Assembly: GCF_002994635.1 (NCBI RefSeq)
Contig: NZ_PVNL01000139.1
Span: 82,055-146,054, forward strand
Length of the DNA: 64,000 nucleotides
From: Enhygromyxa salina
GTDB taxonomy: Bacteria; Myxococcota_A; Polyangia; Nannocystales; Nannocystaceae
Direction of reading: 5' to 3'
Part shown: positions 1 through 64,000 of the stretch, one piece after another
Numbering within the stretch: the first letter of the stretch is position 1
How the letters are laid out: every line of letters starts with the position of its first letter
Notes under the pieces: model-generated
What the model was told of the DNA's origin: nothing
Database searches by the model: none
What the model saw: the letters and a program-made list of their open reading frames with translations, nothing else
Translations under genes and position numbers: made by a program

Positions 1-874
1 GCAGGCGCAGCGCGGCCGAGCGTGGAGATCGGCGCAGCTCGACCCCGGTCGGGCTCCGGTGCACGACGTTATCGATCCCGGCCATCTCGCGCTCGTCGAC
101 GCGGAGCCGCTCGAGCATCTGGCAGACCACGCGCTCGCCCTCGTTGATCACGACGCTGTCGAGAAACTCGAACCCGAGCAGCCCCTCGACGAAGCGCTGA
201 TCGAGCAGCGAGACGACCGGACCACCGAAGCACAGGTGGGCGTCGGGCAGCTGCTCGGCGAGGGCGCGGGCGATCAGCAGCGCTGGCAGCAGCTGGGCCG
301 AGAACGGGATCGAGAACCCGACCAGGCGCGGGCGCGGGTCAACCACCGCGCGCTGCAACAGCGGGCCGATGATCGCCAGCAGATCGGCCCCGACCCCGGC
401 GGCGAGGCTGGCCCGCAGCTCGGCGAGGGTCGGCGCGGCGAGGTCTCGCCCCTGATAGAGGAACACCTCGGCGAGCAGCCACTCGAAGTCGGTCTCGCGC
501 GAGCCGTCGAGCAGCGCCTGGCGGCCGTCGGCGCTGGCGAAGTAGTCACCGCGCATCGCGTCGAACACCGCCCGGCGGTAGCTGGAGCGCTGATCCTCGT
601 CGAGGCTCGCCCTGCCGCCGACGTGCTCGCCAACGTGTTCGCCGTGGTGCTCGCCAAGTCGATCAATGGTCGCGCGCGCCCGACCCCGGCGCGCGGCGAA
701 CTGCGGGCTGTCGAGATAGGCGTGCGCGGCCTCGCGGTTGAGGTCGAGGACGTCCGCCCGAAACCCGCGAGCGTTGGCGAAGGTGCTGAGGTGATGAGGC
801 GCCGGGTATGGCCAGGCCAGCGAGGTCAACGCGGGCGGCGGGAACACGAAGATCGCGTCGAGGGCTCCACTCAC
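1..874 (-). CDS. Probable B12-binding-domain radical SAM protein, N-terminal ~290 aa; continues beyond the left window edge. Not in the ORF track because it has no stop in the window
   Basis: The reverse complement, in phase with the + ORF at 59.., reads without a stop from a GTG at 874 to position 1. Stops lie just upstream at 884-889. The translation has cobalamin-binding-domain-like motifs: PRLVGFSIPFSAQLLPALLIARALAEQLPDAHLCFGGPVVS and FEFLDSVVINEGERVVCQML, which resemble the ...GGpH... and vD.vv.GEGE motifs of class B radical SAM enzymes. The + frame over 59-948 is rich in E/D/Q/R, which is typical of an antisense reading. Confidence 0.45.
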   Translation of the reverse strand, partial: MSGALDAIFVFPPPALTSLAWPYPAPHHLSTFANARGFRADVLDLNREAAHAYLDSPQFAARRGRARATIDRLGEHHGEHVGEHVGGRASLDEDQRSSYRRAVFDAMRGDYFASADGRQALLDGSRETDFEWLLAEVFLYQGRDLAAPTLAELRASLAAGVGADLLAIIGPLLQRAVVDPRPRLVGFSIPFSAQLLPALLIARALAEQLPDAHLCFGGPVVSLLDQRFVEGLLGFEFLDSVVINEGERVVCQMLERLRVDEREMAGIDNVVHRSPTGVELRRSPRSAALRL

Positions 875-948
875 ACGACCATCCTATCACGCGACAGGTC
901 CGACCTCGCGCGCCGCGTAACTCGGGACGAGGGTATAAGTGTGACAAT

Positions 949-2092
949 GCGGCGCATCGGGCTCATCATCGACACCGAGGCCGGCCACACGATCCCATTC
1001 GTGGATCTGGGGCTTCAGTTGATGGAGCACGGCCACGAGGTCGTGTTCATCGGTTTGGCGCAGAGCATCCACCTCGTGCCCCCGAGCTTGCGGTCGGCCT
1101 ACGTGTCGGTCCTCGACGGTGTCTACGAAGCCGCGACCATTCGCGCCATTCGGCAGCAGGCCCCGCTCGACTTTCCTTGCTACTGGGGCTTCGACGCCCA
1201 CCTCGAGCGTCTGCTCGACCCTGGCCTGCGCGATCAGCTGCGCGGGCTTCGGGTCGACGCACTGATCGCCAACCCCTTCCTCGGGCTCGAGACGGCGATC
1301 GCCGCCGAGCTGGTCGGGGCACCGGCGATCTTCGCGTTGCCGATGATGGGCAGCGATCCGGGGCCACTCGCAAAGATGCACCTCGAGCTGCAGCCGGCGG
1401 CCCTGCAGCGGCGGATCATCGAGCTGCTGCAGCTGACCCCCGACGAGCTCGAGGCCGCGCTCGCGCGCTGGCCAGCGTTGATCCTGTGCGCCCGCGAGTT
1501 CGAGCTGCCCGAGCTGGTCTACACCGGCGCCCACGCGCACTACGTCGGGCCGTGCCTGCGCGACTACGACGCGGCCAAGCAGCTCGCGGAGCGCGGTGAG
1601 CCCGAGACCGTGTACGTCTCGCTTGGCTCGACGCGGGTCCGCGAGACGGCGCCCGCCCGAGCGCTGCTACACGCGCTGCTCGACGAGGCCCGGGCTAGCC
1701 CTTCCACGCGGTTCTTCGTCACCGGCGCACCGCCGCCGGGCGAGCTCCCCCCCAACGTCGAGTTTCGGCAGTGGTTCGCCCAGCGCGAGCTCATGCGCAG
1801 CGTCCGGGCGACCGTCACCCACGGCGGATTGGGGGGCATCCGCGAGGCGATCGCCGGTCGCCTCGCGCCGATCGTCACCCCGTTCGTGCGCGATCAACCG
1901 GACAACGCGAGGCGCGTCGCGTATCACGGTCTCGGGCTCGATCTACACGGGCAGGTCGAGCAGCTTGGGCCCGCGCTGCGGCGGGTCCGAGCCGGGGAGT
2001 TCGACGAGCGGGTCGAGGCGCTGCGGCAGCGCTTTCGCGAGCTCGACCGCGCGCGCACAGCCGCGCGAACCCTCGACCAGCTGCTCGCCTGA
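949..2092 (+). CDS. GT1-family glycosyltransferase (UDP-glycosyltransferase / macrolide-glycosyltransferase-like)
   Basis: An internal ATG at 949 (MRRIGLIIDTEAGH...) follows an AT-richer stretch, gggtataagtgtgacaATG. The C-terminal donor-binding signature THGGLGGIREAIAGRLAPIVTPFVRDQPDNARRV matches the UGT/MGT HGG..G...E....G.P....P...DQ..NA motif. The upstream 59-948 part of the track ORF is an antisense shadow of the minus-strand gene. Confidence 0.8.
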
Positions 2093-2158
2093 GCCGAGCA
2101 CGGGTCTCACGTGTCGGCTTTGTCCCCCGCGAAACTGCCGCACGGCGCGAGCGCGAAC

Positions 2159-3481
2159 TCAATCCGATCGCACCAGGCCGTAGAGCTGGATGAACATGCG
2201 CTCGAGCAGGCGTCGATCCGCGGTCACGATCTCGGCGGTCCCGCCCATCCCGTGGCGCAGCTCGAGCGTCTGCCCATGCGTCGTACGCAGGCCATCGGGC
2301 AACTCCACGTTGACGAGGTAGACCCCCTCGCTGGCGACCGCAGAGACCGAGCCGACCCGCCCCTCGACCACACCGTGCTCGCGGTAGGGGTAGCCGTCGA
2401 GCTTGAGCAACACGCGCTGACCAACGGCGACCTTGCCGGAGTTGAGCTGAGGCATGGTCGCGCGACCGACGAGGGTCTCGGCCTCGGGCAACACGTTGAT
2501 CACCGCTTCGTCGGCGCTGACCCACTGCTGCGTGGCCCAGATCCGCGCGAGGCTGACCCGGCCCGCCGTCGGTGCGACCAGCAGATAGGCTCGACGCCAG
2601 CGCTCGTAGGCCCGGGCCAGGTTCGCGTAGCTGTCGTGGACCTCGCGGACCAGCGCGCGGCGACGGTCGCGGAGGTGAAAGCCGAGCTCGGCGCGGTTGC
2701 GACCAAAGCCAACCTGATCGATCTTACTGCGCAGGATCTCCACGTCGGCGGCCTCGAGCGCCCGCTCGCGCGCGCGCACGGTCGCCTCGGCGGCCTCGAC
2801 CTCGCGGCTCGCGACCACGCCCTCCTCCGCCAGCCGGGTCGCGGCTTTGGCCTCGCGTCGGGCCTGCTCGAGGTCCTCGACCAGGGCCCCACGCTGCCGC
2901 CGGATCCGGCCCGCGAGCGCGTCGCTGGTGTCGAGCTGATCGAGCAGCCCCGCGTCGCTGTCGTCGAAGTAGGGGTCGTCGACGAACGCGCGCAGCTCGA
3001 GCCAGGCGGACACGAGCTCGGCGTACTCGACGTCGAGCTCGCCGAGCTCGAGCGGGGCGCCGAGCGAGTGGGCGGCGGCGTCGAAGCGCTCGGGCGCCTC
3101 GAGCTGATCGGCGAGGGCCTCGAGCAGCTCGGCGACGACGCGGAGATCTTCGCTCCGCGCCGGGTTGTCGATCACCGCCAGCCACTGCCCGCGCTGGACC
3201 AGCTCGCCGTCTTCGACCCACAGCTGCGCGAGCCGCCCGCTGGTCCGCGCGACCACGGGCGCGGGCGGGGTCTGGCTCGTGACCGTGACCGGGGCCGCGA
3301 CAACGTCCGGGTACTCGAGCAACCACGCGGCGACGACCAGGGCGAGGAACACCGCGAACAGCACCGTGTTGCCCCAGCGCAGCACCGCCCCGGGGACGGT
3401 GCCGATGAAGTCCTCGAACGCGGCCCCACCGATCCGCTCGTGCGTGCGCTCCGAGGTCTCGCTCTGGCTCGCGTCCGCCAT
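2159..3481 (-). CDS. HlyD-family secretion protein (membrane fusion protein of a peptide/bacteriocin ABC exporter)
   Basis: The start is trimmed to MADASQSETSE... at 3481. There is an N-terminal TM helix, long coiled-coil-prone Ala/Glu/Arg-rich segments, and a C-terminal beta-barrel-like region, as in HlyD/CvaA. The start lies 1 nt from the PCAT stop (tgagATG), so the two are an operon. Confidence 0.8.
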   Translation of the reverse strand: MADASQSETSERTHERIGGAAFEDFIGTVPGAVLRWGNTVLFAVFLALVVAAWLLEYPDVVAAPVTVTSQTPPAPVVARTSGRLAQLWVEDGELVQRGQWLAVIDNPARSEDLRVVAELLEALADQLEAPERFDAAAHSLGAPLELGELDVEYAELVSAWLELRAFVDDPYFDDSDAGLLDQLDTSDALAGRIRRQRGALVEDLEQARREAKAATRLAEEGVVASREVEAAEATVRARERALEAADVEILRSKIDQVGFGRNRAELGFHLRDRRRALVREVHDSYANLARAYERWRRAYLLVAPTAGRVSLARIWATQQWVSADEAVINVLPEAETLVGRATMPQLNSGKVAVGQRVLLKLDGYPYREHGVVEGRVGSVSAVASEGVYLVNVELPDGLRTTHGQTLELRHGMGGTAEIVTADRRLLERMFIQLYGLVRSD

Positions 3482-3482
3482 C

Positions 3483-5681
3483 TCAGCCCCCGAGCTCGAG
3501 CTGGTTCTTGACCAGCTGGTAGTAGGTGCCCGCGAGCGCCGTGAGCTCCTCGTGAGTGCCACGCTCGACGACCTTGCCGCGGTCGAGGACGATGATCTGG
3601 TCGGCGTCGCGCACGGTGCTGAGCCGGTGGGCGATGACCAGAGAGGTCCGCCCGCGCTGAAACTCGCGCAGGCGATCCATGATCTGGCGCTCGTTGGTCG
3701 CGTCGAGGGCCGAGGTCGCCTCGTCGAAGAACAAGAACTGGGGATCGGCGTAGACCGCCCGCGCGATCAGGATCCGCTGGCGCTGGCCCTGGCTGAGCCC
3801 GACGCCGTCGCTGCCGATCCGGGTCTTCCACGCCAGCGGCAAGCTCTCGACGAACTCACGCAAGTTGGCGGTCTCGAGCGCGTCGAGCAGGCGCGGAACA
3901 TCGACCACCTCGAAGCCGACGGCGACGTTGCCGGCGATGGTGTCCGCGAAGATGTGCCCATCTTGCATGACCACGCCACACTGCCGGCGCCAAAACCCGC
4001 GATCGAGGTTGTCGAGGGCCAGTGAGCCGACCGTCAGCTGGCCCGCCTCGACGGTATAGAAACCGAGCAGTAGCTTGAGCAGCGTGGTCTTGCCGCTGCC
4101 GCTCGCGCCGACCAGCGCGGTGGTCTTGCCGGCAGGGATCTCGAGGTCGACATCGTGCAGGACCCAGCGCGAGCTGCCGGGGTAGCGAAACGACACGCCC
4201 TCGGCCACCAGCGAGCGCGCGCTGCCGAGCTCGCGCAGCGCCGGGCGATCTGCCGGCTGCTCCTCAGGGAACTCGTGGATCTCGTCGAGGCGATCGATGC
4301 TGAACTTGGCGTCCTGGGCCGCGGACACGAAGGCCAGCGTGCGCTCGAGCGGGCGGGCGACCTGGCCGACGACCCACGACAGCGCGAGCATCATGCCGAG
4401 GGTCATCTCGCCAGCGATGACCTCGCGCGCGGCGATGAAGGTGATGACGATGTTCTTGGCCTCGTTGATCGCCATGCTGCCTGCGCTCTGCACCTGCTCG
4501 AGCGCGAGCCGGCGCTTGTTGACGCGAAACAGGCGGACCTGGATCTTCTCCCAGTCCCAGCGCTTGCGTCGCTCGCAGTCGTTGAGCTTGAGCTCGGAGA
4601 TGCCCTCGACGAGCTCGACGAGCGCGTTTTGACTGGCGGTGCGGTGCTCGAAGTGCTCTTGATCGAGGCGCTGGCGCCGGCCCATCAGCGCGACGATCCA
4701 ACCGGTCGCGAGCGCGGTCCCAATCAGGAACACCGCGAGCACCGTCGGGCTGTAGATCGCGATCACGACCGAGAGCACCGCGACGTTGACGAACGAAAAC
4801 AGGATCTCGAGCGGACCCGCGGTCAGGAAGGTCTCGACGCGATCGTGATCGGCGACCCGCTGGAGCACGTCGCCGAGCGTGCGGGTGTCGAAGAAGCTCA
4901 TCGGCAGCCGCAGCAGCTGGGCGAGGAAGCCGGTCAGCATCGCAATGAACACACGCTGGCCGACGTGGAGCAGGATCCACGCGCGGATCATCTCGATCGC
5001 GGTGCGCCCGGCGAACAACATCAGCTGGGCGAGGAGCACGGCGTAGACGAAGCCGATGTCACGGGTCCCGATGCCGACGTCGACCAGGGCTTGAGTCAAG
5101 AAGGGGAACACCAGCCCGAGCAAGCTGGCGACGCTCATCCCGAGCATCAGCTGAACGATCAGCCGACGGTAGGGGCGAAAGTAGGGCCAGCGCGACGCGA
5201 ACCCGCGGGTCGCGTGCTGCTCGCCCTCGTGGGTGAAGAACGCGGGCGTCGGCTCGAGCACCAGCGCGACGCCCTGGCCCTCGTCGGCGGTCCAGCGGCG
5301 CAACACCTCCTCGCGCGAGAGGATCACCAGGCCAGCGGCCGGGTCGGCCACGCGGACGCGACGCTCGTCGGCCGCGACCACGACCACGAAGTGGTTTTGA
5401 TTCCAGTGGATGATGCACGGCAGCGGCAGCGCGCTCGCGAGCTGATCGTAGTTGGCCATGACCGCGAGGCTGCGCAGGCCGATCGACTCGGCGGCCGCGG
5501 CGACACCGTCGAGCGAGACCCCGTCTCGGGCGATGTCACAGCGCTCGCGCAGGGTCCCCAGCGACCAGTCGCTGCCGTGGTGCCGAGCGATCATCCGCAG
5601 GCAAGTCGGCCCACAGTCCATCGCGTCGTGCTGACGCATGGCGCGAAACGAGGAGCGGAAGCTTGGCGCGCGGTCGACCAT
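3483..5681 (-). CDS. Peptidase-C39-domain ABC transporter (PCAT; bacteriocin/RiPP double-glycine leader processing exporter)
   Basis: The N-terminal C39 domain has the catalytic Cys (MDCGPTCLRMIARHHG) and His (IIHWNQNHFVVVV). Six TM helices follow. The C-terminal ABC ATPase has GASGSGKTT (Walker A), LSQGQRQR (signature) and ILFFDEATSALD (Walker B). Confidence 0.9.
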   Translation of the reverse strand: MVDRAPSFRSSFRAMRQHDAMDCGPTCLRMIARHHGSDWSLGTLRERCDIARDGVSLDGVAAAAESIGLRSLAVMANYDQLASALPLPCIIHWNQNHFVVVVAADERRVRVADPAAGLVILSREEVLRRWTADEGQGVALVLEPTPAFFTHEGEQHATRGFASRWPYFRPYRRLIVQLMLGMSVASLLGLVFPFLTQALVDVGIGTRDIGFVYAVLLAQLMLFAGRTAIEMIRAWILLHVGQRVFIAMLTGFLAQLLRLPMSFFDTRTLGDVLQRVADHDRVETFLTAGPLEILFSFVNVAVLSVVIAIYSPTVLAVFLIGTALATGWIVALMGRRQRLDQEHFEHRTASQNALVELVEGISELKLNDCERRKRWDWEKIQVRLFRVNKRRLALEQVQSAGSMAINEAKNIVITFIAAREVIAGEMTLGMMLALSWVVGQVARPLERTLAFVSAAQDAKFSIDRLDEIHEFPEEQPADRPALRELGSARSLVAEGVSFRYPGSSRWVLHDVDLEIPAGKTTALVGASGSGKTTLLKLLLGFYTVEAGQLTVGSLALDNLDRGFWRRQCGVVMQDGHIFADTIAGNVAVGFEVVDVPRLLDALETANLREFVESLPLAWKTRIGSDGVGLSQGQRQRILIARAVYADPQFLFFDEATSALDATNERQIMDRLREFQRGRTSLVIAHRLSTVRDADQIIVLDRGKVVERGTHEELTALAGTYYQLVKNQLELGG

Positions 5682-5974
5682 CGTGAGCTCGCCCGACGAG
5701 ACGCGCCGCTCGGCGACGGCCGAACCTCCGGCCTCGCAGCCGTGGCCCAGATGCTAGCGAGATCAGACACCGCGTGTCCCCCCTTCGCCGCGCCCATCTC
5801 GGCTCCGGAGGTTGGTGCCGCCCAGGACCGCAGGGCCAGCCTCGCGCATCCGTCGCGCCACCCCGGTCGCGCGGCTTGGTCCTCAGATAGGCTCGGGCGC
5901 CGCTGAACACTGGCCCAGGGCCAGGTGAGCCAGAAGCCTCGGCGGGCTCGCCAGCCCTCGACTGCACCGAGCTA

Positions 5975-6238
5975 GTGGAGCTCGGTCCGCTCAACCCCGT
6001 CGACGCACACAGCGGCGCCTTCGTGGGCATCGACGTCCGCGACCACGAAGACTCCGACGCCCTCATCTCGGCCTACGAGGAAGGCAAGCAGGCGACCTCG
6101 AACGTAGACACCGGTTCGGACGAGGCAATGAAAGTGGACGTCGAGGTGGAGCGAGGAGTCGGCGCGCTGAATGAAGGTCAGCGCGCCGAACTGAGCGTCC
6201 TCGACCGGAGGCTGCCGGGGAGCGCGAACTACTCGTAG
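5975..6238 (+). CDS. Candidate small acidic protein (87 aa from a GTG; 36 aa from the internal ATG MKVDVEVERG...); coding status uncertain
   Basis: This is the only sizeable ORF in the 547-bp PCAT upstream intergenic region. It has high GC3 in the first two thirds, no Cys and no GG motif. The opposite strand in the same phase is also open, so the call is weak. Confidence 0.2.
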   Translation: MELGPLNPVDAHSGAFVGIDVRDHEDSDALISAYEEGKQATSNVDTGSDEAMKVDVEVERGVGALNEGQRAELSVLDRRLPGSANYS

Positions 6239-7209
6239 ACCACGGCGCCGGTGTTGCTGGTGTCAAACCTGAGCTTGTATCCGCAATTCCCAGATACGTA
6301 GGGGTCCCAGCCCCCGCTCGAATCGCTGGGGTCGGTCGACAGGCACCAGCCGTTCCCCCCGTCCTGTCCCCAGGTCTTGATCTTGTCGTAGTGGTCGGCC
6401 TCGCTGTACTCCCACAGCGTGACGTAGTCGATGAACATGGCGTCGCTTCCGTTGGTCTCGACGTAGATCCGGTCGGGCTGCTTCTCGCTCGAGAACTCCC
6501 AGGACGTGCCGTACTCGCACCACCTGGCGTAGTCGACGACCCGCTCGCCGAGCTTCGTCGAGCCGTCATACAGCGACACGGTGACGTCGTTGGAGGTCCC
6601 CTCGTTCTCGATCGTGCTCCGCCCACAGTCGAGCTTGACGGTATAGACCCACTCGAGCGGCGACGTGATATAGGCGTTTTCGTTGTCGACATCGAACCGG
6701 AACGCCTCTTGGCAGCCGGCGTTCGGATCGAGGTAGTTCGACCAACCGCTGGCGTCATTGGCGTCAGTCGAGAGGCACCAGCCATCGCCGCCGGTGACCC
6801 CATACTTGGAGATGGTGTTGCCCGTGCAAAACGAGCCGGAACAAGTATAGTACAGCTCGAGCCAGTCGAGGAACAGCGCGTCGTCGGAGTGGGTCTGAAT
6901 GATCACGTCGGTGATCCAGGCCTCGTCCCCCCAACTGTCGAAGGACCAGGCAAGCGAGCTGGGGTCATCGTCGTCGATGCAGTCGTGTGCCTCGAGGGTC
7001 ATGCTCGTCGATTGATAGAGGTAGTTCCCCGCCCACAGCGTGACATGAAAGGGGTCTTGCGATGCGCGCTCCGTCGAATTTCCGGGCCCGTTCATACAAC
7101 TGAGCTTGAGCATATTCGGACCGTCCCCGGTCTCGGCGAGCGCTGGCTTGGGCATGAAGACTCCCGCGATGAGGGTGGCGATGGTGAAAGCGAGCTTGGC
7201 TGAACGCAT
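6229..7209 (-). CDS. Secreted protein with two tandem ~150-aa Cys-containing domains (unknown function)
   Basis: The start is trimmed to MRSAKLAFTIATLIAGVFMPKPALA (a Sec signal peptide). There are two internal repeats, each ending GxGWCLSTDxxDxSGW...(G/N)CG..(F/L)RFD. The composition is Trp/Tyr/Asn/Ser-rich, unlike the neighbouring genes. Confidence 0.65.
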   Translation of the reverse strand: MRSAKLAFTIATLIAGVFMPKPALAETGDGPNMLKLSCMNGPGNSTERASQDPFHVTLWAGNYLYQSTSMTLEAHDCIDDDDPSSLAWSFDSWGDEAWITDVIIQTHSDDALFLDWLELYYTCSGSFCTGNTISKYGVTGGDGWCLSTDANDASGWSNYLDPNAGCQEAFRFDVDNENAYITSPLEWVYTVKLDCGRSTIENEGTSNDVTVSLYDGSTKLGERVVDYARWCEYGTSWEFSSEKQPDRIYVETNGSDAMFIDYVTLWEYSEADHYDKIKTWGQDGGNGWCLSTDPSDSSGGWDPYVSGNCGYKLRFDTSNTGAVVYE

Positions 7210-7613
7210 GCCGATCCCTTCAGCAAGATGGGTGCCGTCGTAAAGTCGCTTGTCTGGTCGGCGCGCCGCTTCTCGAGCGACTGTCGGGGACCGTCGCAAT
7301 CGTCAGCGACCGACGGCGACGGTTCGGCATGGCTCGAGACCGAGCGCCCGTGAGTGGGCCCGGGAGCTCGCGCAGTCGTGCAGCTCCTCGACGCTCGACC
7401 GGCACGGCACCGGACCGCCAGCTGCCCGGACCAAGAACTCGGTGGCGCGATGTTCACACCCCGCCGACCCTGGGTTGGATGTCTTAGCCGCTCGAGTGCC
7501 AAGGTCGGCGCTCGCGCATCGCACTCGACTGCACGTGTCGTGTGGACTTGGCTTCTCGCCACAGCGTCGGCTGCCAGCGTCGAGATGAGCCTATCATCTC
7601 CAGGTTGACGGTC

Positions 7614-9008
7614 TCACCGCGGGAGACTTTGGTCAGCCCCCATCGGAAGGATTGGCAAGCGAACCACAAAGCACGCACCCAAGCTCGATCCGCGCTCCAG
7701 CTCCAAGCTACCGCCGTGGTGGATGGCGATCTCGCGGGCAATGGTGAGACCGATACCAGTCCCCGGACGCCCGCTCGCCCGCTCGCTCGCGCCGCGATAG
7801 AACGGCTGAAAGATCTGCTCGGCGTCGCGCTCGAGGACCCCGACGCCGCGATCACGCACCAGCAACATCGCGGTAGGGCTCGGGCTCGCGTCGCAGGGCC
7901 GTCCTTCGAGATCCACGCGGCTACCCGGCGGCGCGTGGCCGATCGCGTTCTCGAGCAGGTTGCGGATCAACCGAACCAGATCCATGGGGTCGGCGCGGAC
8001 GGCCATCGGCTCGACGCGGATCACCACGTCGACCTGGTGGCGCTCGGCTTCAGCGGCGAGCATCGCCGCGGCCTCGTGGCTGACCTGGGCGAGATCGACG
8101 ACCGTGGACGGCAGCGCGGGCACCCGACCGATCCGGGCCAGGGCGAGCAGCTCGTCAGTGAGGGCCTTGAGCCGCCGGGTCGCGTCGAGCGCCTCCTCGA
8201 TCGAGCGTCGATACTCCTGGGCGTCACGCGAGCGGCGGAGCGCGTGGGAGAGCTCGCCGTAGAGGGCCGTCAGCGGTGAGCGCAGCTCGTGGGCGGCGTG
8301 GGCGATGAAGTCACTGCGGGCGCGCAGCAGCGTGGCGAGGCGCTCGATCATCGCGTCGACGTCGCCTGCGAGCTGGACGATCTCGGGCGCGGCCCGGACC
8401 TTGCCCACGCGCGCGTCGAGGTCGTGGGCCCAGATCCGGCGTGCAACTCGGGCGATGCGATCGTGGACCCGAGTGAGGCGCCGAACGACGTCGGAGGTGA
8501 GCAGGATCGTGGCCAAGAACGCGATCCCGAACACCAGGCCCATGACCCGCGCGAGGTACAGCGAGTCACGATCGAGGTCGCTGCGGGGCGCGGCCAGAAG
8601 CAAGACGACGCCAGCGTGACCCGGGATCTCGATGACCAGGCCGCGCAGGTGCTCACCTTGGAATTCAAAGTCGCCGAGCGGACGCCCGAGCTCGCGGACG
8701 GCGGGCGGCGGACCCTGCCAGGACACCGTGGCGTCGAGCACGGTGCCGTCTTCGGCGTAGAGCGCGGCGTACTTGGTCAACGGCCCGACGTCATCGGGGC
8801 TCGGGCCGAGCCGCGGTGAGATCCGCAGCCGGTCGGCCCCCGAGTGGGCGATCTCGGCTGACTCTTCCCGGGCCTCACGGCCGAGGGCCTCGTCAAACTG
8901 GCGCTGCTGGCTGGCGTCGACCAGCAGGTTCACGCTGGTGAACGCGGCCGCCAGCGTGATCAGGTTGACCGCCGAGATGGCGCCGACGAAACGGGCGCGA
9001 AAGCTCAT
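7614..9008 (-). CDS. Sensor histidine kinase (2 TM, HAMP, HisKA, HATPase_c)
   Basis: The start is at MSFRARFVGAISAVNLI, overlapping the response-regulator stop as ATGA. The H-box is AHAAHELRSPLT. The ATPase has N/G-box motifs (LIRNLLENAIGHA, GTGIGLTIAREI). The upstream part of the 742-aa track ORF lies out of frame over the response regulator. Confidence 0.8.
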   Translation of the reverse strand: MSFRARFVGAISAVNLITLAAAFTSVNLLVDASQQRQFDEALGREAREESAEIAHSGADRLRISPRLGPSPDDVGPLTKYAALYAEDGTVLDATVSWQGPPPAVRELGRPLGDFEFQGEHLRGLVIEIPGHAGVVLLLAAPRSDLDRDSLYLARVMGLVFGIAFLATILLTSDVVRRLTRVHDRIARVARRIWAHDLDARVGKVRAAPEIVQLAGDVDAMIERLATLLRARSDFIAHAAHELRSPLTALYGELSHALRRSRDAQEYRRSIEEALDATRRLKALTDELLALARIGRVPALPSTVVDLAQVSHEAAAMLAAEAERHQVDVVIRVEPMAVRADPMDLVRLIRNLLENAIGHAPPGSRVDLEGRPCDASPSPTAMLLVRDRGVGVLERDAEQIFQPFYRGASERASGRPGTGIGLTIAREIAIHHGGSLELERGSSLGACFVVRLPILPMGADQSLPR

Positions 9009-9673
9009 GGCTCGGCCTCCCCGCGGAGCCGGTAGCCCTTGGCCCGCACGGTCTCGATCAGGCTGGCGTGGACGCCAAGCTTGTCGCGCAGCCGGCTGAT
9101 GTGGACGGCGACGAGGTTGGACTCGGGATCGAAATTCATGCCCCACACGCGCGAGAGCAGCTCGGAGCGGGTCACGACCTGATCGGCCCGCTGGACCAGG
9201 TAGAGCAGCAGGGTCATCTCGCGCTCGGTCAGGTGGAGCGGCCGCCCGGCGACCAGGACCCGGCGCTCGAGTCGATCGACGTCGAGCGGGCCGAGGCGTA
9301 CCCGGCCCTGCTGGATCGTGCGCCGGAGCACGGCCTCGAGCCGAGCGAGGAACTCGTCGATCTCGAACGGCTTGACCAGGTAGTCGTCGGCACCCGAGCG
9401 CAGGCCCAAGACCCGCTCGTTGAGCTCGCCCCGGGCGGTCAAGATCAGGATGGGGATCATGCAGCCTTGCTCGCGGAGCCGGCGGCACACGCTGACACCG
9501 TCGATATCGGGCAGCATCCAGTCGAGGACCATCGCGTCGTAGACCCCGCTCGACGCTCGAGTGATGGCCTCGAGCCCCTGGGCACAGGTGTCGGCGACAT
9601 AGCCCTCCTCGATCAGCACACGGGCGATGAAGCGGGCCAGCTTGGCGTCGTCCTCGACGACCAATACCTTCAC
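9005..9673 (-). CDS. OmpR-family response regulator (receiver + winged-helix)
   Basis: MKVLVVEDD...DAMVLDWMLPDIDG (the phospho-acceptor Asp) and a C-terminal trans_reg_C domain (LTEREMTLLLYLVQRADQVVTRSELL...GYRL). Confidence 0.9.
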   Translation of the reverse strand: MKVLVVEDDAKLARFIARVLIEEGYVADTCAQGLEAITRASSGVYDAMVLDWMLPDIDGVSVCRRLREQGCMIPILILTARGELNERVLGLRSGADDYLVKPFEIDEFLARLEAVLRRTIQQGRVRLGPLDVDRLERRVLVAGRPLHLTEREMTLLLYLVQRADQVVTRSELLSRVWGMNFDPESNLVAVHISRLRDKLGVHASLIETVRAKGYRLRGEAEP

Positions 9674-10064
9674 TCAGAACCTCCGAGCATTGGTAGACCC
9701 TACCTTTCTCCAACAGAAAAATGTGGGATGCCGGTAGGGCCCCCCGTTCAAACCGTGCGTGCGATTTTCCCGCACACGGCTTACCAGTGGCCTCTCCGAG
9801 ACGGGACTCGAACCCGCTGGAGCGGTGCAGCGTGAACGACAAACTCGCCTGGCTTTCGCCAGCCGCGCTCCCCGTTCGTCAGGACGCACCATCGCGGGAG
9901 GCTAGCACGATCTTCGAACTGCCTATCTACGAACCCGATCCTATCGGCGAACATTACGAACATGTAATCCAGACTTAATCTCGATTCGATCTGGCTTGCC
10001 GCATGGTTGCGCCGTGCCGCTGATTGCTCGATCTTGGAGGCCCCGCCGGCGCCCGCGCGAGCGC

Positions 10065-11390
10065 GTGGGCCAGGTAGTGGCGCTGGTCGCAGGTCTCGCA
10101 TGCGTGAGCCTGCTGCAGCCCGAGACCGCCGCCGCGCTCGCCGTGCCGCAGGAGCGCGATGGCGGCCAGGTGTTCCGTCCCAGCGCCGAGCTCGGGCTCG
10201 AGGACCTGCAGGAAATCGTCGGCGAGGGACTGGCCGATCTCGAGGCCGCAGCGCTGCGCGTTGACCTCGCTCGCGCCGACGTCCGACAGAGTCGGCTGCT
10301 GCCCAATCCGATCCTCGATCTCGAGTATGGAACGATCCCATTTGGGACCACCAATCCAGCGGATCTCGACCGCCCCTTTGCCAACATTCCCAATTACGGG
10401 GTTGGAGTCGCCTATCCGATCGAGCTGGGTAAGCGGCGTCCGCGGATCCAGCGGGATCGCGCGCTCGAGCGGGGTGCCCGAGCGGAGCTGGACGCGGTCA
10501 CTCGGAGCCAAGCGCTCGAGCTGGCGGCCACGCTCGGCGAGCTGGCGACGGCGATCCTCCGGCTCGAGGGCTTTGAAGAGATGGTCGCCGACAGCGAGCG
10601 CTCGGTCGCGGCCGCCGAGGTCCGCGTCGCGACCAGCTTCGGTGTGCCGCTCGACGTGGATCGGCTCCGCGTCGAGCTCACGCGCACCGAGCAGCTGGTG
10701 CTCACGGCCCGCAGCGACATCAGCCGCGCGCTGGCCGACTGCGCGACCCGAGTCGGCCGCGCGTGCGAGCGCTTCGTCGACAGCAGCGCGGCGCGAGCCT
10801 ACCTCGAGGCATGGATCGCCGCGGACCCAGGCGAGGTTGCGATCGAGGAGCGCCCCGATCTTCGGGCCCTGTCCGAGTACGGCGAGGCGGCCAGCGCCAG
10901 CGAGCGGCTCGCTCGGGCCCAGCGGATCCCCGATCCGACCTTGCGCGTTGGCTACACCCACGACCGGTTCTGGGTGTCGGGCAACCAGATGAACTCGTTC
11001 ACGATCTCGCTGAGCTTCGCGCTGCCGACCTTCGATCGGGGTCAGGCGCAGCGCCAGGCCGCCGAGGCCCAGACGCACCGACTCGGGGCCGAGCGCAGCA
11101 AGCGAGTCGCGGCTACCCAGGCGCAGCTCCCCGACCTCGCCCGCCAAGTCGAGCTCGAGCGCGATCGTCAGGTGCTCCTGCGCGACGACGCGATCCCGGC
11201 CGCGAAGCGAATCGCCAGCGCGATTGAGGACGCGGCCGAGAGCCGCCTGACGACCATCACCGAGGTCGTCCAAGCCCGTCGAACGCTGCGCGAGCTGCTG
11301 CTCGCCGAAGCCGAGGCCTACGCGGCCGCCTATGAGGCCCGCCTCGAGCTCCTGCGCGTGCTCGCCCCTCCGAATGAGACCAAGCCATGA
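10065..11390 (+). CDS. czcC: Outer membrane efflux protein (CzcC/TolC-like OMF of a heavy-metal RND system)
   Basis: The start is trimmed to the GTG at 10065, VGQVVALVAGLACVSLL (signal-like). The body has TolC-like coiled-coil repeats. The end is ATGA-coupled to the next gene. Confidence 0.7.
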   Translation: MGQVVALVAGLACVSLLQPETAAALAVPQERDGGQVFRPSAELGLEDLQEIVGEGLADLEAAALRVDLARADVRQSRLLPNPILDLEYGTIPFGTTNPADLDRPFANIPNYGVGVAYPIELGKRRPRIQRDRALERGARAELDAVTRSQALELAATLGELATAILRLEGFEEMVADSERSVAAAEVRVATSFGVPLDVDRLRVELTRTEQLVLTARSDISRALADCATRVGRACERFVDSSAARAYLEAWIAADPGEVAIEERPDLRALSEYGEAASASERLARAQRIPDPTLRVGYTHDRFWVSGNQMNSFTISLSFALPTFDRGQAQRQAAEAQTHRLGAERSKRVAATQAQLPDLARQVELERDRQVLLRDDAIPAAKRIASAIEDAAESRLTTITEVVQARRTLRELLLAEAEAYAAAYEARLELLRVLAPPNETKP

Positions 11391-12499
11391 TTCGCTCGAC
11401 CTTCCCAGCCGTTTTGATCCCGCTCCTGTTCACGCTCGCCTGCGCCGAGGCCGAGGGCCAGCCGCCCCGACACTGGGCGGTCGACGACGGCCGCGTGTCC
11501 CTCGGCCAGTCGACCCCGGCCCGGTTCGAGCTCGCCGAAGTGACGACCGGCGAGCCGCTCCCCGCTCCCAAGGTCACGGGCCGGGTCCAGGCGGTGGAGC
11601 TGCTGACCTCGCCCAGCTATCCGCCGCTGGCCGGTCGAGTCGAGGCGACACGTGTGCGGATCGGCGACCAGGTCGCCGAGGGCGATCCGCTGGTCCAGGT
11701 CCGGACCACGGATCTGCCCGCGCTCGAGGGTGAGCTGGCGAGCGCCCGACTCCAAGTTCAGACCAAGGCGGCGACGGTCGAGAAGCTCGAGCGCATGGTC
11801 GAGGCCAAGCTGACGGCCGAGCACGACCTGATCATCGCGCGCGCGGAGCTCGATGAGGCCCGCCTGAGCGCGCGCACGGCCAGGGCCCAGCTGCGCTCGC
11901 TGTCGGTGGCTCGCTCGGGCGACTCGAGCTTCTGGATCCTCGCCCAGCGCAGCGGCACGGTCGTCCAGCTCGACGCGACCCTGGGTCAGCAGGTCGGGCC
12001 CTCGCAAGCGCTCCCCGTCGCGACGATCGCCGATCTCGACGAGGTCCTGGTGATCGCCGACGTCCCCCAGCGAGAGGCCGCGCGCCTGCAGGTCGGGGCT
12101 CAGGCGTGGGTGACCACGCCGGGCTCGATCCACGCGCCGGTCGCTGGCGAGGTCGAGCTGGTCTCGGCGCTCGTCGACCCCGATCGCCAGACCGTCCCGG
12201 TTCGGGTGCGGGTCGCCAATAACGAGCGAGCGCTCCGCCCCAACGCCTACGTCGACGTCGCGTTCACGGCCGTCGACCAGGATCCGGTCGTGCGAGTGCC
12301 GGCCGGCGCGGTCGTCCGCGACGGGCCGCAGACGATCGTGTTCGTCGATGTCGGGACCCGCAGCTTCGAGATCCGGAAGGTCGAGGTCGGGCGGCGCTCA
12401 AAGAATGAGGTCGAGGTCATCCGGGGACTCGCGAGCGGCGAGAACATCGTGACGACCAACGCACTGCTGCTGCTCAACGCTGTCGACCTGGACGCCTGA
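11387..12499 (+). CDS. czcB: RND efflux membrane fusion protein (CzcB/CusB family)
   Basis: A lipoprotein-like N-terminus (LLFTLACAEA) is followed by biotinyl-lipoyl-like and beta-barrel MFP segments. It lies between czcC and czcA with overlapping or adjacent stops. Confidence 0.8.
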   Translation: MIRSTFPAVLIPLLFTLACAEAEGQPPRHWAVDDGRVSLGQSTPARFELAEVTTGEPLPAPKVTGRVQAVELLTSPSYPPLAGRVEATRVRIGDQVAEGDPLVQVRTTDLPALEGELASARLQVQTKAATVEKLERMVEAKLTAEHDLIIARAELDEARLSARTARAQLRSLSVARSGDSSFWILAQRSGTVVQLDATLGQQVGPSQALPVATIADLDEVLVIADVPQREAARLQVGAQAWVTTPGSIHAPVAGEVELVSALVDPDRQTVPVRVRVANNERALRPNAYVDVAFTAVDQDPVVRVPAGAVVRDGPQTIVFVDVGTRSFEIRKVEVGRRSKNEVEVIRGLASGENIVTTNALLLLNAVDLDA

Positions 12500-12500
12500 C

Positions 12501-15500
12501 ATGCTCGACGCACTCGTCCAGTCGTCGCTTCGCCACCGCTTCGCGGTGATCCTCGCTGCTGTCTTGATGCTGGCCTGGGGCGCGCACGCGTTCTCCGAGC
12601 TGCGGATCGAGGCGTTCCCCGACCCCACCGACACCCAGGTCAACATCATCACGCTCAGCACTGGCCAGCCCGCCGAGGAGATGGAGCGACAGGTGTCGAT
12701 CCCGATCGAGCGGGCGGTCAACGGCACGCCAGGGCTCGCGCGGGTCCGCTCGATCAACCTGTTCGGGCTCTCGTTCGTGACCTTGACGTTCGGCGATGGG
12801 GTCGAGCCATTGTTTGCTCGGGCCCAGGTGCTCGAGCGGATCCGAACCGTCGACCTGCCCGAGGGCGTGACCCCGGAGCTCGGCTCGCTCAGCACCCCGA
12901 TCGGCGAGATCTACCGCTACACCCTGCGCGGGCCGCAGACCGACCCCATGGAGCTGCGGACCTTGCAGGAGTGGGTGGTCGCGCCGCGGTTGTCACGGGT
13001 CGCCGGGATCGCGGACGTGGTCAGCTACGGCGGGCTGTTGCGCGAGATCCAGATTCGCCCCGATCCCGTGGCGCTCGCGGCCAAGCAGCTGACCCTCGCG
13101 GAGCTCGAGGCCGCGCTCTCGCACGCGTCGATCAACGCGTCCGGCGGCATCATCGAGGAGGGCGTCGAGCAGCTGGTGATCCGCAGCCGAGGTCTGTTCG
13201 AGGACCTCGACGACATCGCCTCGGTCGCGGTCGCGACCCGGGCTGGCACGCCGATCCGACTCGACGAGGTCGCCTCGGTCCAGGAGGGCTGGGCGCCGCG
13301 TCAGGGCATCGTCGGCCGAGAGGACCAGTTCGACGTGGTCGAGGGCATCGTGTTGATGCGCCGCGGTGAGAACCCGAGCCAGGTGCTCGACGCCCTGCGA
13401 GCCGAGATCGAGCTGATCAACGGGCAGGTCCTGCCCGACGGCGTCGAGATCTCGACCTTTTACGATCGGACCGAGCTGGTCGACACGACCCTGGCGACGG
13501 TCGGGCGCAACCTCGCCGAGGGCGCGCTGCTTGTCGTGTTCATCCTCGCGGTGTTCCTGCTCGACCTTCGCGCCGCGCTGATCGTCGCGGTCGTGATCCC
13601 GCTGTCGCTGGCGTTCGCGTTCGCGTACCTGCACATGCGAGGCATGGCCGCGAACCTGATCTCGATGGGCGCGGTCGACTTCGGGATCATCGTCGACGGG
13701 GCCGTGGTGATCGTCGAGGCGATCGCCGTGCGGATGGCTGCGGACGGCTCCGCCAGCGAGGCCGCGCTCTCGGTCAGCGATCGGATTGAAAAGGTCTTGA
13801 AGGAGGTGGTCCGGCCGACCGTGTTCGCGCTGCTGATCATCATCGCCGCGTACCTGCCGATCTTCTTGTTGCAGCGGGTCGAGGGCCGGATCTTCGCGCC
13901 CCTGGCCCACACCGTGGTCGCGGCCCTGGTCGGCGCGCTGGTGTTCTCGATCACCCTGGTCCCAGTGCTCGCAACCTTTGCCTACCGCAAGCCACGCAAG
14001 CACCGAGAGTCGCCGATCCTGACCCTCGCCCAGGCCATCTACATGCCGAGCTTGAAGGCCGCGCTGCGCCGACCTGCGCTGGTGATCGCGGTCGCGGTTG
14101 GCTCGCTGATCGGCTCGGCTCAGCTGCTCTCGCAGCGCGGCACCGAGTTCTTGCCCGAGCTCAACGAGGGCGCCCTCTACCTGACCTTCACGCTGCCCTC
14201 GAACGTCTCGCTGACCGAGGCCCGCCGGCTCGCGCCAACCCTGGCCAAGATCGTCGATCAGTTCCCGGAGGTCGAGACTCACCTGCATCAGATCGGGCGG
14301 CCGGAAGACGGCACCGACGCCACGCTCTCCAACAACCTGGAGTTCTTCGTCAAGCTGCGGCCGGCCGCCGAGTGGCCCGACGACACCCCCGACCTCGCCG
14401 CGCTGGTGGCCAAGATGGGCGCGTCGTTCGACACGATCCCCGGCCTGGAGATCAATTTTTCCCAGCCGATCCGCGACAACGTCAACGAGAACATCTCGGG
14501 TCAGTTCGGTCAGGTCGCCCTGAAGATCTACGCCGACGATCTCGAGACCCTGCAGAGCGTCGCCGAGGCGACCAAGCTGGCCCTCGCCGACGTCCCCGGG
14601 ATCGCCGACCTCGGCATCGTCAAGAGCGGCGAGGTTCCGCAGATCCAGATCGCGCCGCGCCGCGAGTGGCTCGGTCGCCATGGGCTGACCATGGATGACG
14701 TCCAGAGCTATCTGGCCGTCGCCCTCGGCGGCCAGGCGGTCGGCGAGCTGTGGGAGGGCGAGCGCGTGTTTGCGGTGGTCCTGCGCCTGCCGGACGCCTC
14801 GCGCGAGACCGTCGAGGCGATCTCGGCCCTGCGGATCCCGACGGCCTCGGGCGCCCTCGTGCCGCTGAGCTCGGTCGCCGAGGTCGGCGTCGACTATGGC
14901 CGGGCGTCGATCAACCGCGAGAACGGCCAGCGCTACATCGGCATCCGCATGAACGTGCGCGGGCGCGACCTCGGCAGCTTCGTTCGAGACGCTCGCGCGG
15001 TGGTCGAGGCCGAGGTCGAGACCCCAGCGGGGGTGACCATGCAGTGGGGGGGCGAGTTCGAGTCGAAGGAGCGGGCGATGAAGCGGCTCCTGCTCGTGGT
15101 CCCGGTCGCGCTGGTGCTGACCCTCGCCCTGCTGTTCAAGGCCTTCGACTCGCTCCCGATGGCCTTGCTCGTGCTCTTGACCGTTCCCTTCGCGCTGGTC
15201 GGCGCCGCGCTCGGGCTGTGGATGTTCGACATGCCGGTCTCGATCGCGGCGGCGGTCGGCTTCATCGCGCTGGTCGGGCAGACCTCGCTCAACGGGGTCT
15301 TGGTGCTCAGCGCGGTCGAGGCACGGCGCCGGGCCGGGCTCGGGCTCGACCAGGCGATCTTGCGAGGGGCTCGGGACCGGTTGCGACCGGTGTTGATGAC
15401 CGCCGGGCTCGCGGCGTTTGGGTTGATCCCGGCTGCGCTGTCGCAGTCGATGGGCGCCGAGACCCAACGACCGATCGCGGTGGTGATCGTGGGCGGCACC

Positions 15501-15629
15501 ATCTCTGCGGCCCTGCTCACCTTGCTGGTGCTGCCGGTCATGTATCGCGCAATGATGCGGGCACATGGCCACCTGAGGTGGCGCCGCGAGCCGAGCGACA
15601 CCGATAGCTCGGGCGACGGGGCGTCCTAG
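12501..15629 (+). CDS. czcA: Heavy-metal efflux RND transporter (CzcA/CusA, HME family)
   Basis: The protein is 1042 aa, with 12 TM helices and two large periplasmic loops. The N-terminus MLDALVQSSLRHRFAVILAAVLMLAWG... is conserved as in CzcA/CusA. Confidence 0.9.
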   Translation: MLDALVQSSLRHRFAVILAAVLMLAWGAHAFSELRIEAFPDPTDTQVNIITLSTGQPAEEMERQVSIPIERAVNGTPGLARVRSINLFGLSFVTLTFGDGVEPLFARAQVLERIRTVDLPEGVTPELGSLSTPIGEIYRYTLRGPQTDPMELRTLQEWVVAPRLSRVAGIADVVSYGGLLREIQIRPDPVALAAKQLTLAELEAALSHASINASGGIIEEGVEQLVIRSRGLFEDLDDIASVAVATRAGTPIRLDEVASVQEGWAPRQGIVGREDQFDVVEGIVLMRRGENPSQVLDALRAEIELINGQVLPDGVEISTFYDRTELVDTTLATVGRNLAEGALLVVFILAVFLLDLRAALIVAVVIPLSLAFAFAYLHMRGMAANLISMGAVDFGIIVDGAVVIVEAIAVRMAADGSASEAALSVSDRIEKVLKEVVRPTVFALLIIIAAYLPIFLLQRVEGRIFAPLAHTVVAALVGALVFSITLVPVLATFAYRKPRKHRESPILTLAQAIYMPSLKAALRRPALVIAVAVGSLIGSAQLLSQRGTEFLPELNEGALYLTFTLPSNVSLTEARRLAPTLAKIVDQFPEVETHLHQIGRPEDGTDATLSNNLEFFVKLRPAAEWPDDTPDLAALVAKMGASFDTIPGLEINFSQPIRDNVNENISGQFGQVALKIYADDLETLQSVAEATKLALADVPGIADLGIVKSGEVPQIQIAPRREWLGRHGLTMDDVQSYLAVALGGQAVGELWEGERVFAVVLRLPDASRETVEAISALRIPTASGALVPLSSVAEVGVDYGRASINRENGQRYIGIRMNVRGRDLGSFVRDARAVVEAEVETPAGVTMQWGGEFESKERAMKRLLLVVPVALVLTLALLFKAFDSLPMALLVLLTVPFALVGAALGLWMFDMPVSIAAAVGFIALVGQTSLNGVLVLSAVEARRRAGLGLDQAILRGARDRLRPVLMTAGLAAFGLIPAALSQSMGAETQRPIAVVIVGGTISAALLTLLVLPVMYRAMMRAHGHLRWRREPSDTDSSGDGAS

Positions 15630-15645
15630 CAGCTCGTCTGTCGAG

Positions 15646-15909
15646 TCAGCGACGAGCCCACTCGTCGAGGGACGCATCCGCGTAGGCCTCAGGATCGTCG
15701 AAGTCGTCGCGTTTGGCCTCGCGGACCAGCTCGGCCCGCAGCCCACGACGCGCGCGCAGACGGGTGATCGCGGCGACCAGCAGGCATCCACAAGCCAGCG
15801 CCGTCGCGAGCCCGGAGTTTGGGCCGTGCCACAGCAGCGCGCCGGCGACCAGGCCGAGCAGCGCCGCGACCATCCCGGCCAGGGTGAAGTGCGTCGCGGT
15901 GTTGCTCAT
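15646..15909 (-). CDS. Small membrane protein (2 TM), hypothetical
   Basis: The start is trimmed to the internal ATG (MSNTATHFTLAGMVAALLGLVAG...). It has two hydrophobic helices and a charged C-tail. The longer track ORF would overlap the sulP 3' end. Confidence 0.35.
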   Translation of the reverse strand: MSNTATHFTLAGMVAALLGLVAGALLWHGPNSGLATALACGCLLVAAITRLRARRGLRAELVREAKRDDFDDPEAYADASLDEWARR

Positions 15910-15979
15910 CGCAACCCGCAGCAAGGGCGACCCCGTGAATGGGGCGACAGGCCGGCGAGCCCTGGGTCGGCCCGCGTGT

Positions 15980-17706
15980 TCAGGACTCGGGGACTGCCCG
16001 GCGAAGCGCGTCTCGTGGATCATAGCTGTTACCTTTGGTGGTTGGCTGAGGGCTTGAAGGACTGGAGTTGCGAGGGCCAACGTCAGCGACGAGCCCAGTG
16101 TCATCGAGGCTCGGAACCAGCTTGACCTCGCTGAGCTCGGGACCCATGAGAATCTCGATTAGCGGTGTTCCCCGCTCGCCGATCCCGCTGACCCATACCC
16201 GAACGTCCCCGCGCACGACCAATCGCTCGATCGCCTGGACCAGCGCGCCCGCGCCCGAGATATCGATGGTCGGGACCGCGGACAGCTCGAGCACAACAGC
16301 CTCGACGCCGGTCTCGAGCTCGTCGACGACCTCGGCGAGCTTCGCCTGGGACCCAAAAAACAGCGGACCCGCCAGCCAGATGATCTGCGCGCGCCCGGTC
16401 GGAGTTGCGACTTCGGTCAGGGTTGGCGGGGTCTCGAGCGAGGCTGCGCTGGCAAACTCGCGTTGCTCGTGGGCAAAGTGGGCCAGGGCCGCGACGACGC
16501 CGATCAACACGCCCAGGACAAAGTCCGTCAGCAAGATCCCGGCCGCAGTGACCAAGAAGATCACGGCTTCGTAGCGAGCATGGGTCCAGAGCTTGTAGAG
16601 CAGCCGCCACTCGATCAGCCGCCAGCCCACGACCAGCAAGATGCTGGCGAGCGCGACCAGCGGGATGAATGTGACGAGCGGCGCGAGGACCAGCACGACG
16701 AGGGCGAGAACCAGTGACTGGACCAGCGGAGCCAGTCGCGTGGTGGCGCCAGCTTCGATGGCCGCGACCGAGCGGACGACCGCGGCGGCGACCGGCATGC
16801 CGCCAAAGCTGGCGCTCGCGATGTTGGCGACGCCCTGGGCGACGAGCTCCTGATCCGTTTGGTTGCGCGGACCGCCGGTCCGGCCGTCGACGGAGACCGC
16901 ACACAAGAGCGAGTCGATCGAAGCAATGATCGCGAGCGCGATGGCCTCGGGGATCAACGCTGGGATGTCGACATTCTCGAGGTTTGGCAGCCGTGGCGCA
17001 GGCCAGCTCCCGTCGAGCGGCGCGACCGTCGGGATCTCCCAGCCCAGCCCCAGCGACGCGATCGCGATGACCAGCGCGACCAGCGGGGTCGGGATCCGCT
17101 TGTGGAGACGCGGCAATAGCACCATCGTCACGATCACCACGCACCCGATCGTCACTATCTTGGGATCAATGATGTTCAATGAGCCCAGGGTCATGTCCGA
17201 GACCAGGCGAATGTCCCCGGGTAGACCCAATAATCGCGGGAGCTGACTGTCGAACACCAAGATGCCGACGGCCGCCAGGAAGCCACCAATTACCGGAAGT
17301 GGGATCGCGCGGATGAGGCCACCGACTCGAAACAACCCCAAGCCGATCTGCAGCATGCCCGCGAGCAAGGTTGCGAGGATCAGCCCGTCGAATCCGTGGC
17401 GTGTGACGATCTCGAAGGTGATTGGGGCGAGCGCGACCTCCGGCCCGGTGATCTGCAGCCGTGATCCACCAAGGACCGCGCCGAGCACACCTGCGATTGC
17501 GCCGGTAACCAGACCCACGGCCGCAGGCAGGCCGCACGCGAGGGCCAGCGCCAAGTTGAGCGGTAGCGCGACGAGGGCGACCGTTATCCCCGCTGCGATG
17601 TTGCGCGGGATCTCGGTATGAAACGCCGAGTGCCACGACGCGAGGGTTGCGCGCGCGACCCCTCGCCAATACGCGGATCCCGACAGCGATTCGAGTGGGG
17701 CGGGCA
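15980..17706 (-). CDS. SulP-family sulfate/anion permease with C-terminal STAS domain
   Basis: The start is trimmed to MPAPLESLSGSAYWRG. SulP motifs are present (GITVALVALPLNLALA, GPEVALAPITF). The C-terminal STAS reads AQIIWLAGPLFFGSQAKL...VVLELSAVPTIDISG. Confidence 0.85.
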
Positions 17707-17850
17707 TCGAATCGCAGCCCCTTACACAGACTGTGCCATGCGATGTGGGTAATCTGCGCATCGCAGGATCGGGCCCACTCACGAGTGTTGCGGATAGGCG
17801 CAATTGCAATGAGCGTCGGCCGCGCCCAACCTGTCGGCGAGAACTGACAG

Positions 17851-19503
17851 GTGTCGGGAACCGCGGTCAACACCCGCGGAAAGCACGACCAAAACCGGCC
17901 GACCGACGAGACACGATGTGGTGAATCCGTTCGCGCGGACTGGGTGGCGGTCGGCGAACCGCGTAGTATCCGAGCTGTGACGCAGCGACCTACTGGCGAC
18001 GAAGTCGAAGCGCTGGCGACCGGGCGAACCCCGATTTTTCGTTGGTTGCTCGGCTCACACTGCGTCCCGGTTTTGGTGGTGTCGGTCGCCGTGGTCGTGA
18101 TCCTCGTCGGCCTCGTGCATGTCACCTCGCTGCTGCGGACGCTGGCCGAGCAGGAGCTCGAGTCGCTCCACGACGAGGGCGGATTGCATCGGGCGGCGTG
18201 GACCCTGGACGTCAGCATGCGCCACGGGGAAGGCGACTGTCGCAGCGGTCAGGCACCGGACCCACCGCGCGAGCGTGTCTCGTTCAGCGAAGCCCGGCTG
18301 CGGACGATGCTGGGGCAGGTCCAAGCGGATGTCGCCGCGCCAATGCGGCAGCTCTCACTGGACTACCTCGAGCTGGCCGAGGAGATGCAAAGTCGGCGCG
18401 GGTGTGAGGGTCTGCTGGCGCCGGACTTGCTCCGGCGCCGAGCGCTGCTCGACGAACAGCTGACCAACGTCTGGGTCTCGCGGCTGCAGGAGCTACACCG
18501 CGAGGTCTCGCGCAAAGATCGGGACGCCCGCGAGTTTGGCAACGCCGCAGCGATCGGCGGCATCTTGATCGCCGGATTGTCGCTGGTCGTGGCGGTTGTC
18601 GTTGCTGCCCGTGCAGCCGGAGTCCTCACCCGAGCGCTCGCCAACTTGACGGAGACTGCCCAGCGTGTCGGCCGCGGTGACTTTCGAACTCCCGTCAGCA
18701 TCGGCAATCCTCCGAGTGAGCTCGCCGACTTCGGCGATGAGCTCGAGCGCATGCGCCTGCAGCTCGAGCAGCTCGAGACGCTCAAGCAAGAGATCCTCGC
18801 GTCGATCTCACACGAGCTGCGCACGCCCTTGTCCAAGATCCGCGAGTCGCTCGCGCTGTTGCAAGATGGTGTCGTCGGCGAGGTCGACCCGCGCCAACGC
18901 AAGGTCGTACAGATCGCGCGCCGGGCTTGCGAGTCCGAGATCCGCATGGTCACGACCTTGCTGGATCTGTCGCGGCTGCGGGCCGGCAGCCCCGTTCGCC
19001 GCCACCCGGGCGTCAGCCTCGATCATCTCGTCGCGCGAGCGATCGACGACGAGCGCGCCGTGGCCGATGAGCGCGGGGTCGCCATCAAGCTCGAGGCCGC
19101 GGGTGACTCACCGACGGGCAACTTCGACTCGGTCATGATCGAGCGCGCGATCGCCAACCTGATCCGCAACGCGATCGCCGTCTCCAATCGCGGGCAGACC
19201 GTCACGGTGCGGCGTACCTTCGTCCACGACCGGCCGGGCGCGCGGACCTGGGCGTGCGTGCGCGTCGAGGACCATGGGCCCGGGGTCCCGGAGGAGATCC
19301 GCGAGTCGATGTTCAACGCATTCGTGACCCGTGCCGTACCCAACTCGGCCAAGAGCGTGGGCATCGGCATCGGGCTGTCGCTTGCCCGCGAGATCGCCTC
19401 GGCCCACGCGGGTGAGCTCGACTGCCCTACCCAGCCGACCGGCGCTGTGTTTCGGTTGTGGCTGCCCCTCGACGATCAACCTTCCCCCTCCACGACTTCA
19501 TGA
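17851..19503 (+). CDS. Sensor histidine kinase (TM, HAMP, HisKA, HATPase_c); the partner of the NtrC-type regulator
   Basis: The H-box is ISHELRTPLSKI. The ATPase region reads ANLIRNAIAVS...GIGIGLSLAREIA. The stop overlaps the next start as ATGA. The true start may be a downstream GTG. Confidence 0.75.
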   Translation: MSGTAVNTRGKHDQNRPTDETRCGESVRADWVAVGEPRSIRAVTQRPTGDEVEALATGRTPIFRWLLGSHCVPVLVVSVAVVVILVGLVHVTSLLRTLAEQELESLHDEGGLHRAAWTLDVSMRHGEGDCRSGQAPDPPRERVSFSEARLRTMLGQVQADVAAPMRQLSLDYLELAEEMQSRRGCEGLLAPDLLRRRALLDEQLTNVWVSRLQELHREVSRKDRDAREFGNAAAIGGILIAGLSLVVAVVVAARAAGVLTRALANLTETAQRVGRGDFRTPVSIGNPPSELADFGDELERMRLQLEQLETLKQEILASISHELRTPLSKIRESLALLQDGVVGEVDPRQRKVVQIARRACESEIRMVTTLLDLSRLRAGSPVRRHPGVSLDHLVARAIDDERAVADERGVAIKLEAAGDSPTGNFDSVMIERAIANLIRNAIAVSNRGQTVTVRRTFVHDRPGARTWACVRVEDHGPGVPEEIRESMFNAFVTRAVPNSAKSVGIGIGLSLAREIASAHAGELDCPTQPTGAVFRLWLPLDDQPSPSTTS

Positions 19504-20939
19504 ACCGATCCAGGACACCCCGCCCCCACGTCGTCGTCGTCGACGATGACTGCGATCACTGCGTGCTCTTGGCCCTACGCCTCGAGCACCACGGCTATCG
19601 CGTGACGACCGAGCAGACCGCTCGGGCGGCGCTCGAGGTGCTCGAGCGCGAGATCGTCGACGCGATGATCGTGGACGTTCGGCTCGATCAGGAGGACGGC
19701 CTCGACCTGCTCGTCAACATCCAGTGCCGGTCCCTCGACTTGCCGGTGATCATGCTGACCGCGCACGGCAGCATCGAGACTGCAGTCGAGGCCATGAAGC
19801 GCGGTGCCTATGGGTTCTTGACCAAGCCCTTCGACGATCACGAGCTGCTACAGAAGCTCGAGCACGCGGTCGAGCGCATCCAGCTGCGCCGCGAGGTCGC
19901 GGGGCTCCGGCGGATCGTCGGGTCGTCGGGTTCGGAGCCGCGGTTGCTGGGGGCTAGCGCACAGATCACGGCGGTCCGCGACATCATCGCCCGGATCGCC
20001 AGCGCCGACGCGACGGTCCTCGTTCTCGGTGAGTCGGGGACCGGCAAGGAGGTCGCCGCGCGATGCATTCACGCGCTGTCGAGCCGCCGCGACGCGCCCT
20101 TCATCGCGATCAACTGCGGGGCACTCCCGGCCGATCTGCTCGAGAGCGAGCTGTTTGGTCACAAGCGTGGAGCGTTCACGGGCGCGGTCCAGGACAAGCT
20201 CGGGCTGTTTGGCGCCGCGCACCAGGGGACCATGCTGCTCGACGAGATCGGAGACGCGCCTGCCTCGGTCCAGGTCAAGCTGCTGCGGGTGCTGCAAGAG
20301 CGCAGCTACCTGCCGGTCGGCGCGTCGACGCCAGTCAAGACCGATGTTCGGGTCATCGCCGCCACCAACCGTGACATCCGCAGTGACGTCGCCGAGGGTC
20401 GGTTCCGCGAGGACTTGTTTTACCGGCTGCACGTGGTCCCGCTCGCGATGCCACCGCTGCGCGAGCGGCCCGAGGACATCCCCTTGCTCGCCGAGCTGTT
20501 CTTGAGCCAGACCTCGGCCAAGCACGGCCTGACCACACCGCACCTGAGCCACGATGCGCTGCAGCTGCTGCTCGCCCACCCGTGGCCGGGCAACGTGCGC
20601 GAGCTCGCGAACGTCATTGAGGGCGCGACGTTGCTGACCACCGACGGGGTGCTGCGTACCCACCACGTGTTCGCAGTCTTGCCGCATCCCAGCTTGACCG
20701 AGCTCGCGTCCCGGCGCCCGCCGCCGACCCTCGATCTCCCCCAGGTGCTGTTGGGGGTCGAGGAACTCCCGCCCATGCGCGAAGCTCGGGAACGGTTTGA
20801 CCGCGCCTACCTGAGCGAGGCGCTGCGCCGCGCCGCCGGAAATGTGAGCGCCGCAGCCAAGGTCGCCGGCCGCAACCGCACCGATTTTCACGACCTGCTT
20901 CGGCGCCACGGCATCGAGGCCAGCGAGTTTCGACCCTGA
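19500..20939 (+). CDS. Sigma-54-dependent response regulator (NtrC family: receiver + AAA+ + Fis-type HTH)
   Basis: The receiver reads HVVVVDDD...MIVDVRLDQEDG. The sigma-54 interaction domain has GESGTGKE (Walker A), ESELFGHKRGAFTGA (GAFTGA), PWPGNVREL and a C-terminal HTH. Confidence 0.9.
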   Translation: MNRSRTPRPHVVVVDDDCDHCVLLALRLEHHGYRVTTEQTARAALEVLEREIVDAMIVDVRLDQEDGLDLLVNIQCRSLDLPVIMLTAHGSIETAVEAMKRGAYGFLTKPFDDHELLQKLEHAVERIQLRREVAGLRRIVGSSGSEPRLLGASAQITAVRDIIARIASADATVLVLGESGTGKEVAARCIHALSSRRDAPFIAINCGALPADLLESELFGHKRGAFTGAVQDKLGLFGAAHQGTMLLDEIGDAPASVQVKLLRVLQERSYLPVGASTPVKTDVRVIAATNRDIRSDVAEGRFREDLFYRLHVVPLAMPPLRERPEDIPLLAELFLSQTSAKHGLTTPHLSHDALQLLLAHPWPGNVRELANVIEGATLLTTDGVLRTHHVFAVLPHPSLTELASRRPPPTLDLPQVLLGVEELPPMREARERFDRAYLSEALRRAAGNVSAAAKVAGRNRTDFHDLLRRHGIEASEFRP

Positions 20940-21260
20940 GTCTCCGTGGTCGTGCGTCCGCAGCCGCACGCATCCCGCCGACTTCGGTCAATGAGTGCGC
21001 GAGAACCCCGCGGTCGACAGTGCGATCAAGCTCCAGCTAGATTGGCCACGTCATGACGACGAGCAGCAAGGACCACGAGCAACCCGGACGGTTCGTGACC
21101 TACGAGGACATCCCCGCGCGGCCGAACACCCGTTTTACGAGGCACTGGAGGCCGTTGTGACGAAAAATGGTTTTCGACCGCTCCGTCGTGCGCGAGCGTT
21201 TGTCACGAGCGCGCGAGTCTGAGCCCGCACTGACTTCGCGGTAGCTGAAGAGTGCTCACG

Positions 21261-21764
21261 ATGAAAACCAAAGGCACATTGCATCTCATTGTCGGACCTG
21301 TCGGAGCGGGAAAGAGCACGTTTGCCCGTCGAAGCACGGCACGACATGGTGGGGTTTTTCTGGATCTCGACTCTTGGATGGTGCGGCTCTACGGCGCGGA
21401 CACGCGTCCCCCAGAAGATGTGCTTGCCTGGTATCTAGAGCGCCGCGAGCGTTGTCGAGGAATGGTTTGGGACACTTCGCTGGACATTCTCGCGTCCGGC
21501 ACCGATGTCTTTCTCGAGCTCGGTCTCGTGTCGGCTGTGGAACGCGAGATGTACTACGCGAAGGCGCGGGATGAGGATCTCGAGCCCGTGGTCTATCTGC
21601 TCGACGCACCGAGGGACGTGAGGCGTGAGCGCGTGGCTCAGCGCAACGCCTCGGCGGGAGCTCACACCCAAATCGTGCCGATGGAGCTGTTCGAACGCGC
21701 CTCCGATGCCTGGGATCCCCCATCGGAAGCGGAGCGGAAGGCTCTCCGCATGATCGACGTCTAG
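21261..21764 (+). CDS. P-loop NTPase, predicted small kinase (AAA_33-like)
   Basis: MKTKGTLHLIVGPVGAGKST (Walker A). The gene has locally lower GC at its 5' end and upstream. Confidence 0.7.
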   Translation: MKTKGTLHLIVGPVGAGKSTFARRSTARHGGVFLDLDSWMVRLYGADTRPPEDVLAWYLERRERCRGMVWDTSLDILASGTDVFLELGLVSAVEREMYYAKARDEDLEPVVYLLDAPRDVRRERVAQRNASAGAHTQIVPMELFERASDAWDPPSEAERKALRMIDV

Positions 21765-21770
21765 TTCAGT

Positions 21771-21805
21771 CACGGCCACGCGCGCTTGGCAGACGGGTGG
21801 CCGTG
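21771..21805. terminator. Hairpin between convergent genes (bidirectional terminator candidate)
   Basis: A perfect 9-bp inverted repeat, CACGGCCAC-(17 nt)-GTGGCCGTG, lies immediately after the kinase stop and before the Kelch gene's 3' end. There is no obvious U-tract. Confidence 0.35.
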
Positions 21806-21852
21806 CCATGTAGCAGCACAGTCGCTCGGGGTGCTCGCGCTCGCCGCCAGCT

Positions 21853-23907
21853 TCAGGTCTCGCCGACGCGGATCAGCGCGACCTTGGCCTGCGACACGCC
21901 TTCAAAGTGCGCCGAGAACAACAACAAGCGCCCGTTGAACTCGAACGCCCGCAGGTGCTTCGGCGGCAAGGGGATCTCGTCGAGGACGGTCGTCCACTGA
22001 TCCCCACGAGGGTCGTAGCGCAAGACCTCGAGGTTCGGCTCGAGCCCGGCGTCACCCATCTTCGAGCCGCCAACGAGGTACAGCGCCTCACCGATCACCA
22101 CGAGCTGGGCCGAGAGCAACTGCGACGGCGGACAGCTGAAGCTCGACCAACTCTTGGTCGCGAACTCGAAGGCATCGCAAGTCGTGACGGGCGCAAAGTC
22201 ACCGTGCATGCCGCCGACCATGTAGTAACGCCCGTCGAGCACCGCGCCTCCGAACGCCCGGCGCGGCGACGGGAGGGTGACCCCGCTGGGCTCGAAGCTG
22301 GCGCTGGGGTCGTCGGCTGGCGCGACCAAGACATCGGTGCGGTGATCAAAGGCGGTGTCGCCCTCGCGCGCCGGGTCGTAGTCGAGGCCACCAAACACCC
22401 ACAGCTCGCCGCCGTGGGCGGCCAGTCCAAACTGGCTGCGGGTCCCCTTTATCGCGCCCGGCCGCTCGGTCCAGGCGTCGGTGGCAAAGTTGTACTGGTA
22501 GGCGTCGCCGTGCGTGCGCGCGCTCTCGCCATCGTGACCAAAGCCGCCGACCGCGAGCAGGCTGTCGCCAACCATGACTGTCTGCATGGTCTGCCGACGC
22601 ACGGGCAGCGGCGCGATCTCGGACCAGGTCATGGACGGGAGGTGAAGTCGAAAGCCCTCATCCAGGAAGTCTTCGGCCCCAAAGTCATGCTGCTCGATGC
22701 TGCGGTTGCCCCCAAACAAATACAGCGCATCCCCAGCCACGACCATGCCCATCCTATTCTTGGCCTGCGCGGGGCTGTCGATCCGCCACACACCCAGGAT
22801 CGGGTTTGGGTTCGGGTCATTGATGGCCACACGCTCGACCTGGCGGGTCCGGGCGTCCTTGCTCATGCCGTGAATGCCACCCACGGCAAGCAGCTGGCCT
22901 TCGGTCTCGACGATCTGATGAAAGAAGCGAGGGAAGCTCAAGCTGCCTGCGCGGACCCACTGCTCGGCACCGGGCGCGAGACCGTAGATCACGCCGTCGT
23001 CACCGGATGCGAAGACCGTGTCACCGACGGCCGCCGCCGCCAGCCCGAACGCCGAACCCGGAAAATCGGGGCCCCGCGACCAGCTGCCGGTCGACGGATC
23101 ATAGATATTGACCTCCGCGCTGATGCTGCGCGTGTCGTCCATGCCGCCGAGCGCGTACAGCTTGCCGCCAGCGGCAGCGACCCCGAGCGCGCGGCGACGA
23201 AACGGCGCAGCAAACGACTTCCAGGACGGCGTGGCTTCGCTCATGTCGAGCGAGAGCGCCTGATCTCGAAACACACCCGAGTCACTGTCGCCGTCGAGCG
23301 CCCAGCCCCCGAGCACGTAGATGACCTGATCGATCACCGCGATCTCGTGCGACGAACGCGGCTGGGGCAGCGGCGGTCCTTGGGTCCAAGTTCCGGTGTC
23401 TGGCTGGTAGAACGCGACCTCGGCGAGCGAGCGCATGTCGGCGGGCTGGCCGGGATCATTGTGGATCCGCATGCCCCCCACACGAACGATCTGACCATTG
23501 ACGGCATCGAGGGCCACAGACTGCAGGGCCACGACTTCGCCGAGCGTCTCCCACTCCCGGGCCCCGGCGGACAAGCGCAGGAAGCCACTGGACTGCCCAG
23601 TGTTGTCGTAGCGGTGGGGCGTACCTTGGTAACCGCCGAGCACATAGACGTCGTCGCCAAGGTTGGTCGCACCAAAGCTCGTCACCCCCTCGGGCAACAG
23701 CGGCGGACCCTGCTCCGCGTCGACCTTCCACGCTGGCGAGGGCGCGGGCGCGTCGGCTTGGGCGGTCGGCGCGACCACGTTGGCGGCCTCTCGCTCGGTC
23801 GCCGCGCAGCCGAGCAGCAGGCATACGAGGTACAAAGATGGCGTTTGCCACGAGCGAGGATTGTTGGGTGTGTTCACGGCGTCTCCTGAATCGTCCGTCG
23901 AGCTCAT
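21853..23907 (-). CDS. Kelch-repeat lipoprotein (multi-blade beta-propeller)
   Basis: Lipobox LLLGCAA. There are at least ten Kelch-like blades with recurring (V/L)YxxGG... and W...P.PRS motifs. Confidence 0.8.
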   Translation of the reverse strand: MSSTDDSGDAVNTPNNPRSWQTPSLYLVCLLLGCAATEREAANVVAPTAQADAPAPSPAWKVDAEQGPPLLPEGVTSFGATNLGDDVYVLGGYQGTPHRYDNTGQSSGFLRLSAGAREWETLGEVVALQSVALDAVNGQIVRVGGMRIHNDPGQPADMRSLAEVAFYQPDTGTWTQGPPLPQPRSSHEIAVIDQVIYVLGGWALDGDSDSGVFRDQALSLDMSEATPSWKSFAAPFRRRALGVAAAGGKLYALGGMDDTRSISAEVNIYDPSTGSWSRGPDFPGSAFGLAAAAVGDTVFASGDDGVIYGLAPGAEQWVRAGSLSFPRFFHQIVETEGQLLAVGGIHGMSKDARTRQVERVAINDPNPNPILGVWRIDSPAQAKNRMGMVVAGDALYLFGGNRSIEQHDFGAEDFLDEGFRLHLPSMTWSEIAPLPVRRQTMQTVMVGDSLLAVGGFGHDGESARTHGDAYQYNFATDAWTERPGAIKGTRSQFGLAAHGGELWVFGGLDYDPAREGDTAFDHRTDVLVAPADDPSASFEPSGVTLPSPRRAFGGAVLDGRYYMVGGMHGDFAPVTTCDAFEFATKSWSSFSCPPSQLLSAQLVVIGEALYLVGGSKMGDAGLEPNLEVLRYDPRGDQWTTVLDEIPLPPKHLRAFEFNGRLLLFSAHFEGVSQAKVALIRVGET

Positions 23908-24190
23908 CTTGGAAAACGAAAAATGTTCATATTGACGATTCGGTCGTCGCCATTCCCAATCACAGCGCACGCGCCGGCTCGATTTGAGGTCGTGGTCGCG
24001 GACCCACGAGCCCTGCCTTCGGGTCCGTCGCCAGGTGGTGCGCAGTTACCGTCGTCCGCGTGGCGAGCGAACGCAGGACCTGTTACCACAACTGAAAACG
24101 GTATTCAAAATCGTACTTGAGAGATTGCTCGCGTGGAATTTTCTGGCCAGATACTTAAATTCCTCAATAATTTAATTGAAAATCAATTTC

Positions 24191-25006
24191 ATGATCATTT
24201 TAAAGCAAGCGCTGATCACGCTCATCGCGGTCACCACGTGCCTCGCTTGCGAGAGCTCGGGCGACGAGATGAGCGAAGAGACGACCGGCGATGCCGACAC
24301 CAGCGGCGACGGCGACGGCGATCCAACTGGTGACGGCGACGGCGATCCAGCTGGCGACGGCGACGGCGATCCAGGCGAGCTCATCTGCGAAGACGCGCTG
24401 ATCTTGGATCTCTCCCTGCAAGAGAAGGTCGCCGAGGGAGCGGTGTCCTCCACCGAGGACGGCGACGACTGGCTCAGCTCCGTCGACGCCTCCGCTGGCG
24501 GGACCATGGCCGCGGCGATGAACCCGTGGGTCTACATGCGCTTCGGCGACGCGGGCCTCGAGAAGGTCGAGATTGATGACTACGCCGCGCTGAGCTCGGA
24601 CGCCTGGGACATCGCGGCCAAGCGCTTTGGGATCCGGGCAAACAGCGGAAACTCGGGGCCTGGCATGGTGGGAGTCGCGGCCGCCGCGGGCAGCTACGCC
24701 GACGTCGACGTCGCCCCCGATCCGAGCAGCTTTGCGATCGAAGACTTCTACACCGACGACTGCGTGTTGATCGAAGACATGTCTGGGCTCCCGGGCAACC
24801 CGGCCTACGCGATGGCGAACTGGTGGGGCTACGCGGGCTGCGTGACGACCTCGAACCAGGTGTTTGTGCTGTCGCTGCCCGACGACCGCATGGTCAAGCT
24901 GACGGTCGAGGCTTACTACGCCGAGGGCCAGGCCGCGTGCAACGAGAACGGGACCATGGGCTCGGGTTCGGCTGAGATGACCTGGCGCTGGCGGTTCTTG
25001 GAATGA
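24191..25006 (+). CDS. HmuY-family lipoprotein with a DGDGDP acidic linker
   Basis: The start is trimmed to the ATG at 24191 (MIILKQALITLIAVTTCLAC; the track start at 24176 is a TTG). The linker has three copies of GDGDGDP. The C-domain has HmuY-like motifs: AWDIAAKRFGIRANSGNSGPG and VKLTVEAYYAEG. Its stop overlaps the next start as ATGA. Confidence 0.7.
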   Translation: MIILKQALITLIAVTTCLACESSGDEMSEETTGDADTSGDGDGDPTGDGDGDPAGDGDGDPGELICEDALILDLSLQEKVAEGAVSSTEDGDDWLSSVDASAGGTMAAAMNPWVYMRFGDAGLEKVEIDDYAALSSDAWDIAAKRFGIRANSGNSGPGMVGVAAAAGSYADVDVAPDPSSFAIEDFYTDDCVLIEDMSGLPGNPAYAMANWWGYAGCVTTSNQVFVLSLPDDRMVKLTVEAYYAEGQAACNENGTMGSGSAEMTWRWRFLE

Positions 25007-25665
25007 CGATCATCGCCACGCGCGCGATCCTCGATGCGCCTACCTATGCGCGAGTCCGCGACGAGCGGCTCCGCGAGCTGATCGAGCACAAGGCCCCGCG
25101 TCGTGTCGAACTGGGCAGCTACATCGGGCTGTTGTTCGAGAGCGACGCGACTGTGATCGGCCAGATCCAAGAGGTCGTCCACGTCGAGAACAAGCGCCAT
25201 CCGGCCCAGATCCGCAGTGAGATCGACGAGTACGCCTGCCTGCTGCCGGGGCCCGGGCTGCTGACGGCGACCCTCATGGTCCACGCGGGCGGGCCGGCGA
25301 TCGGGGCGACCTTGTCGTCGGAGGTGCACGCCAACTTTGGGGTCGTCAGCCTCGAGATCGGCGAACGGTCCAGCCCCTGCCACGTTCTGCGTCCCGACGA
25401 CGCTGGGCCCGCCGCGGTTCACTACATTGGGTTTGCGGTGGGCCGGTCAGCGATCGAGGCGCTGCGTGATGGGCTCCCGGCGTTCCTCTGTCTGCGCTCG
25501 AGCGTCGAGTCACTACGCTCGCCGCTCGCCGCACCGTTGCGCGCGGCGCTGCTCGCAACCCTCGTCCACCATGATCGAGCGTCCACCAACATCCGCGCTC
25601 GCTCGATCCCTCAAACAAACACCGTAACAAGCACCCAAAAGGACACACAATGCCCAACTTGGTAG
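25003..25665 (+). CDS. Hypothetical protein (possibly DUF3501-like), translationally coupled between the HmuY-like gene and the peroxiredoxin
   Basis: An in-operon ORF with good high-GC codon usage. There are ATGA and 16-nt overlaps with the flanking genes. Confidence 0.55.
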   Translation: MTIIATRAILDAPTYARVRDERLRELIEHKAPRRVELGSYIGLLFESDATVIGQIQEVVHVENKRHPAQIRSEIDEYACLLPGPGLLTATLMVHAGGPAIGATLSSEVHANFGVVSLEIGERSSPCHVLRPDDAGPAAVHYIGFAVGRSAIEALRDGLPAFLCLRSSVESLRSPLAAPLRAALLATLVHHDRASTNIRARSIPQTNTVTSTQKDTQCPTW

Positions 25666-26252
25666 GTCACCCCGCACCCGACTTCAGCTGCTCCGCCGTC
25701 ATGCCCGACGGGACGATCAACGAGGCGTTTCGGTTCGCCGATGCGATCGAGTCAAAGTACGCGCTCTTGTTCTTCTATCCGCTCGACTTCACGTTTGTTT
25801 GCCCATCGGAGTTGATCGCGCTCGATCGTCGGATCGAGCAATTCCAGGCCCGGAACGTCGAGGTCGTCGGGATCTCGGTCGACTCCGTGTTCACGCACAA
25901 CGCCTGGCGCAACACGCCGACCAGCGAGGGCGGGATCGGTCCGGTCCGCTACACCCTGGCCGCGGATCTGACCCACACGATCGCGCGCAGCTATGGGGTC
26001 GAGACCGCGGACGGGGTGGCCCTGCGCGCTGCGATCATCATCGACAAGACCGGCGTGGTCCGCAGCGCGACGATCAACGATCTGCCGCTCGGCCGAAACA
26101 TCGATGAGCTGATCCGGCTGATCGACGCCCTGCAATTCCATGAAGAACACGGCGACGTGTGTCCAGCCAACTGGCGGAAGGGCGACCAGGGCATGACAGC
26201 GTCCGCTGAGGGGGTCTCTGCGTATCTGGCCGAGCACGCCGGCTCCCTGTGA
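25650..26252 (+). CDS. ahpC: Typical 2-Cys peroxiredoxin (AhpC/Prx1 family)
   Basis: FFYPLDFTFVCPSELIA (the peroxidatic Cys motif), and a C-terminal resolving Cys in the GDVCPANW context. Confidence 0.9.
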   Translation: MPNLVGHPAPDFSCSAVMPDGTINEAFRFADAIESKYALLFFYPLDFTFVCPSELIALDRRIEQFQARNVEVVGISVDSVFTHNAWRNTPTSEGGIGPVRYTLAADLTHTIARSYGVETADGVALRAAIIIDKTGVVRSATINDLPLGRNIDELIRLIDALQFHEEHGDVCPANWRKGDQGMTASAEGVSAYLAEHAGSL

Positions 26253-26294
26253 CCAAGGACGCCGGATCGTGACCGGTGTGCCGGACCATGTCGA

Positions 26295-26325
26295 GGACCG
26301 GGCTCGAGCGTCAGCCACCCGGTCC
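26295..26325. terminator. Hairpin between convergent ahpC and the small minus-strand gene
   Basis: GGACCGGG-(15 nt)-CCCGGTCC inverted repeat. Confidence 0.3.
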
Positions 26326-26346
26326 CGTCCGCGTCGTCTGGTTGGA

Positions 26347-26562
26347 TCAGTGCTGCAACAGGTCGTTGATGTCGATGCCCTCCACCGGGCCATTGATTCG
26401 AGCGCTCGCGCGTGTCAGCACGGTGGCGAGCAGGTCGAGCGCGGACGGGCGCAGCCGCAGGGTGACGGGCCCGACGTCGACATGAACGATTTCACAGGTG
26501 TGACAATACTTGACGCGGTATCCGCGATCGTCGACGAGCAATTCGAGGTCGTGTGGATGCAT
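26347..26562 (-). CDS. Small hypothetical protein (71 aa) downstream in the hmuY/TonB receptor operon
   Basis: ATG start, GC3-rich codon usage, 40 nt downstream of the hmuY stop. It contains a CHTC pair. There is no recognisable family. Confidence 0.4.
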   Translation of the reverse strand: MHPHDLELLVDDRGYRVKYCHTCEIVHVDVGPVTLRLRPSALDLLATVLTRASARINGPVEGIDINDLLQH

Positions 26563-26601
26563 GGTCTGTGATCTCCCTGATTCGTCATTGGATTGATTAA
26601 C

Positions 26602-27204
26602 CTAATTGAGCGCGGCCCAGTCGAAGCTCACAAAGCCCGAGGTCCCCGCGCTGGAGTAGTAGTCGACGAACTGCAGCTTGAACACGGCCCCCTCGCTCGA
26701 CCGGACCAAGTAGACCCGATCTTTCGGGGTCAAAACGTGCGTCATGAAGTCGTAGTCGTACCAGTCTACAAACGCGGTGTCGGGATCCATGTCCTCGTCG
26801 TCACCGTCGGCTTCATCGGTGATCCACTGGACGTCGCTGGGGACTGCAAGGAGCGAGTCGAAGGCTTCGCCGTCGAGAACGGCCACCTCGACCCCGGCGT
26901 CGCCGTGGATACCACCGTCAACGATGACGTCGTACCGACGAAAGCCCAGATCCCACCCGGGATCATCGAGGCTGGTCTCGGTCCCCATATCGAGGTCGAG
27001 ATCGAGGTAGACATGGTCTGCCTCGTCGGTCCCGTCGACCTGGGTGCGTGTCACGCCCTCGCCCTGATCCTCGTGCTCGATCAAGCCCGAGTCCTCGTTG
27101 GCGGCGTCGTCCCCGTCGAGGCCGAGGTCCTCGGCGCAGGCCGGCATCAGGAGAACGCACAGCGAGAGAGCAGCGATGTTGTTGATGTGTCGGAGCGTGA
27201 TCAT
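26602..27204 (-). CDS. hmuY: HmuY-family heme-binding lipoprotein
   Basis: Lipobox LLMPACA. HmuY motifs: GWDLGFRRYDVIVDGGIHGDAG and AVFKLQFVDYY. It lies immediately downstream of the TonB-dependent receptor, 14-nt gap. Confidence 0.75.
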   Translation of the reverse strand: MITLRHINNIAALSLCVLLMPACAEDLGLDGDDAANEDSGLIEHEDQGEGVTRTQVDGTDEADHVYLDLDLDMGTETSLDDPGWDLGFRRYDVIVDGGIHGDAGVEVAVLDGEAFDSLLAVPSDVQWITDEADGDDEDMDPDTAFVDWYDYDFMTHVLTPKDRVYLVRSSEGAVFKLQFVDYYSSAGTSGFVSFDWAALN

Positions 27205-27217
27205 GGGTTTCCTTGGG

Positions 27218-29182
27218 TCAGTACGCGACGCTGAGTCCGGCGTAGAAGCTACGGGGTGCGATCAAGGTGAACTCGGCGTCGCCGGCATCGAGCAGGTTCT
27301 CGGCCCCGACAAACAAGGTCAGGTAGCGGAGCAGCCCCTGGCTCAACCGGGCGTCCACGGTGGCGTAGGCGGGCGCGAGCGCTTGCCCGCTCGCGTCGCC
27401 GTCGTCGCTCGTGTACGGGCGGGGGCTCCACGCGGCCGCGCGGGCGAACAAGCGTGTGCCCCAGCGCCGCTGGTGAAACTCGAAGGCGAGCGCCCCTTGA
27501 TGGCGCGAGCGCCCCACCAACGGCAGGTCGTTGATCTGATCGCGCGCGTCGAGCCAGGTGTAGGAACCGGTCACCATGAAGTGACGCAGGAACTCCACGC
27601 TGGTCTTGGCCTCGACGCCGCGGGTATAGGCGGTCCCAATGTTGACGTAGCCAAACACCTGCAGCCCGTCGGTGTCGGCCTGGGTGACGACGTCGGTCGT
27701 GATCAAGTCACGCAGGCGATTGTCGAACACGCCAAGCCCGAACAGCAGGTGCTCGGTCGGGGTCCAGGTCGCCCCGAGATCCAGCGTCCACGCCTGCTCC
27801 GGTCGCAAGCCCGGGTTCCCGCTGACCCGGTAGCCCACGCCGGGGTTGGCGAACGCCAGGTACATGTCCCGGAAGCTGGGCGCTCGGTAGCCGCGCCCGT
27901 AACCGACACGCAGCATCAGCTGCTCTAGCGGGCGGACCAGGAGCGCGAGGCGACCGGTTGGATAGGTGCCAAAGTGGCTGTCGAAGTCGACCCGGACCGC
28001 GGGCACGAGCATGTAGCGGCCCGACGAGCCGGGCGACCACTCGTCTTGGGCAAACAACGCGAAGCGCTGGCGCTCGATCGTGCTGCTGCCCTGCTCGTCC
28101 ATGACCCGCGAGGTCTCGAGCCACTCGAGCTGAAGGTCCACGCCCGTGGTCACGAGGTGGTGGCCCGCGACCTGCTCGAGCTGGACACCGATCTGGCCGA
28201 TGTGATCGTTGGTCGGCTGGTACTGGTCGAGCGCATCGTCGCCGCGCTGGTCTTGGCGAAACTGGTCGCGGAAGAAGTTGTGGTGGGCGACGACCTCGAG
28301 CTGGTTGTTCGCGCCGCGCCACGCCCCACGCAGCGTCGTGTTGCTGGTCTCGGTCAGGTTGCGGCGGTCGATGATCGCCCCCGAGCTGGTCACATCGACG
28401 CCGCTCGAGCTGCGCCGGAGGTAGTCCCCGCTGACGCGCAAGCGCAGCGGCGCGACTGGTTCGAAGCGCGCGCCCACGCCCACGTTCCACGAGCCAAAGC
28501 CGTCGCCCGTGGTGCCGATGTCGCTGGGATCCGCGTCCCAACCGTCGCTGCGGTGGTAGCCGCCCGAGCCGCTGAGCCCCCACCTGCGCCCGCCTCCCGC
28601 GACCCGAGCGCTGGCGTCCACGGTCGTTCGGCTGGCGTACGAGGCCCGGCCTTCGACCTCGACCCCGGGCTCCGGTGTGCGCGTGACGATGTTGACCACG
28701 CCACCGAGCGCGTCGGCGCCGTAGAGCACCGAGCCGGCGCCCTGGACCACCTCGATGCGCTCGACGTTCTCGACGTTGAAGCGGCGCAGATCGATCGCGC
28801 CCCCGATCCGCCCGGTCACCCGCTGGCCGTCGACGAGGATCAACACCTGCTCGGCGTCGAGCCCACGCAGACGCAGTGAAGTACCGTTGAAGCCCGTCGA
28901 GGTCTGGACGCTCGAGCCCGACTCCTCGAGCGCGTCCGCGACGTTGCGGGCCCCCGAGCCGACGATCTCTTCACGTGTGATGACCTCGGTGGCGACCGGC
29001 GCCGTCGCAGCGTCGTGCTCGGTGCGGGTGCCCGTCGACACCACGATGACGCGCTCGTCCTCGCTCGCCTCGCCCGAGACCTCGTCGCCCGGGCGGACCC
29101 ACTCGGGCACCCGCGCTTGCTGGGGACCAGCGAACAGTCGGGGCACGAGGAGAACGCAGAACATGGCTGGACCGGCCCACAT
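27218..29182 (-). CDS. TonB-dependent outer membrane receptor (heme/iron type, HmuR-like)
   Basis: Signal peptide. The plug domain has TonB-box-like VIVVSTG, then GxxLRLRG...VEVVQGAGSVLYGADALGGVVNIVT. The C-terminus has the 22-strand barrel, ending with an aromatic residue (AGLSVAY). Confidence 0.85.
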   Translation of the reverse strand: MWAGPAMFCVLLVPRLFAGPQQARVPEWVRPGDEVSGEASEDERVIVVSTGTRTEHDAATAPVATEVITREEIVGSGARNVADALEESGSSVQTSTGFNGTSLRLRGLDAEQVLILVDGQRVTGRIGGAIDLRRFNVENVERIEVVQGAGSVLYGADALGGVVNIVTRTPEPGVEVEGRASYASRTTVDASARVAGGGRRWGLSGSGGYHRSDGWDADPSDIGTTGDGFGSWNVGVGARFEPVAPLRLRVSGDYLRRSSSGVDVTSSGAIIDRRNLTETSNTTLRGAWRGANNQLEVVAHHNFFRDQFRQDQRGDDALDQYQPTNDHIGQIGVQLEQVAGHHLVTTGVDLQLEWLETSRVMDEQGSSTIERQRFALFAQDEWSPGSSGRYMLVPAVRVDFDSHFGTYPTGRLALLVRPLEQLMLRVGYGRGYRAPSFRDMYLAFANPGVGYRVSGNPGLRPEQAWTLDLGATWTPTEHLLFGLGVFDNRLRDLITTDVVTQADTDGLQVFGYVNIGTAYTRGVEAKTSVEFLRHFMVTGSYTWLDARDQINDLPLVGRSRHQGALAFEFHQRRWGTRLFARAAAWSPRPYTSDDGDASGQALAPAYATVDARLSQGLLRYLTLFVGAENLLDAGDAEFTLIAPRSFYAGLSVAY

Positions 29183-29203
29183 CAGGGAGCGCTTTGTCTA
29201 GTC

Positions 29204-29237
29204 CAATTGAAAATTAAAGTCAAAATCGAAATATTGG
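29204..29237 (-). promoter_or_regulatory. AT-rich hexamer array (GAAAAT/TAAAGT/CAAAAT/CGAAAT), Fur-box-like, in the receptor/radA divergent promoter region
   Basis: CAATTGAAAATTAAAGTCAAAATCGAAATATTGG lies 22-55 nt upstream of the receptor start. It is four tandem hexamers resembling the Fur NAT(A/T)AT repeat. The surrounding ~130 bp is the most AT-rich stretch in the window. Confidence 0.25.
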
Positions 29238-29509
29238 ATATGGGCCTGATGGCTCTCTGTGTTGCCAAAATTCTTGTAATTGAGAAGCATTTTCATGATT
29301 TTTGCTTCCCGGGCTCGGAGCTTGGGCATGCGCGGCCCGCACGAATCACCCCGCGGACCGTCACCCGATCGTCGACCGGTCCATGAAAACCGCTGGCGCG
29401 CCGAACGTGGAGCCGGACAGGACGGCGTCCAATTCGTCGCCCATGACGACGCCCGAGCTGACGCCAGCCGGGGCCGAGCCAACGGCGGCCCATGGTAGTC
29501 ACTGCCGCG

Positions 29510-30925
29510 ATGGCCAAGTCCAAGTCCAAGACCCGCTGGGCCTGCAACTCATGCGGCGCCACGACCAACGGGTGGTTCGGCCAGTGTCCGAGCTGCCGCG
29601 AGTGGAACACGATCCAAGAGCAGACCGAGCGGCCCGCGGCCGGGGAGCGGGTCGTGCTCGCGGCTCCCGGCGCCAAGTCGAAGCCGGTCCCGGTCACCCG
29701 CGCCCAGGCTGACGCCGCCGGGGAGTCGCGGCTGCGCACGGGGATCAGCGAGTTCGATCGGGTCCTCGGCGGCGGCCTGGTGCCCGGCAGCTTGGTGCTG
29801 CTCGGCGGGTCTCCGGGGATCGGCAAGTCGACGCTGCTGCTGCAGGCTTGCGCGGCGCTGGTCGGCGAGGGTGAGCAGGGCCGCTCGGTCCTGTACGCGA
29901 GCGGCGAGGAGTCGGTCGCCCAGGTCGCAGCCCGGGCCGCCCGGCTGCGCGGGGGTGAGTTTCGCGGTGGTGACGAGCGCCTGCTGTTGGTCGCCGAGAC
30001 CCGAATCGAGTCGATCCTGGATCACGCCGCCACGCAGCGCCCCGACGTGCTGGTGGTCGACTCGATCCAGACGGTCTACAGCGACGCGCAAGACGGCCTG
30101 CCCGGCAACATCAGCCAGATCCGCAGCGTCACCGGGCACCTGCTGAGCTGGGCCAAGACCAGCAACGTGCCAGTCGTGATCGTCGGTCACGTGACCAAGG
30201 ACGGCCAGCTCGCTGGGCCGCGCTTGCTCGAGCACATGGTCGACGCGGTGCTCAGCTTCGAGGGTGACGAGGAGCGAGCCACCCGAATGTTGCGGGCCAG
30301 CAAGAACCGGTTTGGCAGCACGGCCGAGCTGGGCGTGTTCGAGATGACCGGCCTCGGTCTGCGCGAGGTCCAAAACCCGAGCGAGGCGTTCTTGGCCGAC
30401 CACCCCGAGCAAGCGATCGGCTCGGCGGTCACGGCCTCGCTCGAGGGCTCGCGGCCGCTGCTGCTCGAGGTCCAGGCGCTGCTCGGGCCGAGCCCCGGCG
30501 GCTACCCGCGGCGCACCTGCGTGGGCGCAGATCCCAACCGCCTCGCGATGTTGCTGGCGGTGCTCGATCGCCACGCGGACCTATTTGTGGTCGACCAGGA
30601 CGTGTTCGTGAACGTGGCGGGCGGGCTCCGCCTGAGCGAGCCCGCGGCCGATCTCGCGGTGCTGCTCGCGGTCGCCAGCTCGCACCTGCGCAAGCCGATC
30701 CCCAAGGGGACGGTGATCATTGGCGAAGTCGGGCTCACGGGCGAGCTGCGTCGGGTCCCGCGAATGGACGAGCGCCTGGCCGAGGCCACGCGGCTCGGCT
30801 TTACCCGGGCGATCGTGTGTGGGCGCGGGCGCAAGGCTGACAAGCCAGCCAAGCCCGCCCGCGCGAGGCTCGAGCTGATCGAGGTCGAGACCGTGGTCCA
30901 GGCGGTCGAGGCGACCTTCGAGTGA
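29510..30925 (+). CDS. radA: DNA repair protein RadA/Sms
   Basis: The start is trimmed to MAKSKSKTRWACNSCG...QCPSCREWNT (C4 zinc finger). GSPGIGKSTLLLQ (Walker A), the RadA-specific KNRFG, and a C-terminal Lon-protease-like domain. Confidence 0.9.
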   Translation: MAKSKSKTRWACNSCGATTNGWFGQCPSCREWNTIQEQTERPAAGERVVLAAPGAKSKPVPVTRAQADAAGESRLRTGISEFDRVLGGGLVPGSLVLLGGSPGIGKSTLLLQACAALVGEGEQGRSVLYASGEESVAQVAARAARLRGGEFRGGDERLLLVAETRIESILDHAATQRPDVLVVDSIQTVYSDAQDGLPGNISQIRSVTGHLLSWAKTSNVPVVIVGHVTKDGQLAGPRLLEHMVDAVLSFEGDEERATRMLRASKNRFGSTAELGVFEMTGLGLREVQNPSEAFLADHPEQAIGSAVTASLEGSRPLLLEVQALLGPSPGGYPRRTCVGADPNRLAMLLAVLDRHADLFVVDQDVFVNVAGGLRLSEPAADLAVLLAVASSHLRKPIPKGTVIIGEVGLTGELRRVPRMDERLAEATRLGFTRAIVCGRGRKADKPAKPARARLELIEVETVVQAVEATFE

Positions 30926-31163
30926 TCGCGGCAGGCCCGGACGCTTCGCTCTAGCGCGTAGATCAGCTCGGGTTACTGCACGATCTGCGGACCCCGGCAG
31001 CCTGCACAAAGTCATGGCCGCAGGGACAGGCGCACGGTATATTTTTCATATCTTCTTCGCGATGATTGCCTAGCCTCTGCGAAGATAACCCGTATACAAG
31101 CCATGGTCGTCATTCAAAGTGTCGCCATATTCGGCATTCAGCGATCAACAGGAGAGAAACACC

Positions 31164-31499
31164 ATGGCAACAGTCAAATACAAAGCAGGGGATCGCGTCA
31201 CCATGACGGTGACGCGCGCAGACAACGTTCTACTGGGCTACTTGGCCGAGAGCACCAATGTTCGACGCAAGATCTACGAGCGAATGACGGACTACGATGC
31301 GAGGTTTCAGGACGAGATCGACCTGACGCCGTCGTTCCGGTCGGGCAATCAAGACATGTTGGTGACCGCCATCAACTGCTCCAGCGCCGGCCACGTCGAG
31401 TTCTTGATCGAGGTCAACGGCAAGGACCAATACCGCGTCTCCGAGACGCTGGGCCAGAACAAGAGCAAGTCCTGGCACGTGAACTTCCAGAAGAGCTGA
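31164..31499 (+). CDS. Small hypothetical protein (111 aa), lower-GC orphan with its own RBS and terminator
   Basis: AGGAGAG sits 7 nt before the ATG at 31164. The gene is ~56% GC against ~70% around it. A terminator hairpin lies directly downstream. Confidence 0.55.
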   Translation: MATVKYKAGDRVTMTVTRADNVLLGYLAESTNVRRKIYERMTDYDARFQDEIDLTPSFRSGNQDMLVTAINCSSAGHVEFLIEVNGKDQYRVSETLGQNKSKSWHVNFQKS

Positions 31500-31516
31500 G
31501 CTGCTCGACTACAGAT

Positions 31517-31560
31517 AGCGGAGGGCCAAAGTGGCCTCCGCTATTTGTACTGTCTCGTTC
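31517..31560 (+). terminator. Intrinsic terminator (stem-loop + T-rich tract)
   Basis: AGCGGAGGGCC-aaagt-GGCCTCCGCT, followed by ATTTGTACTGTCTCGTTCTC. Confidence 0.5.
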
Positions 31561-32703
31561 TCAACTGCCCGCGGCTTCGAGGGCTGGGGGTCGGGCGGTG
31601 GGGCTGCCGCCTGACGCGATGGGGCGGGACAGCACGATCTGCCGTCCGGCCTTGCTGCCCTGCTCGAACGCGTAATTGTGGCGTGCGTCGCCAGGTTGAA
31701 CGTACTGCAGCGTGGGATTGCGGCGCCGGAAGTAGACGCCGAGCTCGGGCGCAGGCACCCAGACCAGGCCCTGCGCTTGCAGCCGTTGGTCTTGGGCCTC
31801 GAGCTTGGCCTCGAAGCCCTGCATCACCCCAGCGAGGAACGACAGGCGCTCGCTCGGATGCGCACTCGGGCGCGCGTACTCGGACCACAGGCGCCGGGCG
31901 GTCTGGCTGGCGAACGCGTGCACGTGCTCGGCGATCAATAGATTGGCCTCGAGCCCGCAAATCTCGAGCACGCTGCCGCGCTTGCCTGCACGGGGCAGAT
32001 AGACGGGCAGCCACGCGCTCTCGACGAAGAAGTAGTCGTTGAGGATCTTGGCCAGCCGCCGATCGTGCTCCCGCAGCGGCCCGCACGGGCGGCCGAGCCG
32101 GCGAAAGCCGTAGTGTTCATGCTCGGACCTCGCGCGCGGCTCGGTGTCGGTCATGTTCGCGATGTTGAGCTTGAGCATGAGCCGACGCGCGGTCGCGGCC
32201 GCGGCTTCGGCCTCGTGGCGGTTGGGGCTCTGGGCGAGCGCGAGCAGCTTGTGGATCCTGCTCACGGCTCGACTCGAGGGATCGCGCGGGTTCGCGGCTG
32301 GGCCTGGCCGTGGCTTGCCGGTTGAGCGGGTGCTGATGGCCAGCCGCGCGCAGATCCGCCGGAAGGTCGGGCCGTGGCGGCGCTCGTCGACGCACAGGCG
32401 CTCGTCGATGAACTGCAGCACGACCTCGCGCTTGAGGGTCTCGAGCACGTCGCCCCAGTCGTACTCCAGCACCAAGGTCCGCGAGATCTCGAGGCTGCGC
32501 AGCGGCGCGCTCCAGTGGGCCAGGGGCGCGGGCGGGTCCGACAGGCGGACGACCGGGAGTCGCAGCGCGCTCTTGAAGTAGGCGTAGTTGATGCCGCGCC
32601 ACTCTTGGACCAGGCGCGCGAGCAGCTTGGCCTCGAGCTCGACGCTCAGCCGCGCCGCCTCCTGTGTCGCGCGCTCGCTCAGAGGTACTGCTCGACGAAC
32701 CAC
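31561..32703 (-). CDS. SprT-like domain (degenerate HExxH) / DUF2786-motif protein; start uncertain
   Basis: The N-part aligns with SprT: YAYFKSALRLPVVRLSD...WGDVLETLKREVVLQFIDE, where REVVL takes the place of HExxH. Later comes HKLLALAQSPNRHEAEAAAATARRLMLKLNI, a DUF2786 signature. A candidate GTG start at 32703 overlaps the upstream gene's 3' end. The far N-terminal part of the 498-aa track ORF is out of phase with real coding in 32679-33057 and is rejected. Confidence 0.5.
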   Translation of the reverse strand: MVRRAVPLSERATQEAARLSVELEAKLLARLVQEWRGINYAYFKSALRLPVVRLSDPPAPLAHWSAPLRSLEISRTLVLEYDWGDVLETLKREVVLQFIDERLCVDERRHGPTFRRICARLAISTRSTGKPRPGPAANPRDPSSRAVSRIHKLLALAQSPNRHEAEAAAATARRLMLKLNIANMTDTEPRARSEHEHYGFRRLGRPCGPLREHDRRLAKILNDYFFVESAWLPVYLPRAGKRGSVLEICGLEANLLIAEHVHAFASQTARRLWSEYARPSAHPSERLSFLAGVMQGFEAKLEAQDQRLQAQGLVWVPAPELGVYFRRRNPTLQYVQPGDARHNYAFEQGSKAGRQIVLSRPIASGGSPTARPPALEAAGS

Positions 32704-33581
32704 AGGGCCAAGAACGGGTTGTCCCCGGGCCCGGGCACGCCCCAGTACTCGACGGCCATGTTGAAATCGAGCAGGAAGAAGAACGGGTACTGACCGCCGT
32801 TGTAGATGTCGCGGACCCCTTGGGTCTCGTCGACGAGCACCGGGATGTGGTTGTCCTGGTGGATCGAGTACCAAGACTGCGCGTCGCTGAGCGTGGGCGC
32901 CCCGCCACCCGCGTCCTCGACGATCACGGTGATCCACCAGATTCGCAGGCTGTAGACCTTTTCGCGGACCGTCGGGTAGGTTTGCTGCAGCGACGCGGTC
33001 TCGGCGGTGTCGGCCCCGGAGATCCACTCGGCCATGTTGTGGCACGGCCCGCACCACTGCGCCGACAGATCGATGATCATGTACGAGGGCTCGCCCGTGT
33101 CGTTGATCGTGAAGTTGTTGAAGTCGTAGATGTCGACCAGGTCGCCGTGCTGGTCGAGGAACTCGGCGCGCGGGAACGGGCTGCCGGCCTCGGTCGTGGA
33201 CGTGGCCCAGCTACCCTGAGGGAGCTCTGCTTTGGTCGGGCTATAGGGCCACCAGCCCTGATAGATGCGGCTGGACTGGTCGAGCGGATCGGTGCCCTCG
33301 ATCAGCTCCCAGCTGTCCCAGTAGTTGTCGGCGTCGGTGTCCTTTTTCTTCGGGTCGGTCCCGAGCTCGGCTTCTTCGGCGTCGGTCAGGCCGTCTTGAT
33401 CGCTGTCGGGATCTGCGGGCTCGCCGGTCTCGGTCTCGGTCTCGGTCTCACCCGTGTCGCCAGCGTCCGCGTCCGCGCTTCCGTCGTCGGCGTTGGGGGA
33501 GTCGTCGCTCCCGCCGTCGCAGGCAGAGGTACAGAGCAGGGCGCTAACACTGGCAAGAATGACGAGCTGATGTGGTTTCAC
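32679..33581 (-). CDS. Thioredoxin-fold lipoprotein (TlpA-like, WCGPC active site) with an acidic Ca-binding-like linker
   Basis: The start is trimmed to the GTG at 33581 (VKPHQLVILASVSALLCTSAC, a lipobox). The linker reads DSDQDGLTDAEE. The CxxC motif is AQWCGPCHNM. Confidence 0.7.
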   Translation of the reverse strand: MKPHQLVILASVSALLCTSACDGGSDDSPNADDGSADADAGDTGETETETETGEPADPDSDQDGLTDAEEAELGTDPKKKDTDADNYWDSWELIEGTDPLDQSSRIYQGWWPYSPTKAELPQGSWATSTTEAGSPFPRAEFLDQHGDLVDIYDFNNFTINDTGEPSYMIIDLSAQWCGPCHNMAEWISGADTAETASLQQTYPTVREKVYSLRIWWITVIVEDAGGGAPTLSDAQSWYSIHQDNHIPVLVDETQGVRDIYNGGQYPFFFLLDFNMAVEYWGVPGPGDNPFLALWFVEQYL

Positions 33582-33743
33582 GAAGATCTCCGACGCGTGG
33601 GTGCGGCGCCAACATAGCACTTCTGACCCCGACCGCGGTGAGAGCACACGGTAAATTTCAGGCCGGAACCAGGGCGGCTTCACCGCCTCACCAGGCTGGA
33701 TAATCGGCCATCGAAGCCGGCGCGTGCAGGGTAGGATCCCCAC

Positions 33744-34793
33744 GTGGACGAGCTTGGGAAGGCCGCGCTGGCGCTGTTGATCATGTTGCCGACCGCCTGC
33801 GAGCGATCGGCCGATCGCGCGCCGGCTCCAGGCGTGGCCCCACCCGCGGAGGCCAAGGCCCAGGTCGAGCTGGAACCACGTCCGCCGGCTGTCGACCCGC
33901 CATCTGCTGAACCGTCACCTGCTGACCCGCTGCCGGTCTTTACGCTGGCCCGGCTGGCCCACGACGCCGCCGTCGTCGATCTCGCGTGGTCGGCCGACGG
34001 TGCAGTAATCGCCACCGCCTCGAGCGACGGCAAGCTGCGACTGTGGGACGCCCACGACTACACGCTCACCCGTACGATCGAGGGGCTTCCCAGTTCGGGC
34101 AGCCGACGCGTTGCGATCAGCGAAGACGGCGGCACCGTGGTCACCAACGTCGAGCACCAGGTCCACGTGTTCGTCGGGGAGGCTGAGAGCACGCTCACCC
34201 ACGACGGGCCGGTGTTCGCCGTCGCCGTGACGGCCGACGCGACCGTGATCGCCTCGGGCGGGGTCGACGGTCTGCGGATCTGGGCAGCCGACGGGCGCCA
34301 GCGACGGCATGTCAACCAGCGCGAGGCGTCGGTCTCGTCCGTGCAGTTCAGCGCCGATGGCCGCACCCTCGCCTCGGGTTGGGGGGACGGGCGCGTGCGG
34401 GTGATCGACGCGAAGACCGGCAAGATCAAGCGGACGATCGAGATCAGCGAAGCACCCTCCAGCGTGGCCTACAGCAGCAACGGCGAGCGCGTGGCGGCCC
34501 GCATCGGCGCCGCGGAGCTGGGGATCTTCGCGACCGCGACCGGCAAGATTACGGCCAAGCTCCCGCTCGCGCAGCCGCTCGGGTTTGGCGCTGGAGGCAA
34601 CCTGATGCTGGCCGCCGGACCGCTCGACGACAGTGAATTCGCCGTGACGCTGATCGAAGCGAACGGCGGCGGGATCGTGCGCGGATTCTTGGGCCACGCG
34701 GGCACCGTGAACGCCGCGGTGTTCTCCCCCGACGACAACTTCTTCGCGAGCGCGAGCTCAGACGCCACGGTGCTGATCTGGGCGGCGCCGTGA
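33744..34793 (+). CDS. WD40-repeat lipoprotein
   Basis: Lipobox LPTAC, a Pro/Ala-rich linker, then ~6 WD-like blades (SSDGKLRLWD, GGVDGLRIWA, SASSDATVLIWA). Confidence 0.75.
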   Translation: MDELGKAALALLIMLPTACERSADRAPAPGVAPPAEAKAQVELEPRPPAVDPPSAEPSPADPLPVFTLARLAHDAAVVDLAWSADGAVIATASSDGKLRLWDAHDYTLTRTIEGLPSSGSRRVAISEDGGTVVTNVEHQVHVFVGEAESTLTHDGPVFAVAVTADATVIASGGVDGLRIWAADGRQRRHVNQREASVSSVQFSADGRTLASGWGDGRVRVIDAKTGKIKRTIEISEAPSSVAYSSNGERVAARIGAAELGIFATATGKITAKLPLAQPLGFGAGGNLMLAAGPLDDSEFAVTLIEANGGGIVRGFLGHAGTVNAAVFSPDDNFFASASSDATVLIWAAP

Positions 34794-35251
34794 CCCCGTC
34801 CACGGGTATCATGGCGCCAATGCGAGAACGGCTGGGTCTGGCGATCGTGGTGTTCGCCTGTTACGGGGGCGCGGCGCTGGGAGTGACCAACGCGTACCCG
34901 TTCTCGACCTTCCCCATGTACTCCGAGGACTCGCCCACGTTTGGCGCGCGGCTGGTCGTGAAAGATCGCGGCGGTGAGCGGCGCGAGGTCGACCGCTACG
35001 AAGACTGGACCTGCGCGGCGGATCTGAGCTTCGACGACCTCGAGCAGACGGTCTGCCCCGACGGTCGTATCGGCCAACCGACTGGCTACCTGGTCAAAGA
35101 GGCCCTCGATCACATCCGCGAGCATCCCGATGACGATTCACGCGACGCTGAAGAGTCCGTCGACCTGGTGATCCGCACCTGGAGGCTGGACGGCGAGCAG
35201 ATCGTGGAGCTCGACTGCCCAGTGGCCCGGTGCAGGGCGCGGCTGCAATGA
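34790..35251 (+). CDS. Hypothetical small protein (signal/TM + 4 Cys), GTGA-coupled to the WD40 gene
   Basis: GTG at 34790 overlaps the WD40 stop. N-terminal hydrophobic segment LGLAIVVFACYGGAALG. Confidence 0.45.
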   Translation: MTPSTGIMAPMRERLGLAIVVFACYGGAALGVTNAYPFSTFPMYSEDSPTFGARLVVKDRGGERREVDRYEDWTCAADLSFDDLEQTVCPDGRIGQPTGYLVKEALDHIREHPDDDSRDAEESVDLVIRTWRLDGEQIVELDCPVARCRARLQ

Positions 35252-36237
35252 GCATGGGCGCGTCTGTCCACGGCGATGGTGGCCGGCCTGGGCTGCGCTG
35301 GGTGCTGGCGATCGTGCTGATGATCAGCCTGTATGGGGTGCTCGAGAACCTGTACATCATCCCGCCGCCCGAGAGCTCGCCGGCCTGGTCGCCCGCGTGG
35401 TTGGTGACCCTCGACGAGCTGGTCTGGCCGATCGCAGCGCTGAGCGTGCTCGCGGGCATTGGCATCGCCGGGCTCGCTCGAGGCAAGCGCGCGCAGCTGT
35501 GGTTTGGGCTGCTGGCGTTGCTGGCGATGGCGGTGCTGGTCGAGGCGATGGCCGCCCACGTGGGCGAGCATCGGCGCCGGTTCTACAGCGTCGGCGCGGC
35601 GCTGTTTGGCTGGCTCAGCGGGCTGATCTTCGCCCGCTGGCGCGGCGCCGACGATGATCGCAGTGAACGCCTGGCCGAGGCTGGAGCCGCGGCCGCGCTG
35701 GCGGCGACCTACGCCAACGCGGGGCTGCAAAAGCTGTCGGCGGGCGGGCTGTTCGATGATCACTCGTTCCAGATTTACGTGCTGCACCACCATCACATCG
35801 ACGACAGCTCGGTGATCGGGTGGTTGGCCCAGCTCGTCGTCGCGTACCCGCAGATCGGCGTGGGCCTGGCGCTGTCGGTGGTGGTGATTCAAGCGGGCGC
35901 CTGGGTGTTCCTGACGGGCCCGCGCGGGCGCATGGTCTGGGGGACCTTGCTGATCAGCTTTCACCTGGGAACGCTCGCGTTCTTGCACATCATCTATGTG
36001 ATGGCCACGGTGTTGCTGGTGGCCTGGTCCTACCCTTGGGCGCGGATCTGGGCGTTCGTGCGACGGCGCCCCCCGCCACCCCCGAGCGTCGTCGACGATC
36101 CACCGCTCAGCGTTCGCGAGCTCGGCGTGCTCGCGTGCGTGGGCGCGCTGGTGGTCGCGCTCGCGTGGGCTGCCCCCACGCCCCACTCGCTCGCGGACGC
36201 CGAGACCAATCAGCCGCCGCACGAGGTCGAGTTTTAG
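35248..36237 (+). CDS. Integral membrane protein (multi-TM, His-rich loop HHHHIDD), hypothetical
   Basis: The ATG at 35248 overlaps the previous stop as ATGA. There are ≥7 predicted TM helices. Confidence 0.6.
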   Translation: MSMGASVHGDGGRPGLRWVLAIVLMISLYGVLENLYIIPPPESSPAWSPAWLVTLDELVWPIAALSVLAGIGIAGLARGKRAQLWFGLLALLAMAVLVEAMAAHVGEHRRRFYSVGAALFGWLSGLIFARWRGADDDRSERLAEAGAAAALAATYANAGLQKLSAGGLFDDHSFQIYVLHHHHIDDSSVIGWLAQLVVAYPQIGVGLALSVVVIQAGAWVFLTGPRGRMVWGTLLISFHLGTLAFLHIIYVMATVLLVAWSYPWARIWAFVRRRPPPPPSVVDDPPLSVRELGVLACVGALVVALAWAAPTPHSLADAETNQPPHEVEF

Positions 36238-36272
36238 CCGCGATCACAGCCTATACTCTGGGGTCTCTACTC

Positions 36273-37625
36273 ATGCGCCGCTTCGAATATCGCGATCAAA
36301 AATCCAACAAGTTCTGGCAGATCGATCAGCAAGGGAGCGAGGTCACCACGCAGTGGGGCCGGATCGGCACCGACGGGCAGTCCAAGACCAAGGCCTACGC
36401 AACGGCTGCCAAGGCTCAGGCTGACGTTGACAAGCAGATCCTGTCCAAGCAGGGAAAGGGCTACGTCGAGTCGGATGACGCCAGTATGCCCATGGCCGCC
36501 GCGCCCGCGCCTGCCACCGCCGCGGCAACCACCGCGCCCGCGTCTGCCACCGTCGCGCCCGCGCCTGCCACCGTCGCGCCAGCCACCACGGACCCGCTGC
36601 CCGACGGCGCCGAGGCGAGCGTCAAGGGCTCAGGCTCGAGCGTCTACACGCTGCGCAACGTCGGCGGGGTGTACTCGTGCACGTGCCCGGCGTGGCGCAA
36701 CCAGTCGCTGGCCATCGACCGCCGGACCTGCAAGCACCTTCGCAACCTCCGGGGTGAGGCCGCCGAGCACGCCCGGCTGCAGGGCGTCGGGGCCACGCTC
36801 CCGCAGCGAGCCGTCGTCGCCGCCGACGCGCCCGCGCTGCTGCTCGCGCACCGCTGGGAGCAGCAGGATCCCACCGGCTGGTGGATGAGCGAGAAGCTCG
36901 ACGGCGTGCGAGCGTACTGGGACGGCAAGGGCTTCGTCTCGCGGCTCGGCAACGGGTATCTGGCCCCGGCGTGGTTCACCGAAGGTCTGCCCAATTTTCC
37001 GCTCGACGGCGAGCTGTTCGCCGGCCGCGGTCGGTTTGCCCAGGCCGTCTCGATCGCCCGGCGGGCCGACGCGGGCGAGGCCTGGCGATCGCTCTCGTTC
37101 GTGATCTTCGATGGCCCCGGCGCAAGCGGGGGGTTCGAGGCTCGCATCGCCGAGCTCGAGGAACACTTCCGCGCGAGCCCGTGGGCCCACGCCAGCGTGC
37201 TCGCGCATCGCGTGTGCACGGGCCTCGCGGATCTGAACGCCGAGCTGAAGCGGGTCGAGGCGCTCGGCGGCGAGGGCCTGATGCTTCGCAAGCCTGGCTC
37301 AGCGTACGTGGCCGGCCGGTCCGACACGCTGCTCAAGGTCAAGACCTTCCTCGACACCGAAGCGCGGATCGTTGGCTACCAGCCGGGCACCGGTCGCCAC
37401 AAAGGTCGGCTCGGGGCCCTGATGCTCGAGCTCCCCAACGGCACGCGCTTCAAGGTTGGCACCGGGCTGTCCGACGCCGAGCGTGACAACCCGCCCGCGG
37501 TCGGCGAGATCATCACGGTCCGCTATCAAGAGCTGACCGACGCAGGTGTGCCACGGTTCCCCAGCTACATCGGCGTGCGCGGCGACTTTGACTGGGACGC
37601 TGCCGTGGCGGCCGGAAGCGACTGA
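36273..37625 (+). CDS. ATP-dependent DNA ligase with N-terminal WGR domain and SWIM zinc finger
   Basis: MRRFEYRDQKSNKFWQI...WGRIGTDGQ (WGR). CTCPAWRNQ...CKHL (SWIM CxC...CxH). EKLDGVRAY (ligase motif I, KxDG), followed by the adenylation and OB domains. Confidence 0.8.
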   Translation: MRRFEYRDQKSNKFWQIDQQGSEVTTQWGRIGTDGQSKTKAYATAAKAQADVDKQILSKQGKGYVESDDASMPMAAAPAPATAAATTAPASATVAPAPATVAPATTDPLPDGAEASVKGSGSSVYTLRNVGGVYSCTCPAWRNQSLAIDRRTCKHLRNLRGEAAEHARLQGVGATLPQRAVVAADAPALLLAHRWEQQDPTGWWMSEKLDGVRAYWDGKGFVSRLGNGYLAPAWFTEGLPNFPLDGELFAGRGRFAQAVSIARRADAGEAWRSLSFVIFDGPGASGGFEARIAELEEHFRASPWAHASVLAHRVCTGLADLNAELKRVEALGGEGLMLRKPGSAYVAGRSDTLLKVKTFLDTEARIVGYQPGTGRHKGRLGALMLELPNGTRFKVGTGLSDAERDNPPAVGEIITVRYQELTDAGVPRFPSYIGVRGDFDWDAAVAAGSD

Positions 37626-37710
37626 GCCGCCACAAGACTGCGTCGCCGCGATGTCCTCGCCGAATTAATAGCCGGCCAAGTCGCTCCGTCCGGTTCGCGC
37701 TGCGACATAA

Positions 37711-39532
<1,822 letters not shown>

Positions 39533-39536
<4 letters not shown>

Positions 39537-39871
39537 GCAAGAACGCCGCCGAGCCCGAGCCCGCGCCCGACTCCGAGCCGTCGAGGGCCGATCGGCTCGC
39601 GCGGCAGCTCGAGCAGCAGGCCCGCCGACACCAGCGCAACAATCGTGGGCGGGCGCCTAGCCTGTGGCAGCAGGTCGCCCGGGTCGGCACGCTGGGATGG
39701 ATGATCGTGCTGCCGATCGTCGCTGGCGCGTTGGTCGGACACCTGCTCGATCTCAGGTTCGACAGCGGGGTCCGCTGGGCGCTGGCGCTGATGTTCCTGG
39801 GTCTGATCACCGGTGGCTACGCGCTGTACCGAGCAATGCAAGAGGGCATGGCCAGCCGAGGTGAGCGATGA
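39533..39871 (+). CDS. atpQ: N-ATPase accessory membrane protein AtpQ (AtpI/AtpZ-like)
   Basis: A 112-aa protein with two TM helices, at the characteristic position between epsilon and AtpR. GTGA/ATGA coupled. Confidence 0.6.
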
Positions 39872-40152
39872 CGGCTGAAGGGATCGCGCTGGTGCTGGCC
39901 GGGCTCACGATCGGGATCGCAGCTGGCAACATTTACCTGTCGATGCTGCGCCGGGCGATCTGCACGCTGATCGAGCAGCGCAAGCGCACCAGCATGCTGT
40001 GGAGCGCACCCGCCCGGGTCGCCCTGCCCGCGGTCGCGCTCGCGCTCGCAGCACGGTGGGATCGGCTGGCCCTACTCGGCGGCGTCGTCGGCCTGTTGGC
40101 CACCCAGTTCACGGCGCAGCTCTTGGCCCGAACCAAAGGCGTCGGGCCTTGA
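39868..40152 (+). CDS. atpR: N-ATPase subunit AtpR (small 2-TM protein with a conserved Arg)
   Basis: A 94-aa protein with two TM helices and an Arg in the membrane span. ATGA-coupled upstream. Its stop overlaps the atpB TTG start. Confidence 0.6.
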   Translation: MTAEGIALVLAGLTIGIAAGNIYLSMLRRAICTLIEQRKRTSMLWSAPARVALPAVALALAARWDRLALLGGVVGLLATQFTAQLLARTKGVGP

Positions 40153-40832
40153 GCCCGCTGTTCAGCCTCGAGCTGCTCGGCCTGACGATCACCGACACGG
40201 TCATCGTCAGCGTCGCGCTCACGCTGGTCCTGAGCCTCGTGGCGCTGGCCAGCTCGCGCGCGTTCCACCCGACCCGGTTCGGCTTCTGGCAGATCACCGT
40301 AGAGGCCTACGTGGGCTGGATCCGCCGGCTCGTCGGCGAGATCGTCGAGGAGGATCCCGACCCCTACACGCCGCTGATCGGCACGCTGATCCTGTTCATT
40401 GGCGCCTGCAACATGCTCAGCTTGATCCCGGTCGTGCGCCCCCCGACCGCGGACCTCTCGACCACTGTCGCGCTCTCGCTCGTCGTGTTCTTGGCGGTGC
40501 CTGGCTACGGGATCTGGCGGCGTGGGCTGTGGGGCTACCTGAGCAACTACGTGCGGCCGCACCCCTTGATGCTGCCGTTCAACTTGATCAGCGAGCTGAC
40601 CCGCACGCTGGCTCTGGCCGTGCGGCTGTTCGGCAACGTGATGAGCGCGCAGATGGTCGGCGCGGTCATGCTCGTGGTCGCGGGCGTGCTCGTACCGATT
40701 CCCCTGTTGTTGCTCGGGATCATCACCGGGCTGATTCAGGCCTACATCTTCGGGGTCCTGGCTGCGGTGTTCATCGCCGCGGCGGTCCAGATCGAAGAGA
40801 CCAAGTCACCCCCTGCACAGGCAGCATCATGA
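40149..40832 (+). CDS. atpB: F-type ATPase subunit a
   Basis: A TTG start at 40149 (TTGA overlap). The conserved stator Arg sits in the ALAVRLFGNVMSAQMV context. There are five TM helices. Confidence 0.8.
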   Translation: MSPLFSLELLGLTITDTVIVSVALTLVLSLVALASSRAFHPTRFGFWQITVEAYVGWIRRLVGEIVEEDPDPYTPLIGTLILFIGACNMLSLIPVVRPPTADLSTTVALSLVVFLAVPGYGIWRRGLWGYLSNYVRPHPLMLPFNLISELTRTLALAVRLFGNVMSAQMVGAVMLVVAGVLVPIPLLLLGIITGLIQAYIFGVLAAVFIAAAVQIEETKSPPAQAAS

Positions 40833-41083
40833 TGGATCAAACCCTCATCTATCTCATCTCGATCATCGTCGCGGGCGCCACGGTCACGTTCGGCACGATC
40901 GCCCCGGCGATCGCCGAAGGCCGGGCGGTCGTGGCCGCCCTCGATGCGATCGCGCGACAGCCCGAGGTCGCGCCAACCACGACGCGGACCCTGTTCGTCG
41001 GCATCGCCATGATCGAGTCGACCGCGATCTACTGCCTCGTCGTCGCCTTGGTGCTGCTGTTCGCCAACCCGTTCGCGAGCTGA
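40829..41083 (+). CDS. atpE: F-type ATPase c subunit with a complete Na+-binding signature
   Basis: MMDQTLIY...AIARQPE...IAMIESTAIYCLVVALVLLFANPF. Gln, Glu, Ser, Thr and Tyr are all at positions equivalent to the Ilyobacter tartaricus Na+-site residues. ATGA-coupled to atpB. Confidence 0.85.
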   Translation: MMDQTLIYLISIIVAGATVTFGTIAPAIAEGRAVVAALDAIARQPEVAPTTTRTLFVGIAMIESTAIYCLVVALVLLFANPFAS

Positions 41084-41087
41084 AGCC

Positions 41088-41843
41088 ATGCAACTCGACT
41101 GGACCACGGTCGTCTTCGAGCTCATCAACTTCGGCGTGCTCATGCTGTTGTTGACGCGGTTCTTGTTCAAGCCGGTCCGCGAGCTGTTGCTCGAGCGCAA
41201 GCGCGAGGTCGCCAGCGCGCAGGTGCTCGCCGAGACCGCGCGGACCGAGAGTGAGGCTGCCAAAGCCCAGTTCGAGGGGCGCCAACGCGAGCTCGAGGCC
41301 GAGGCCAAGGCGCTGCAGGACCGGGCCAAGGCCGAGGCCGAGCAGACCGCCAACGAGCTGATCGAGGCCGGGCGCGAGGATATTCGACGAGCTCGCGCGC
41401 GCTTCGAAGCCGAGCTCGAGCGCGCCCGGGTCGAGGCGCTGGAGCGTCTGCGGCCCGAGCTGATTCAGCTGACCTTCGAGGCCGGGCGGCGCTTGCTGGC
41501 GGACATGCAGCTGGGCGAGCTCGCGCAGGCGTTCGCCAGCCGCGGCGCTCTCAGCCTCCGCGACGCCCTGGCGGCGGACCAGTCCGACCTGGCCGACAAG
41601 CGCGTGCGCGCGTGGGTGAGCCCGGACGCCGACCTGCACGCGGTGTCACGGGTGCTCGAACAGACCCTCGGAGACTCGCAGCTCGAGCTCGACGTCGACA
41701 GCTCGCTGGTCGGTGGCGTGAAGTTGATCGCGGACGGGGTCGAGGTCGAGGCGAGCGCGGGTGCGTCGCTTGGACGGTGGCTGCGTGAGCAGCTCGGGGC
41801 CTCGCGGTCTCGAGCCGAGCTCGGGCTTGGGGCTGGGTCGTGA
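41088..41843 (+). CDS. atpF: F-type ATPase subunit b (long, N-ATPase type)
   Basis: An N-terminal TM segment (VVFELINFGVLMLLLTRFLF), then an extended Ala/Glu/Arg-rich coiled coil. The protein is 251 aa. No separate delta gene is present. Confidence 0.75.
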   Translation: MQLDWTTVVFELINFGVLMLLLTRFLFKPVRELLLERKREVASAQVLAETARTESEAAKAQFEGRQRELEAEAKALQDRAKAEAEQTANELIEAGREDIRRARARFEAELERARVEALERLRPELIQLTFEAGRRLLADMQLGELAQAFASRGALSLRDALAADQSDLADKRVRAWVSPDADLHAVSRVLEQTLGDSQLELDVDSSLVGGVKLIADGVEVEASAGASLGRWLREQLGASRSRAELGLGAGS

Positions 41844-43414
41844 AATCGCAGCTGTCCGCGCCCGTCGTTCAGCCTGACAGCGCTGACCCCAGCCGCCTCG
41901 CTCTGACCGATCGCCTCGAGCACGAGGCGCGTCGGGTCGTCGCCGGCTTGCGCGAGGACTTCACCCACCTCCACACGCAGCCAACGGTCGCGCGACTCGG
42001 GCGGGTCGTCGAAGCGGGCGACGGCGTCGCTACGGCGGTCGGGCTCGAGCACCCGGTCGCTGGCGAGCTGCTCGACATCGATGGCGTCCCCGCGCGCGCC
42101 GAGATCGTCTCCGAGGATCAAGTCCGCATGATCTTGTTTGGCGGGAGCGAGGCCGTCGCAGCCGGCGCGCCGGTTCGTCGCACGGGCCGCGTGCTCGACG
42201 TCCCCGCTGGCGTCGAGCTGATCGGGCGGGTCGTCGACGCGCTCGGACGCCCGATCGATCACCGCGGCCGGCTGAACACCCGCAGGCGCGTGCCGATCGA
42301 GGGCGAGGCCGCCAGCCTGGCCGATCGCGAGGCCGTCAGCCGTCCCCTGCGTACCGGGCTGTTCGTCGTCGACACCATGATCCCGATCGGTCGCGGGCAG
42401 CGGCAGCTGATCGTCGGCGATCACTCGACCGGCAAGTCGGAGCTGTGTCTCAACATCCTCGCCGCGCTCGATCATGGGCTGGTCGGGATCTATGTCAGCA
42501 TCGGTCGCCGCGGGGCCGACACCGCCGCGAACCTGGGCTGGCTCACCGACCACGGGTTCTTCCAGCGTGGCTTCGCGCTGGTCGCCAACGCGGATCAGAG
42601 CGTCGGCCTGGTCCAGCTGGCGCCCTACACCGCGATGGCGATGGCCGAGGCGCTCATGCACGAAGGTCGCGACGTGGTCGTCGTGTTCGACAACCTCACC
42701 GCTCACGCCCACGCGCATCGCAGCTTGGCGCTGCTGCTCGGGCGTCCGGTTGGGCGCGAGGCTTACCCGGTCGACGTGTTCTATGCCCACGCTCGGGTGC
42801 TCGAGCGCGCCGGGCAGCTCGGTCGCGAGCGCGGCGGTGGGTCGGTCACCGCGCTGCCGATCATCGAGACCCAGGCCGGGGATCTGACCGCGTACATCCC
42901 CACCAACCTGGTCTCGATCACCGACGGTCAGATCCGCCTCGACGCTGGGCTGGTGTCCGAGGGGCAGGTGCCGGCCGTCGACGTCGCGCTGTCCGTCTCG
43001 CGGGTTGGCAGCAAGGCGCAGCCTCGACTGATCCGCGAGCTGGCCGGCCAGCTCGCGCACCGCTACGCGCAGTTCCTCGAGCTCGAGTCGTTCACGCGGT
43101 TCGGCGCCCGGCTCGAGACCAGCGCCCAGCGCACGATCAACTGGGGCCGACGCGTACGCCGAGCGCTGCGGCAGGGTCGATCCGAGCCGCGCACGTGGGC
43201 CCAGACCGCCGCGACCCTGCTGGTGCTCGACGACCCGCGGATCACTGACGTCGCGCTCGAGGATCTGCGCGCGCTCATCGACTCGGTCTGCACGACGATC
43301 GAGAGCCACCACCTGCACGTGTGGACGCGTCTCGAACTTGGCGACGCGCTCGCGCCCGGCGACAGCGAGCTGGTCCGCGAGGTCGTTGGCGTCGTGCTGG
43401 GGGCGCAGCCGTGA
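41840..43414 (+). CDS. atpA: F-type ATPase alpha subunit
   Basis: GDHSTGKSEL (Walker A-like). Alpha-type N-terminal barrel. GTGA-coupled at both ends. Confidence 0.9.
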   Translation: MKSQLSAPVVQPDSADPSRLALTDRLEHEARRVVAGLREDFTHLHTQPTVARLGRVVEAGDGVATAVGLEHPVAGELLDIDGVPARAEIVSEDQVRMILFGGSEAVAAGAPVRRTGRVLDVPAGVELIGRVVDALGRPIDHRGRLNTRRRVPIEGEAASLADREAVSRPLRTGLFVVDTMIPIGRGQRQLIVGDHSTGKSELCLNILAALDHGLVGIYVSIGRRGADTAANLGWLTDHGFFQRGFALVANADQSVGLVQLAPYTAMAMAEALMHEGRDVVVVFDNLTAHAHAHRSLALLLGRPVGREAYPVDVFYAHARVLERAGQLGRERGGGSVTALPIIETQAGDLTAYIPTNLVSITDGQIRLDAGLVSEGQVPAVDVALSVSRVGSKAQPRLIRELAGQLAHRYAQFLELESFTRFGARLETSAQRTINWGRRVRRALRQGRSEPRTWAQTAATLLVLDDPRITDVALEDLRALIDSVCTTIESHHLHVWTRLELGDALAPGDSELVREVVGVVLGAQP

Positions 43415-44247
43415 CTCGCCACCGGGCGCTCGCGCAGCGGCTCGCGGCGTGGCGCAGCTTTCGGGGCATCGCCCGAGCGGCCCGGACCCTGGCGGCCGCG
43501 CAGGGCCAGCGCTGGTCGGCGCACGCCGAGCAGGCGGCCCGGCATCTCGCGTGGACGCGCGGGCTGATCGAGCACTTTGAAGTCTCGACGCCCGAGCACG
43601 CCGCGCGAGGTGTACTCGTGATCGGCACCGACCTTGGTCTTTGCGGTCGCTTGAACGCGGCCTTGGCTGCGCAGCTGCGGGCGTCGGCGCTGGTCGACGA
43701 GGGCGCGCTGATCGTCGTTGGCGCGCGGCTGCTCGACGAGCTGCGGGACGTCGAGCCGGTGTTCTCGCTGCCTGCTCCCGCCTCGCTCGAGGCGATCGAG
43801 CAGCTGTCGAGCCGGATCGCTACCGCGCTCGAGACCGCGGCGCGCACCGCCGAGCTGCAGCTGTCGATCTTGCTGAGCGCGACCACCACGAACGACGGTT
43901 ACCCGATCCTCGAGATCTGGCGCGAGGGCCCCGAGCTGAGCGAGCTCGCACGGGTCCGCCGCTCGCTCGCGCCACCGATCGTCGACCTGAGCCCGCCCGA
44001 GCTCGCCCGAGAGTCGGTCGCCAGCTTGCACCTTCGCGCTCGCATCGCCCACGCGCTGTGTGTCGCGGCCGCCAGCGAAGCGGCCGCGCGGCTGTTCACG
44101 ATGAGTCGCGCCTACGAGGCCAGCGATCGCAGCATTCGCCAGCAGCAGCTCGACCTGCGCAAGCTCGAGCAAGAGGAGATCACCCAGGACATGCTCGAGG
44201 TCCGCGGCGGACAGCGACCCCGCGGCCGCGAGCGCCGACTAGTCTGA
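43411..44247 (+). CDS. atpG: F-type ATPase gamma subunit
   Basis: A GTG start at 43411 overlaps the atpA stop. The C-terminal helix LFTMSRAYEASDRSIRQQQLDLRKLEQEEITQDMLEV is gamma-like. Confidence 0.75.
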   Translation: MTRHRALAQRLAAWRSFRGIARAARTLAAAQGQRWSAHAEQAARHLAWTRGLIEHFEVSTPEHAARGVLVIGTDLGLCGRLNAALAAQLRASALVDEGALIVVGARLLDELRDVEPVFSLPAPASLEAIEQLSSRIATALETAARTAELQLSILLSATTTNDGYPILEIWREGPELSELARVRRSLAPPIVDLSPPELARESVASLHLRARIAHALCVAAASEAAARLFTMSRAYEASDRSIRQQQLDLRKLEQEEITQDMLEVRGGQRPRGRERRLV

Positions 44248-44315
44248 AGTCACGACGCCAGGCACATCTGGTCCCGTAGTCACTCCAACTGGCCCCGTCG
44301 ACAGCTCGTGGACCG

Positions 44316-45155
44316 GTGCTCCATACTGCGCCGATGCGGCTCCCTCCCGCCGAGATCGCCCAGCTCGAAGAGCGTCGTCAGGCGCGGCTGCTCGCTGACG
44401 TGACCCCGCTGGTCCAGCCGTTCGCGGGCGGGTTCATGGGCTTTCACGAGCCGGGCTCGTGGCAGAACCAGGCCTGCGGCGTCGGTCTCGCGGGTCCGGT
44501 CGGCGCCGACGAGATCACCAACATGATCGAGTTCTACCAGTCGCGGGGCGTCGAGCCGCGGGTCGAGCTGTCACCCTTCGCCGACGAGAGCCTGGTCGCC
44601 GGGCTCGGTGAGCGTGGCTTCGTGATCCGCGAGTTCGAGCACGTGCTCGCTCGTGAGCTGGACCCAGGCGAGGATCTCGAGGCGGCGCTGCCGTTTGGGC
44701 GGCCCGCCGGGCTCGAGCTGCGCGAGCTCGACCAGGCCGACCGGCCGATGCTCGAGCGCGCGGTCGAGGTCGCGCTGCGGGGGTTCTATCCGACCGGCGA
44801 GATCCCACGCGCGATGTTCGACGCGTGCGTGGCCACCAACTCGATGCCCAACAACCTCACCGTGCTCGCGTGGCTCGACGGCGAGCTGGTGGCCGCGGGC
44901 ACCGTCAGCGTGGGCGGCGAGGTCGCGAGCTTGATGGGGGTCTCGACCGAGCCGCGCGCACGTCGGCGGGGGATCCAGCAGGCGCTGATCGTCGAGCGGC
45001 TCGCGCTGGCCCGCGGGCGGGGGTGCGTGCTCGCGACGATCGGCTCACGCCCGGGGATCCCGACCGAGCGCAACGCGCTGCGGCTCGGGTTCTCGGTCGC
45101 CTACACCAAGGTCATCGTGGTCCGCCCGGGGTCTGGGCTCGCGCGCTCGGTCTGA
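44316..45155 (+). CDS. GNAT-family N-acetyltransferase
   Basis: The acetyl-CoA-binding motif reads MGVSTEPRARRRGIQQALIVERLALARGRG (the Q/RxxGxG/A pattern). The 3' end is duplicated downstream; see the repeat features. Confidence 0.75.
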   Translation: MLHTAPMRLPPAEIAQLEERRQARLLADVTPLVQPFAGGFMGFHEPGSWQNQACGVGLAGPVGADEITNMIEFYQSRGVEPRVELSPFADESLVAGLGERGFVIREFEHVLARELDPGEDLEAALPFGRPAGLELRELDQADRPMLERAVEVALRGFYPTGEIPRAMFDACVATNSMPNNLTVLAWLDGELVAAGTVSVGGEVASLMGVSTEPRARRRGIQQALIVERLALARGRGCVLATIGSRPGIPTERNALRLGFSVAYTKVIVVRPGSGLARSV

Positions 45156-45188
45156 ACCACTTGGGACCAGCGGACGACCCGATCGCCC
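45111..45188 (+). repeat. Direct repeat copy A (~78 bp), overlapping the GNAT 3' end
   Basis: gtcatcgtggtccgcccggggtctgggctcgcgcgctcggtctgaaccacttgggaccagcggacgacccgatcgccca. It shares an identical 26-bp core, ctcgcgcgctcggtctgaaccacttg, with copy B, and ~80% identity overall. Confidence 0.8.
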
Positions 45189-45292
45189 ATGACCGAGCAG
45201 CTCTCCGCGCCGGATGACCCGACCGCGATGAGCGTGGACGGATCAGCCTCGAAGGATCATCGCCGCGATTGTGCTCGTGGGCGACCGACGTG

Positions 45293-47275
45293 TCAGCCGG
45301 CGGTCCGCAGCCGCTCGCGCATGGCCTGCAGCGCAGGCATCTCCCGCAAGCTGCCCAACTCGGCGACGATCAAGTCGAACCAGTTGAGCCCCTCGAGCCA
45401 TGCGCTCGCGCTCTCGCTGGACACGCCCATGTGTTGCAGGGCCTGACAGATGAAGCCCTCCACGTCGCGCTTGTCGGCGGAGTCGTGGTAGCGACCGGCT
45501 TCGATCGCGCTGCGGTGGAAGTTGCAGACCTGCTGCTGCAGCACGCCGAGGTCGTTGGTGCCGAGCACCGCGTTGCCACAGGCTTCATTCAGCAGGTCCT
45601 TGCGCTGCTGTAGCTGGCCATGCAGGTGCTGCAGGTTGGGCTGTGCCCACTTGTCTCGCAGCTGCTGTCCGAGCCACTCCCAGGCTCGTGTACAGGCTTC
45701 GGCGGCGACCTCGGGAGAGTCATCGATGCCGGCGATCTGGTTCGACTTGCCGACTTTGCTCAGCAGTGGCCCGAGCCGAGGTCCGCCGGATAGCAGTACG
45801 GCCTCCGCCGTGCGCGCGGCCCAGAAGCTGGTCGTGAGTGCGAACTTCCTCTCGAGTGCTTCGGCGATGGCCTCGGCATGCTCGCTCGTGAGCAGATCGC
45901 GATCGAGGATCAGATGAGCCTTGTCCCAGATGCTGCGATCGTTGCGGATTTCCTGGAGCACGACCCGCAGCGCGGCGAGCGAACGCAGTCCGCCGTCGAT
46001 GCCATTGAAGCTCCAGTACATGGCTTTCTCGCGCGGCCGACCGAGGCGATCGATCTCCAACATGCGGTCGATCAACGCCGCGTCCAAGGGCCCCTCGACG
46101 AGCAGGAAGTGCTGGGCCTCGAGCGCGTTGAGAAAGTCGAGGGCGGTCTCGGCCCCAATCGACGACAGCACGCTGCGCAGCGGCGAGGCGATGAGTCCGT
46201 GCTGGCGGCCTTTGGCGACAACTCGTTCGCTGGCGACTGCCCGAAATTCTCGTGGGGCGTCATCGGGCGCCGGCGCGAGGTGGAACACGCGATCCCAGCT
46301 CACGTTGCGCAGCAGCGACTCGTTGTGCGTGGTTGCGAACACCTGCGCATGCTGAGCGCGGTCTTCGATGACCTCGAGCAGACGTCGCTGGATGTCGCGG
46401 TGAATGTGCGAGTCGGGCTCATCGAGCAGCACGAGGTCGAGATCCGAGGGGTCCAAATACAGGTTGAGCAACACCTCGATGATCTGCAGCGAGCCGCTAC
46501 CGAGCAGCGAGATGTCGCGCAGACGGTCGCGCTGGCTGCTGCGGGCGAGCACCTGCACACGCACATTGGTGTTGGGATCGCCGTGAACCTCGATGTCGAG
46601 TTGACCGGTCGCGCCAGTCAGAATTTGGCTGACGTCGTCCTTGAAGCGCTGGAAGTCGTTGGCGCGGGCGTGGAGCCGAAAGATACGGTTGCGCAGCACT
46701 TCGGCCGAACGGCGCTGACGGATCAGGTATGTGGTCTTGCCCGGCGTCAGGAACTCTTCAGTCGTCAGCACGGCCGCGACCGGCGACGCAAACAAGACTC
46801 GAAAGGGGTGTGGCCAAGCCTGACAGCTGGCGTTGAGGCGAGGGTTGAGCTGTTTGGGATTGGCGGCGCCCGACCTGAACTCGTAGTTGCCACCACGTGC
46901 CTTGCGGACCTCCAGAGGGACGTCGAAGTCCCCGTCATCGTCCGCCAGTGTCGCGGTCAACGTCAGCTGACCGCTCTCGCGGTAGAACAGATCGTCAAAA
47001 CCGGGGCTGCGGACCGACACGACCTCGCTGTGATGGACCAGGGCCGAGTCGAGGTACCAGTCCCCACGGCGGACGCCTTGCTTGGAGCTGGCCTTCCCCA
47101 TCTGCGCGCTGATCCGCTCGAAGCTCTCGACCCACAGCGCCAGCGCCTCCAGCACCGTCGTCTTGCCCGAGTTGTTGGGCCCGGTGATCACGTTGACCCG
47201 CGGATGCCAGTGCAAGGTCGCATCGCCGATGGCCTTGAACCCCTGAATCCGAAACGACTTCATCCGCAGCGGCAC
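45293..47275 (-). CDS. OLD-family ATP-dependent endonuclease (N-terminal ABC-type ATPase + C-terminal Toprim), class-1-like single-gene form
   Basis: ITGPNNSGKTTVLEAL (Walker A). LLDEPDSHIH (Walker B/D-loop). ATTHNESL (H-loop). Toprim: FLLVEGPLD (catalytic Glu) and HLILDRDLL (DxD). Confidence 0.8.
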   Translation of the reverse strand: MPLRMKSFRIQGFKAIGDATLHWHPRVNVITGPNNSGKTTVLEALALWVESFERISAQMGKASSKQGVRRGDWYLDSALVHHSEVVSVRSPGFDDLFYRESGQLTLTATLADDDGDFDVPLEVRKARGGNYEFRSGAANPKQLNPRLNASCQAWPHPFRVLFASPVAAVLTTEEFLTPGKTTYLIRQRRSAEVLRNRIFRLHARANDFQRFKDDVSQILTGATGQLDIEVHGDPNTNVRVQVLARSSQRDRLRDISLLGSGSLQIIEVLLNLYLDPSDLDLVLLDEPDSHIHRDIQRRLLEVIEDRAQHAQVFATTHNESLLRNVSWDRVFHLAPAPDDAPREFRAVASERVVAKGRQHGLIASPLRSVLSSIGAETALDFLNALEAQHFLLVEGPLDAALIDRMLEIDRLGRPREKAMYWSFNGIDGGLRSLAALRVVLQEIRNDRSIWDKAHLILDRDLLTSEHAEAIAEALERKFALTTSFWAARTAEAVLLSGGPRLGPLLSKVGKSNQIAGIDDSPEVAAEACTRAWEWLGQQLRDKWAQPNLQHLHGQLQQRKDLLNEACGNAVLGTNDLGVLQQQVCNFHRSAIEAGRYHDSADKRDVEGFICQALQHMGVSSESASAWLEGLNWFDLIVAELGSLREMPALQAMRERLRTAG

Positions 47276-47380
47276 AGCGCGGCGATGGTAGCCAGGGCCG
47301 GGATCGCTGTCGAGCGCGGCGCAAGCACCTACCCGTGCTCGTCATCGACGACGGCAGCGCAGCGCCGGGCGGCCGTGGAG

Positions 47381-47443
47381 CTCATCGTGGTCCGGCCGAG
47401 ACCTCGACTCGCGCGCTCGGTCTGAACCACTTGCAACTGGCGA

Positions 47444-47458
<15 letters not shown>
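47381..47458 (+). repeat. Direct repeat copy B (~78 bp), preserving a GNAT-C-terminus-like reading frame (…IVVRPRPRLARSV*)
   Basis: tcatcgtggtccggccgagacctcgactcgcgcgctcggtctgaaccacttgcaactggcgactacccgatcgcccac. It overlaps the 3' end of the Ser/Thr kinase gene. Confidence 0.8.
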
Positions 47459-48835
<1,377 letters not shown>

Positions 48836-48998
48836 GGGAGTGCTCCGACAAAACGACGTGCGAACCACGGACGGATCGACAGGTCCCCGCAAGTATCGCA
48901 TCTGTGGGTTGCCACCGCGCGTACGACCACACCGTAGTGCAGTTACGGGTGGCGCGCACCGACCGCACGCCACCCGCTGCCTCGGCTACCGGCCCCGG

Positions 48999-50918
48999 CT
49001 AAACATCATGCGACGACGAGATGATCGTGCTGCTCGAACCAGCGCCCCCGCCCTTGGCCTCGCGATACTGCTTGCGGACGATCTCACCCGCGACATCCCG
49101 CGAGCCCAGGCCGAACGCCAGCGCCCCCGCGAGACACAGGCCGCCAAACAACAGCGCGAAGCTCAACAGCACGAACTCGTCCGCGAAACCGAGTTGGTGC
49201 ACGGCCATCGTGAACGCGAACACCAGCACGGCGTAGCGGGCAAACTCGGCCATCCACACCGGGCCCTGCTCCGCGCTCCCCGGTCCGACTGGTCCCGTCT
49301 GTCCCGGCTGTCCCATCTGTCCCATCTGTCCCGGCTGTGCCGTGGGGGGCGGCGCGGCCCTGCGCTGGCGGGTCTCGATCAGATCCCGCACATAGTTGCC
49401 GACCGCGAAGCCGACGCCGACGATCACCAGCGCGACCGCGGCCCGGGTGACCGAGAACACCAACAGCGCGTCGACGTAGCTGGCCCACAGGTCGAGGCTG
49501 AGGCTGTGCAGCGCCTGCGCGAGCGCGAGCAGCACGATCACGATCTGGACCACGAAGCCAGCTAGCCCCGACGGCTTGCCGAGCTCGTCCTCGCGCTCGG
49601 CGATCTGGTTGAGCCCGATCTTCGCCATCCAGCGATCCAGGCCGACGCCCTCGAGGGCCCGCTGGGTGATCCCCCGCGCGAGCCGGCCCACGAACACACC
49701 CACGACCACGATCACGATCGCGAGCAGCAGCGAAGGTAGCATCAGCCAAAACTGCGCCATCATGGCGGTCAGCGGCACCGACAGGGTCTCGAGCCCGACC
49801 GCTTGCAACGCCGCGATCCCGGTCTCGATCAAGATGAACGCCATCGCCAGCCACCCGGCGACCTTGCTCGGCGTCGACTTGCCGAACAGACCCGACAGCC
49901 GCAGCTTGGCGACCAGCGTGTCGAACCCGACAGCCTCGAGCGCGCGCGTGACCACCAGCCGCACGACCTTGGCGAGGATCCAGCCACCAATGCCGATCAG
50001 CGCCGCGACACCGAGCGCCGGAAGCAGGCTCATGATCGAGTTGACGACGTTGCTGAGCGGGCGCGAGATCGCGGGGATCTGCAGCGCGTCGATCGCCCCG
50101 GCGAGCCCAAGCAGAATCACCAGCCAGAACACCACCCTGCCCGCGGTCTCGGAGAACCGGGTGTCCTTGGCTTCGATCTCACCCGCGGCCGCGGTGCTGG
50201 GGCGGACGACGACCTCGGCAGCCGGGACCTGATCGAGCTCCGCGAAGCGCTTGTCGACGCGCGCAATCTGCAGGGCCTTGACGACGACCTTGCTCGAGAT
50301 CAGCGCGACGATATAGGCCGCGACCATGATCAGGATCGCCTTGCCGATCAGCGGCAGCGCCTGCGCCACCGTCGAGACGAACCCCTGAATCGGGGCCGCC
50401 GCCTGCTCGAGGCCGGCGAATTCGAGCACGCCCACCACCACCAGCGCCATCAGCAGATAGAACACGACCTTCGCCGTGATCCGCTCGAGCCGATGGGGAT
50501 CGGCCTGGGTGCCGGTCCTGATCCCCTCCGTGTCATCGACCATCATGTTGATCCCCAGCCGCTTGGCGAGCCGGTTGTCCCAGCTGGTCTTGACCAGGAC
50601 CCGATACACCACCCACGCGAGCAGCTTGGCGATCAGCCAGCCAACGATGAACAGCAGCACACCCGCGAGCAGCTGCCAGCCGACTTGCAGAATGTCGTCG
50701 GACGCGACCGGGCCGACCAGGTCCCGCCACCACTGCGCTGTGAGGATGTCCGGCCGGCCTTGCTCGACGACGACCCGCTCGGCGTCGGGCGGCCCGGCGA
50801 GGGCGAGTCGGGGGACGGCTACCGCCAGCAGGGCGACGGCGCCCATGATGATTCGCTCGAGTCGGTGCAGCATGGTTCTCCTTCGCCTGCGCTCGGGCGC
50901 CTGCGAACGCTCAAGCAT
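48999..50918 (-). CDS. Multi-pass membrane protein built from ~5 repeated helix modules (CmpX / MscS-N-terminal-like). No MscS beta-domain was recognised
   Basis: Recurring modules of the form ...(L/V)AK(V/L)V..(L/V)V.RALE.VG(F/L)D...AK(L/I).L. There is a low-complexity PGQMGQMGQPGQTGPVGPG segment. The real start is possibly the internal Met (MLHRLERIIMGAVALL). Confidence 0.5.
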   Translation of the reverse strand: MLERSQAPERRRRRTMLHRLERIIMGAVALLAVAVPRLALAGPPDAERVVVEQGRPDILTAQWWRDLVGPVASDDILQVGWQLLAGVLLFIVGWLIAKLLAWVVYRVLVKTSWDNRLAKRLGINMMVDDTEGIRTGTQADPHRLERITAKVVFYLLMALVVVGVLEFAGLEQAAAPIQGFVSTVAQALPLIGKAILIMVAAYIVALISSKVVVKALQIARVDKRFAELDQVPAAEVVVRPSTAAAGEIEAKDTRFSETAGRVVFWLVILLGLAGAIDALQIPAISRPLSNVVNSIMSLLPALGVAALIGIGGWILAKVVRLVVTRALEAVGFDTLVAKLRLSGLFGKSTPSKVAGWLAMAFILIETGIAALQAVGLETLSVPLTAMMAQFWLMLPSLLLAIVIVVVGVFVGRLARGITQRALEGVGLDRWMAKIGLNQIAEREDELGKPSGLAGFVVQIVIVLLALAQALHSLSLDLWASYVDALLVFSVTRAAVALVIVGVGFAVGNYVRDLIETRQRRAAPPPTAQPGQMGQMGQPGQTGPVGPGSAEQGPVWMAEFARYAVLVFAFTMAVHQLGFADEFVLLSFALLFGGLCLAGALAFGLGSRDVAGEIVRKQYREAKGGGAGSSSTIISSSHDV

Positions 50919-51016
50919 GGGCCCGTCGAGATGGAGATCAACGCGCTCATCCGGCGTTCTTTGCGAGCTGTCACCCGATCCTCGTCAGGTGTTTGCGTTG
51001 ACTCGAAGGTGTGCGT

Positions 51017-51781
51017 TCAGCTCGGGCCCGGCTCGAGGGCCGCGGCCAACATCCGGGCCTTCTCGGCGATGATCAACGCGCGCACGTGATCTCGAAACGC
51101 CGCCACGTCGCCCTGAAACTGGCTGGGATCGACCGGGTCCATGACCTGCACGTGGCACTTGGCGGCGATCTTCACCCGCAGACCGTGCTTGGGCAGGGTG
51201 TCGGCGGTGCCGGTCAGCACGATCGGATACACCGGACAGTTGGCCTCGATCGCCAGACGAAACGCCCCGTCCTTGAACGCCTTGACCTCGGCGTCGGGTG
51301 AGCGGGTGCCCTCTGGAAACATCAGGATCGGCATGTCCTTGGCGAGCCACGCGTGGCAGCGCTGGCTCATCTCGATGATGCTGGCCTTGTCACCCCGACG
51401 CAGCGGCACGTAGCCGTTGTAGTGCATGTTCCAGCCCAGGAACGGCGACCGGAACACCGCCGCCTTGCTGACCCACTTGTACGGACGATACAGCCCGAAC
51501 AGCACCAAGATATCGCCGAGCGACTCGTGGTTCGAGACCAGCACCGCCTTGCCGCGCCACGGCAGCTTGGCGCGCCCCGTGATCCGCAGCCGCCAAAACG
51601 GGTTGAGGTAGAACATGATCTGGGCCCAGAAGCAGGAGTACAGATGCTGGACCACGCGGCGCCGGTCGAACGGCACCGTGAGCACGAAGCACGCCGTCGC
51701 GCCCAGGAACATCACCATGCAGACGAGCCCGAACGTCAGCCACCACACCGTCGCAAACACGACCTGAGCAGCCTGCCTCAT
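51017..51781 (-). CDS. 1-acyl-sn-glycerol-3-phosphate acyltransferase (PlsC/LPLAT family)
   Basis: An N-terminal TM, then VLVSNHESLGD (HX4D) and MFPEGTRS (the PEGTR motif). Confidence 0.8.
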   Translation of the reverse strand: MRQAAQVVFATVWWLTFGLVCMVMFLGATACFVLTVPFDRRRVVQHLYSCFWAQIMFYLNPFWRLRITGRAKLPWRGKAVLVSNHESLGDILVLFGLYRPYKWVSKAAVFRSPFLGWNMHYNGYVPLRRGDKASIIEMSQRCHAWLAKDMPILMFPEGTRSPDAEVKAFKDGAFRLAIEANCPVYPIVLTGTADTLPKHGLRVKIAAKCHVQVMDPVDPSQFQGDVAAFRDHVRALIIAEKARMLAAALEPGPS

Positions 51782-51905
51782 CGGGGTAGACTACCAGGGT
51801 GCCGCACCAGCGGACACAGCTCGGCGACCGACGTCAAGTCGGATGACCGCGCCACGATGACAGCTCACTCACGCGGCCAATGACCGAATGAGCACTGCAA
51901 ACTGG

Positions 51906-52039
51906 TGCGCAGTGATCGCGATCCGGTGCGCAGTGATCGCGATCCGGTGCGCAGTGATCGCGATCTGGTGCGCAGTGATCGCGATCTGGTGCGCAATGAT
52001 CGCGATCGCTCGCGATGGCATGCGCATTGATCGCGATCC
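51906..52039. repeat. 21-bp tandem repeat array, ~6.4 copies. Each unit carries the palindromes TGCGCA and GATCGCGATC
   Basis: tgcgcagtgatcgcgatccgg x2, tgcgcagtgatcgcgatctgg x2, tgcgcaatgatcgcgatcgct, plus a partial copy tgcgcattgatcgcgatcc. It contains 12 GATC sites in ~130 bp. It sits between the XRE regulator stop (52044) and the PlsC-like start (51781). Confidence 0.85.
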
Positions 52040-52043
52040 TAGG

Positions 52044-52394
52044 TCATTTGTTGTCGGCCTCCGACCCGGAGTCGCGATCGAGTTCCTCGAACAACGTGGC
52101 GAGCACCCGCTCCACCAGCTTGAGTTCGGCGGGAGAACGCCCGGCCAACAAGCCGTTGATCCGGGCGATCTCCTCAGGGACGCCCTCGAGCTCGAAGGAG
52201 GTGAACATCGCCGCAACTGTCAAACCCAGGCCCTTACTGACCTTTCGCAAGGTTCGGAGCGAGGGCGAGAAGTCCTGATGCTCGAGACGCCTGATTGTGT
52301 CGGCTGCGAGCCCGCTCCGTTCGGCCAACTCTTCTTGAGTGAGCCGCCGAACTTCGCGGAGACGCTTGACGTGAGCCCCAAATGAAACTGCCAC
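52044..52394 (-). CDS. XRE-family (Cro/C1-type) HTH transcriptional regulator
   Basis: AHVKRLREVRRLTQEELAERSGLAADTIRRLE (HTH_3). The protein is 116 aa. Confidence 0.75.
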   Translation of the reverse strand: MAVSFGAHVKRLREVRRLTQEELAERSGLAADTIRRLEHQDFSPSLRTLRKVSKGLGLTVAAMFTSFELEGVPEEIARINGLLAGRSPAELKLVERVLATLFEELDRDSGSEADNK

Positions 52395-52454
52395 TGTTTG
52401 TGTTGTCGGCGCCTCGTTTCCAGTTGATCCAGATAAACGGTTGATTACCGGGTA

Positions 52455-53612
52455 TTAAATTGGCGCCGGGCCCCCAGAATTTTCGAGGATCGCCCCGGCG
52501 ACATCCCGCCACAGGGCCGCGAAGCTCTTGTGCCCAAACCCCGAGCCCGACGAGATCCAGTCGTGGTGCGCTGGCTTGTGGAAGGGGTCGTGCAGGTGCC
52601 CGATCACGTCGAGGTGATCGGCCGTCGCCACGTGCAGGATCCGCCCGTGCACCTGCGACGCGGTCGGAACCATCCCGTCGTTGTCCGCCGCGGTCGGCAG
52701 CGCCCCCCAGGCGGCACGCATGGCGCCGCGCTGCTGCTCGTTGAAGGGCACGTGAAAGTCGGGCGAGAGCGGCGTCGCGCGCCGGTACAGCCACTGCAAG
52801 AACGCATGGGTCGCGTGCTCGTAGGGGCCCCCGCTCACGCGCAGCTGCGAGCGCAGGTTTGGCGCCGGGCAGCGCGCGACGATGGAGCCGTAGTGCACGC
52901 CCGGTCGCTCGGACACGCCCGCGTTGAACAGGTCGAGCGCCTGCGGCATCAGCTGCGGGATCAGGTGCGGCTCGGTTCGAAGCTCGCGCATGAAGTCGGC
53001 GACCGAGAGCCGCTCGTCCTCGGTCGCGCAGTCTTTCTCGAGCGCCTCGGCGGCCTCGCGCTCGAGTGTCTGCAGCACCACGTGAACCGGCGTGTTCGGC
53101 AGCAGCCCCTCGCCCACCAGCACGCGAGCCAAGCGCAGCGCCAGGTGAGCGGGGACCTTGCCGTGGCGCAGAAACAGCACCGTCAAGATCGAGACCGTGC
53201 GCAGCAGCGGCTCGCCGATCATTCCTGCGAGGTGCCCCGCCAGCGGCGAGCCACGGTGAGGCGTACACACCGAGATCACGCTGCGGACTCGCGCCGCGTG
53301 CCGCTCGACCTCGCCCGGCCCGAGATCCACCCCGGGGCTGGTCACGAGCCGGGCGTCGAGCCCACCGGTGCTGTGGCCGACCACGTGGACCGGACCGTCG
53401 TCGGGCAGCACGGCGATCACGTCTCGCAGGTCTCGCGCTCGCTGGCGCAGCGACGCGACCGGGTGCGTGCGAACCCGATGGACCTGGACGTCGCTGCCCC
53501 GCGCTCGGAACTCGCTCTCGAGCAGCTCGCGGACGTGAGCGAAGTAGACCAGCGGACCGAAGTTCACGAACCCGAAGAAGCCGGGTACCAGCACGAGGTG
53601 TTGCGTGGCCAC
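52455..53612 (-). CDS. Alpha/beta-hydrolase-fold lipase/esterase (GHSTGG nucleophile elbow)
   Basis: HLVLVPGFFGF...VHVVGHSTGGLDARL (GxSxG). The protein is 385 aa. Confidence 0.75.
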   Translation of the reverse strand: MATQHLVLVPGFFGFVNFGPLVYFAHVRELLESEFRARGSDVQVHRVRTHPVASLRQRARDLRDVIAVLPDDGPVHVVGHSTGGLDARLVTSPGVDLGPGEVERHAARVRSVISVCTPHRGSPLAGHLAGMIGEPLLRTVSILTVLFLRHGKVPAHLALRLARVLVGEGLLPNTPVHVVLQTLEREAAEALEKDCATEDERLSVADFMRELRTEPHLIPQLMPQALDLFNAGVSERPGVHYGSIVARCPAPNLRSQLRVSGGPYEHATHAFLQWLYRRATPLSPDFHVPFNEQQRGAMRAAWGALPTAADNDGMVPTASQVHGRILHVATADHLDVIGHLHDPFHKPAHHDWISSGSGFGHKSFAALWRDVAGAILENSGGPAPI

Positions 53613-53725
53613 GGCCCATCATACCCCGATCGATCCACTGGTTTGTCCCCGTCCGGGGTCTGGCCGCGCGGGCGCCTGGGCTGTTACGCTGTGCTGGCGG
53701 CCCTCGAGCCGTGGGTACGCCCCCC

Positions 53726-54538
53726 ATGCAGTCCAATCCGTCCGACCACACACCGGGACAGCTAGGTTGCTACGACGCCGCGTTCGTTCGCCGCACCGCG
53801 CCCAAGCTCGAGCGTCTATTGCACGGCTACTTTCGAGCGCGCATTCACGGACTCGAGCGCGTACCCGAGGGCCCGTTCTTGGCGGTCGGCAACCACAGCG
53901 GCGTCGGACTGGTCCCGGACGCCCTGGTGTGGCTGTCCGCGTACCACAGCGCCCGCCGACCAACACCGCTGCTCACGCTCGTCCACGATCAGATGTTCGA
54001 TAACTACCCGCGCCGCCTGGCCCGATGGGTCGCCCGGTTCGGGGCCATGCGCGCCGACCCAGACCACGCACTCGCGGCTTTGCGTCAAGGCTACGCCGTG
54101 CAGGTCTACCCCGGCGGCGACCACGACGCGTGTCGACCGTTCTCGCAGCGCAACCAGGTCGTGTTTGCCGGCCGCACCGGATACGTCGAGCTCGCGCGCG
54201 CGGCCGGGGTGCCGATCGTCCCAATCGCCGCGATCGGCGGGCACGAAACCCTGATCATCCTCAGCGAAGGTCGCCGCCTCGCGCGTCGGCTCGGGGTGGA
54301 CCGCAAGCTGCGGCTCGAGTCGTTCCCGGTCAGCTTGTCGATCCCGTGGGGCCTGTGGATTGGGCCGCCGCCGGGCTACGTGCCGCTTCCGTCCCGGATC
54401 GAGATCGACGTGCTCGAGCCGATCGATCCCGAGGTTGTCGCGGCCGGCTCGACGGTCGAGATCGACGCGCGGGTCCGCGGCGCGCTGCAGGCCGCGATCG
54501 ATCGTCGCGCCGCCAACCGCCGACTGCTGTTCGGATAG
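53726..54538 (+). CDS. Lysophospholipid-acyltransferase-like protein (LPLAT superfamily, imperfect HX4D)
   Basis: The ATG at 53726 (MQSNPSDHTPGQ...). FLAVGNHSGVGLVPD and VFAGRTGYVELARAAGVPIVPIAAIGGHE resemble the PlsC-like fold. The 5' 660 nt of the track ORF is rejected as antisense to the lipase gene. Confidence 0.55.
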   Translation: MQSNPSDHTPGQLGCYDAAFVRRTAPKLERLLHGYFRARIHGLERVPEGPFLAVGNHSGVGLVPDALVWLSAYHSARRPTPLLTLVHDQMFDNYPRRLARWVARFGAMRADPDHALAALRQGYAVQVYPGGDHDACRPFSQRNQVVFAGRTGYVELARAAGVPIVPIAAIGGHETLIILSEGRRLARRLGVDRKLRLESFPVSLSIPWGLWIGPPPGYVPLPSRIEIDVLEPIDPEVVAAGSTVEIDARVRGALQAAIDRRAANRRLLFG

Positions 54539-55189
54539 CTAACCATCGCCGACCGGCGTGATGACGGTGATTGGCGCCCCCGCGAGCCGACCGATCAGCT
54601 CACCCACCGGCACGCCCGCGGCCCGCTCACGCGCTGTGTCGAGCCAGATCACCACAATCGGCATCACTGGCGCGCGGCCGGCCCAGTCGCGCACCAGCAG
54701 GTCGAGGTCCAGCCCGTACCAGTCTGGAAGCTCGAGCAATTCATGCAACCACGCCGCGAAGGTCCAGGCCGAGGGATGTGATGCATTCGGAGGATAGACA
54801 TGTACGCCGACCTCCGGGGTCGCGGGCGCGCAGTCGACCCGCCTGGGGTCCACACACACCACGTGCGGCTGATAGCAATCACCATACTCGGTCGCAAACG
54901 CGGCCCCGCACGCACAGCGAAGGTTGGGGCCATCGAGCCCGTCGGGTCCACAGCAGCCGGTGCTGCCGCCGAGCGTCGCGGTCGGGAGGTCGCGGCGGCA
55001 GCACAGGATATCGGCAGCCGAGATCCCAAACTCGACGAAGCCAGACCGCGCCCGCCACATGCAGCCGGCCGGGAGCATGTCGCGGCCTTCGACGAGCTGC
55101 ACGGGATCGGCGTCGACCTCGATCTCCGTCAGCGCGACGGACAAGTCGGCCCGGCAAGCCCGACAGACGAGGGTCCACGCGCGGCTCAC
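54539..55189 (-). CDS. Hypothetical Cys-rich protein (N-terminal CxxC...CC...CC...CxC cluster)
   Basis: An open frame with GC3-rich codons. No family was recognised. Confidence 0.4.
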   Translation of the reverse strand: MSRAWTLVCRACRADLSVALTEIEVDADPVQLVEGRDMLPAGCMWRARSGFVEFGISAADILCCRRDLPTATLGGSTGCCGPDGLDGPNLRCACGAAFATEYGDCYQPHVVCVDPRRVDCAPATPEVGVHVYPPNASHPSAWTFAAWLHELLELPDWYGLDLDLLVRDWAGRAPVMPIVVIWLDTARERAAGVPVGELIGRLAGAPITVITPVGDG

Positions 55190-55276
55190 AGCTCACATTG
55201 TACGGGTCCGGTTGTGACGGCGCCACGGTCTGAGCTGGGCTGGTCGGATCCTCGGAGTCCAAGCTAGTCTAGGCCG

Positions 55277-57319
55277 ATGTCCCACCGCTGGTACTGGCCA
55301 CTCATGTGCTCGATGTTGCTCATCGCGTGCGCAGATCCACAGGTCACCGACGACGGCGAGACCAGCAGCGAGACCGGCGACGAGTGCCGGCTCGGCGCCG
55401 AGGACTGCGGGTGCGACCAGGGTTCGTGCGAGTCGGGGCTCGCGTGCGTCGATGACCAGTGCGTGAGCTCCAGCTGCGGCGACGGAGTCGTGCAGGACGG
55501 CGAGCAGTGCGACGACGGCAACCAGGACGACACCGACACCTGCGTGCAGGGCTGCGTCGAAGCGAGCTGCGGCGACGGCTTCGTCGGCCCCGGCGAGGGC
55601 TGTGACGACGGAAACCAGGACAACGCCGACGCGTGCAGCAACGCCTGCGTGCCCACCACGTGCGGCGACGGGATCGTCCAGGAGCCCGAGCAGTGCGACG
55701 ACGCCAACACCGATGAGACCGACGACTGCCTCTCGACCTGCGCGCAGGCCAGCTGCGGCGACGGCTTCGTGCACGAGGGCGTCGAGGCCTGCGACGACGC
55801 CAACGCCAGCGACACCGACGCGTGCCTGACCAGCTGCGTCGACGCGACCTGCGGCGACGGCTTCGTGCACGAGGGCGTCGAGCCGTGCGACGACGGCAAT
55901 GACGTCGACACCGACGCGTGCCTGACCGGCTGCATCGCAGCGACCTGCGGCGACGGTCTGGTCAACGAGGGCGTCGAGGCCTGCGACGACGCCAACGACG
56001 ACAACACCGACGCGTGCACCCAGGCCTGCGAGCTGCCAGCGTGCGGCGATGGGTTCTTGCAGCCCGACGCGGGCGAGCTGTGCGACGACGGCAACCTGAT
56101 CGACGGTGACGGCTGCGAGGCCAGCTGCCTGCCGACCCCCGGCGCGCTCGAGATCGCGGCTGGCAGCCGCCACACCTGCGCGCTGAGCCTGGATCACGAG
56201 GTCCACTGCTGGGGCGCCAACAACTTCGGTCAGCTCGGCCTGCCCGGCGTCGGCACGATCGGCGACGACGAGCTGCCCAACACCGTCCCGCCAGTCGTGG
56301 TCGGCGGTCCCGTGGTCGCGCTCGCCGCTGGCTTCTTGCACACCTGCGCCGTGCTCGAGACCGGCAGGCTGCGCTGCTGGGGGTTCGGCAACGGCGGGGC
56401 GCTGGGCTACGGCAACACCATGAACATCGGCGACGACGAGGACCCCGCGACCGCCGGCGACATCGACATCCCGGGCGACGTCGTCCAGGTCGTCACCGCG
56501 ACCGAGCACACCTGCGCGCTGATCGAGGGCGGCGCGGTTCGCTGCTGGGGCTCCGGCACGGCCGGCAAGCTCGGGCTCGGCAACACCACTTTCATCGGCG
56601 ACAACGAGCTGCCCAACACCGTCGGCCCGCTCAACCTCGGCGGCACCACCGTGCAGATCGCCGCGGGGGCCGTGCACACCTGCGCGCTGCTCGATACCGG
56701 CGAGGTCCTGTGTTGGGGCCAAAACAGCAACGGTCAGCTCGGCTATGGCAACACCGCCAGCGTCGGCGACAACGAGACGCCGGCCTCGGTCGGTCCGGTC
56801 GACATCGGCGCCGTCGCAATCCGTGTTGCGACCGGCTGGCAGCACACCTGCGTGATCACGGACACCCAAGCCGTACGCTGCTGGGGCAACGGCGGGTTCG
56901 GTCGGCTCGGCTACGGCGACACCGTCACGATCGGCGACGATGAGCCACCCAGCAGCGTCGGCGACGTCGACCTCGGCGGCGGCCTCGCGACCGGGTTGGT
57001 GCTCGGCGACACCCACACCTGCGCGTTGCTCGACGACGGCGCGGTCCGCTGTTGGGGTCGCAGCGACCGCGGTCAGCTCGGGTATGCCAACACCAGCTCG
57101 ATCGGCGATGACGAGCTACCCAGCGCCGTCGGGGCGGTCGAGATCGGCGGCGTCGTCACCCAGCTGTCCAGCTTCTACCAGCACAGCTGCGCGCTGCTCG
57201 GCAACCACGCCGTCCGTTGCTGGGGCCGCAACTCCAACGGTCAGCTCGGCTACGGCGACACGATCACGATCGGCGACACCGAGGTGCCCGCCAGCGTCGG
57301 CGATGTGCCGTTCTTGTAG
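55277..57319 (+). CDS. Lipoprotein with ~8 myxobacterial Cys-rich CGDG repeats followed by ~7 RCC1 (beta-propeller) repeats
   Basis: Lipobox LLIACA. Repeats of C..(A/S)CGDG(F/I)V..GE.CDDGN.D.TD.C. Then [27 protein letters not shown]-type RCC1 blades. The DNA itself shows ~105-bp tandem periodicity over ~55440-56150. Confidence 0.8.
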
Positions 57320-57360
57320 CGGTCTGGTAGCCTACGCGGCGACCCACCGACGAGGAACGC

Positions 57361-58443
57361 GTGCGCAAACTCGAGAAACTGACGATCAGGGGCTTCAAGT
57401 CGATCCGAGATCAGACCTTGCAGCTCATGCCGCTGAATATCCTGATCGGCGCCAACGGGGTCGGCAAATCGAACCTCATCGGGGTCTTTCAGCTGCTGCG
57501 AGAGATCGTCGCGGAGAACCTCGCCGCCTACACCGCCACCAAGGGTGGCCCTGACGCGGTGCTGCATTTTGGACGCAAGCACACGGAGCGGCTGCACATC
57601 GGCCTCGACTTCGCTGACGGTGCTGTCACCAATAGCTACGCCGTCGACCTCATCCCGACTGAGGACAACCGATTCGTCATCGAGAGCGAGACGGCCTCCT
57701 ACCGCGAACGCGACAACGACCCGCGGTCACACGATCTACCTATCAGCTCGTACTCGAGTGAGTCCAAGCTGCGGACACACTCGCATCGGTGCGCCCAACA
57801 AGTGCTGGACGATCTCGAGGGCTACCGCGTCTTCCATTTTCACGACACCAGCGCCTCGGCGCCAATGAAGCAGCTCTGCGAGATCGATGACAACCGCTTC
57901 CTTCGAGCGAACGCGGAGAACCTTCCCGCGTACCTGTATTTTCTCGCACAGAAGCACCCCGACAGCTTCGCCACGATCGAAGGTGCAATCCGCCAAGTCG
58001 CCCCCTTCTTCGACCGCTTTGAGCTCGCCCCGTCACGGCTCAACCCATCTCGCATCCAGCTCGAGTGGAAAGAGCGGGGCCGGGACGCGTTCTTCAAGGC
58101 GTCGGCGCTCTCCGATGGCAGCTTGCGCTTCATCTGTCTCGCCGCCCTGCTGCTCCAGCCCGAGCCCCCGCGGTTGATCCTGCTCGACGAGCCGGAACTG
58201 GGTCTGCACCCGGCCGCGATCACGGTTCTCGCCGGCATGATGTCCGCCGCAGCGTCACGAATACAGATCATCGCAGCCACGCAGTCCGTCACCCTCATCA
58301 ACCATTTCACGCCTGCGCAGGTGTGGGCGGTCGAGCGTGAGGGGGGGCAGAGCGTGTTCAAGCAGCTGTCCGCCGAGGACATGTCAGCGTGGTCCGACTC
58401 GGCGATCTCTGGGAGAAACGACGTGACCGGGAGCCGCACGTAG
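57361..58443 (+). CDS. Stand-alone AAA_21/ABC-type ATPase (OLD/RecF-like ATPase core with no nuclease domain)
   Basis: GTG start with GAGGAA 6 nt upstream. KLTIRGFKSIRDQTLQL..LNILIGANGVGKSNLI (Walker A). RLILLDEPELGLHP (Walker B/D-loop). IIAATQSVTL (H-loop region). Confidence 0.75.
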   Translation: MRKLEKLTIRGFKSIRDQTLQLMPLNILIGANGVGKSNLIGVFQLLREIVAENLAAYTATKGGPDAVLHFGRKHTERLHIGLDFADGAVTNSYAVDLIPTEDNRFVIESETASYRERDNDPRSHDLPISSYSSESKLRTHSHRCAQQVLDDLEGYRVFHFHDTSASAPMKQLCEIDDNRFLRANAENLPAYLYFLAQKHPDSFATIEGAIRQVAPFFDRFELAPSRLNPSRIQLEWKERGRDAFFKASALSDGSLRFICLAALLLQPEPPRLILLDEPELGLHPAAITVLAGMMSAAASRIQIIAATQSVTLINHFTPAQVWAVEREGGQSVFKQLSAEDMSAWSDSAISGRNDVTGSRT

Positions 58444-58444
58444 A

Positions 58445-60034
58445 TCAGCCCGCTTCTCGATCACGGGGCGAGACCACCCCCAGGCTCCACAGCGCGAGCG
58501 CCCCCAGGCCCAGGATGCCGAGCTTCACCAGCAGCTCCCACCAGACCCACAGTCGGCCGTCCACGAGCATCCCCGCCGCCACGACCACCAGCAGCACCCC
58601 GGCGATCCGCGCGAGCCGGCCGACCTCGAAGTCCGGCATCTCGCAGCGCCGCGCCGCCCAGCGCACGCCAACGACCAAGATCGTGTACCCCACGACAGTC
58701 GCCCACGCCGCGCCGACGAGCCCGTAGCTCGGCAACCACAGCAAGTTGAGCACCACGTTGGTCACGCCGCTGACGACCGTGATCACGGGTATCAGGCGGT
58801 TTTGCTTGTAGTAGAACAGCACCGCCACATAGACGTAGTAGAGCCCCTGAAACAGCCCACCGAGCGCGAGGATCGGCGCGATCTCGGCCGCGAACGCGTA
58901 CTTGGAATTGATGAGCCCGCTACGCACGATCGTGGGCGAGAGCACGACCATCGCGGCGCTCATCGAGCCGACCGCGAGCATGAAATAGGTGATCGAGCGG
59001 GCCACGAATGGGCGCTCTTCCGGTCGCCCGTGGGCGCGGGTGAACTGCGGGACCCAGGCGTTGTTCATCGACACCGCGACCATGTTGACGGCGTTCATGA
59101 AGTCGTAGGCGGCGCTATAGATCCCGACCGCGGCCAGGCCCAGGTTCAGCTCGCCGTTCTCGTCGGGCGTGACCCCCATCTCGGCCACCGCGGCCGCGCT
59201 CGCGCCGGCGTCGAGCCCAGGATAGTGGTGTTCGATGATGAAGCGATCCGACATGCCCAGCACCCAGTGCGCGATCAAGTGGGGCACCAAGGGCAGCGAG
59301 AAGCGCAGCGCCGAGCGCAGATCATCCCAGCTCCAGGCCAGCTTCAGGTGGCGAACCGAGTAGACCGTGAACGGGACCGCGAGCACGATCAAGCTCGCGG
59401 CCCGGCCAAGGAACATGCCCATCACCCCGAGGCCCGCGAGCGCGACCAGGCTCAGCGTGCCCAGCACGTTGACCGCCGAGCCCAGCAGGCTGACCCCGAC
59501 GAACGGCTTTGAATTCTCCGACGCCACCCAGGTCGCCTTGGGCACGACCCCGAGCACGCCCAAGAACACCATCCACACCGTCATCACGCCGTAGGGCCAA
59601 AACGGGAGATCAACGAACAACAGCGGAAACAGCGAGGGGCCGGTGACCGTCGCGATCACGCACATGCCAAACGACCACGCCAACAAGAACGAGAGGATCG
59701 TGCCCTGAAACCGGCGCTTGCCGACCTCGTCGTGCTCGTGATCGAAGTAGAAGCGGGTCACCGATCCGTGCAGCGCGGGGTTGCACAGGTGCGTGAAGCC
59801 GGTGAACAGCATCATCGCTAGTGAAAACAGCCCATATTCTGCCGGCAGCAGGAACATGGTCAGGATCGGCATCATCAGCACGGACAGCAGCGACAACCCA
59901 AGCTCGCCGAGCGCGTAGATGCTCGAGTTCTTGAACAGCCGCGTGATCCGAACGCGCGAGCTCCCGAGCTCGGGCCCCGGGTTGTCCGCGGCGGTCGTGT
60001 CGCCCGTGTCGCCCGTGTCGCCCGTGTCGTTCAT
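58445..60034 (-). CDS. Polysaccharide/oligosaccharide flippase (Wzx-like, MOP superfamily)
   Basis: ~12-14 TM helices. An N-terminal (DTG)x3 low-complexity tail. The LLWLPSYGLVGAAWATVVG motif is typical of Wzx/MurJ-type proteins. Confidence 0.75.
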   Translation of the reverse strand: MNDTGDTGDTGDTTAADNPGPELGSSRVRITRLFKNSSIYALGELGLSLLSVLMMPILTMFLLPAEYGLFSLAMMLFTGFTHLCNPALHGSVTRFYFDHEHDEVGKRRFQGTILSFLLAWSFGMCVIATVTGPSLFPLLFVDLPFWPYGVMTVWMVFLGVLGVVPKATWVASENSKPFVGVSLLGSAVNVLGTLSLVALAGLGVMGMFLGRAASLIVLAVPFTVYSVRHLKLAWSWDDLRSALRFSLPLVPHLIAHWVLGMSDRFIIEHHYPGLDAGASAAAVAEMGVTPDENGELNLGLAAVGIYSAAYDFMNAVNMVAVSMNNAWVPQFTRAHGRPEERPFVARSITYFMLAVGSMSAAMVVLSPTIVRSGLINSKYAFAAEIAPILALGGLFQGLYYVYVAVLFYYKQNRLIPVITVVSGVTNVVLNLLWLPSYGLVGAAWATVVGYTILVVGVRWAARRCEMPDFEVGRLARIAGVLLVVVAAGMLVDGRLWVWWELLVKLGILGLGALALWSLGVVSPRDREAG

Positions 60035-61023
60035 GGCCGACGACCCAGACCCAGCGCCACACCCAGGTCGTGCGCACGTCGGCGCACCCCAACCTTGACC
60101 CGCGCGACCCGGTGCTCGGTGCCAAGCAACAAGATCTCACGCAGCTGCTCGGGCGTGCGCTTGTGCTCGGCGCCCAGTTCGTAGCCGCCCAATTCGACGT
60201 CACAGCCCGCGTCGGCGGCCGCATGCGTGAGCGTGGGAAATTCATCACGCTGCCACCGATCAAATTGCTCGCCGCTCGCGTCCTCGGTCGCGCTCAGCCC
60301 GGCCAGCGGCCCGTACAAGAAGAACGGCCGCCCAGCCTCGAGCGCATAGAAGCTGGCCGTGCTCACCCGGTTCGAGCTGACGAAGGCGTGGCGCTGGATC
60401 AGCTCGCGCTGGCGCCGAAGAAACGCCGGGTTGTCACCGCGGGGGCCCATGGTCGTGGTCGCGAAGCCCTGGCGCTCGAACACCTCGCGCAGCGCCGGCT
60501 GCTCGTACTCGAACCAGTATAGGCAGACGGTGATCGGCCCGAAGCCGGACGCCTCGAGCCGCACCAGCGCCTGTGCGTAGGCGTCCATGGTCCCGGCCAG
60601 GGCCTGCTTCTCCCACCCGTGGAACGGCACGATCAGCACGCTGCGCGGATGATCCGGCCCGGGGTCGGGCGTGGTCGGCATGTACAGCCACGGCGCACCA
60701 ATCGCGACCGCCCCGCGATGCCCAGCCTCGCGCGCCCGCGCCAGGTTGCGGCTCGACCACACGATCTTCGGCCCCGGCTGGGCCATGTCCTGGGGCCGCA
60801 TGCCGATCCCAGGTTGCCAACCATGCTGCAGACGCACGGGGATCGGCATGTGCGGCGACAGCCCGCAGTAGGACAGCAGCAGGTGCGCGTGTCCGTAGTG
60901 GCGGTTCTCGGCGAACATGGTGGGTGTCACGAGCGCCAATTGAGGCGACAGCGCTCGTTTGCCCGGCGGTGCTGGGGGTGTCAAGCCAGCCACTGGGTCC
61001 AGCCGCGCCTGCTGAGTTGACAC
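60031..61023 (-). CDS. Hypothetical protein co-transcribed with the flippase (possible polysaccharide-biosynthesis enzyme)
   Basis: Its stop is 4 nt from the flippase start. It has no TM helices and coding-like composition. Confidence 0.45.
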   Translation of the reverse strand: MSTQQARLDPVAGLTPPAPPGKRALSPQLALVTPTMFAENRHYGHAHLLLSYCGLSPHMPIPVRLQHGWQPGIGMRPQDMAQPGPKIVWSSRNLARAREAGHRGAVAIGAPWLYMPTTPDPGPDHPRSVLIVPFHGWEKQALAGTMDAYAQALVRLEASGFGPITVCLYWFEYEQPALREVFERQGFATTTMGPRGDNPAFLRRQRELIQRHAFVSSNRVSTASFYALEAGRPFFLYGPLAGLSATEDASGEQFDRWQRDEFPTLTHAAADAGCDVELGGYELGAEHKRTPEQLREILLLGTEHRVARVKVGVRRRAHDLGVALGLGRRP

Positions 61024-61053
61024 GGCCGGGTGTGGCTCTGAGGATGCTCCGCA

Positions 61054-62067
61054 ATGGCCTCGCTCTGGCCCCCCCTCATGGACACGCCGCCGGATCTCTC
61101 CGGCAAGGTCATCCTCGTCACCGGCGGCACGGGCTCGTTCGGTCGCGCCTTCGTCACGCGGGTGCTAGCGCAACATGCGCCGGCCAAAGTGATCGTGTTC
61201 TCGCGCGACGAGCAGAAGCACTACGTGATGCAGCGCGAGCTCGATGATCCGCGCCTGCGCTACTTCGTGGGTGACATCCGCGATCGTTCACGTCTGCTGC
61301 GGGCGCTGCGGGGCGTCGACATCGTGGTCCACGCGGCGGCGATGAAGCACGTGCCGCTGGCCGAGTACAACCCGATCGAGGCGATCCGCACCAACGTCGA
61401 CGGCGCGGCCAACCTGATCGACGCGGCGCTCGAGCGCGACGTCGAGACCGTGATCGGCCTGTCGACCGACAAGGCCGCGAGCCCGGTCAACCTGTACGGC
61501 GCGACCAAGCTGTGCATGGAGAAGCTGCTGGTCGCCGCCAACTCCTACAGCGGCAGCGACGGCCCCAAGTTCAAGCTGGTCCGCTATGGGAACGTGGTCG
61601 GCTCGAAGGGCAGCGTGCTCCCGGTGTTCTTGCAGCAGCGCGAGACCGGCACGCTGACCCTGACCGACCCCACGATGACGCGATTTTGGATCCGCATGGA
61701 CCAGGCGATCGACCTCGTCATGCTGACCCTCCAAGACGGCCGGGGCGGCGAGGTCTTCGTGCCCAAGATCCCCGCCTGCACCGTCGCAACGCTGGCCGAC
61801 GCGGTCGCGCCCACCGCCGCCAAGCAGGTGATCGGGATCCGCCCCGGCGAGAAGATCCACGAGCTGATGATCACCACCGACGAGTCGCGCAACGTGCTCG
61901 AGTACGACCGCCACTTCGTGATCACCCCCAGCTTTCCGTGGTGGGGCGGGCCCAAGCGCGAGGGCAAGCCCGTCGAGCCGGGCTACCAGTTCTCCAGCGA
62001 CATCGCCGAGCAGCTCGACGTGCCAACCGTCGCGGCCATGCTCCGCGAGATTGGCTACAGCGTGTAA
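61054..62067 (+). CDS. NAD-dependent sugar-nucleotide 4,6-dehydratase (CapD/PseB/FlaA1-like polysaccharide biosynthesis protein)
   Basis: GKVILVTGGTGSFG (Rossmann). HAAAMKHVP...YGATKLCMEKL (YxxxK). The likely true start is at MDTPPDLSGK. Confidence 0.85.
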   Translation: MASLWPPLMDTPPDLSGKVILVTGGTGSFGRAFVTRVLAQHAPAKVIVFSRDEQKHYVMQRELDDPRLRYFVGDIRDRSRLLRALRGVDIVVHAAAMKHVPLAEYNPIEAIRTNVDGAANLIDAALERDVETVIGLSTDKAASPVNLYGATKLCMEKLLVAANSYSGSDGPKFKLVRYGNVVGSKGSVLPVFLQQRETGTLTLTDPTMTRFWIRMDQAIDLVMLTLQDGRGGEVFVPKIPACTVATLADAVAPTAAKQVIGIRPGEKIHELMITTDESRNVLEYDRHFVITPSFPWWGGPKREGKPVEPGYQFSSDIAEQLDVPTVAAMLREIGYSV

Positions 62068-62070
62068 TTG

Positions 62071-62718
62071 CTACGAGCTGGTCGCGCGCTTGACCAGGAG
62101 CTTTTGCCGCAGCGAGTCGGCCCAGCCCTCGAGGTTGGCGATCGTGCTCTCGAGCTGCTGGGGAGACTCGGCGAGCTCCGAGAGCGCGGCCTCGAGCAGC
62201 TGCTTGGCGCGGCGGATGCGACCACGCACGGTCCCCTCGGGCACCTCGAGCACCTGCGCGAGCTCCGAGCCCGACATGTTCTCCCAGTAGTAGAGCTCGA
62301 GCGTGATCTGGTGATCCATCGGCAGCCGGCGCAGCGCCTGCAACAAGAGCTCTTGCTCGCGCTTGTCGGCGACCAACAAGCTGGGGCCAGGCCCGAGGTC
62401 GTGAACGGAGACCACCAGCGGATCGAAGCGCGCGTCGTGGTAGCGCTTGTCACGGTAGTAGCGGCGGAGCACGTTGCGCGCCACGCCGAACAGGTAGCCG
62501 CGAAAGCTGGCGTCGCCACGGAACCGGTCGCGGCCTTCCACGCACGCGAGGAAGGTTCTTTGGATGAGATCGTCGACCTCGTTGGGCGCCTTGTTGGCGA
62601 AGAACCGACAGATGCAGTCGAAGTGGCGGTTGAACAGCTCGTTGCCAGCCCGCGCGTCTCCATCCCGCCAGCTCTCGAGCAGGTCGATGTCCGACTTGGC
62701 CGCGGGTACCTGCGCCAT
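62071..62718 (-). CDS. ECF (sigma-70 family) sigma factor
   Basis: Region 2 reads FNRHFDCICRFFANKAPNEVDDLIQRTF, and region 4 reads LELYYWENMSGSELAQVLEVPEGTVRGRIRRAK. It is convergent with CapD, 3 nt apart. No anti-sigma gene is adjacent. Confidence 0.85.
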   Translation of the reverse strand: MAQVPAAKSDIDLLESWRDGDARAGNELFNRHFDCICRFFANKAPNEVDDLIQRTFLACVEGRDRFRGDASFRGYLFGVARNVLRRYYRDKRYHDARFDPLVVSVHDLGPGPSLLVADKREQELLLQALRRLPMDHQITLELYYWENMSGSELAQVLEVPEGTVRGRIRRAKQLLEAALSELAESPQQLESTIANLEGWADSLRQKLLVKRATSS

Positions 62719-62898
62719 GCGAGCGCGATCCTAGCAGTGCGGAATCTTCCCGCCCAGCGCTGGGCTTTGGCCTAGAGGACAGTTGCCGGAGGACGATCGA
62801 TCCGCAACGCTCGTGGTACATCTACCTCGGACACCTACTAGCTACGGACGGGGCCCCGGGGCACACCCACACCCCCTCCGGTCCACGAGCGACTTACC

Positions 62899-63540
62899 AT
62901 GAGCATTTTTTCCCGGCCCCTCACGTGCCCTTCTTCACGCCGAACCCTCGCGGGGATCGCGGGATTTAGCGTCCTACTGTGGCTGCCCGTGACCGGCTGT
63001 GGGTTTGCGAAGATCGAGCCCGAGGAGATCGACATCGCCGATGAGAGCGGCACCGGTGGGCTCACCGGAGCTGAGGCGACCGGCGATGAAGCCGGGACCG
63101 AGGGGGCCAACGACACCGGTGGCGACGGCGACGGTGATCCGAGCGGCGATGGCGATGGCGATGGCGACACCGACAGCGGTGACGGCGACGGCGACGGCGA
63201 CACCCCTTGCGACGCCCTCACCACGACAGAAGTGTTCGACGGCGCGAACCCAATCGACGTCCCCGACGGCATGTCGCTGCTGCAGGGCGAGTGCGACGGA
63301 GCCGGGCCGGAGGCCATGTTCGTCTACACCGCCGCCGCGACCGGCACGATCCAGGTCACCCTCAGCAACGCCACCTTCGAGGGCGCCGTGTACTTCATGA
63401 ACGCGCTGTGCGAACCACTCGACTGCGAGCCCGCGCCACAGATCCTCGAGCTCGACGTGACGGCCGGCGAGGTCGTCTACATCTTGATCGACTCGTTCAC
63501 GGTCGGCGGAACCGGCAGCCTCGAGATTACGCCTGTCTAA
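62899..63540 (+). CDS. Lipoprotein with a DGDGD acidic linker (paralog family with 63573.. and 24191..)
   Basis: Lipobox LPVTGCG, then KIEPEEIDIADE. (GDGDGD)n. A C-terminal ~90-aa Cys-containing domain. Confidence 0.65.
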   Translation: MSIFSRPLTCPSSRRTLAGIAGFSVLLWLPVTGCGFAKIEPEEIDIADESGTGGLTGAEATGDEAGTEGANDTGGDGDGDPSGDGDGDGDTDSGDGDGDGDTPCDALTTTEVFDGANPIDVPDGMSLLQGECDGAGPEAMFVYTAAATGTIQVTLSNATFEGAVYFMNALCEPLDCEPAPQILELDVTAGEVVYILIDSFTVGGTGSLEITPV

Positions 63541-63572
63541 TATTTACTACTTTGATCTTGCAGGGACATGAC

Positions 63573-64000
<428 letters not shown>

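Follow-up and report, generated by a model that had tools for sequence, protein, structure and literature searches.

Export and tailoring genes at the right-hand end of a probable azole-type RiPP gene cluster in Enhygromyxa salina

Results

Four genes form the export and tailoring arm of a larger cluster

Positions 1-5933 of the window (the whole 64 kb stretch of DNA analysed here) are probably the right-hand end of a ~20 kb Enhygromyxa salina RiPP cluster of the TOMM/LAP type, holding export and tailoring genes, with the precursor gene farther left. The four genes in this part, a B12-binding radical-SAM (B12-rSAM) gene fragment, a GT1 glycosyltransferase gene and the genes of an HlyD-family adaptor and a PCAT, are real and represent the export and tailoring arm of an uncharacterised azole-type RiPP cluster. 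They lie at essentially the coordinates given by the initial annotation (Table 1), which had proposed a modified-peptide export locus. This proposal is supported by a collinear block in E. salina DSM 15201 and by a precursor peptide and a SagB protein encoded on the window's contig. This resolves the apparent absence of a substrate for the exporter, the locus being one arm of a compact, fully delimited RiPP cluster.

Table 1 Features of the left part of the window.
Feature	Position	Strand	Remarks
B12-binding radical-SAM gene, first 291 codons of a 692-aa protein	1..874	-	GTG start 874-872, runs off window
12-bp tandem repeat x3.5 in the radical-SAM gene	616..657	-	TRF; encodes GEHHGEHVGEHVGG
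Divergent intergenic region rSAM/GT, 72 bp	875..946	.	62/69 identical to DSM 15201; presumed bidirectional promoter
GT1-family (UDPGT/MGT-like, GT-B) glycosyltransferase, 381 aa	947..2092	+	PF00201, TIGR01426
HlyD-family type-I-secretion membrane-fusion (periplasmic adaptor) protein, 440 aa	2159..3481	-	PF13437, TIGR01843
PCAT, 732 aa	3483..5681	-	C39 residues 14-143, transmembrane domain 184-439, nucleotide-binding domain 508-657
Region upstream of PCAT common to both strains	5682..5933	.	231/252 identical to DSM 15201

To the blastn alignment, the DSM 15201 locus (L001) contributed positions 4957-10910, which match window 5933-1 at 95.1% nucleotide identity; nothing aligned past 5933. Because the similarity between the strains stops there, window position 5933, 250 bp upstream of PCAT, is the cluster border. 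Beyond it the two strains have different flanks: DSM 15201 carries an aldehyde dehydrogenase gene, and the window has a small ORF together with a secreted protein and a two-component system. Compared with the DSM 15201 orthologues, purifying selection acts on each of the four genes (dN/dS of 0.09 for PCAT, 0.11 for HlyD, 0.30 for GT and 0.24 for rSAM). On the other side, the cluster had been expected to continue past position 1, and both the DSM 15201 block and the proteins encoded on the same contig agree with this. Searches for promoters and terminators gave nothing convincing at the locus; the lone sigma-70-like match near the divergent spacer, at 941-969, covers the start codon of the GT gene and is itself doubtful.

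The exporter pair combines an intact C39 peptidase with a coupled adaptor

The PCAT matched Peptidase_C39 (PF03412) with 109.5 bits against a cut-off of 22, as well as ABC_membrane (99.8 bits) and ABC_tran (97 bits), and gave full-length matches to PCAT1 (4ry2, E=4e-98) and ComA (E=2.6e-94). In an N-terminal alignment, Gln17, Cys23, His97 and Asp113 align with LahT150, PCAT1 and ComA, and the catalytic column at Cys23 is marked by the PCAT1 Cys-to-Ala variant 7n87. Since all four residues are there, the PCAT is unlike the degenerate C39-like domain of HlyB, and the catalytic Cys and His that the initial annotation had read as intact are indeed in place. The nucleotide-binding motifs GASGSGKTT (Walker A), LSQGQRQR (signature) and FFDEATSALD (Walker B) were seen in the alignments. 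The protein stays under the cut-offs of the curated NCBIfam models TIGR03796 (NHLM_micro_ABC1, 438 versus 853.3 bits) and TIGR01193 (bacteriocin_ABC, 370.5 versus 523.85 bits), and it is a divergent member that is assigned at the domain level only. PCAT, HlyD, GT and rSAM each score under the cut-off of every specific NCBIfam model.

The adaptor matched HlyD_3 (PF13437) with 55.3 bits (cut-off 22.2), and type_I_hlyD (TIGR01843) aligned with E=7.1e-34 over residues 61-454 of a 467-aa ORF, its 117.5 bits remaining below the cut-off of 208.65. Both the PCAT and the HlyD protein are 98% identical to their DSM 15201 orthologues. On the minus strand the junction of the two genes reads ...GGC TGA G ATG GCG..., with the PCAT stop at 3485-3483, one spacer base and the HlyD ATG at 3481. 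The earlier description of the PCAT gene as ATG-coupled to the HlyD gene fits this arrangement, from which the two genes are predicted to be tightly, translationally coupled without overlap. No gene for an outer-membrane partner is linked; the sole nearby OEP gene is part of an RND operon.

In its C39/transmembrane/nucleotide-binding architecture, its Gln/Cys/His/Asp catalytic set and the combination of a coupled adaptor gene with a double-glycine-leader peptide in the cluster, the system resembles PCAT1 of Clostridium thermocellum, ComA, LahT and the colicin V exporter CvaB/CvaA-TolC. It differs from these in that the PCAT falls below the cut-offs of TIGR01846 as well as TIGR03796 and TIGR01193, that the substrate gene is ~11 kb off instead of adjacent, and that an outer-membrane partner is not linked.

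A double-glycine precursor peptide is encoded beyond the left edge

The initial annotation had found no double-glycine leader nearby and had suggested that the structural gene, absent here, might lie left of the window. A six-frame regular-expression scan of all 64 kb likewise returned no true double-glycine leader and no other candidate, and tblastn with the true precursor gave no match in the window. The scan's single match fell at the C-terminal end of a 308-aa ORF whose product looks, by eye, ATP-synthase gamma-like. Five genes beyond the left edge, on the 200,418-bp contig to which the window belongs, a 51-aa peptide (PRP94814.1) is encoded that consists of MTDENKPKRKLNIKDLEIRELDRETTEKIKGG followed by KVEAGWSRSGNHGSVGVDR, i.e., a 32-residue double-glycine leader (...IRELDRETTEKIKGG) and a 19-residue core, KVEAGWSRSGNHGSVGVDR, with a cleavage site reading ...KIKGG/K.... 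The corresponding ORF of DSM 15201 (L001 17022-17177) is preceded by a GAGGG ribosome-binding site and has a lower GC content (0.60). Between the two strains the core is identical at 19/19 positions and the leader carries 4 substitutions. Hydrophobic leader residues stand at -4, -12 and -15 in the window's strain, where position -7 is a Thr and not hydrophobic; DSM 15201 and a homologous peptide of Haliangium sp. have a hydrophobic residue at -7 also. The core contains three serines (Ser7, Ser9, Ser14), and one Ser/Thr position is shared with Haliangium. Just two protein clusters out of 5.8 billion contained the precursor family.

These features suggest that the 51-aa precursor is the substrate of the PCAT. 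A first alternative is that the acidic 87-aa ORF at 5975-6238 on the plus strand, which the initial annotation had offered as a possible substrate, fulfils this role. It lies on the opposite strand, 294 bp away from where PCAT begins, and its codon-position GC (0.73/0.41/0.84) looks coding. Yet it lies outside the block common with DSM 15201, whose 98%-identical PCAT has another neighbour, it is divergently oriented to PCAT, and it yielded no family or PDB matches. Read directly, its sequence lacks a Gly-Gly site preceded by hydrophobic residues at -4, -7 and -12, and the regular-expression scan was silent on it as well. With its position outside the conserved block and no double-glycine leader, this candidate was rejected and is effectively refuted.

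It has also to be considered that PCAT and HlyD might be a bacteriocin exporter in their own right, associated with the RiPP cluster by position only, with a double-glycine peptide encoded at an unlinked site of the genome as the real substrate. No substrate gene stands directly beside PCAT, the protein scores under the curated models of both NHLP and bacteriocin exporters, and the Haliangium cluster has a GG-leader precursor with no PCAT within 10 kb, so a clustered PCAT is not required by this peptide family. We nevertheless regard an independent exporter as quite improbable: a canonical GG-leader peptide is encoded ~11 kb from PCAT in the same collinear block of two strains, no further GG-leader occurs in the 64 kb, and the block shared by the strains ends 250 bp upstream of PCAT, which places PCAT inside it. 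An unrelated context of the PCAT/HlyD pair in other genomes, with the cognate bacteriocin encoded separately, had been named beforehand as an outcome that would speak against the export locus; in the second strain the pair adjoins the same set of tailoring genes and is accompanied by a cognate GG-leader peptide.

The core of the cluster is of the YcaO/SagB type

With the 51-aa peptide as the predicted PCAT substrate, we turned to the DSM 15201 locus for the remainder of the cluster. Its gene order is PCAT, HlyD, GT, B12-rSAM, small rSAM, DUF6817 protein, JmjC, JmjC, precursor, DUF6445, SagB and fused E1/YcaO, and its content includes a B12-rSAM of 704 aa, an rSAM of 283 aa, the DUF6817 protein, two JmjC/cupin_8 proteins and the DUF6445 protein. 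The SagB-family FMN dehydrogenase was identified by TIGR03605 (131.6 bits, cut-off 78.4) and has its counterpart in the window's strain in PRP94812.1, encoded on the same contig. The E1-like/YcaO fusion (L001 19392-20908) matched TIGR03882 with 45.7 bits versus 36.9 and PF02624 with 29.8 versus 25.7. For the window's strain, the gene order in the left ~15 kb was taken from protein accession order together with the DSM 15201 locus; the spacing of accessions PRP94819, 94814 and 94812 fits the order in DSM 15201. From the window alone, the YcaO/SagB (TOMM/LAP-type) nature of the cluster with its JmjC and DUF6445 oxygenases is not visible.

The homologous Haliangium precursor adjoins JmjC, DUF6445, SagB and YcaO genes, the YcaO protein being 39% identical to the E1-like/YcaO of DSM 15201. 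It has the same KGG site, and Glu, Trp, Arg and Val of the core as well as its C-terminal Arg are conserved. To date, only two marine/halophilic myxobacterial lineages are known to have this precursor family. PCAT, HlyD, GT1 and B12-rSAM genes were all absent within 10 kb on either side of the Haliangium cluster. Because this relative is without all four, they appear to be an Enhygromyxa-specific addition rather than a core part of the peptide family. In Enhygromyxa, as compared to Haliangium, export and tailoring modules thus seem to be bolted onto a conserved YcaO/SagB/JmjC core.

Like the TOMM/LAP clusters of microcin B17, streptolysin S and plantazolicin, the Enhygromyxa cluster encodes a fused E1-like/YcaO protein, a SagB protein and a leader-bearing precursor with Ser in its core, but this core contains no Cys and just three Ser. 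Two JmjC proteins, the DUF6445 protein, the B12-rSAM, the small rSAM, the DUF6817 protein and the GT1 are extras relative to typical LAPs. PCAT-equipped NHLP/Nif11 TOMM clusters were reportedly described by Haft and colleagues in 2010. In common with such clusters, the Enhygromyxa cluster is predicted to have its leader removed and its peptide exported by a C39 ABC transporter, but the leader is short (32 aa) and class-II-bacteriocin-like, of neither the NHLP nor the Nif11 type. Azole RiPPs of the curacozole/YM-216391 type employ a JmjC oxygenase, CzlI (PMC11575548). The Enhygromyxa cluster resembles them in having a JmjC-family Fe/2OG peptide hydroxylase gene beside the precursor gene in a YcaO-based cluster; curacozole, however, is a cyanobactin-like Streptomyces macrocycle made without PCAT, GT1 or B12-rSAM, and the precursors are unrelated.

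Family assignment of the GT1 and B12-rSAM enzymes

The glycosyltransferase matched UDPGT (PF00201) with 45.2 bits (cut-off 19.5). TIGR01426 (MGT) gave E=1.9e-20 and 73.3 bits, under its cut-off of 260, and the OleI, Mgt and Rgt models likewise left the protein far under their cut-offs. Its best solved relatives were OleI (2iya, E=2e-15), Kcn28, EspG2 and CalG2, with the THGG...E...P...DQ..NA motif aligned; the C-terminal NDP-sugar motif, THGGLGGIREAIAGRLAPIVTPFVRDQPDNARRV, aligns to OleI. The enzyme is 95% identical to its DSM 15201 orthologue. That the initial annotation had placed a GT1 gene here was correct, while its start, given as 949, needs adjustment: the ATG spans 947-949, and 949 is the last base of the codon. 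With the GT1 enzymes OleI/OleD/MGT and CalG1-4 it has in common the UDPGT domain, the C-terminal nucleotide-sugar motif and an N-terminal GH(T)xP motif, but significant alignment is restricted to the C-terminal half and the context is one of peptide, not polyketide, biosynthesis. Classical RiPP glycosyltransferases, of the glycocin SunS/GccA type, are GT2 and not GT1 enzymes; GT1 is a class rarely used on ribosomal peptides.

The gene truncated at the left edge, in which cobalamin-binding motifs had been noted, encodes residues 1-291 of PRP94819.1/WP_106094409.1 (E. salina, 692 aa), with 291/291 positions identical. According to precomputed annotations, full-length PRP94819.1 carries both PF04055 and PF02310; a lack of B12 or radical-SAM homology, which would have spoken against the initial annotation, was not found. 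The Pfam B12-binding model stays under its cut-off of 32.1 bits both for the window fragment (27.9) and for the DSM 15201 orthologue (26.4), and its match on the fragment begins at residue 175, corresponding to profile position 45. Radical_SAM scored 33.8 bits (cut-off 29.5) on the 704-aa orthologue. The Cys motif is CYWGKCTFC, a Cx4Cx2C arrangement in place of the canonical Cx3Cx2C; the window does not extend to the radical-SAM half. The nearest solved match was queuine lyase 6p78. The B12-binding domain is split by an insertion of ~110-130 aa in which the repeat GEHHGEHVGEHVGG sits; in DSM 15201 the allele has 12 additional codons (GERLGERLGEHHGEHHGEQVGEHVGG). Closest relatives of the enzyme are 31-37% identical. 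Its Cx4Cx2C motif, split B12 domain and lack of any relative above 37% identity make it atypical.

PoyB/PoyC (polytheonamides) and BotRMT1-3 (bottromycin) are B12-dependent radical-SAM C-methyltransferases of RiPPs. The top curated match of the Enhygromyxa enzyme was the corresponding RiPP C-methyltransferase model, TIGR03975 (E=1.5e-8 for the window fragment); with 61.8 bits versus a cut-off of 281.85, the enzyme is no more than a candidate member. It shares the B12-binding and radical-SAM domains with these methyltransferases and, as in bottromycin, occurs together with a YcaO enzyme, but differs in the Cx4Cx2C motif and the variable His-rich repeat insertion in its B12 domain.

From sequence comparison, the two enzymes may glycosylate (GT1) and methylate (B12-rSAM) the peptide. 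They could instead act on a small molecule, by MGT-type xenobiotic inactivation or sugar/lipid methylation, leaving only PCAT and HlyD to serve the RiPP. The best matches of the GT are to macrolide and enediyne glycosyltransferases (OleI/OleD, MGT, CalG), and the curated rSAM models nearest to the B12-rSAM include the small-molecule methylases PhpK and HpnR; all matches to named GT and rSAM subfamilies are, however, far under cut-offs, and the top curated rSAM match is to a RiPP enzyme model. Relatives of the B12-rSAM at 29-37% identity adjoin SDR, U32-peptidase or cytochrome genes, with no RiPP genes visible there. One of these loci (L016) again has a GT1-like gene beside it, but its product showed no BLAST similarity to the window GT (E=0.38), and the repeated pairing may be chance. 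In Enhygromyxa the pair has RiPP genes on both sides, in a block collinear in two strains, and a small-molecule role for it is unlikely.

Proposed biosynthesis and export

If all tailoring enzymes act on the peptide, the fused E1-like/YcaO cyclodehydratase and the SagB dehydrogenase would convert Ser of the precursor core to oxazol(in)es, and the two JmjC oxygenases and the DUF6445 oxygenase would hydroxylate the precursor peptide, on which the small radical-SAM enzyme may act also. The B12-rSAM enzyme would most likely C-methylate an unactivated carbon of the peptide and the GT1 enzyme add a hexose to Ser or a hydroxylated side chain. For export, the C39 domain of the PCAT would bind the amphipathic leader and cut after Gly-Gly, the ABC domains would pump the core out, and the co-translated HlyD adaptor would connect to a TolC-type outer-membrane channel encoded at an unlinked site, in the manner of the colicin V system CvaAB-TolC. 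The product might then be a new RiPP, a 19-residue azole peptide bearing several hydroxylations, with C-methylation introduced by the atypical B12-rSAM and O-glycosylation by the GT1; we advance this full set of modifications tentatively, as a possible rather than an expected outcome.

Should this structure be right, the four window genes would be an Enhygromyxa tailoring and export add-on grafted on an older YcaO/SagB/JmjC core, and activity of the GT1 and the atypical B12-rSAM on the peptide would offer new O-glycosylation and C-methylation enzymology for RiPP engineering. In kind, this is one more uncharacterised RiPP cluster, an ordinary sort of system that involves no new biological principle. 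Because its core is only 19 residues long and the modifying enzymes number at most nine, the cluster lends itself to heterologous expression, and it comes from a marine myxobacterium that has been little exploited.

An active-type exporter pair beside a glycosyltransferase

Region 1-6238 of the window, which has a GC content of ~70%, contains four real genes, two of which encode the exporter. The peptidase-containing ABC transporter (PCAT) scores well over the Pfam gathering scores for all three of its domains and can be aligned over its whole length with PCAT1 (4ry2, E=4e-98) and ComA (8hf7, E=2.6e-94). When its 153 N-terminal residues were aligned to LahT150 (6mpz), PCAT1 and the ComA protease domain, Gln17, Cys23, His97 and Asp113 fell into the catalytic columns, that of Cys23 being exactly where the PCAT1 Cys-to-Ala variant 7n87 departs from wild type. 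Since these columns are filled, the C39 domain is of the active type, unlike the degenerate C39-like domain of HlyB. On the minus strand, the PCAT gene stops at 3485-3483 and its downstream neighbor begins with an ATG at 3481 (GGC-TGA-G-ATG-GCG); PCAT is translationally coupled to a type-I-secretion adaptor, HlyD. The catalytic Cys and His and the coupling described in the initial annotation are therefore both present, as is the neighboring glycosyltransferase, whose UDPGT score assigns it to GT1. This enzyme matches the MGT model at E=1.9e-20, which is under the MGT cut-off, and its C-terminal nucleotide-sugar motif aligns with that of the oleandomycin glycosyltransferase OleI. Scans for promoters and terminators and folding of the GT/HlyD gap yielded nothing above shuffled controls, and no riboswitch was found near the locus with Rfam.

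Features of the window, the orthologous locus L001 and two related loci
Locus	Feature	Coordinates	Strand	Details
Window	B12-rSAM, 5' part	GTG at 874, runs off position 1	divergent to GT1	291-aa fragment, 72 bp from GT1
Window	12-bp tandem repeat in B12-rSAM	616-657	minus	
Window	GT1	947-2092	plus	381 aa; UDPGT 45.2 bits (cut-off 19.5)
Window	HlyD	3481 to 2159	minus	440 aa; HlyD_3 55.3 bits; TIGR01843 type_I_hlyD E=7e-34
Window	PCAT	5681 to 3483	minus	732 aa; Pfam Peptidase_C39 109.5 bits, ABC_membrane 99.8, ABC_tran 97
Window	Acidic ORF	5975-6238	plus	87 aa; GC1/2/3 0.73/0.41/0.84, coding-like
Window	356-aa ORF	6229-7299	minus	likely start Met31; Sec-type signal MRSAKLAFTIATLIAGVFMPKPALA
Window	Two-component system	within 7614-15629		HisKA/HATPase kinase and OmpR-type regulator
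Window	Spurious-looking long ORF	7614-9842		
Window	Response-regulator gene	9005-9673		
Window	RF00029 match	9728-9784	minus	49.8 bits (gathering score 40)
Window	OEP, CusB-like MFP, 1042-aa ORF	within 7614-15629		in this order, after the two-component system
L001	PCAT			first in gene order
L001	HlyD			after PCAT
L001	GT		opposite	after HlyD
L001	B12-rSAM			704 aa; after GT
L001	Radical-SAM protein			283 aa; after B12-rSAM
L001	DUF6817 protein		opposite	588 aa; faint TOMM leader-binding signal
L001	JmjC/cupin_8 proteins			two; after DUF6817 protein
L001	Small ORF (precursor)	17022-17177		between second JmjC/cupin_8 and DUF6445
L001	DUF6445 protein			after small ORF
L001	SagB-family peptide dehydrogenase			TIGR03605 131.6 bits (cut-off 78.4)
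L001	Fused E1-like/YcaO protein	runs off locus		TIGR03882 45.7 bits (36.9); PF02624 29.8 bits (25.7)
L014	APH/homoserine-kinase-like gene	5269-6264		directly upstream of Haliangium precursor gene
L016	B12-rSAM relative and adjacent GT1-like gene	703-4040		rSAM 37% identical over full length

The truncated gene encodes a B12-binding radical-SAM protein

For the 291-aa fragment at the left edge, the B12-binding match by itself stays sub-threshold (27.9 bits vs 32.1), and the top curated model is TIGR03975, a RiPP radical-SAM C-methyltransferase (E=1.5e-8). A database search with the DSM 15201 orthologue retrieved the full-length protein of the window strain (PRP94819.1/WP_106094409.1, 692 aa), which carries PF04055 and PF02310 and is annotated as 'B12-binding domain-containing radical SAM protein [Enhygromyxa salina]'. 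As the fragment is identical to it at 291/291 residues, the B12/radical-SAM homology suspected for the left-edge gene is real. An insertion of ~110-130 aa splits the B12 domain, and the 12-bp tandem repeat inside it encodes GEHHGEHVGEHVGG; in DSM 15201, the allele (GERLGERLGEHHGEHHGEQVGEHVGG) has 12 additional codons. The repeat is thus a length polymorphism between strains, located in a His-rich insertion. Residues 318-326, encoded left of the window, form the iron-sulfur motif CYWGKCTFC, i.e., Cx4Cx2C instead of the canonical Cx3Cx2C, and the sole PDB sequence match for the whole protein is the motif segment of queuine lyase 6p78 (CIWGKCSFCDYI).

When 1.84 billion representatives were searched exhaustively with HMMER, 148 relatives of this enzyme emerged at E≤1e-30, none above 37% identity. 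Distant B12-rSAM loci from Bacteroidota, Ignavibacteriota and spirochaetes (L002-L012) have only the rSAM gene in common with the cluster and were set aside as uninformative. Around the closest relatives (L013, L016, L017, L018), no RiPP context was visible. At L016 (JGI metagenome contig Ga0373623_0024403), the closest relative outside Enhygromyxa adjoins a GT1-like gene with a weak EryCIII-like_C match, followed by a U32 peptidase gene. As the two glycosyltransferases are not detectably similar by BLAST (E=0.38), this repeated pairing may reflect coincidence or a distant functional link.

The exporter genes lie within a RiPP cluster encoding a double-glycine leader peptide

In E. salina DSM 15201, one genome scan located an orthologous locus, L001, of which positions 4957-10910 match window 5933-1 with 95.1% identity, and nothing else aligns (blastn). 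The leftward extension of the cluster is based on this orthologue together with protein accessions of the window strain. Beyond the B12-rSAM gene, L001 continues into genes for a thiazole/oxazole-modified (TOMM/LAP) RiPP, and the cluster as a whole codes for the E1-YcaO and SagB pair, oxygenases, two radical-SAM enzymes and a GT1. The PCAT and HlyD genes are situated inside this collinear cluster, which also encodes a peptide with a double-glycine (GG) leader.

The gene of this peptide is preceded by GAGGG and has a GC content of 0.60, vs ~0.70 for the genome. Its product consists of the leader MTNDNKPKRKLNIKDLEIRELDRETMEKLKGG and, after the cut site, the 19-residue core KVEAGWSRSGNHGSVGVDR; with hydrophobic residues at -4, -7, -12 and -15, the leader is a textbook double-glycine leader. 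In the protein collection, the precursor cluster has two members, KIG19157.1 (DSM 15201) and PRP94814.1. The latter is encoded on a 200,418-bp contig, a length also recorded for the contig of the window's rSAM protein PRP94819.1; the SagB homologue PRP94812.1 shares this contig, and the accession spacing (rSAM 94819, precursor 94814, SagB 94812) agrees with how the genes are spaced in L001. The window strain carries the same precursor and SagB genes as DSM 15201, and the presumed substrate is encoded outside the window to the left, beyond the rSAM gene, as initially considered. Its precursor, leader MTDENKPKRKLNIKDLEIRELDRETTEKIKGG followed by core KVEAGWSRSGNHGSVGVDR, is identical to that of DSM 15201 in 19/19 core residues, all four substitutions being in the leader.

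Among 5.8 billion sequences, the peptide family comprises only two protein clusters, the second being from Haliangium sp. There, on contig L014, the closest SagB outside Enhygromyxa (48% identical) adjoins a 53-aa gene encoding the leader MNENQSSKQPKKRIKIKEIEIKELDPSEIEHAKGG and the core LEYEWRRAQSGQTSSVVR, and the contig also holds a SagD-type E1/YcaO fusion of 767 aa, four genes for JmjC proteins and one for a DUF6445 protein (49% identical). Between the Haliangium and Enhygromyxa precursors, the leader is kept, as are Glu, Trp, Arg, Val and the C-terminal Arg of the core. No PCAT, HlyD, GT1 or B12-rSAM gene was found within 10 kb either side in L014. The kinase gene next to the Haliangium precursor may encode a peptide kinase or a resistance determinant of the related cluster; the Enhygromyxa locus showed no equivalent gene.

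Cluster border and alternative substrates

The block shared by the strains ends at window position 5933, 250 bp upstream of the PCAT start. Past this border, DSM 15201 has an aldehyde dehydrogenase, and in the window the acidic ORF is followed by the gene of a secreted protein (356 aa), by a two-component system and by an efflux operon of the OEP-MFP-RND type. Inside the block, dN/dS against DSM 15201 amounts to 0.09 for PCAT, 0.11 for HlyD, 0.30 for GT and 0.24 for the rSAM N-terminus (dS ~0.09-0.11), and therefore all four genes are maintained by selection.

Applied to the 64 kb in all six frames, a generic GG-leader regex matched once, at 44179. This match was rejected, being the C-terminal end of a 308-aa ORF which, read by eye, we take to be ATP-synthase gamma-like. 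The three precursors likewise found no match in the window (tblastn), in agreement with the earlier failure to find a GG-leader near the PCAT gene. The acidic ORF, previously put forward as a possible substrate, did not hold up: it is strain-specific, lies just outside the conserved block, contains neither a GG nor a plausible cleavage site, and has no family (Pfam, NCBIfam) or PDB match. The 356-aa ORF was also dismissed, given its Sec-type signal peptide, its absence at this position in DSM 15201 and the lack of a Pfam, NCBIfam or PDB match. Its two internal repeats each end in ...GWCLSTDxxDxSG.W...C...FRFD, and it is an orphan secreted repeat protein.

Proposed maturation and export

We propose that the leader guides the maturases, that YcaO and SagB would turn Ser into oxazole, and that the JmjC and DUF6445 enzymes may hydroxylate the peptide. 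CzlI of curacozole (PMC11575548) is a precedent for peptide hydroxylation by a JmjC enzyme from a YcaO cluster. The B12-rSAM would C-methylate and the GT1 glycosylate, before PCAT removes the leader after Gly32 and sends the core out via HlyD and a presumed unlinked TolC-type channel. The roles of GT and B12-rSAM are the weakest links: small molecules are the substrates of the nearest named relatives of both, and the 29-37% identical relatives of the rSAM occur in non-RiPP contexts.

In kind, the locus belongs to a familiar class, the TOMM/LAP-type RiPP clusters that export through a PCAT. Its set of enzymes and its precursor family are uncharacterised, and both have a very narrow distribution; full-text searches found no description of either cluster or precursor family, and the E. 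salina genome paper merely counts 'bacteriocin' clusters. The locus is of moderate worth as a genome-mining target and would not surprise a specialist.

Flanking region

Just upstream of the response-regulator gene, inside a long spurious-looking ORF, a group II intron match to the RF00029 domain V/VI model was noted. It may be an intron remnant, because no intron-encoded protein is obvious nearby. In the efflux operon, the 1042-aa ORF is presumably the RND pump, judged from size and position. The operon looks like metal or drug efflux unrelated to PCAT, and no outer-membrane channel gene other than its OEP lies close to PCAT and HlyD.

What the first reader, a model, noticed from the sequence alone, without database searches (positions are those of the whole stretch)
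45111..47458. Single-gene OLD-family nuclease cassette flanked by ~78-bp direct repeats that duplicate the 3' end of the GNAT gene (putative mobile anti-phage defence islet)
Seen: two imperfect direct repeats with a 26-bp identical core bracket 2.2 kb. This 2.2 kb contains only one gene: a 660-aa protein with ABC-ATPase Walker A/B/H motifs and a C-terminal Toprim (VEG...DRD). Copy A forms the last 15 codons of the GNAT gene. Copy B retains the same reading frame (…IVVRPRPRLARSV-stop), as expected for an insertion that regenerates the target gene's 3' end (attL/attR-like). No integrase or transposase lies between the repeats. Established: OLD-family nucleases (P2 Old, class-1 OLDs, Gabija GajA, PARIS AriA/B relatives) are anti-phage or exclusion factors that often sit in defence islands. 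Inference: a minimal defence cassette, acquired by site-specific or homology-mediated insertion at the GNAT 3' end. It may be mobilisable in trans.
Basis: partly seen in the sequence, partly recalled or inferred. Interest (0 to 1): 0.65.

Follow-up and report, generated by a model that had tools for sequence, protein, structure and literature searches.

The report
Solo OLD-like nuclease gene insertion
A single gene for an ATP-driven nuclease of the phage-defence "OLD" type has been inserted between two converging Enhygromyxa genes, and about 81 bases of the junction are repeated on each side; this is a tidy but fairly ordinary example of how a lone defence gene lands in a chromosome.

Summary
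Window 45109-45189 and 47379-47458 are direct repeats, 84% identical, with a perfect 26-nt core, and they bracket 2.2 kb holding one gene. The repeat covers more than the GNAT 3' end. It spans the GNAT end, the 18-nt spacer and the last codons of the converging Ser/Thr kinase, so both genes stay intact.

Homologues always stand alone and in a different neighbourhood each time. None has flanking repeats. The insert carries its own conserved promoter and a 50-nt frameshifted piece of a glycosyltransferase gene that neighbours the closest homologue, which is a scar of a former location. The whole 64 kb contains no integrase, transposase or tRNA.

No close relative exists in the collections, so no empty site could be found. 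An insertion is well supported. The mechanism is unresolved: single-crossover integration of DNA carrying a diverged copy of the junction is favoured over duplication in place followed by drift. Present mobility and a defence role are both inferred, not shown.

The parts
44334..45155 (+). GNAT N-acetyltransferase gene (273 aa as deposited; the ORF opens at 44316). Its last 15 codons and stop lie in repeat copy A.
   Evidence: Pfam Acetyltransf_1. 100% identical to P0121, 'GNAT family N-acetyltransferase [Enhygromyxa salina]'. Orthologues end in the same ...VRPGxxLARSV*.
45109..45189 (.). Repeat copy A (81 nt). It holds the native GNAT 3' end, the 18-nt spacer and a stop-less copy of the kinase 3' end.
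   Evidence: translation.
45138..45163 (.). Perfect 26-nt core in copy A, the candidate crossover segment.
   Evidence: two matches in the window, 0 expected.
45190..45292 (.). 103-nt spacer of unknown origin between copy A and the stop of the nuclease gene.
   Evidence: No similarity to any fetched locus or to the rest of the window.
45293..47275 (-). OLD-like ABC-ATPase/Toprim nuclease gene (660 aa from GTG 47275; 656 aa from ATG 47263).
   Evidence: Pfam AAA_21 at 5e-22 and AAA_15. PADLOC AriA, mad3 and GajA models match the ATPase part only. AlphaFold2 pLDDT 89.6. Fold matches. dN/dS 0.17 against L005.
47159..47182 (-). Walker A motif GPNNSGKT (residues 28-35 in 656-aa numbering). Walker B D281/E282 lies at 46418-46423.
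   Evidence: Invariant columns in the 77-sequence alignment A2; sequence.
45803..46096 (-). Toprim catalytic core: E390 (46094-46096), D394, D454 (45902-45904), D456 (45896-45898), T485, E487 (45803-45805). The invariant K598 in the C-terminal helical bundle is at 45470-45472.
   Evidence: Invariant or nearly invariant in A2 and A4. They correspond to the OLD metal A, metal B and basic residues described in PMC7049728.
47285..47313 (-). Sigma-70-like promoter TCGACA-N17-TACCAT belonging to the nuclease gene.
   Evidence: Scan hit, 2 found against 0.1 expected. The same element is conserved upstream of homologues in L005, L012, L016, L013 and L020.
47309..47357 (+). Frameshifted fragment of a family-2 glycosyltransferase N-terminus (...HLPVLVIDDGS), left over from the cassette's former neighbourhood.
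   Evidence: 92% identical to L005 1-50, the 5' part of the GT2 gene that lies divergent from the closest homologue. L005 51-181 is missing in the window, and the breakpoints share a 7-nt GCTCGAC.
47379..47458 (.). Repeat copy B (80 nt). It holds a non-functional GNAT 3' end copy, the spacer and the native kinase 3' end.
47408..47433 (.). Perfect 26-nt core in copy B.
47444..48973 (-). Ser/Thr protein kinase gene with a C-terminal hydrophobic tail. Its last 4 codons and stop lie in copy B.
   Evidence: Pfam Pkinase 1.9e-39. The orthologue in L021 ends ...GGWVFWAVG*, so this end is native.

Best explanation
The segment from about 45190 to 47378 is DNA that was inserted into the short spacer between two converging chromosomal genes, GNAT and a Ser/Thr kinase, in an Enhygromyxa salina genome.

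What the insert carries. It holds one self-contained gene with its own conserved promoter. The product is a stand-alone OLD-like enzyme. The N-terminal part is an ABC-type ATPase with Walker A, a signature-like GSGxxQ, Walker B and an H-loop. The C-terminal part is a Toprim nuclease whose invariant residues form the OLD two-metal site: E390, D454 and D456 for metal A, D394, T485 and E487 for metal B, and a lysine (K598) contributed by a C-terminal helical bundle.

Inferred function. As in P2 Old, Vibrio OLD, GajA and PARIS, the ATPase acts as a sensor or switch. The Toprim domain cuts nucleic acid, either DNA or possibly tRNA as AriB does, when a phage cue appears. This limits phage spread.

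Inferred mode of arrival. The incoming DNA, probably a circular molecule from another Enhygromyxa lineage, carried a diverged copy of the same GNAT/kinase junction. It recombined with the resident junction by a single crossover inside the 26-nt identical core. That leaves hybrid copies of the junction on both sides, analogous to attL and attR, and keeps both host genes intact. The crossover could have been made by RecA on the short identity or by a site-specific recombinase encoded elsewhere or since lost.

Present state. The insert has no recombinase and carries deletion scars: a glycosyltransferase fragment and a 131-nt deletion. It is best seen as a fixed, decayed insertion and not as an active element.
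For: Shown:
- The repeat structure and its statistics.
- Both host gene ends are native. GNAT orthologues end in the same LARSV-stop, and a kinase orthologue ends in W-A-V-G-stop.
- The insert shares with the locus of its closest homologue (L005, 80% aa) the gene, the promoter region (87.5%) and 50 nt of the neighbouring GT2 gene (92%). The DNA therefore came from a different neighbourhood.
- Homologues sit alone in six further distinct contexts with no conserved partner gene. Their GC is below that of the flanks in 5 of 6 loci.
- The promoter is conserved across lineages.
- The gene is under purifying selection (dN/dS 0.17).
- ATPase matches, Toprim fold matches, invariant catalytic residues mapped onto the PMC7049728 description, and sub-threshold OLD-like_TOPRIM, Toprim and DUF3226 hits at the same place in relatives.
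- One relative lies in a Pseudomonas defence island.

For a single crossover with a diverged junction:
- The differences lie in two blocks either side of a perfect core and are not spread evenly (p about 4e-4).
- The GNAT-like arm of copy B differs from copy A at 7 of 47 positions. The true orthologue in L002 differs at 6 of 47 over the same stretch.
- The arm keeps an open frame. Three of its differences from copy A match states seen in orthologues.
- The GT2 scar that travelled with the gene is little decayed (3 substitutions and 1 deletion in 50 nt). The non-functional repeat arms differ at 13 of 55 positions.
Against: - No empty site, no second occupied site and no circular form could be observed. 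The nearest relatives in every collection are too distant.
- No recombinase is present in 64 kb.
- The GT2 fragment shows that the cassette is not a cleanly bounded element. For the incoming DNA to carry a copy of this junction, an earlier insertion at the same site in another lineage is needed, and that is unobserved.
- A column-by-column test did not show that the copy A/B differences fall preferentially at positions that vary among orthologues (Fisher p = 1).
- The contrast between GT2 decay (4 of 50) and repeat divergence (13 of 81) is not significant on its own.
- The composition of the gene is not an outlier in the window.
- The nuclease half fails every HMM library tried.
- A defence function is inferred from family resemblance only. 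The family is absent from phage records and nearly absent from plasmids.
Confidence: 0.5

Rival explanations
1. Duplication in place. The cassette was copied or ligated into the junction by an illegitimate event, such as a replication template switch or repair of a staggered break. That event duplicated about 81 nt of target. The two copies were identical at first and have since diverged, with patchy gene conversion keeping the core and the outer segments identical.
For: - The insert carries a truncated piece of a neighbouring gene and a microhomology-bounded 131-nt deletion. These are typical of illegitimate joining and not of precise site-specific recombination.
- There is no recombinase anywhere in the window.
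- No other homologue has flanking repeats, so this looks like a one-off accident.
- Repeat divergence (13 of 81) and GT2 scar divergence (4 of 50) are not statistically distinguishable.
Against: - Neutral drift should scatter the differences. Instead 12 of 13 lie in two 13-nt blocks around a perfect 26-nt core (p about 4e-4; a run of 26 or more identical positions has p = 0.055).
- The decayed GNAT arm has no frameshift or stop in 15 codons.
- An 81-nt target duplication is far longer than those made by known transposases.
Confidence: 0.25
2. Remnant of a larger integrase-bearing island, that is, a cis-mobilizable element. A genomic island integrated site-specifically at the GNAT 3' end and carried a replacement gene end in its attP. 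Later deletions removed the integrase and most of the cargo, leaving attL, one gene and attR.
For: - The layout is attL/attR-like: a perfect core, imperfect arms and a regenerated 3' end for the target gene.
- The GT2 fragment abuts copy B exactly where the homology begins (47357 to 47379). This is as expected if a deletion running from inside GT2 trimmed the island up to attR.
- CIMEs are defined as elements that lost their integration and transfer genes but kept attL and attR (PMC5704250).
Against: - No integrase remnant was detected in the insert, whose 2.2 kb is fully accounted for.
- No related island with an integrase was found at any homologue locus.
- In L005 the GT2 gene looks like ordinary chromosomal context.
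- The repeat also duplicates the end of the kinase gene, which an element targeting the GNAT 3' end does not need.
Confidence: 0.15
3. The repeats are a functional dispersed element (a terminator or REP-like sequence) that happens to flank a long-resident gene. On this view nothing was inserted.
For: Copy A can fold into a hairpin just after the GNAT stop (-32.5 kcal/mol, z = -2.4).
Against: - There are only two copies in 64 kb and none in the metagenome scan for the core.
- Copy B does not fold better than shuffled sequence.
- No intrinsic terminator was found, and there was no Rfam hit.
- The repeat consists mostly of the coding ends of two genes.
Confidence: 0.03
4. The protein is a housekeeping DNA-repair ATPase, as its GenBank name 'recombination protein F' suggests, and not a defence nuclease.
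For: - There is weak N-terminal similarity to RecF, SMC and Rad50.
- In one lineage the gene sits stably among housekeeping genes in 23 contigs.
- The family is essentially chromosomal.
Against: - The RecF match covers only about 45 residues of the P-loop and scores 37 bits against a cut-off of 172.
- The protein has a Toprim nuclease half that RecF lacks.
- Its distribution is patchy, at about 100 clusters at 50% identity among 1.84 billion proteins, and its context differs in every lineage.
- Its best ATPase matches are defence ATPases: AriA, mad3, AbiLi, GajA and PtuA.
Confidence: 0.07

Closest known systems
Class 1 OLD family nucleases (P2 Old, Thermus scotoductus OLD 6P74, Vibrio cholerae OLD, E. 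coli YbjD)
   Same: It is a single gene with no conserved partner. [quoted passage not shown] Foldseek aligns the full-length model to 6P74 over 601 columns (E = 2e-11). The definitions come from PMC7049728, PMC10568477 and PMC12392090.
Class 2 OLD nucleases / Gabija GajA (C-terminal regions 6NK8, 6NJW)
   Different: There is no UvrD-like helicase (GajB) next to this gene or next to any of the eight homologue loci examined. PADLOC GajA models match only the ATPase part.
PARIS (AriA ATPase plus AriB Toprim/DUF4435; merged AriAB forms)
Cis-mobilizable elements (CIMEs) and genomic islands that integrate into the 3' end of a gene
   Same: The insert is flanked by imperfect direct repeats with a perfect core. 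One repeat copy regenerates the 3' end of the target gene. There are no integration or transfer genes inside (definition in PMC5704250).
   Different: It holds only one gene. It has no detectable relationship to any integrase-bearing element. The repeat also duplicates the end of the second, converging gene. The insert contains a truncated foreign gene fragment. Neither excision nor any second occurrence has been seen.

Membership tests
OLD family nuclease (any class) | N-terminal ABC-type ATPase with Walker A, Walker B and H-loop | tested here: met
   Pfam AAA_21 at 5e-22 (residues 27-322) and AAA_15 at 6.5e-15. G28/K34/T35, D281/E282 and H313 are invariant in 77 homologues.
OLD family nuclease (any class) | C-terminal Toprim fold carrying the OLD two-metal residue set (E; DxD; D/E at +4; S/T-x-E; K/R) | tested here: met
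OLD family nuclease (any class) | Recognised by the family's sequence model (Pfam PF20469 OLD-like_TOPRIM; PADLOC Old or GajA full length) | tested here: not met
   The window protein has no hit at E<=1. Relatives give only sub-threshold hits (E 0.006-0.12, 13-17.5 bits against a cut-off of 23.2). The nuclease half has no PADLOC hit at E<=10.
Class 1 OLD | Single gene, with no helicase, reverse transcriptase or separate Toprim partner adjacent | tested here: met
   The window insert holds one gene. Eight homologue loci show no conserved neighbour. There is no Rfam RNA in the region.
Class 1 OLD | Nuclease half without a C-terminal helical domain; basic catalytic residue in the loop before alpha5 (TsOLD R487) | tested here: not met
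   The model has seven to eight helices after the Toprim strands (residues about 487-655). The only invariant basic residue, K598, lies there.
Class 2 OLD / Gabija | [quoted passage not shown] | tested here: not met
   None in the window locus or next to any homologue. The only UvrD gene seen (L015) belongs to a separate OLD-like gene 3 kb away.
PARIS (Class 4), merged AriAB | AAA_15/21 ATPase together with a DUF4435 (PF14491) Toprim domain | tested here: not met
   The ATPase part is met (PADLOC AriA 6e-23). There is no DUF4435 hit in this protein or in eight relatives, and no AriB or AriAB match for the nuclease half. The fold is nonetheless closest to AriB.
Integrative element / CIME | attL and attR direct repeats flanking the element, one regenerating the target gene's end | tested here: met
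Integrative element / CIME | Derivation from, or mobilisation by, an integrase-bearing element; excision giving an empty site and a circle | not testable with these tools
   There is no integrase in 64 kb. No genome close enough to show an empty site was available. The full source genome was not available.
Transposon / insertion sequence | Transposase gene and terminal inverted repeats with a short target duplication | tested here: not met
   There is no transposase. No inverted repeat joins the two ends of the insert. The duplication is 81 nt.
Dispersed repeat (REP or terminator element) | Many copies in intergenic regions | tested here: not met
   There are two copies in 64 kb and none in the metagenome contigs. 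The rest of the source genome could not be scanned.

The most novel reading that the evidence does not exclude
The cassette may be a minimal, recombinase-free mobile defence unit. It would carry a copy of a conserved converging-gene junction (GNAT end, spacer and kinase end) as its own portable homology. It would move between Enhygromyxa lineages by looping out between its flanking repeats and re-entering by a single crossover on a core of only 26 nt. A second possibility is that its AriB-like nuclease half makes it a one-protein PARIS-type tRNA nuclease from a sequence family that no defence-system catalogue covers.
Probability: 0.15. Interest if true: 0.6.

Novelty: new member of a known kind. 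Interest (0 to 1): 0.3.

Why it matters
This is a clean natural example of a lone OLD-type gene caught at its insertion site, with both junctions and a scar of its previous location still readable. That is useful for understanding how single-gene defence systems spread in large, recombinase-poor chromosomal regions of myxobacteria.

The protein belongs to a compact family of about 100 clusters at 50% identity. It combines the stand-alone (Class 1) gene layout with a Class 2/AriB-like nuclease half. Pfam, PADLOC and NCBIfam models all miss that half, so defence-system surveys probably under-count this family.

Neither point changes current understanding of OLD nucleases or of integrative elements.

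Tried and rejected
**Empty-site search.**
- The genome-contig scan with the GNAT protein gave only two relatives at 81% identity and two more distant ones, all with different downstream genes.
- GNAT homologue contexts found through the look-up of encoding contigs also had different neighbours (L006, L007, L009).
- An exact 22-mer spanning the core and spacer had 0 hits in the metagenome contigs.
- The kinase protein scanned against the metagenome contigs gave a best match of 63%, with no GNAT, OLD or MscS gene nearby.
- The cluster look-up showed that the two members of the protein's cluster are the GenBank and RefSeq versions of the same locus, not a second strain.
- Exact look-ups of the window's own OLD-like and GNAT proteins found no contig on record.

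**Flanking repeats elsewhere.** None of L005, L010, L011 and L012 has a significant flanking repeat. A weak 36-nt match in L005 lies inside the coding regions of both neighbours, is unrelated to the window repeat, and was treated as chance.

**Sequence-level links for the nuclease half.** phmmer and a 17-sequence profile against PDB sequences found nothing meaningful. PADLOC found nothing at E<=10, and no NCBIfam model passed its cut-off.

**Carriage on mobile DNA.** One cyanobacterial plasmid carries a homologue and no phage record does.

**Other checks that came back negative or inconclusive.**
- The origin of the 103-nt spacer 45190-45292 could not be traced. It holds no longer kinase-like remnant.
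- The test of whether the copy A/B differences sit at orthologue-variable columns was not significant.
- A sliding-window comparison with L005 showed no clear mosaic. Identity was 70-89%, highest at the conserved 5' end.
- A first dN/dS run for GNAT used the wrong frame. It was redone.
- The 515-aa plus-strand ORF 45878-47425, which ends in copy B, was rejected as a shadow of the minus-strand gene because it fails the GC3 filter.

Full report
**Source and setting.** The window comes from Enhygromyxa salina, a high-GC marine myxobacterium. The proteins of the locus are 100% identical to GenBank PRP94861.1/WP_106094447.1 and PRP94860.1, both on a 200,418-bp contig. The local gene order is as follows:
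- atp genes at 37.7-44.2 kb;
- a GNAT acetyltransferase at 44334-45155 (+);
- the 2.2-kb segment in question;
- a Ser/Thr kinase at 47444-48973 (-);
- an MscS-like channel at 48999-50918 (-);
- an acyltransferase at 51017-51781 (-).

**The observation.** The repeat is real and far beyond chance.
- Copy A (45109-45189) and copy B (47379-47458) align over 81 columns with 12 mismatches and one gap.
- The 26-nt core occurs exactly twice in the window even when 3 mismatches are allowed, against none expected.
- A blastn of the gene's upstream flank against its downstream flank gives E = 4e-18.
- Copy A provides the last 15 codons and the stop of GNAT. Copy B keeps that frame open (...IVVRPRPRLARSV*).

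Copy B contains the true end (...MWAIG, stop at 47444-47446). Copy A contains a copy in which the stop has become a sense codon. What is duplicated is therefore the whole junction between two converging genes, and both genes stay intact. GNAT orthologues end in the same ...VRPGxxLARSV*, and a kinase orthologue ends ...GGWVFWAVG*. The functional arms are thus the native ones.

**What lies between the repeats.** From left to right the segment holds:
- 103 nt of untraceable sequence;
- the nuclease gene on the minus strand, 45293-47275;
- a sigma-70-like promoter, TCGACA-N17-TACCAT, at 47313 to 47285, which is conserved upstream of homologues in five other lineages;
- a 49-nt stretch at 47309-47357.

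The 49-nt stretch is 92% identical to the 5' part of a family-2 glycosyltransferase gene. That gene lies divergent from the closest homologue of the nuclease gene in a Logan contig (L005, 80% aa identity). In the window this fragment is frameshifted. It lacks the 131 nt that contain the start of the glycosyltransferase gene, and the deletion breakpoints share a 7-nt GCTCGAC. The insert therefore brought along a scar of an earlier neighbourhood. This is the most direct evidence that the DNA was moved here. It also shows that the insert is not a cleanly bounded element.

**The protein.**
- The N-terminal 335 residues are an ABC-type ATPase. Pfam gives AAA_21 at 5e-22 and AAA_15. The best PADLOC matches are AriA, mad3, AbiLi, GajA and PtuA, all confined to this part.
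- No HMM library recognises the C-terminal 320 residues. Pfam gives nothing at E<=1, PADLOC nothing at E<=10, and no NCBIfam model passes its cut-off. Neither phmmer nor a profile search finds a PDB sequence match.
- Relatives give repeated sub-threshold hits to OLD-like_TOPRIM, Toprim and DUF3226 at the equivalent position.
- AlphaFold2 models are confident (pLDDT 89.6 full length, 90.9 for the C-terminal half).
- Foldseek ranks the Xanthomonas and Burkholderia OLD C-terminal regions first. It aligns the full-length model with TsOLD over 601 columns.
- In a 77-sequence alignment the invariant or nearly invariant C-terminal residues are E390, G391, D394, D454, D456, T485, E487 and K598.
- These correspond one-to-one to the OLD catalytic set described by Schiltz et al. 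(PMC7049728). Metal A is Bp E400, D455 and D457. Metal B is Bp E404, T506 and E508. The lysine is Bp K562, from the helical domain.
- The gene is under purifying selection (dN/dS 0.17 against L005).

I conclude that it is an OLD-like ATPase/Toprim nuclease. By gene layout it is Class 1 (alone). By the architecture of its nuclease half it resembles Class 2 and AriB. By sequence it forms a compact family of its own, with 103 clusters at 50% identity among 1.84 billion representatives, nearly all 640-690 aa. The GenBank name 'recombination protein F' rests on about 45 residues around the P-loop and is wrong.

**Genomic behaviour of the family.** The flanking genes at eight homologue loci are:
- L005: glycosyltransferase and VIT/VWA;
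- L010: unknown and M28 peptidase;
- L012: acyltransferase and ivWA-bpMoxR-fvmX7;
- L013: unknown and a laminin-G protein;
- L016-L019: acyltransferase and acyl-CoA dehydrogenase/aconitase, stable across 23 contigs;
- L020: an MVP-like protein and a P450;
- L015 (Pseudomonas): a defence island with nSTAND3-Mrr, PIN_12, an IS110 fragment and a separate OLD+UvrD pair.

There is no conserved partner gene, and no integrase or transposase is adjacent in the myxobacterial loci. The gene's GC is below that of its flanks in five of six loci. In the window the difference is modest, and the gene is not a compositional outlier. Only the window locus has flanking repeats. The family is nearly absent from plasmids and absent from phage records.

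**How the insertion happened.** The whole 64 kb contains no integrase, transposase, tRNA or Rfam RNA. No inverted repeats join the ends of the insert. Two readings remain.

(a) Single-crossover (Campbell-type) recombination. A circular DNA carrying a diverged copy of the same junction recombined with the resident junction inside the 26-nt core. This gives hybrid copies on both sides.

(b) An illegitimate insertion that duplicated 81 nt of target, followed by divergence.

I favour (a) for four reasons:
- The 13 differences are strongly clustered in two 13-nt blocks flanking a perfect core (p about 4e-4), which uniform drift does not predict.
- The GNAT-like arm of copy B has no frameshift or stop. 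It is about as far from copy A (7 of 47) as the true orthologue in L002 is (6 of 47). It shares three states with orthologues that copy A lacks.
- The co-transferred glycosyltransferase scar is only lightly decayed (3 substitutions and a 1-nt deletion in 50 nt). The non-functional repeat arms differ at 13 of 55 positions.
- The layout regenerates both gene ends.

The weaknesses of (a) are real:
- The numbers are small.
- The column-wise test against orthologue variability was null.
- Reading (a) requires an unobserved earlier insertion at the same junction in another lineage.
- The glycosyltransferase scar is more typical of illegitimate joining.

A third variant is a decayed integrase-bearing island, that is, a CIME in the sense of PMC5704250. 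It fits the sharp abutment of the scar on copy B, but nothing found here supports it directly.

**What could not be done.** The decisive test is an empty-site allele in a close relative. It is out of reach with the available collections. The nearest GNAT homologues are 81% identical (dS about 0.4), and the nearest kinase homologue is 63% identical. None shares the downstream neighbour. The core-plus-spacer 22-mer has no match in the metagenome contigs.

**Verdict.**
- The insertion reading is well supported.
- The protein is an OLD-like ATPase/Toprim nuclease from an uncatalogued subfamily.
- Its defence role is inferred from family resemblance and from one defence-island context.
- The claim that this is a mobile, trans-mobilisable islet is not supported by any positive evidence.
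- It is a new member of known kinds (stand-alone OLD-type nucleases; insertions flanked by att-like repeats) and of modest interest.

Noticed in passing
window 57331-58443 (+): A second AAA_21/DUF2813 ATPase (370 aa) is a full-length match to the PADLOC candidate defence protein HEC-01A (E = 6.5e-130). No obvious HEC-01B partner is called next to it. Its neighbours are an RCC1/DUF4215 repeat protein (55268-57319) and a polysaccharide flippase (58445-60136, minus strand).
   Followed up: partly
window 47263-47313 (-) and L005, L012, L013, L016, L020 upstream regions: The nuclease gene family keeps a conserved promoter-like TCGACA/TGGACA-N17-TACCAT/TACCCT about 10 nt upstream of a conserved M/V-P-L-R-M start. 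The transcript would therefore be almost leaderless. In the window the first start codon is GTG at 47275.
   Followed up: partly
window 47309-47357 vs L005 1-50: The glycosyltransferase scar differs from L005 by two non-synonymous substitutions and one frameshifted codon, with no synonymous change in 16 codons. The adjacent nuclease genes differ at 47% of synonymous sites (dS 0.74). This may reflect strong codon conservation at the GT2 N-terminus or a more recent shared history of that end. It is unresolved.
   Followed up: partly
L012 4532-5896 and L016-L019 4042-4896; window 51017-51781: In two separate lineages the nuclease homologue is divergently paired with a PF01553 acyltransferase gene. 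The window also has a PF01553 gene 3.7 kb upstream of the nuclease gene, but in the same orientation and beyond the kinase and channel genes. This is probably coincidence.
   Followed up: no
L012 7992-13986: The 66%-identical homologue lies next to an ivWA / bpMoxR / fvmX7 gene set (a MoxR-vWA type conflict-system module).
   Followed up: no
L015 (Pseudomonas frederiksbergensis chromosome) 375-16157: A 33%-identical family member sits in a dense defence island. The island holds nSTAND3+Mrr_cat, an IS110 fragment, DUF4365, PIN_12, a separate OLD-like_TOPRIM ATPase with a UvrD helicase (Gabija/Class 2 layout) and a CHAT fragment.
   Followed up: no
window 37711-44247 (+): ATP synthase genes run in the order beta ... 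a ... b, alpha, gamma directly upstream of GNAT. This order resembles alternative (N-type) ATPase operons and differs from the canonical F1Fo order.
   Followed up: no
window 31561-33210 (-), 35760-37625 (+), 29462-30925 (+): Three further genes: a DUF2786+DUF7168 protein, a WGR-domain ATP-dependent DNA ligase (OB_2), and a RadA/Sms-like protein. The WGR-ligase ORF overlaps another high-GC3 ORF (35152-36237), so the gene calls here are uncertain.
   Followed up: no
window 45268-45296 (-): A second promoter-like match (CTGACA-N17-CACAAT) overlaps the stop of the nuclease gene and points into the 103-nt spacer towards the GNAT 3' end, antisense to GNAT. Its significance is unknown.
   Followed up: no
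window 45130-45200 (+): Copy A folds into a stable hairpin just after the GNAT stop (-32.5 kcal/mol, z = -2.4). The equivalent part of copy B does not (z = +0.4). The differences in the right-hand variable block create or destroy this stem.
   Followed up: partly
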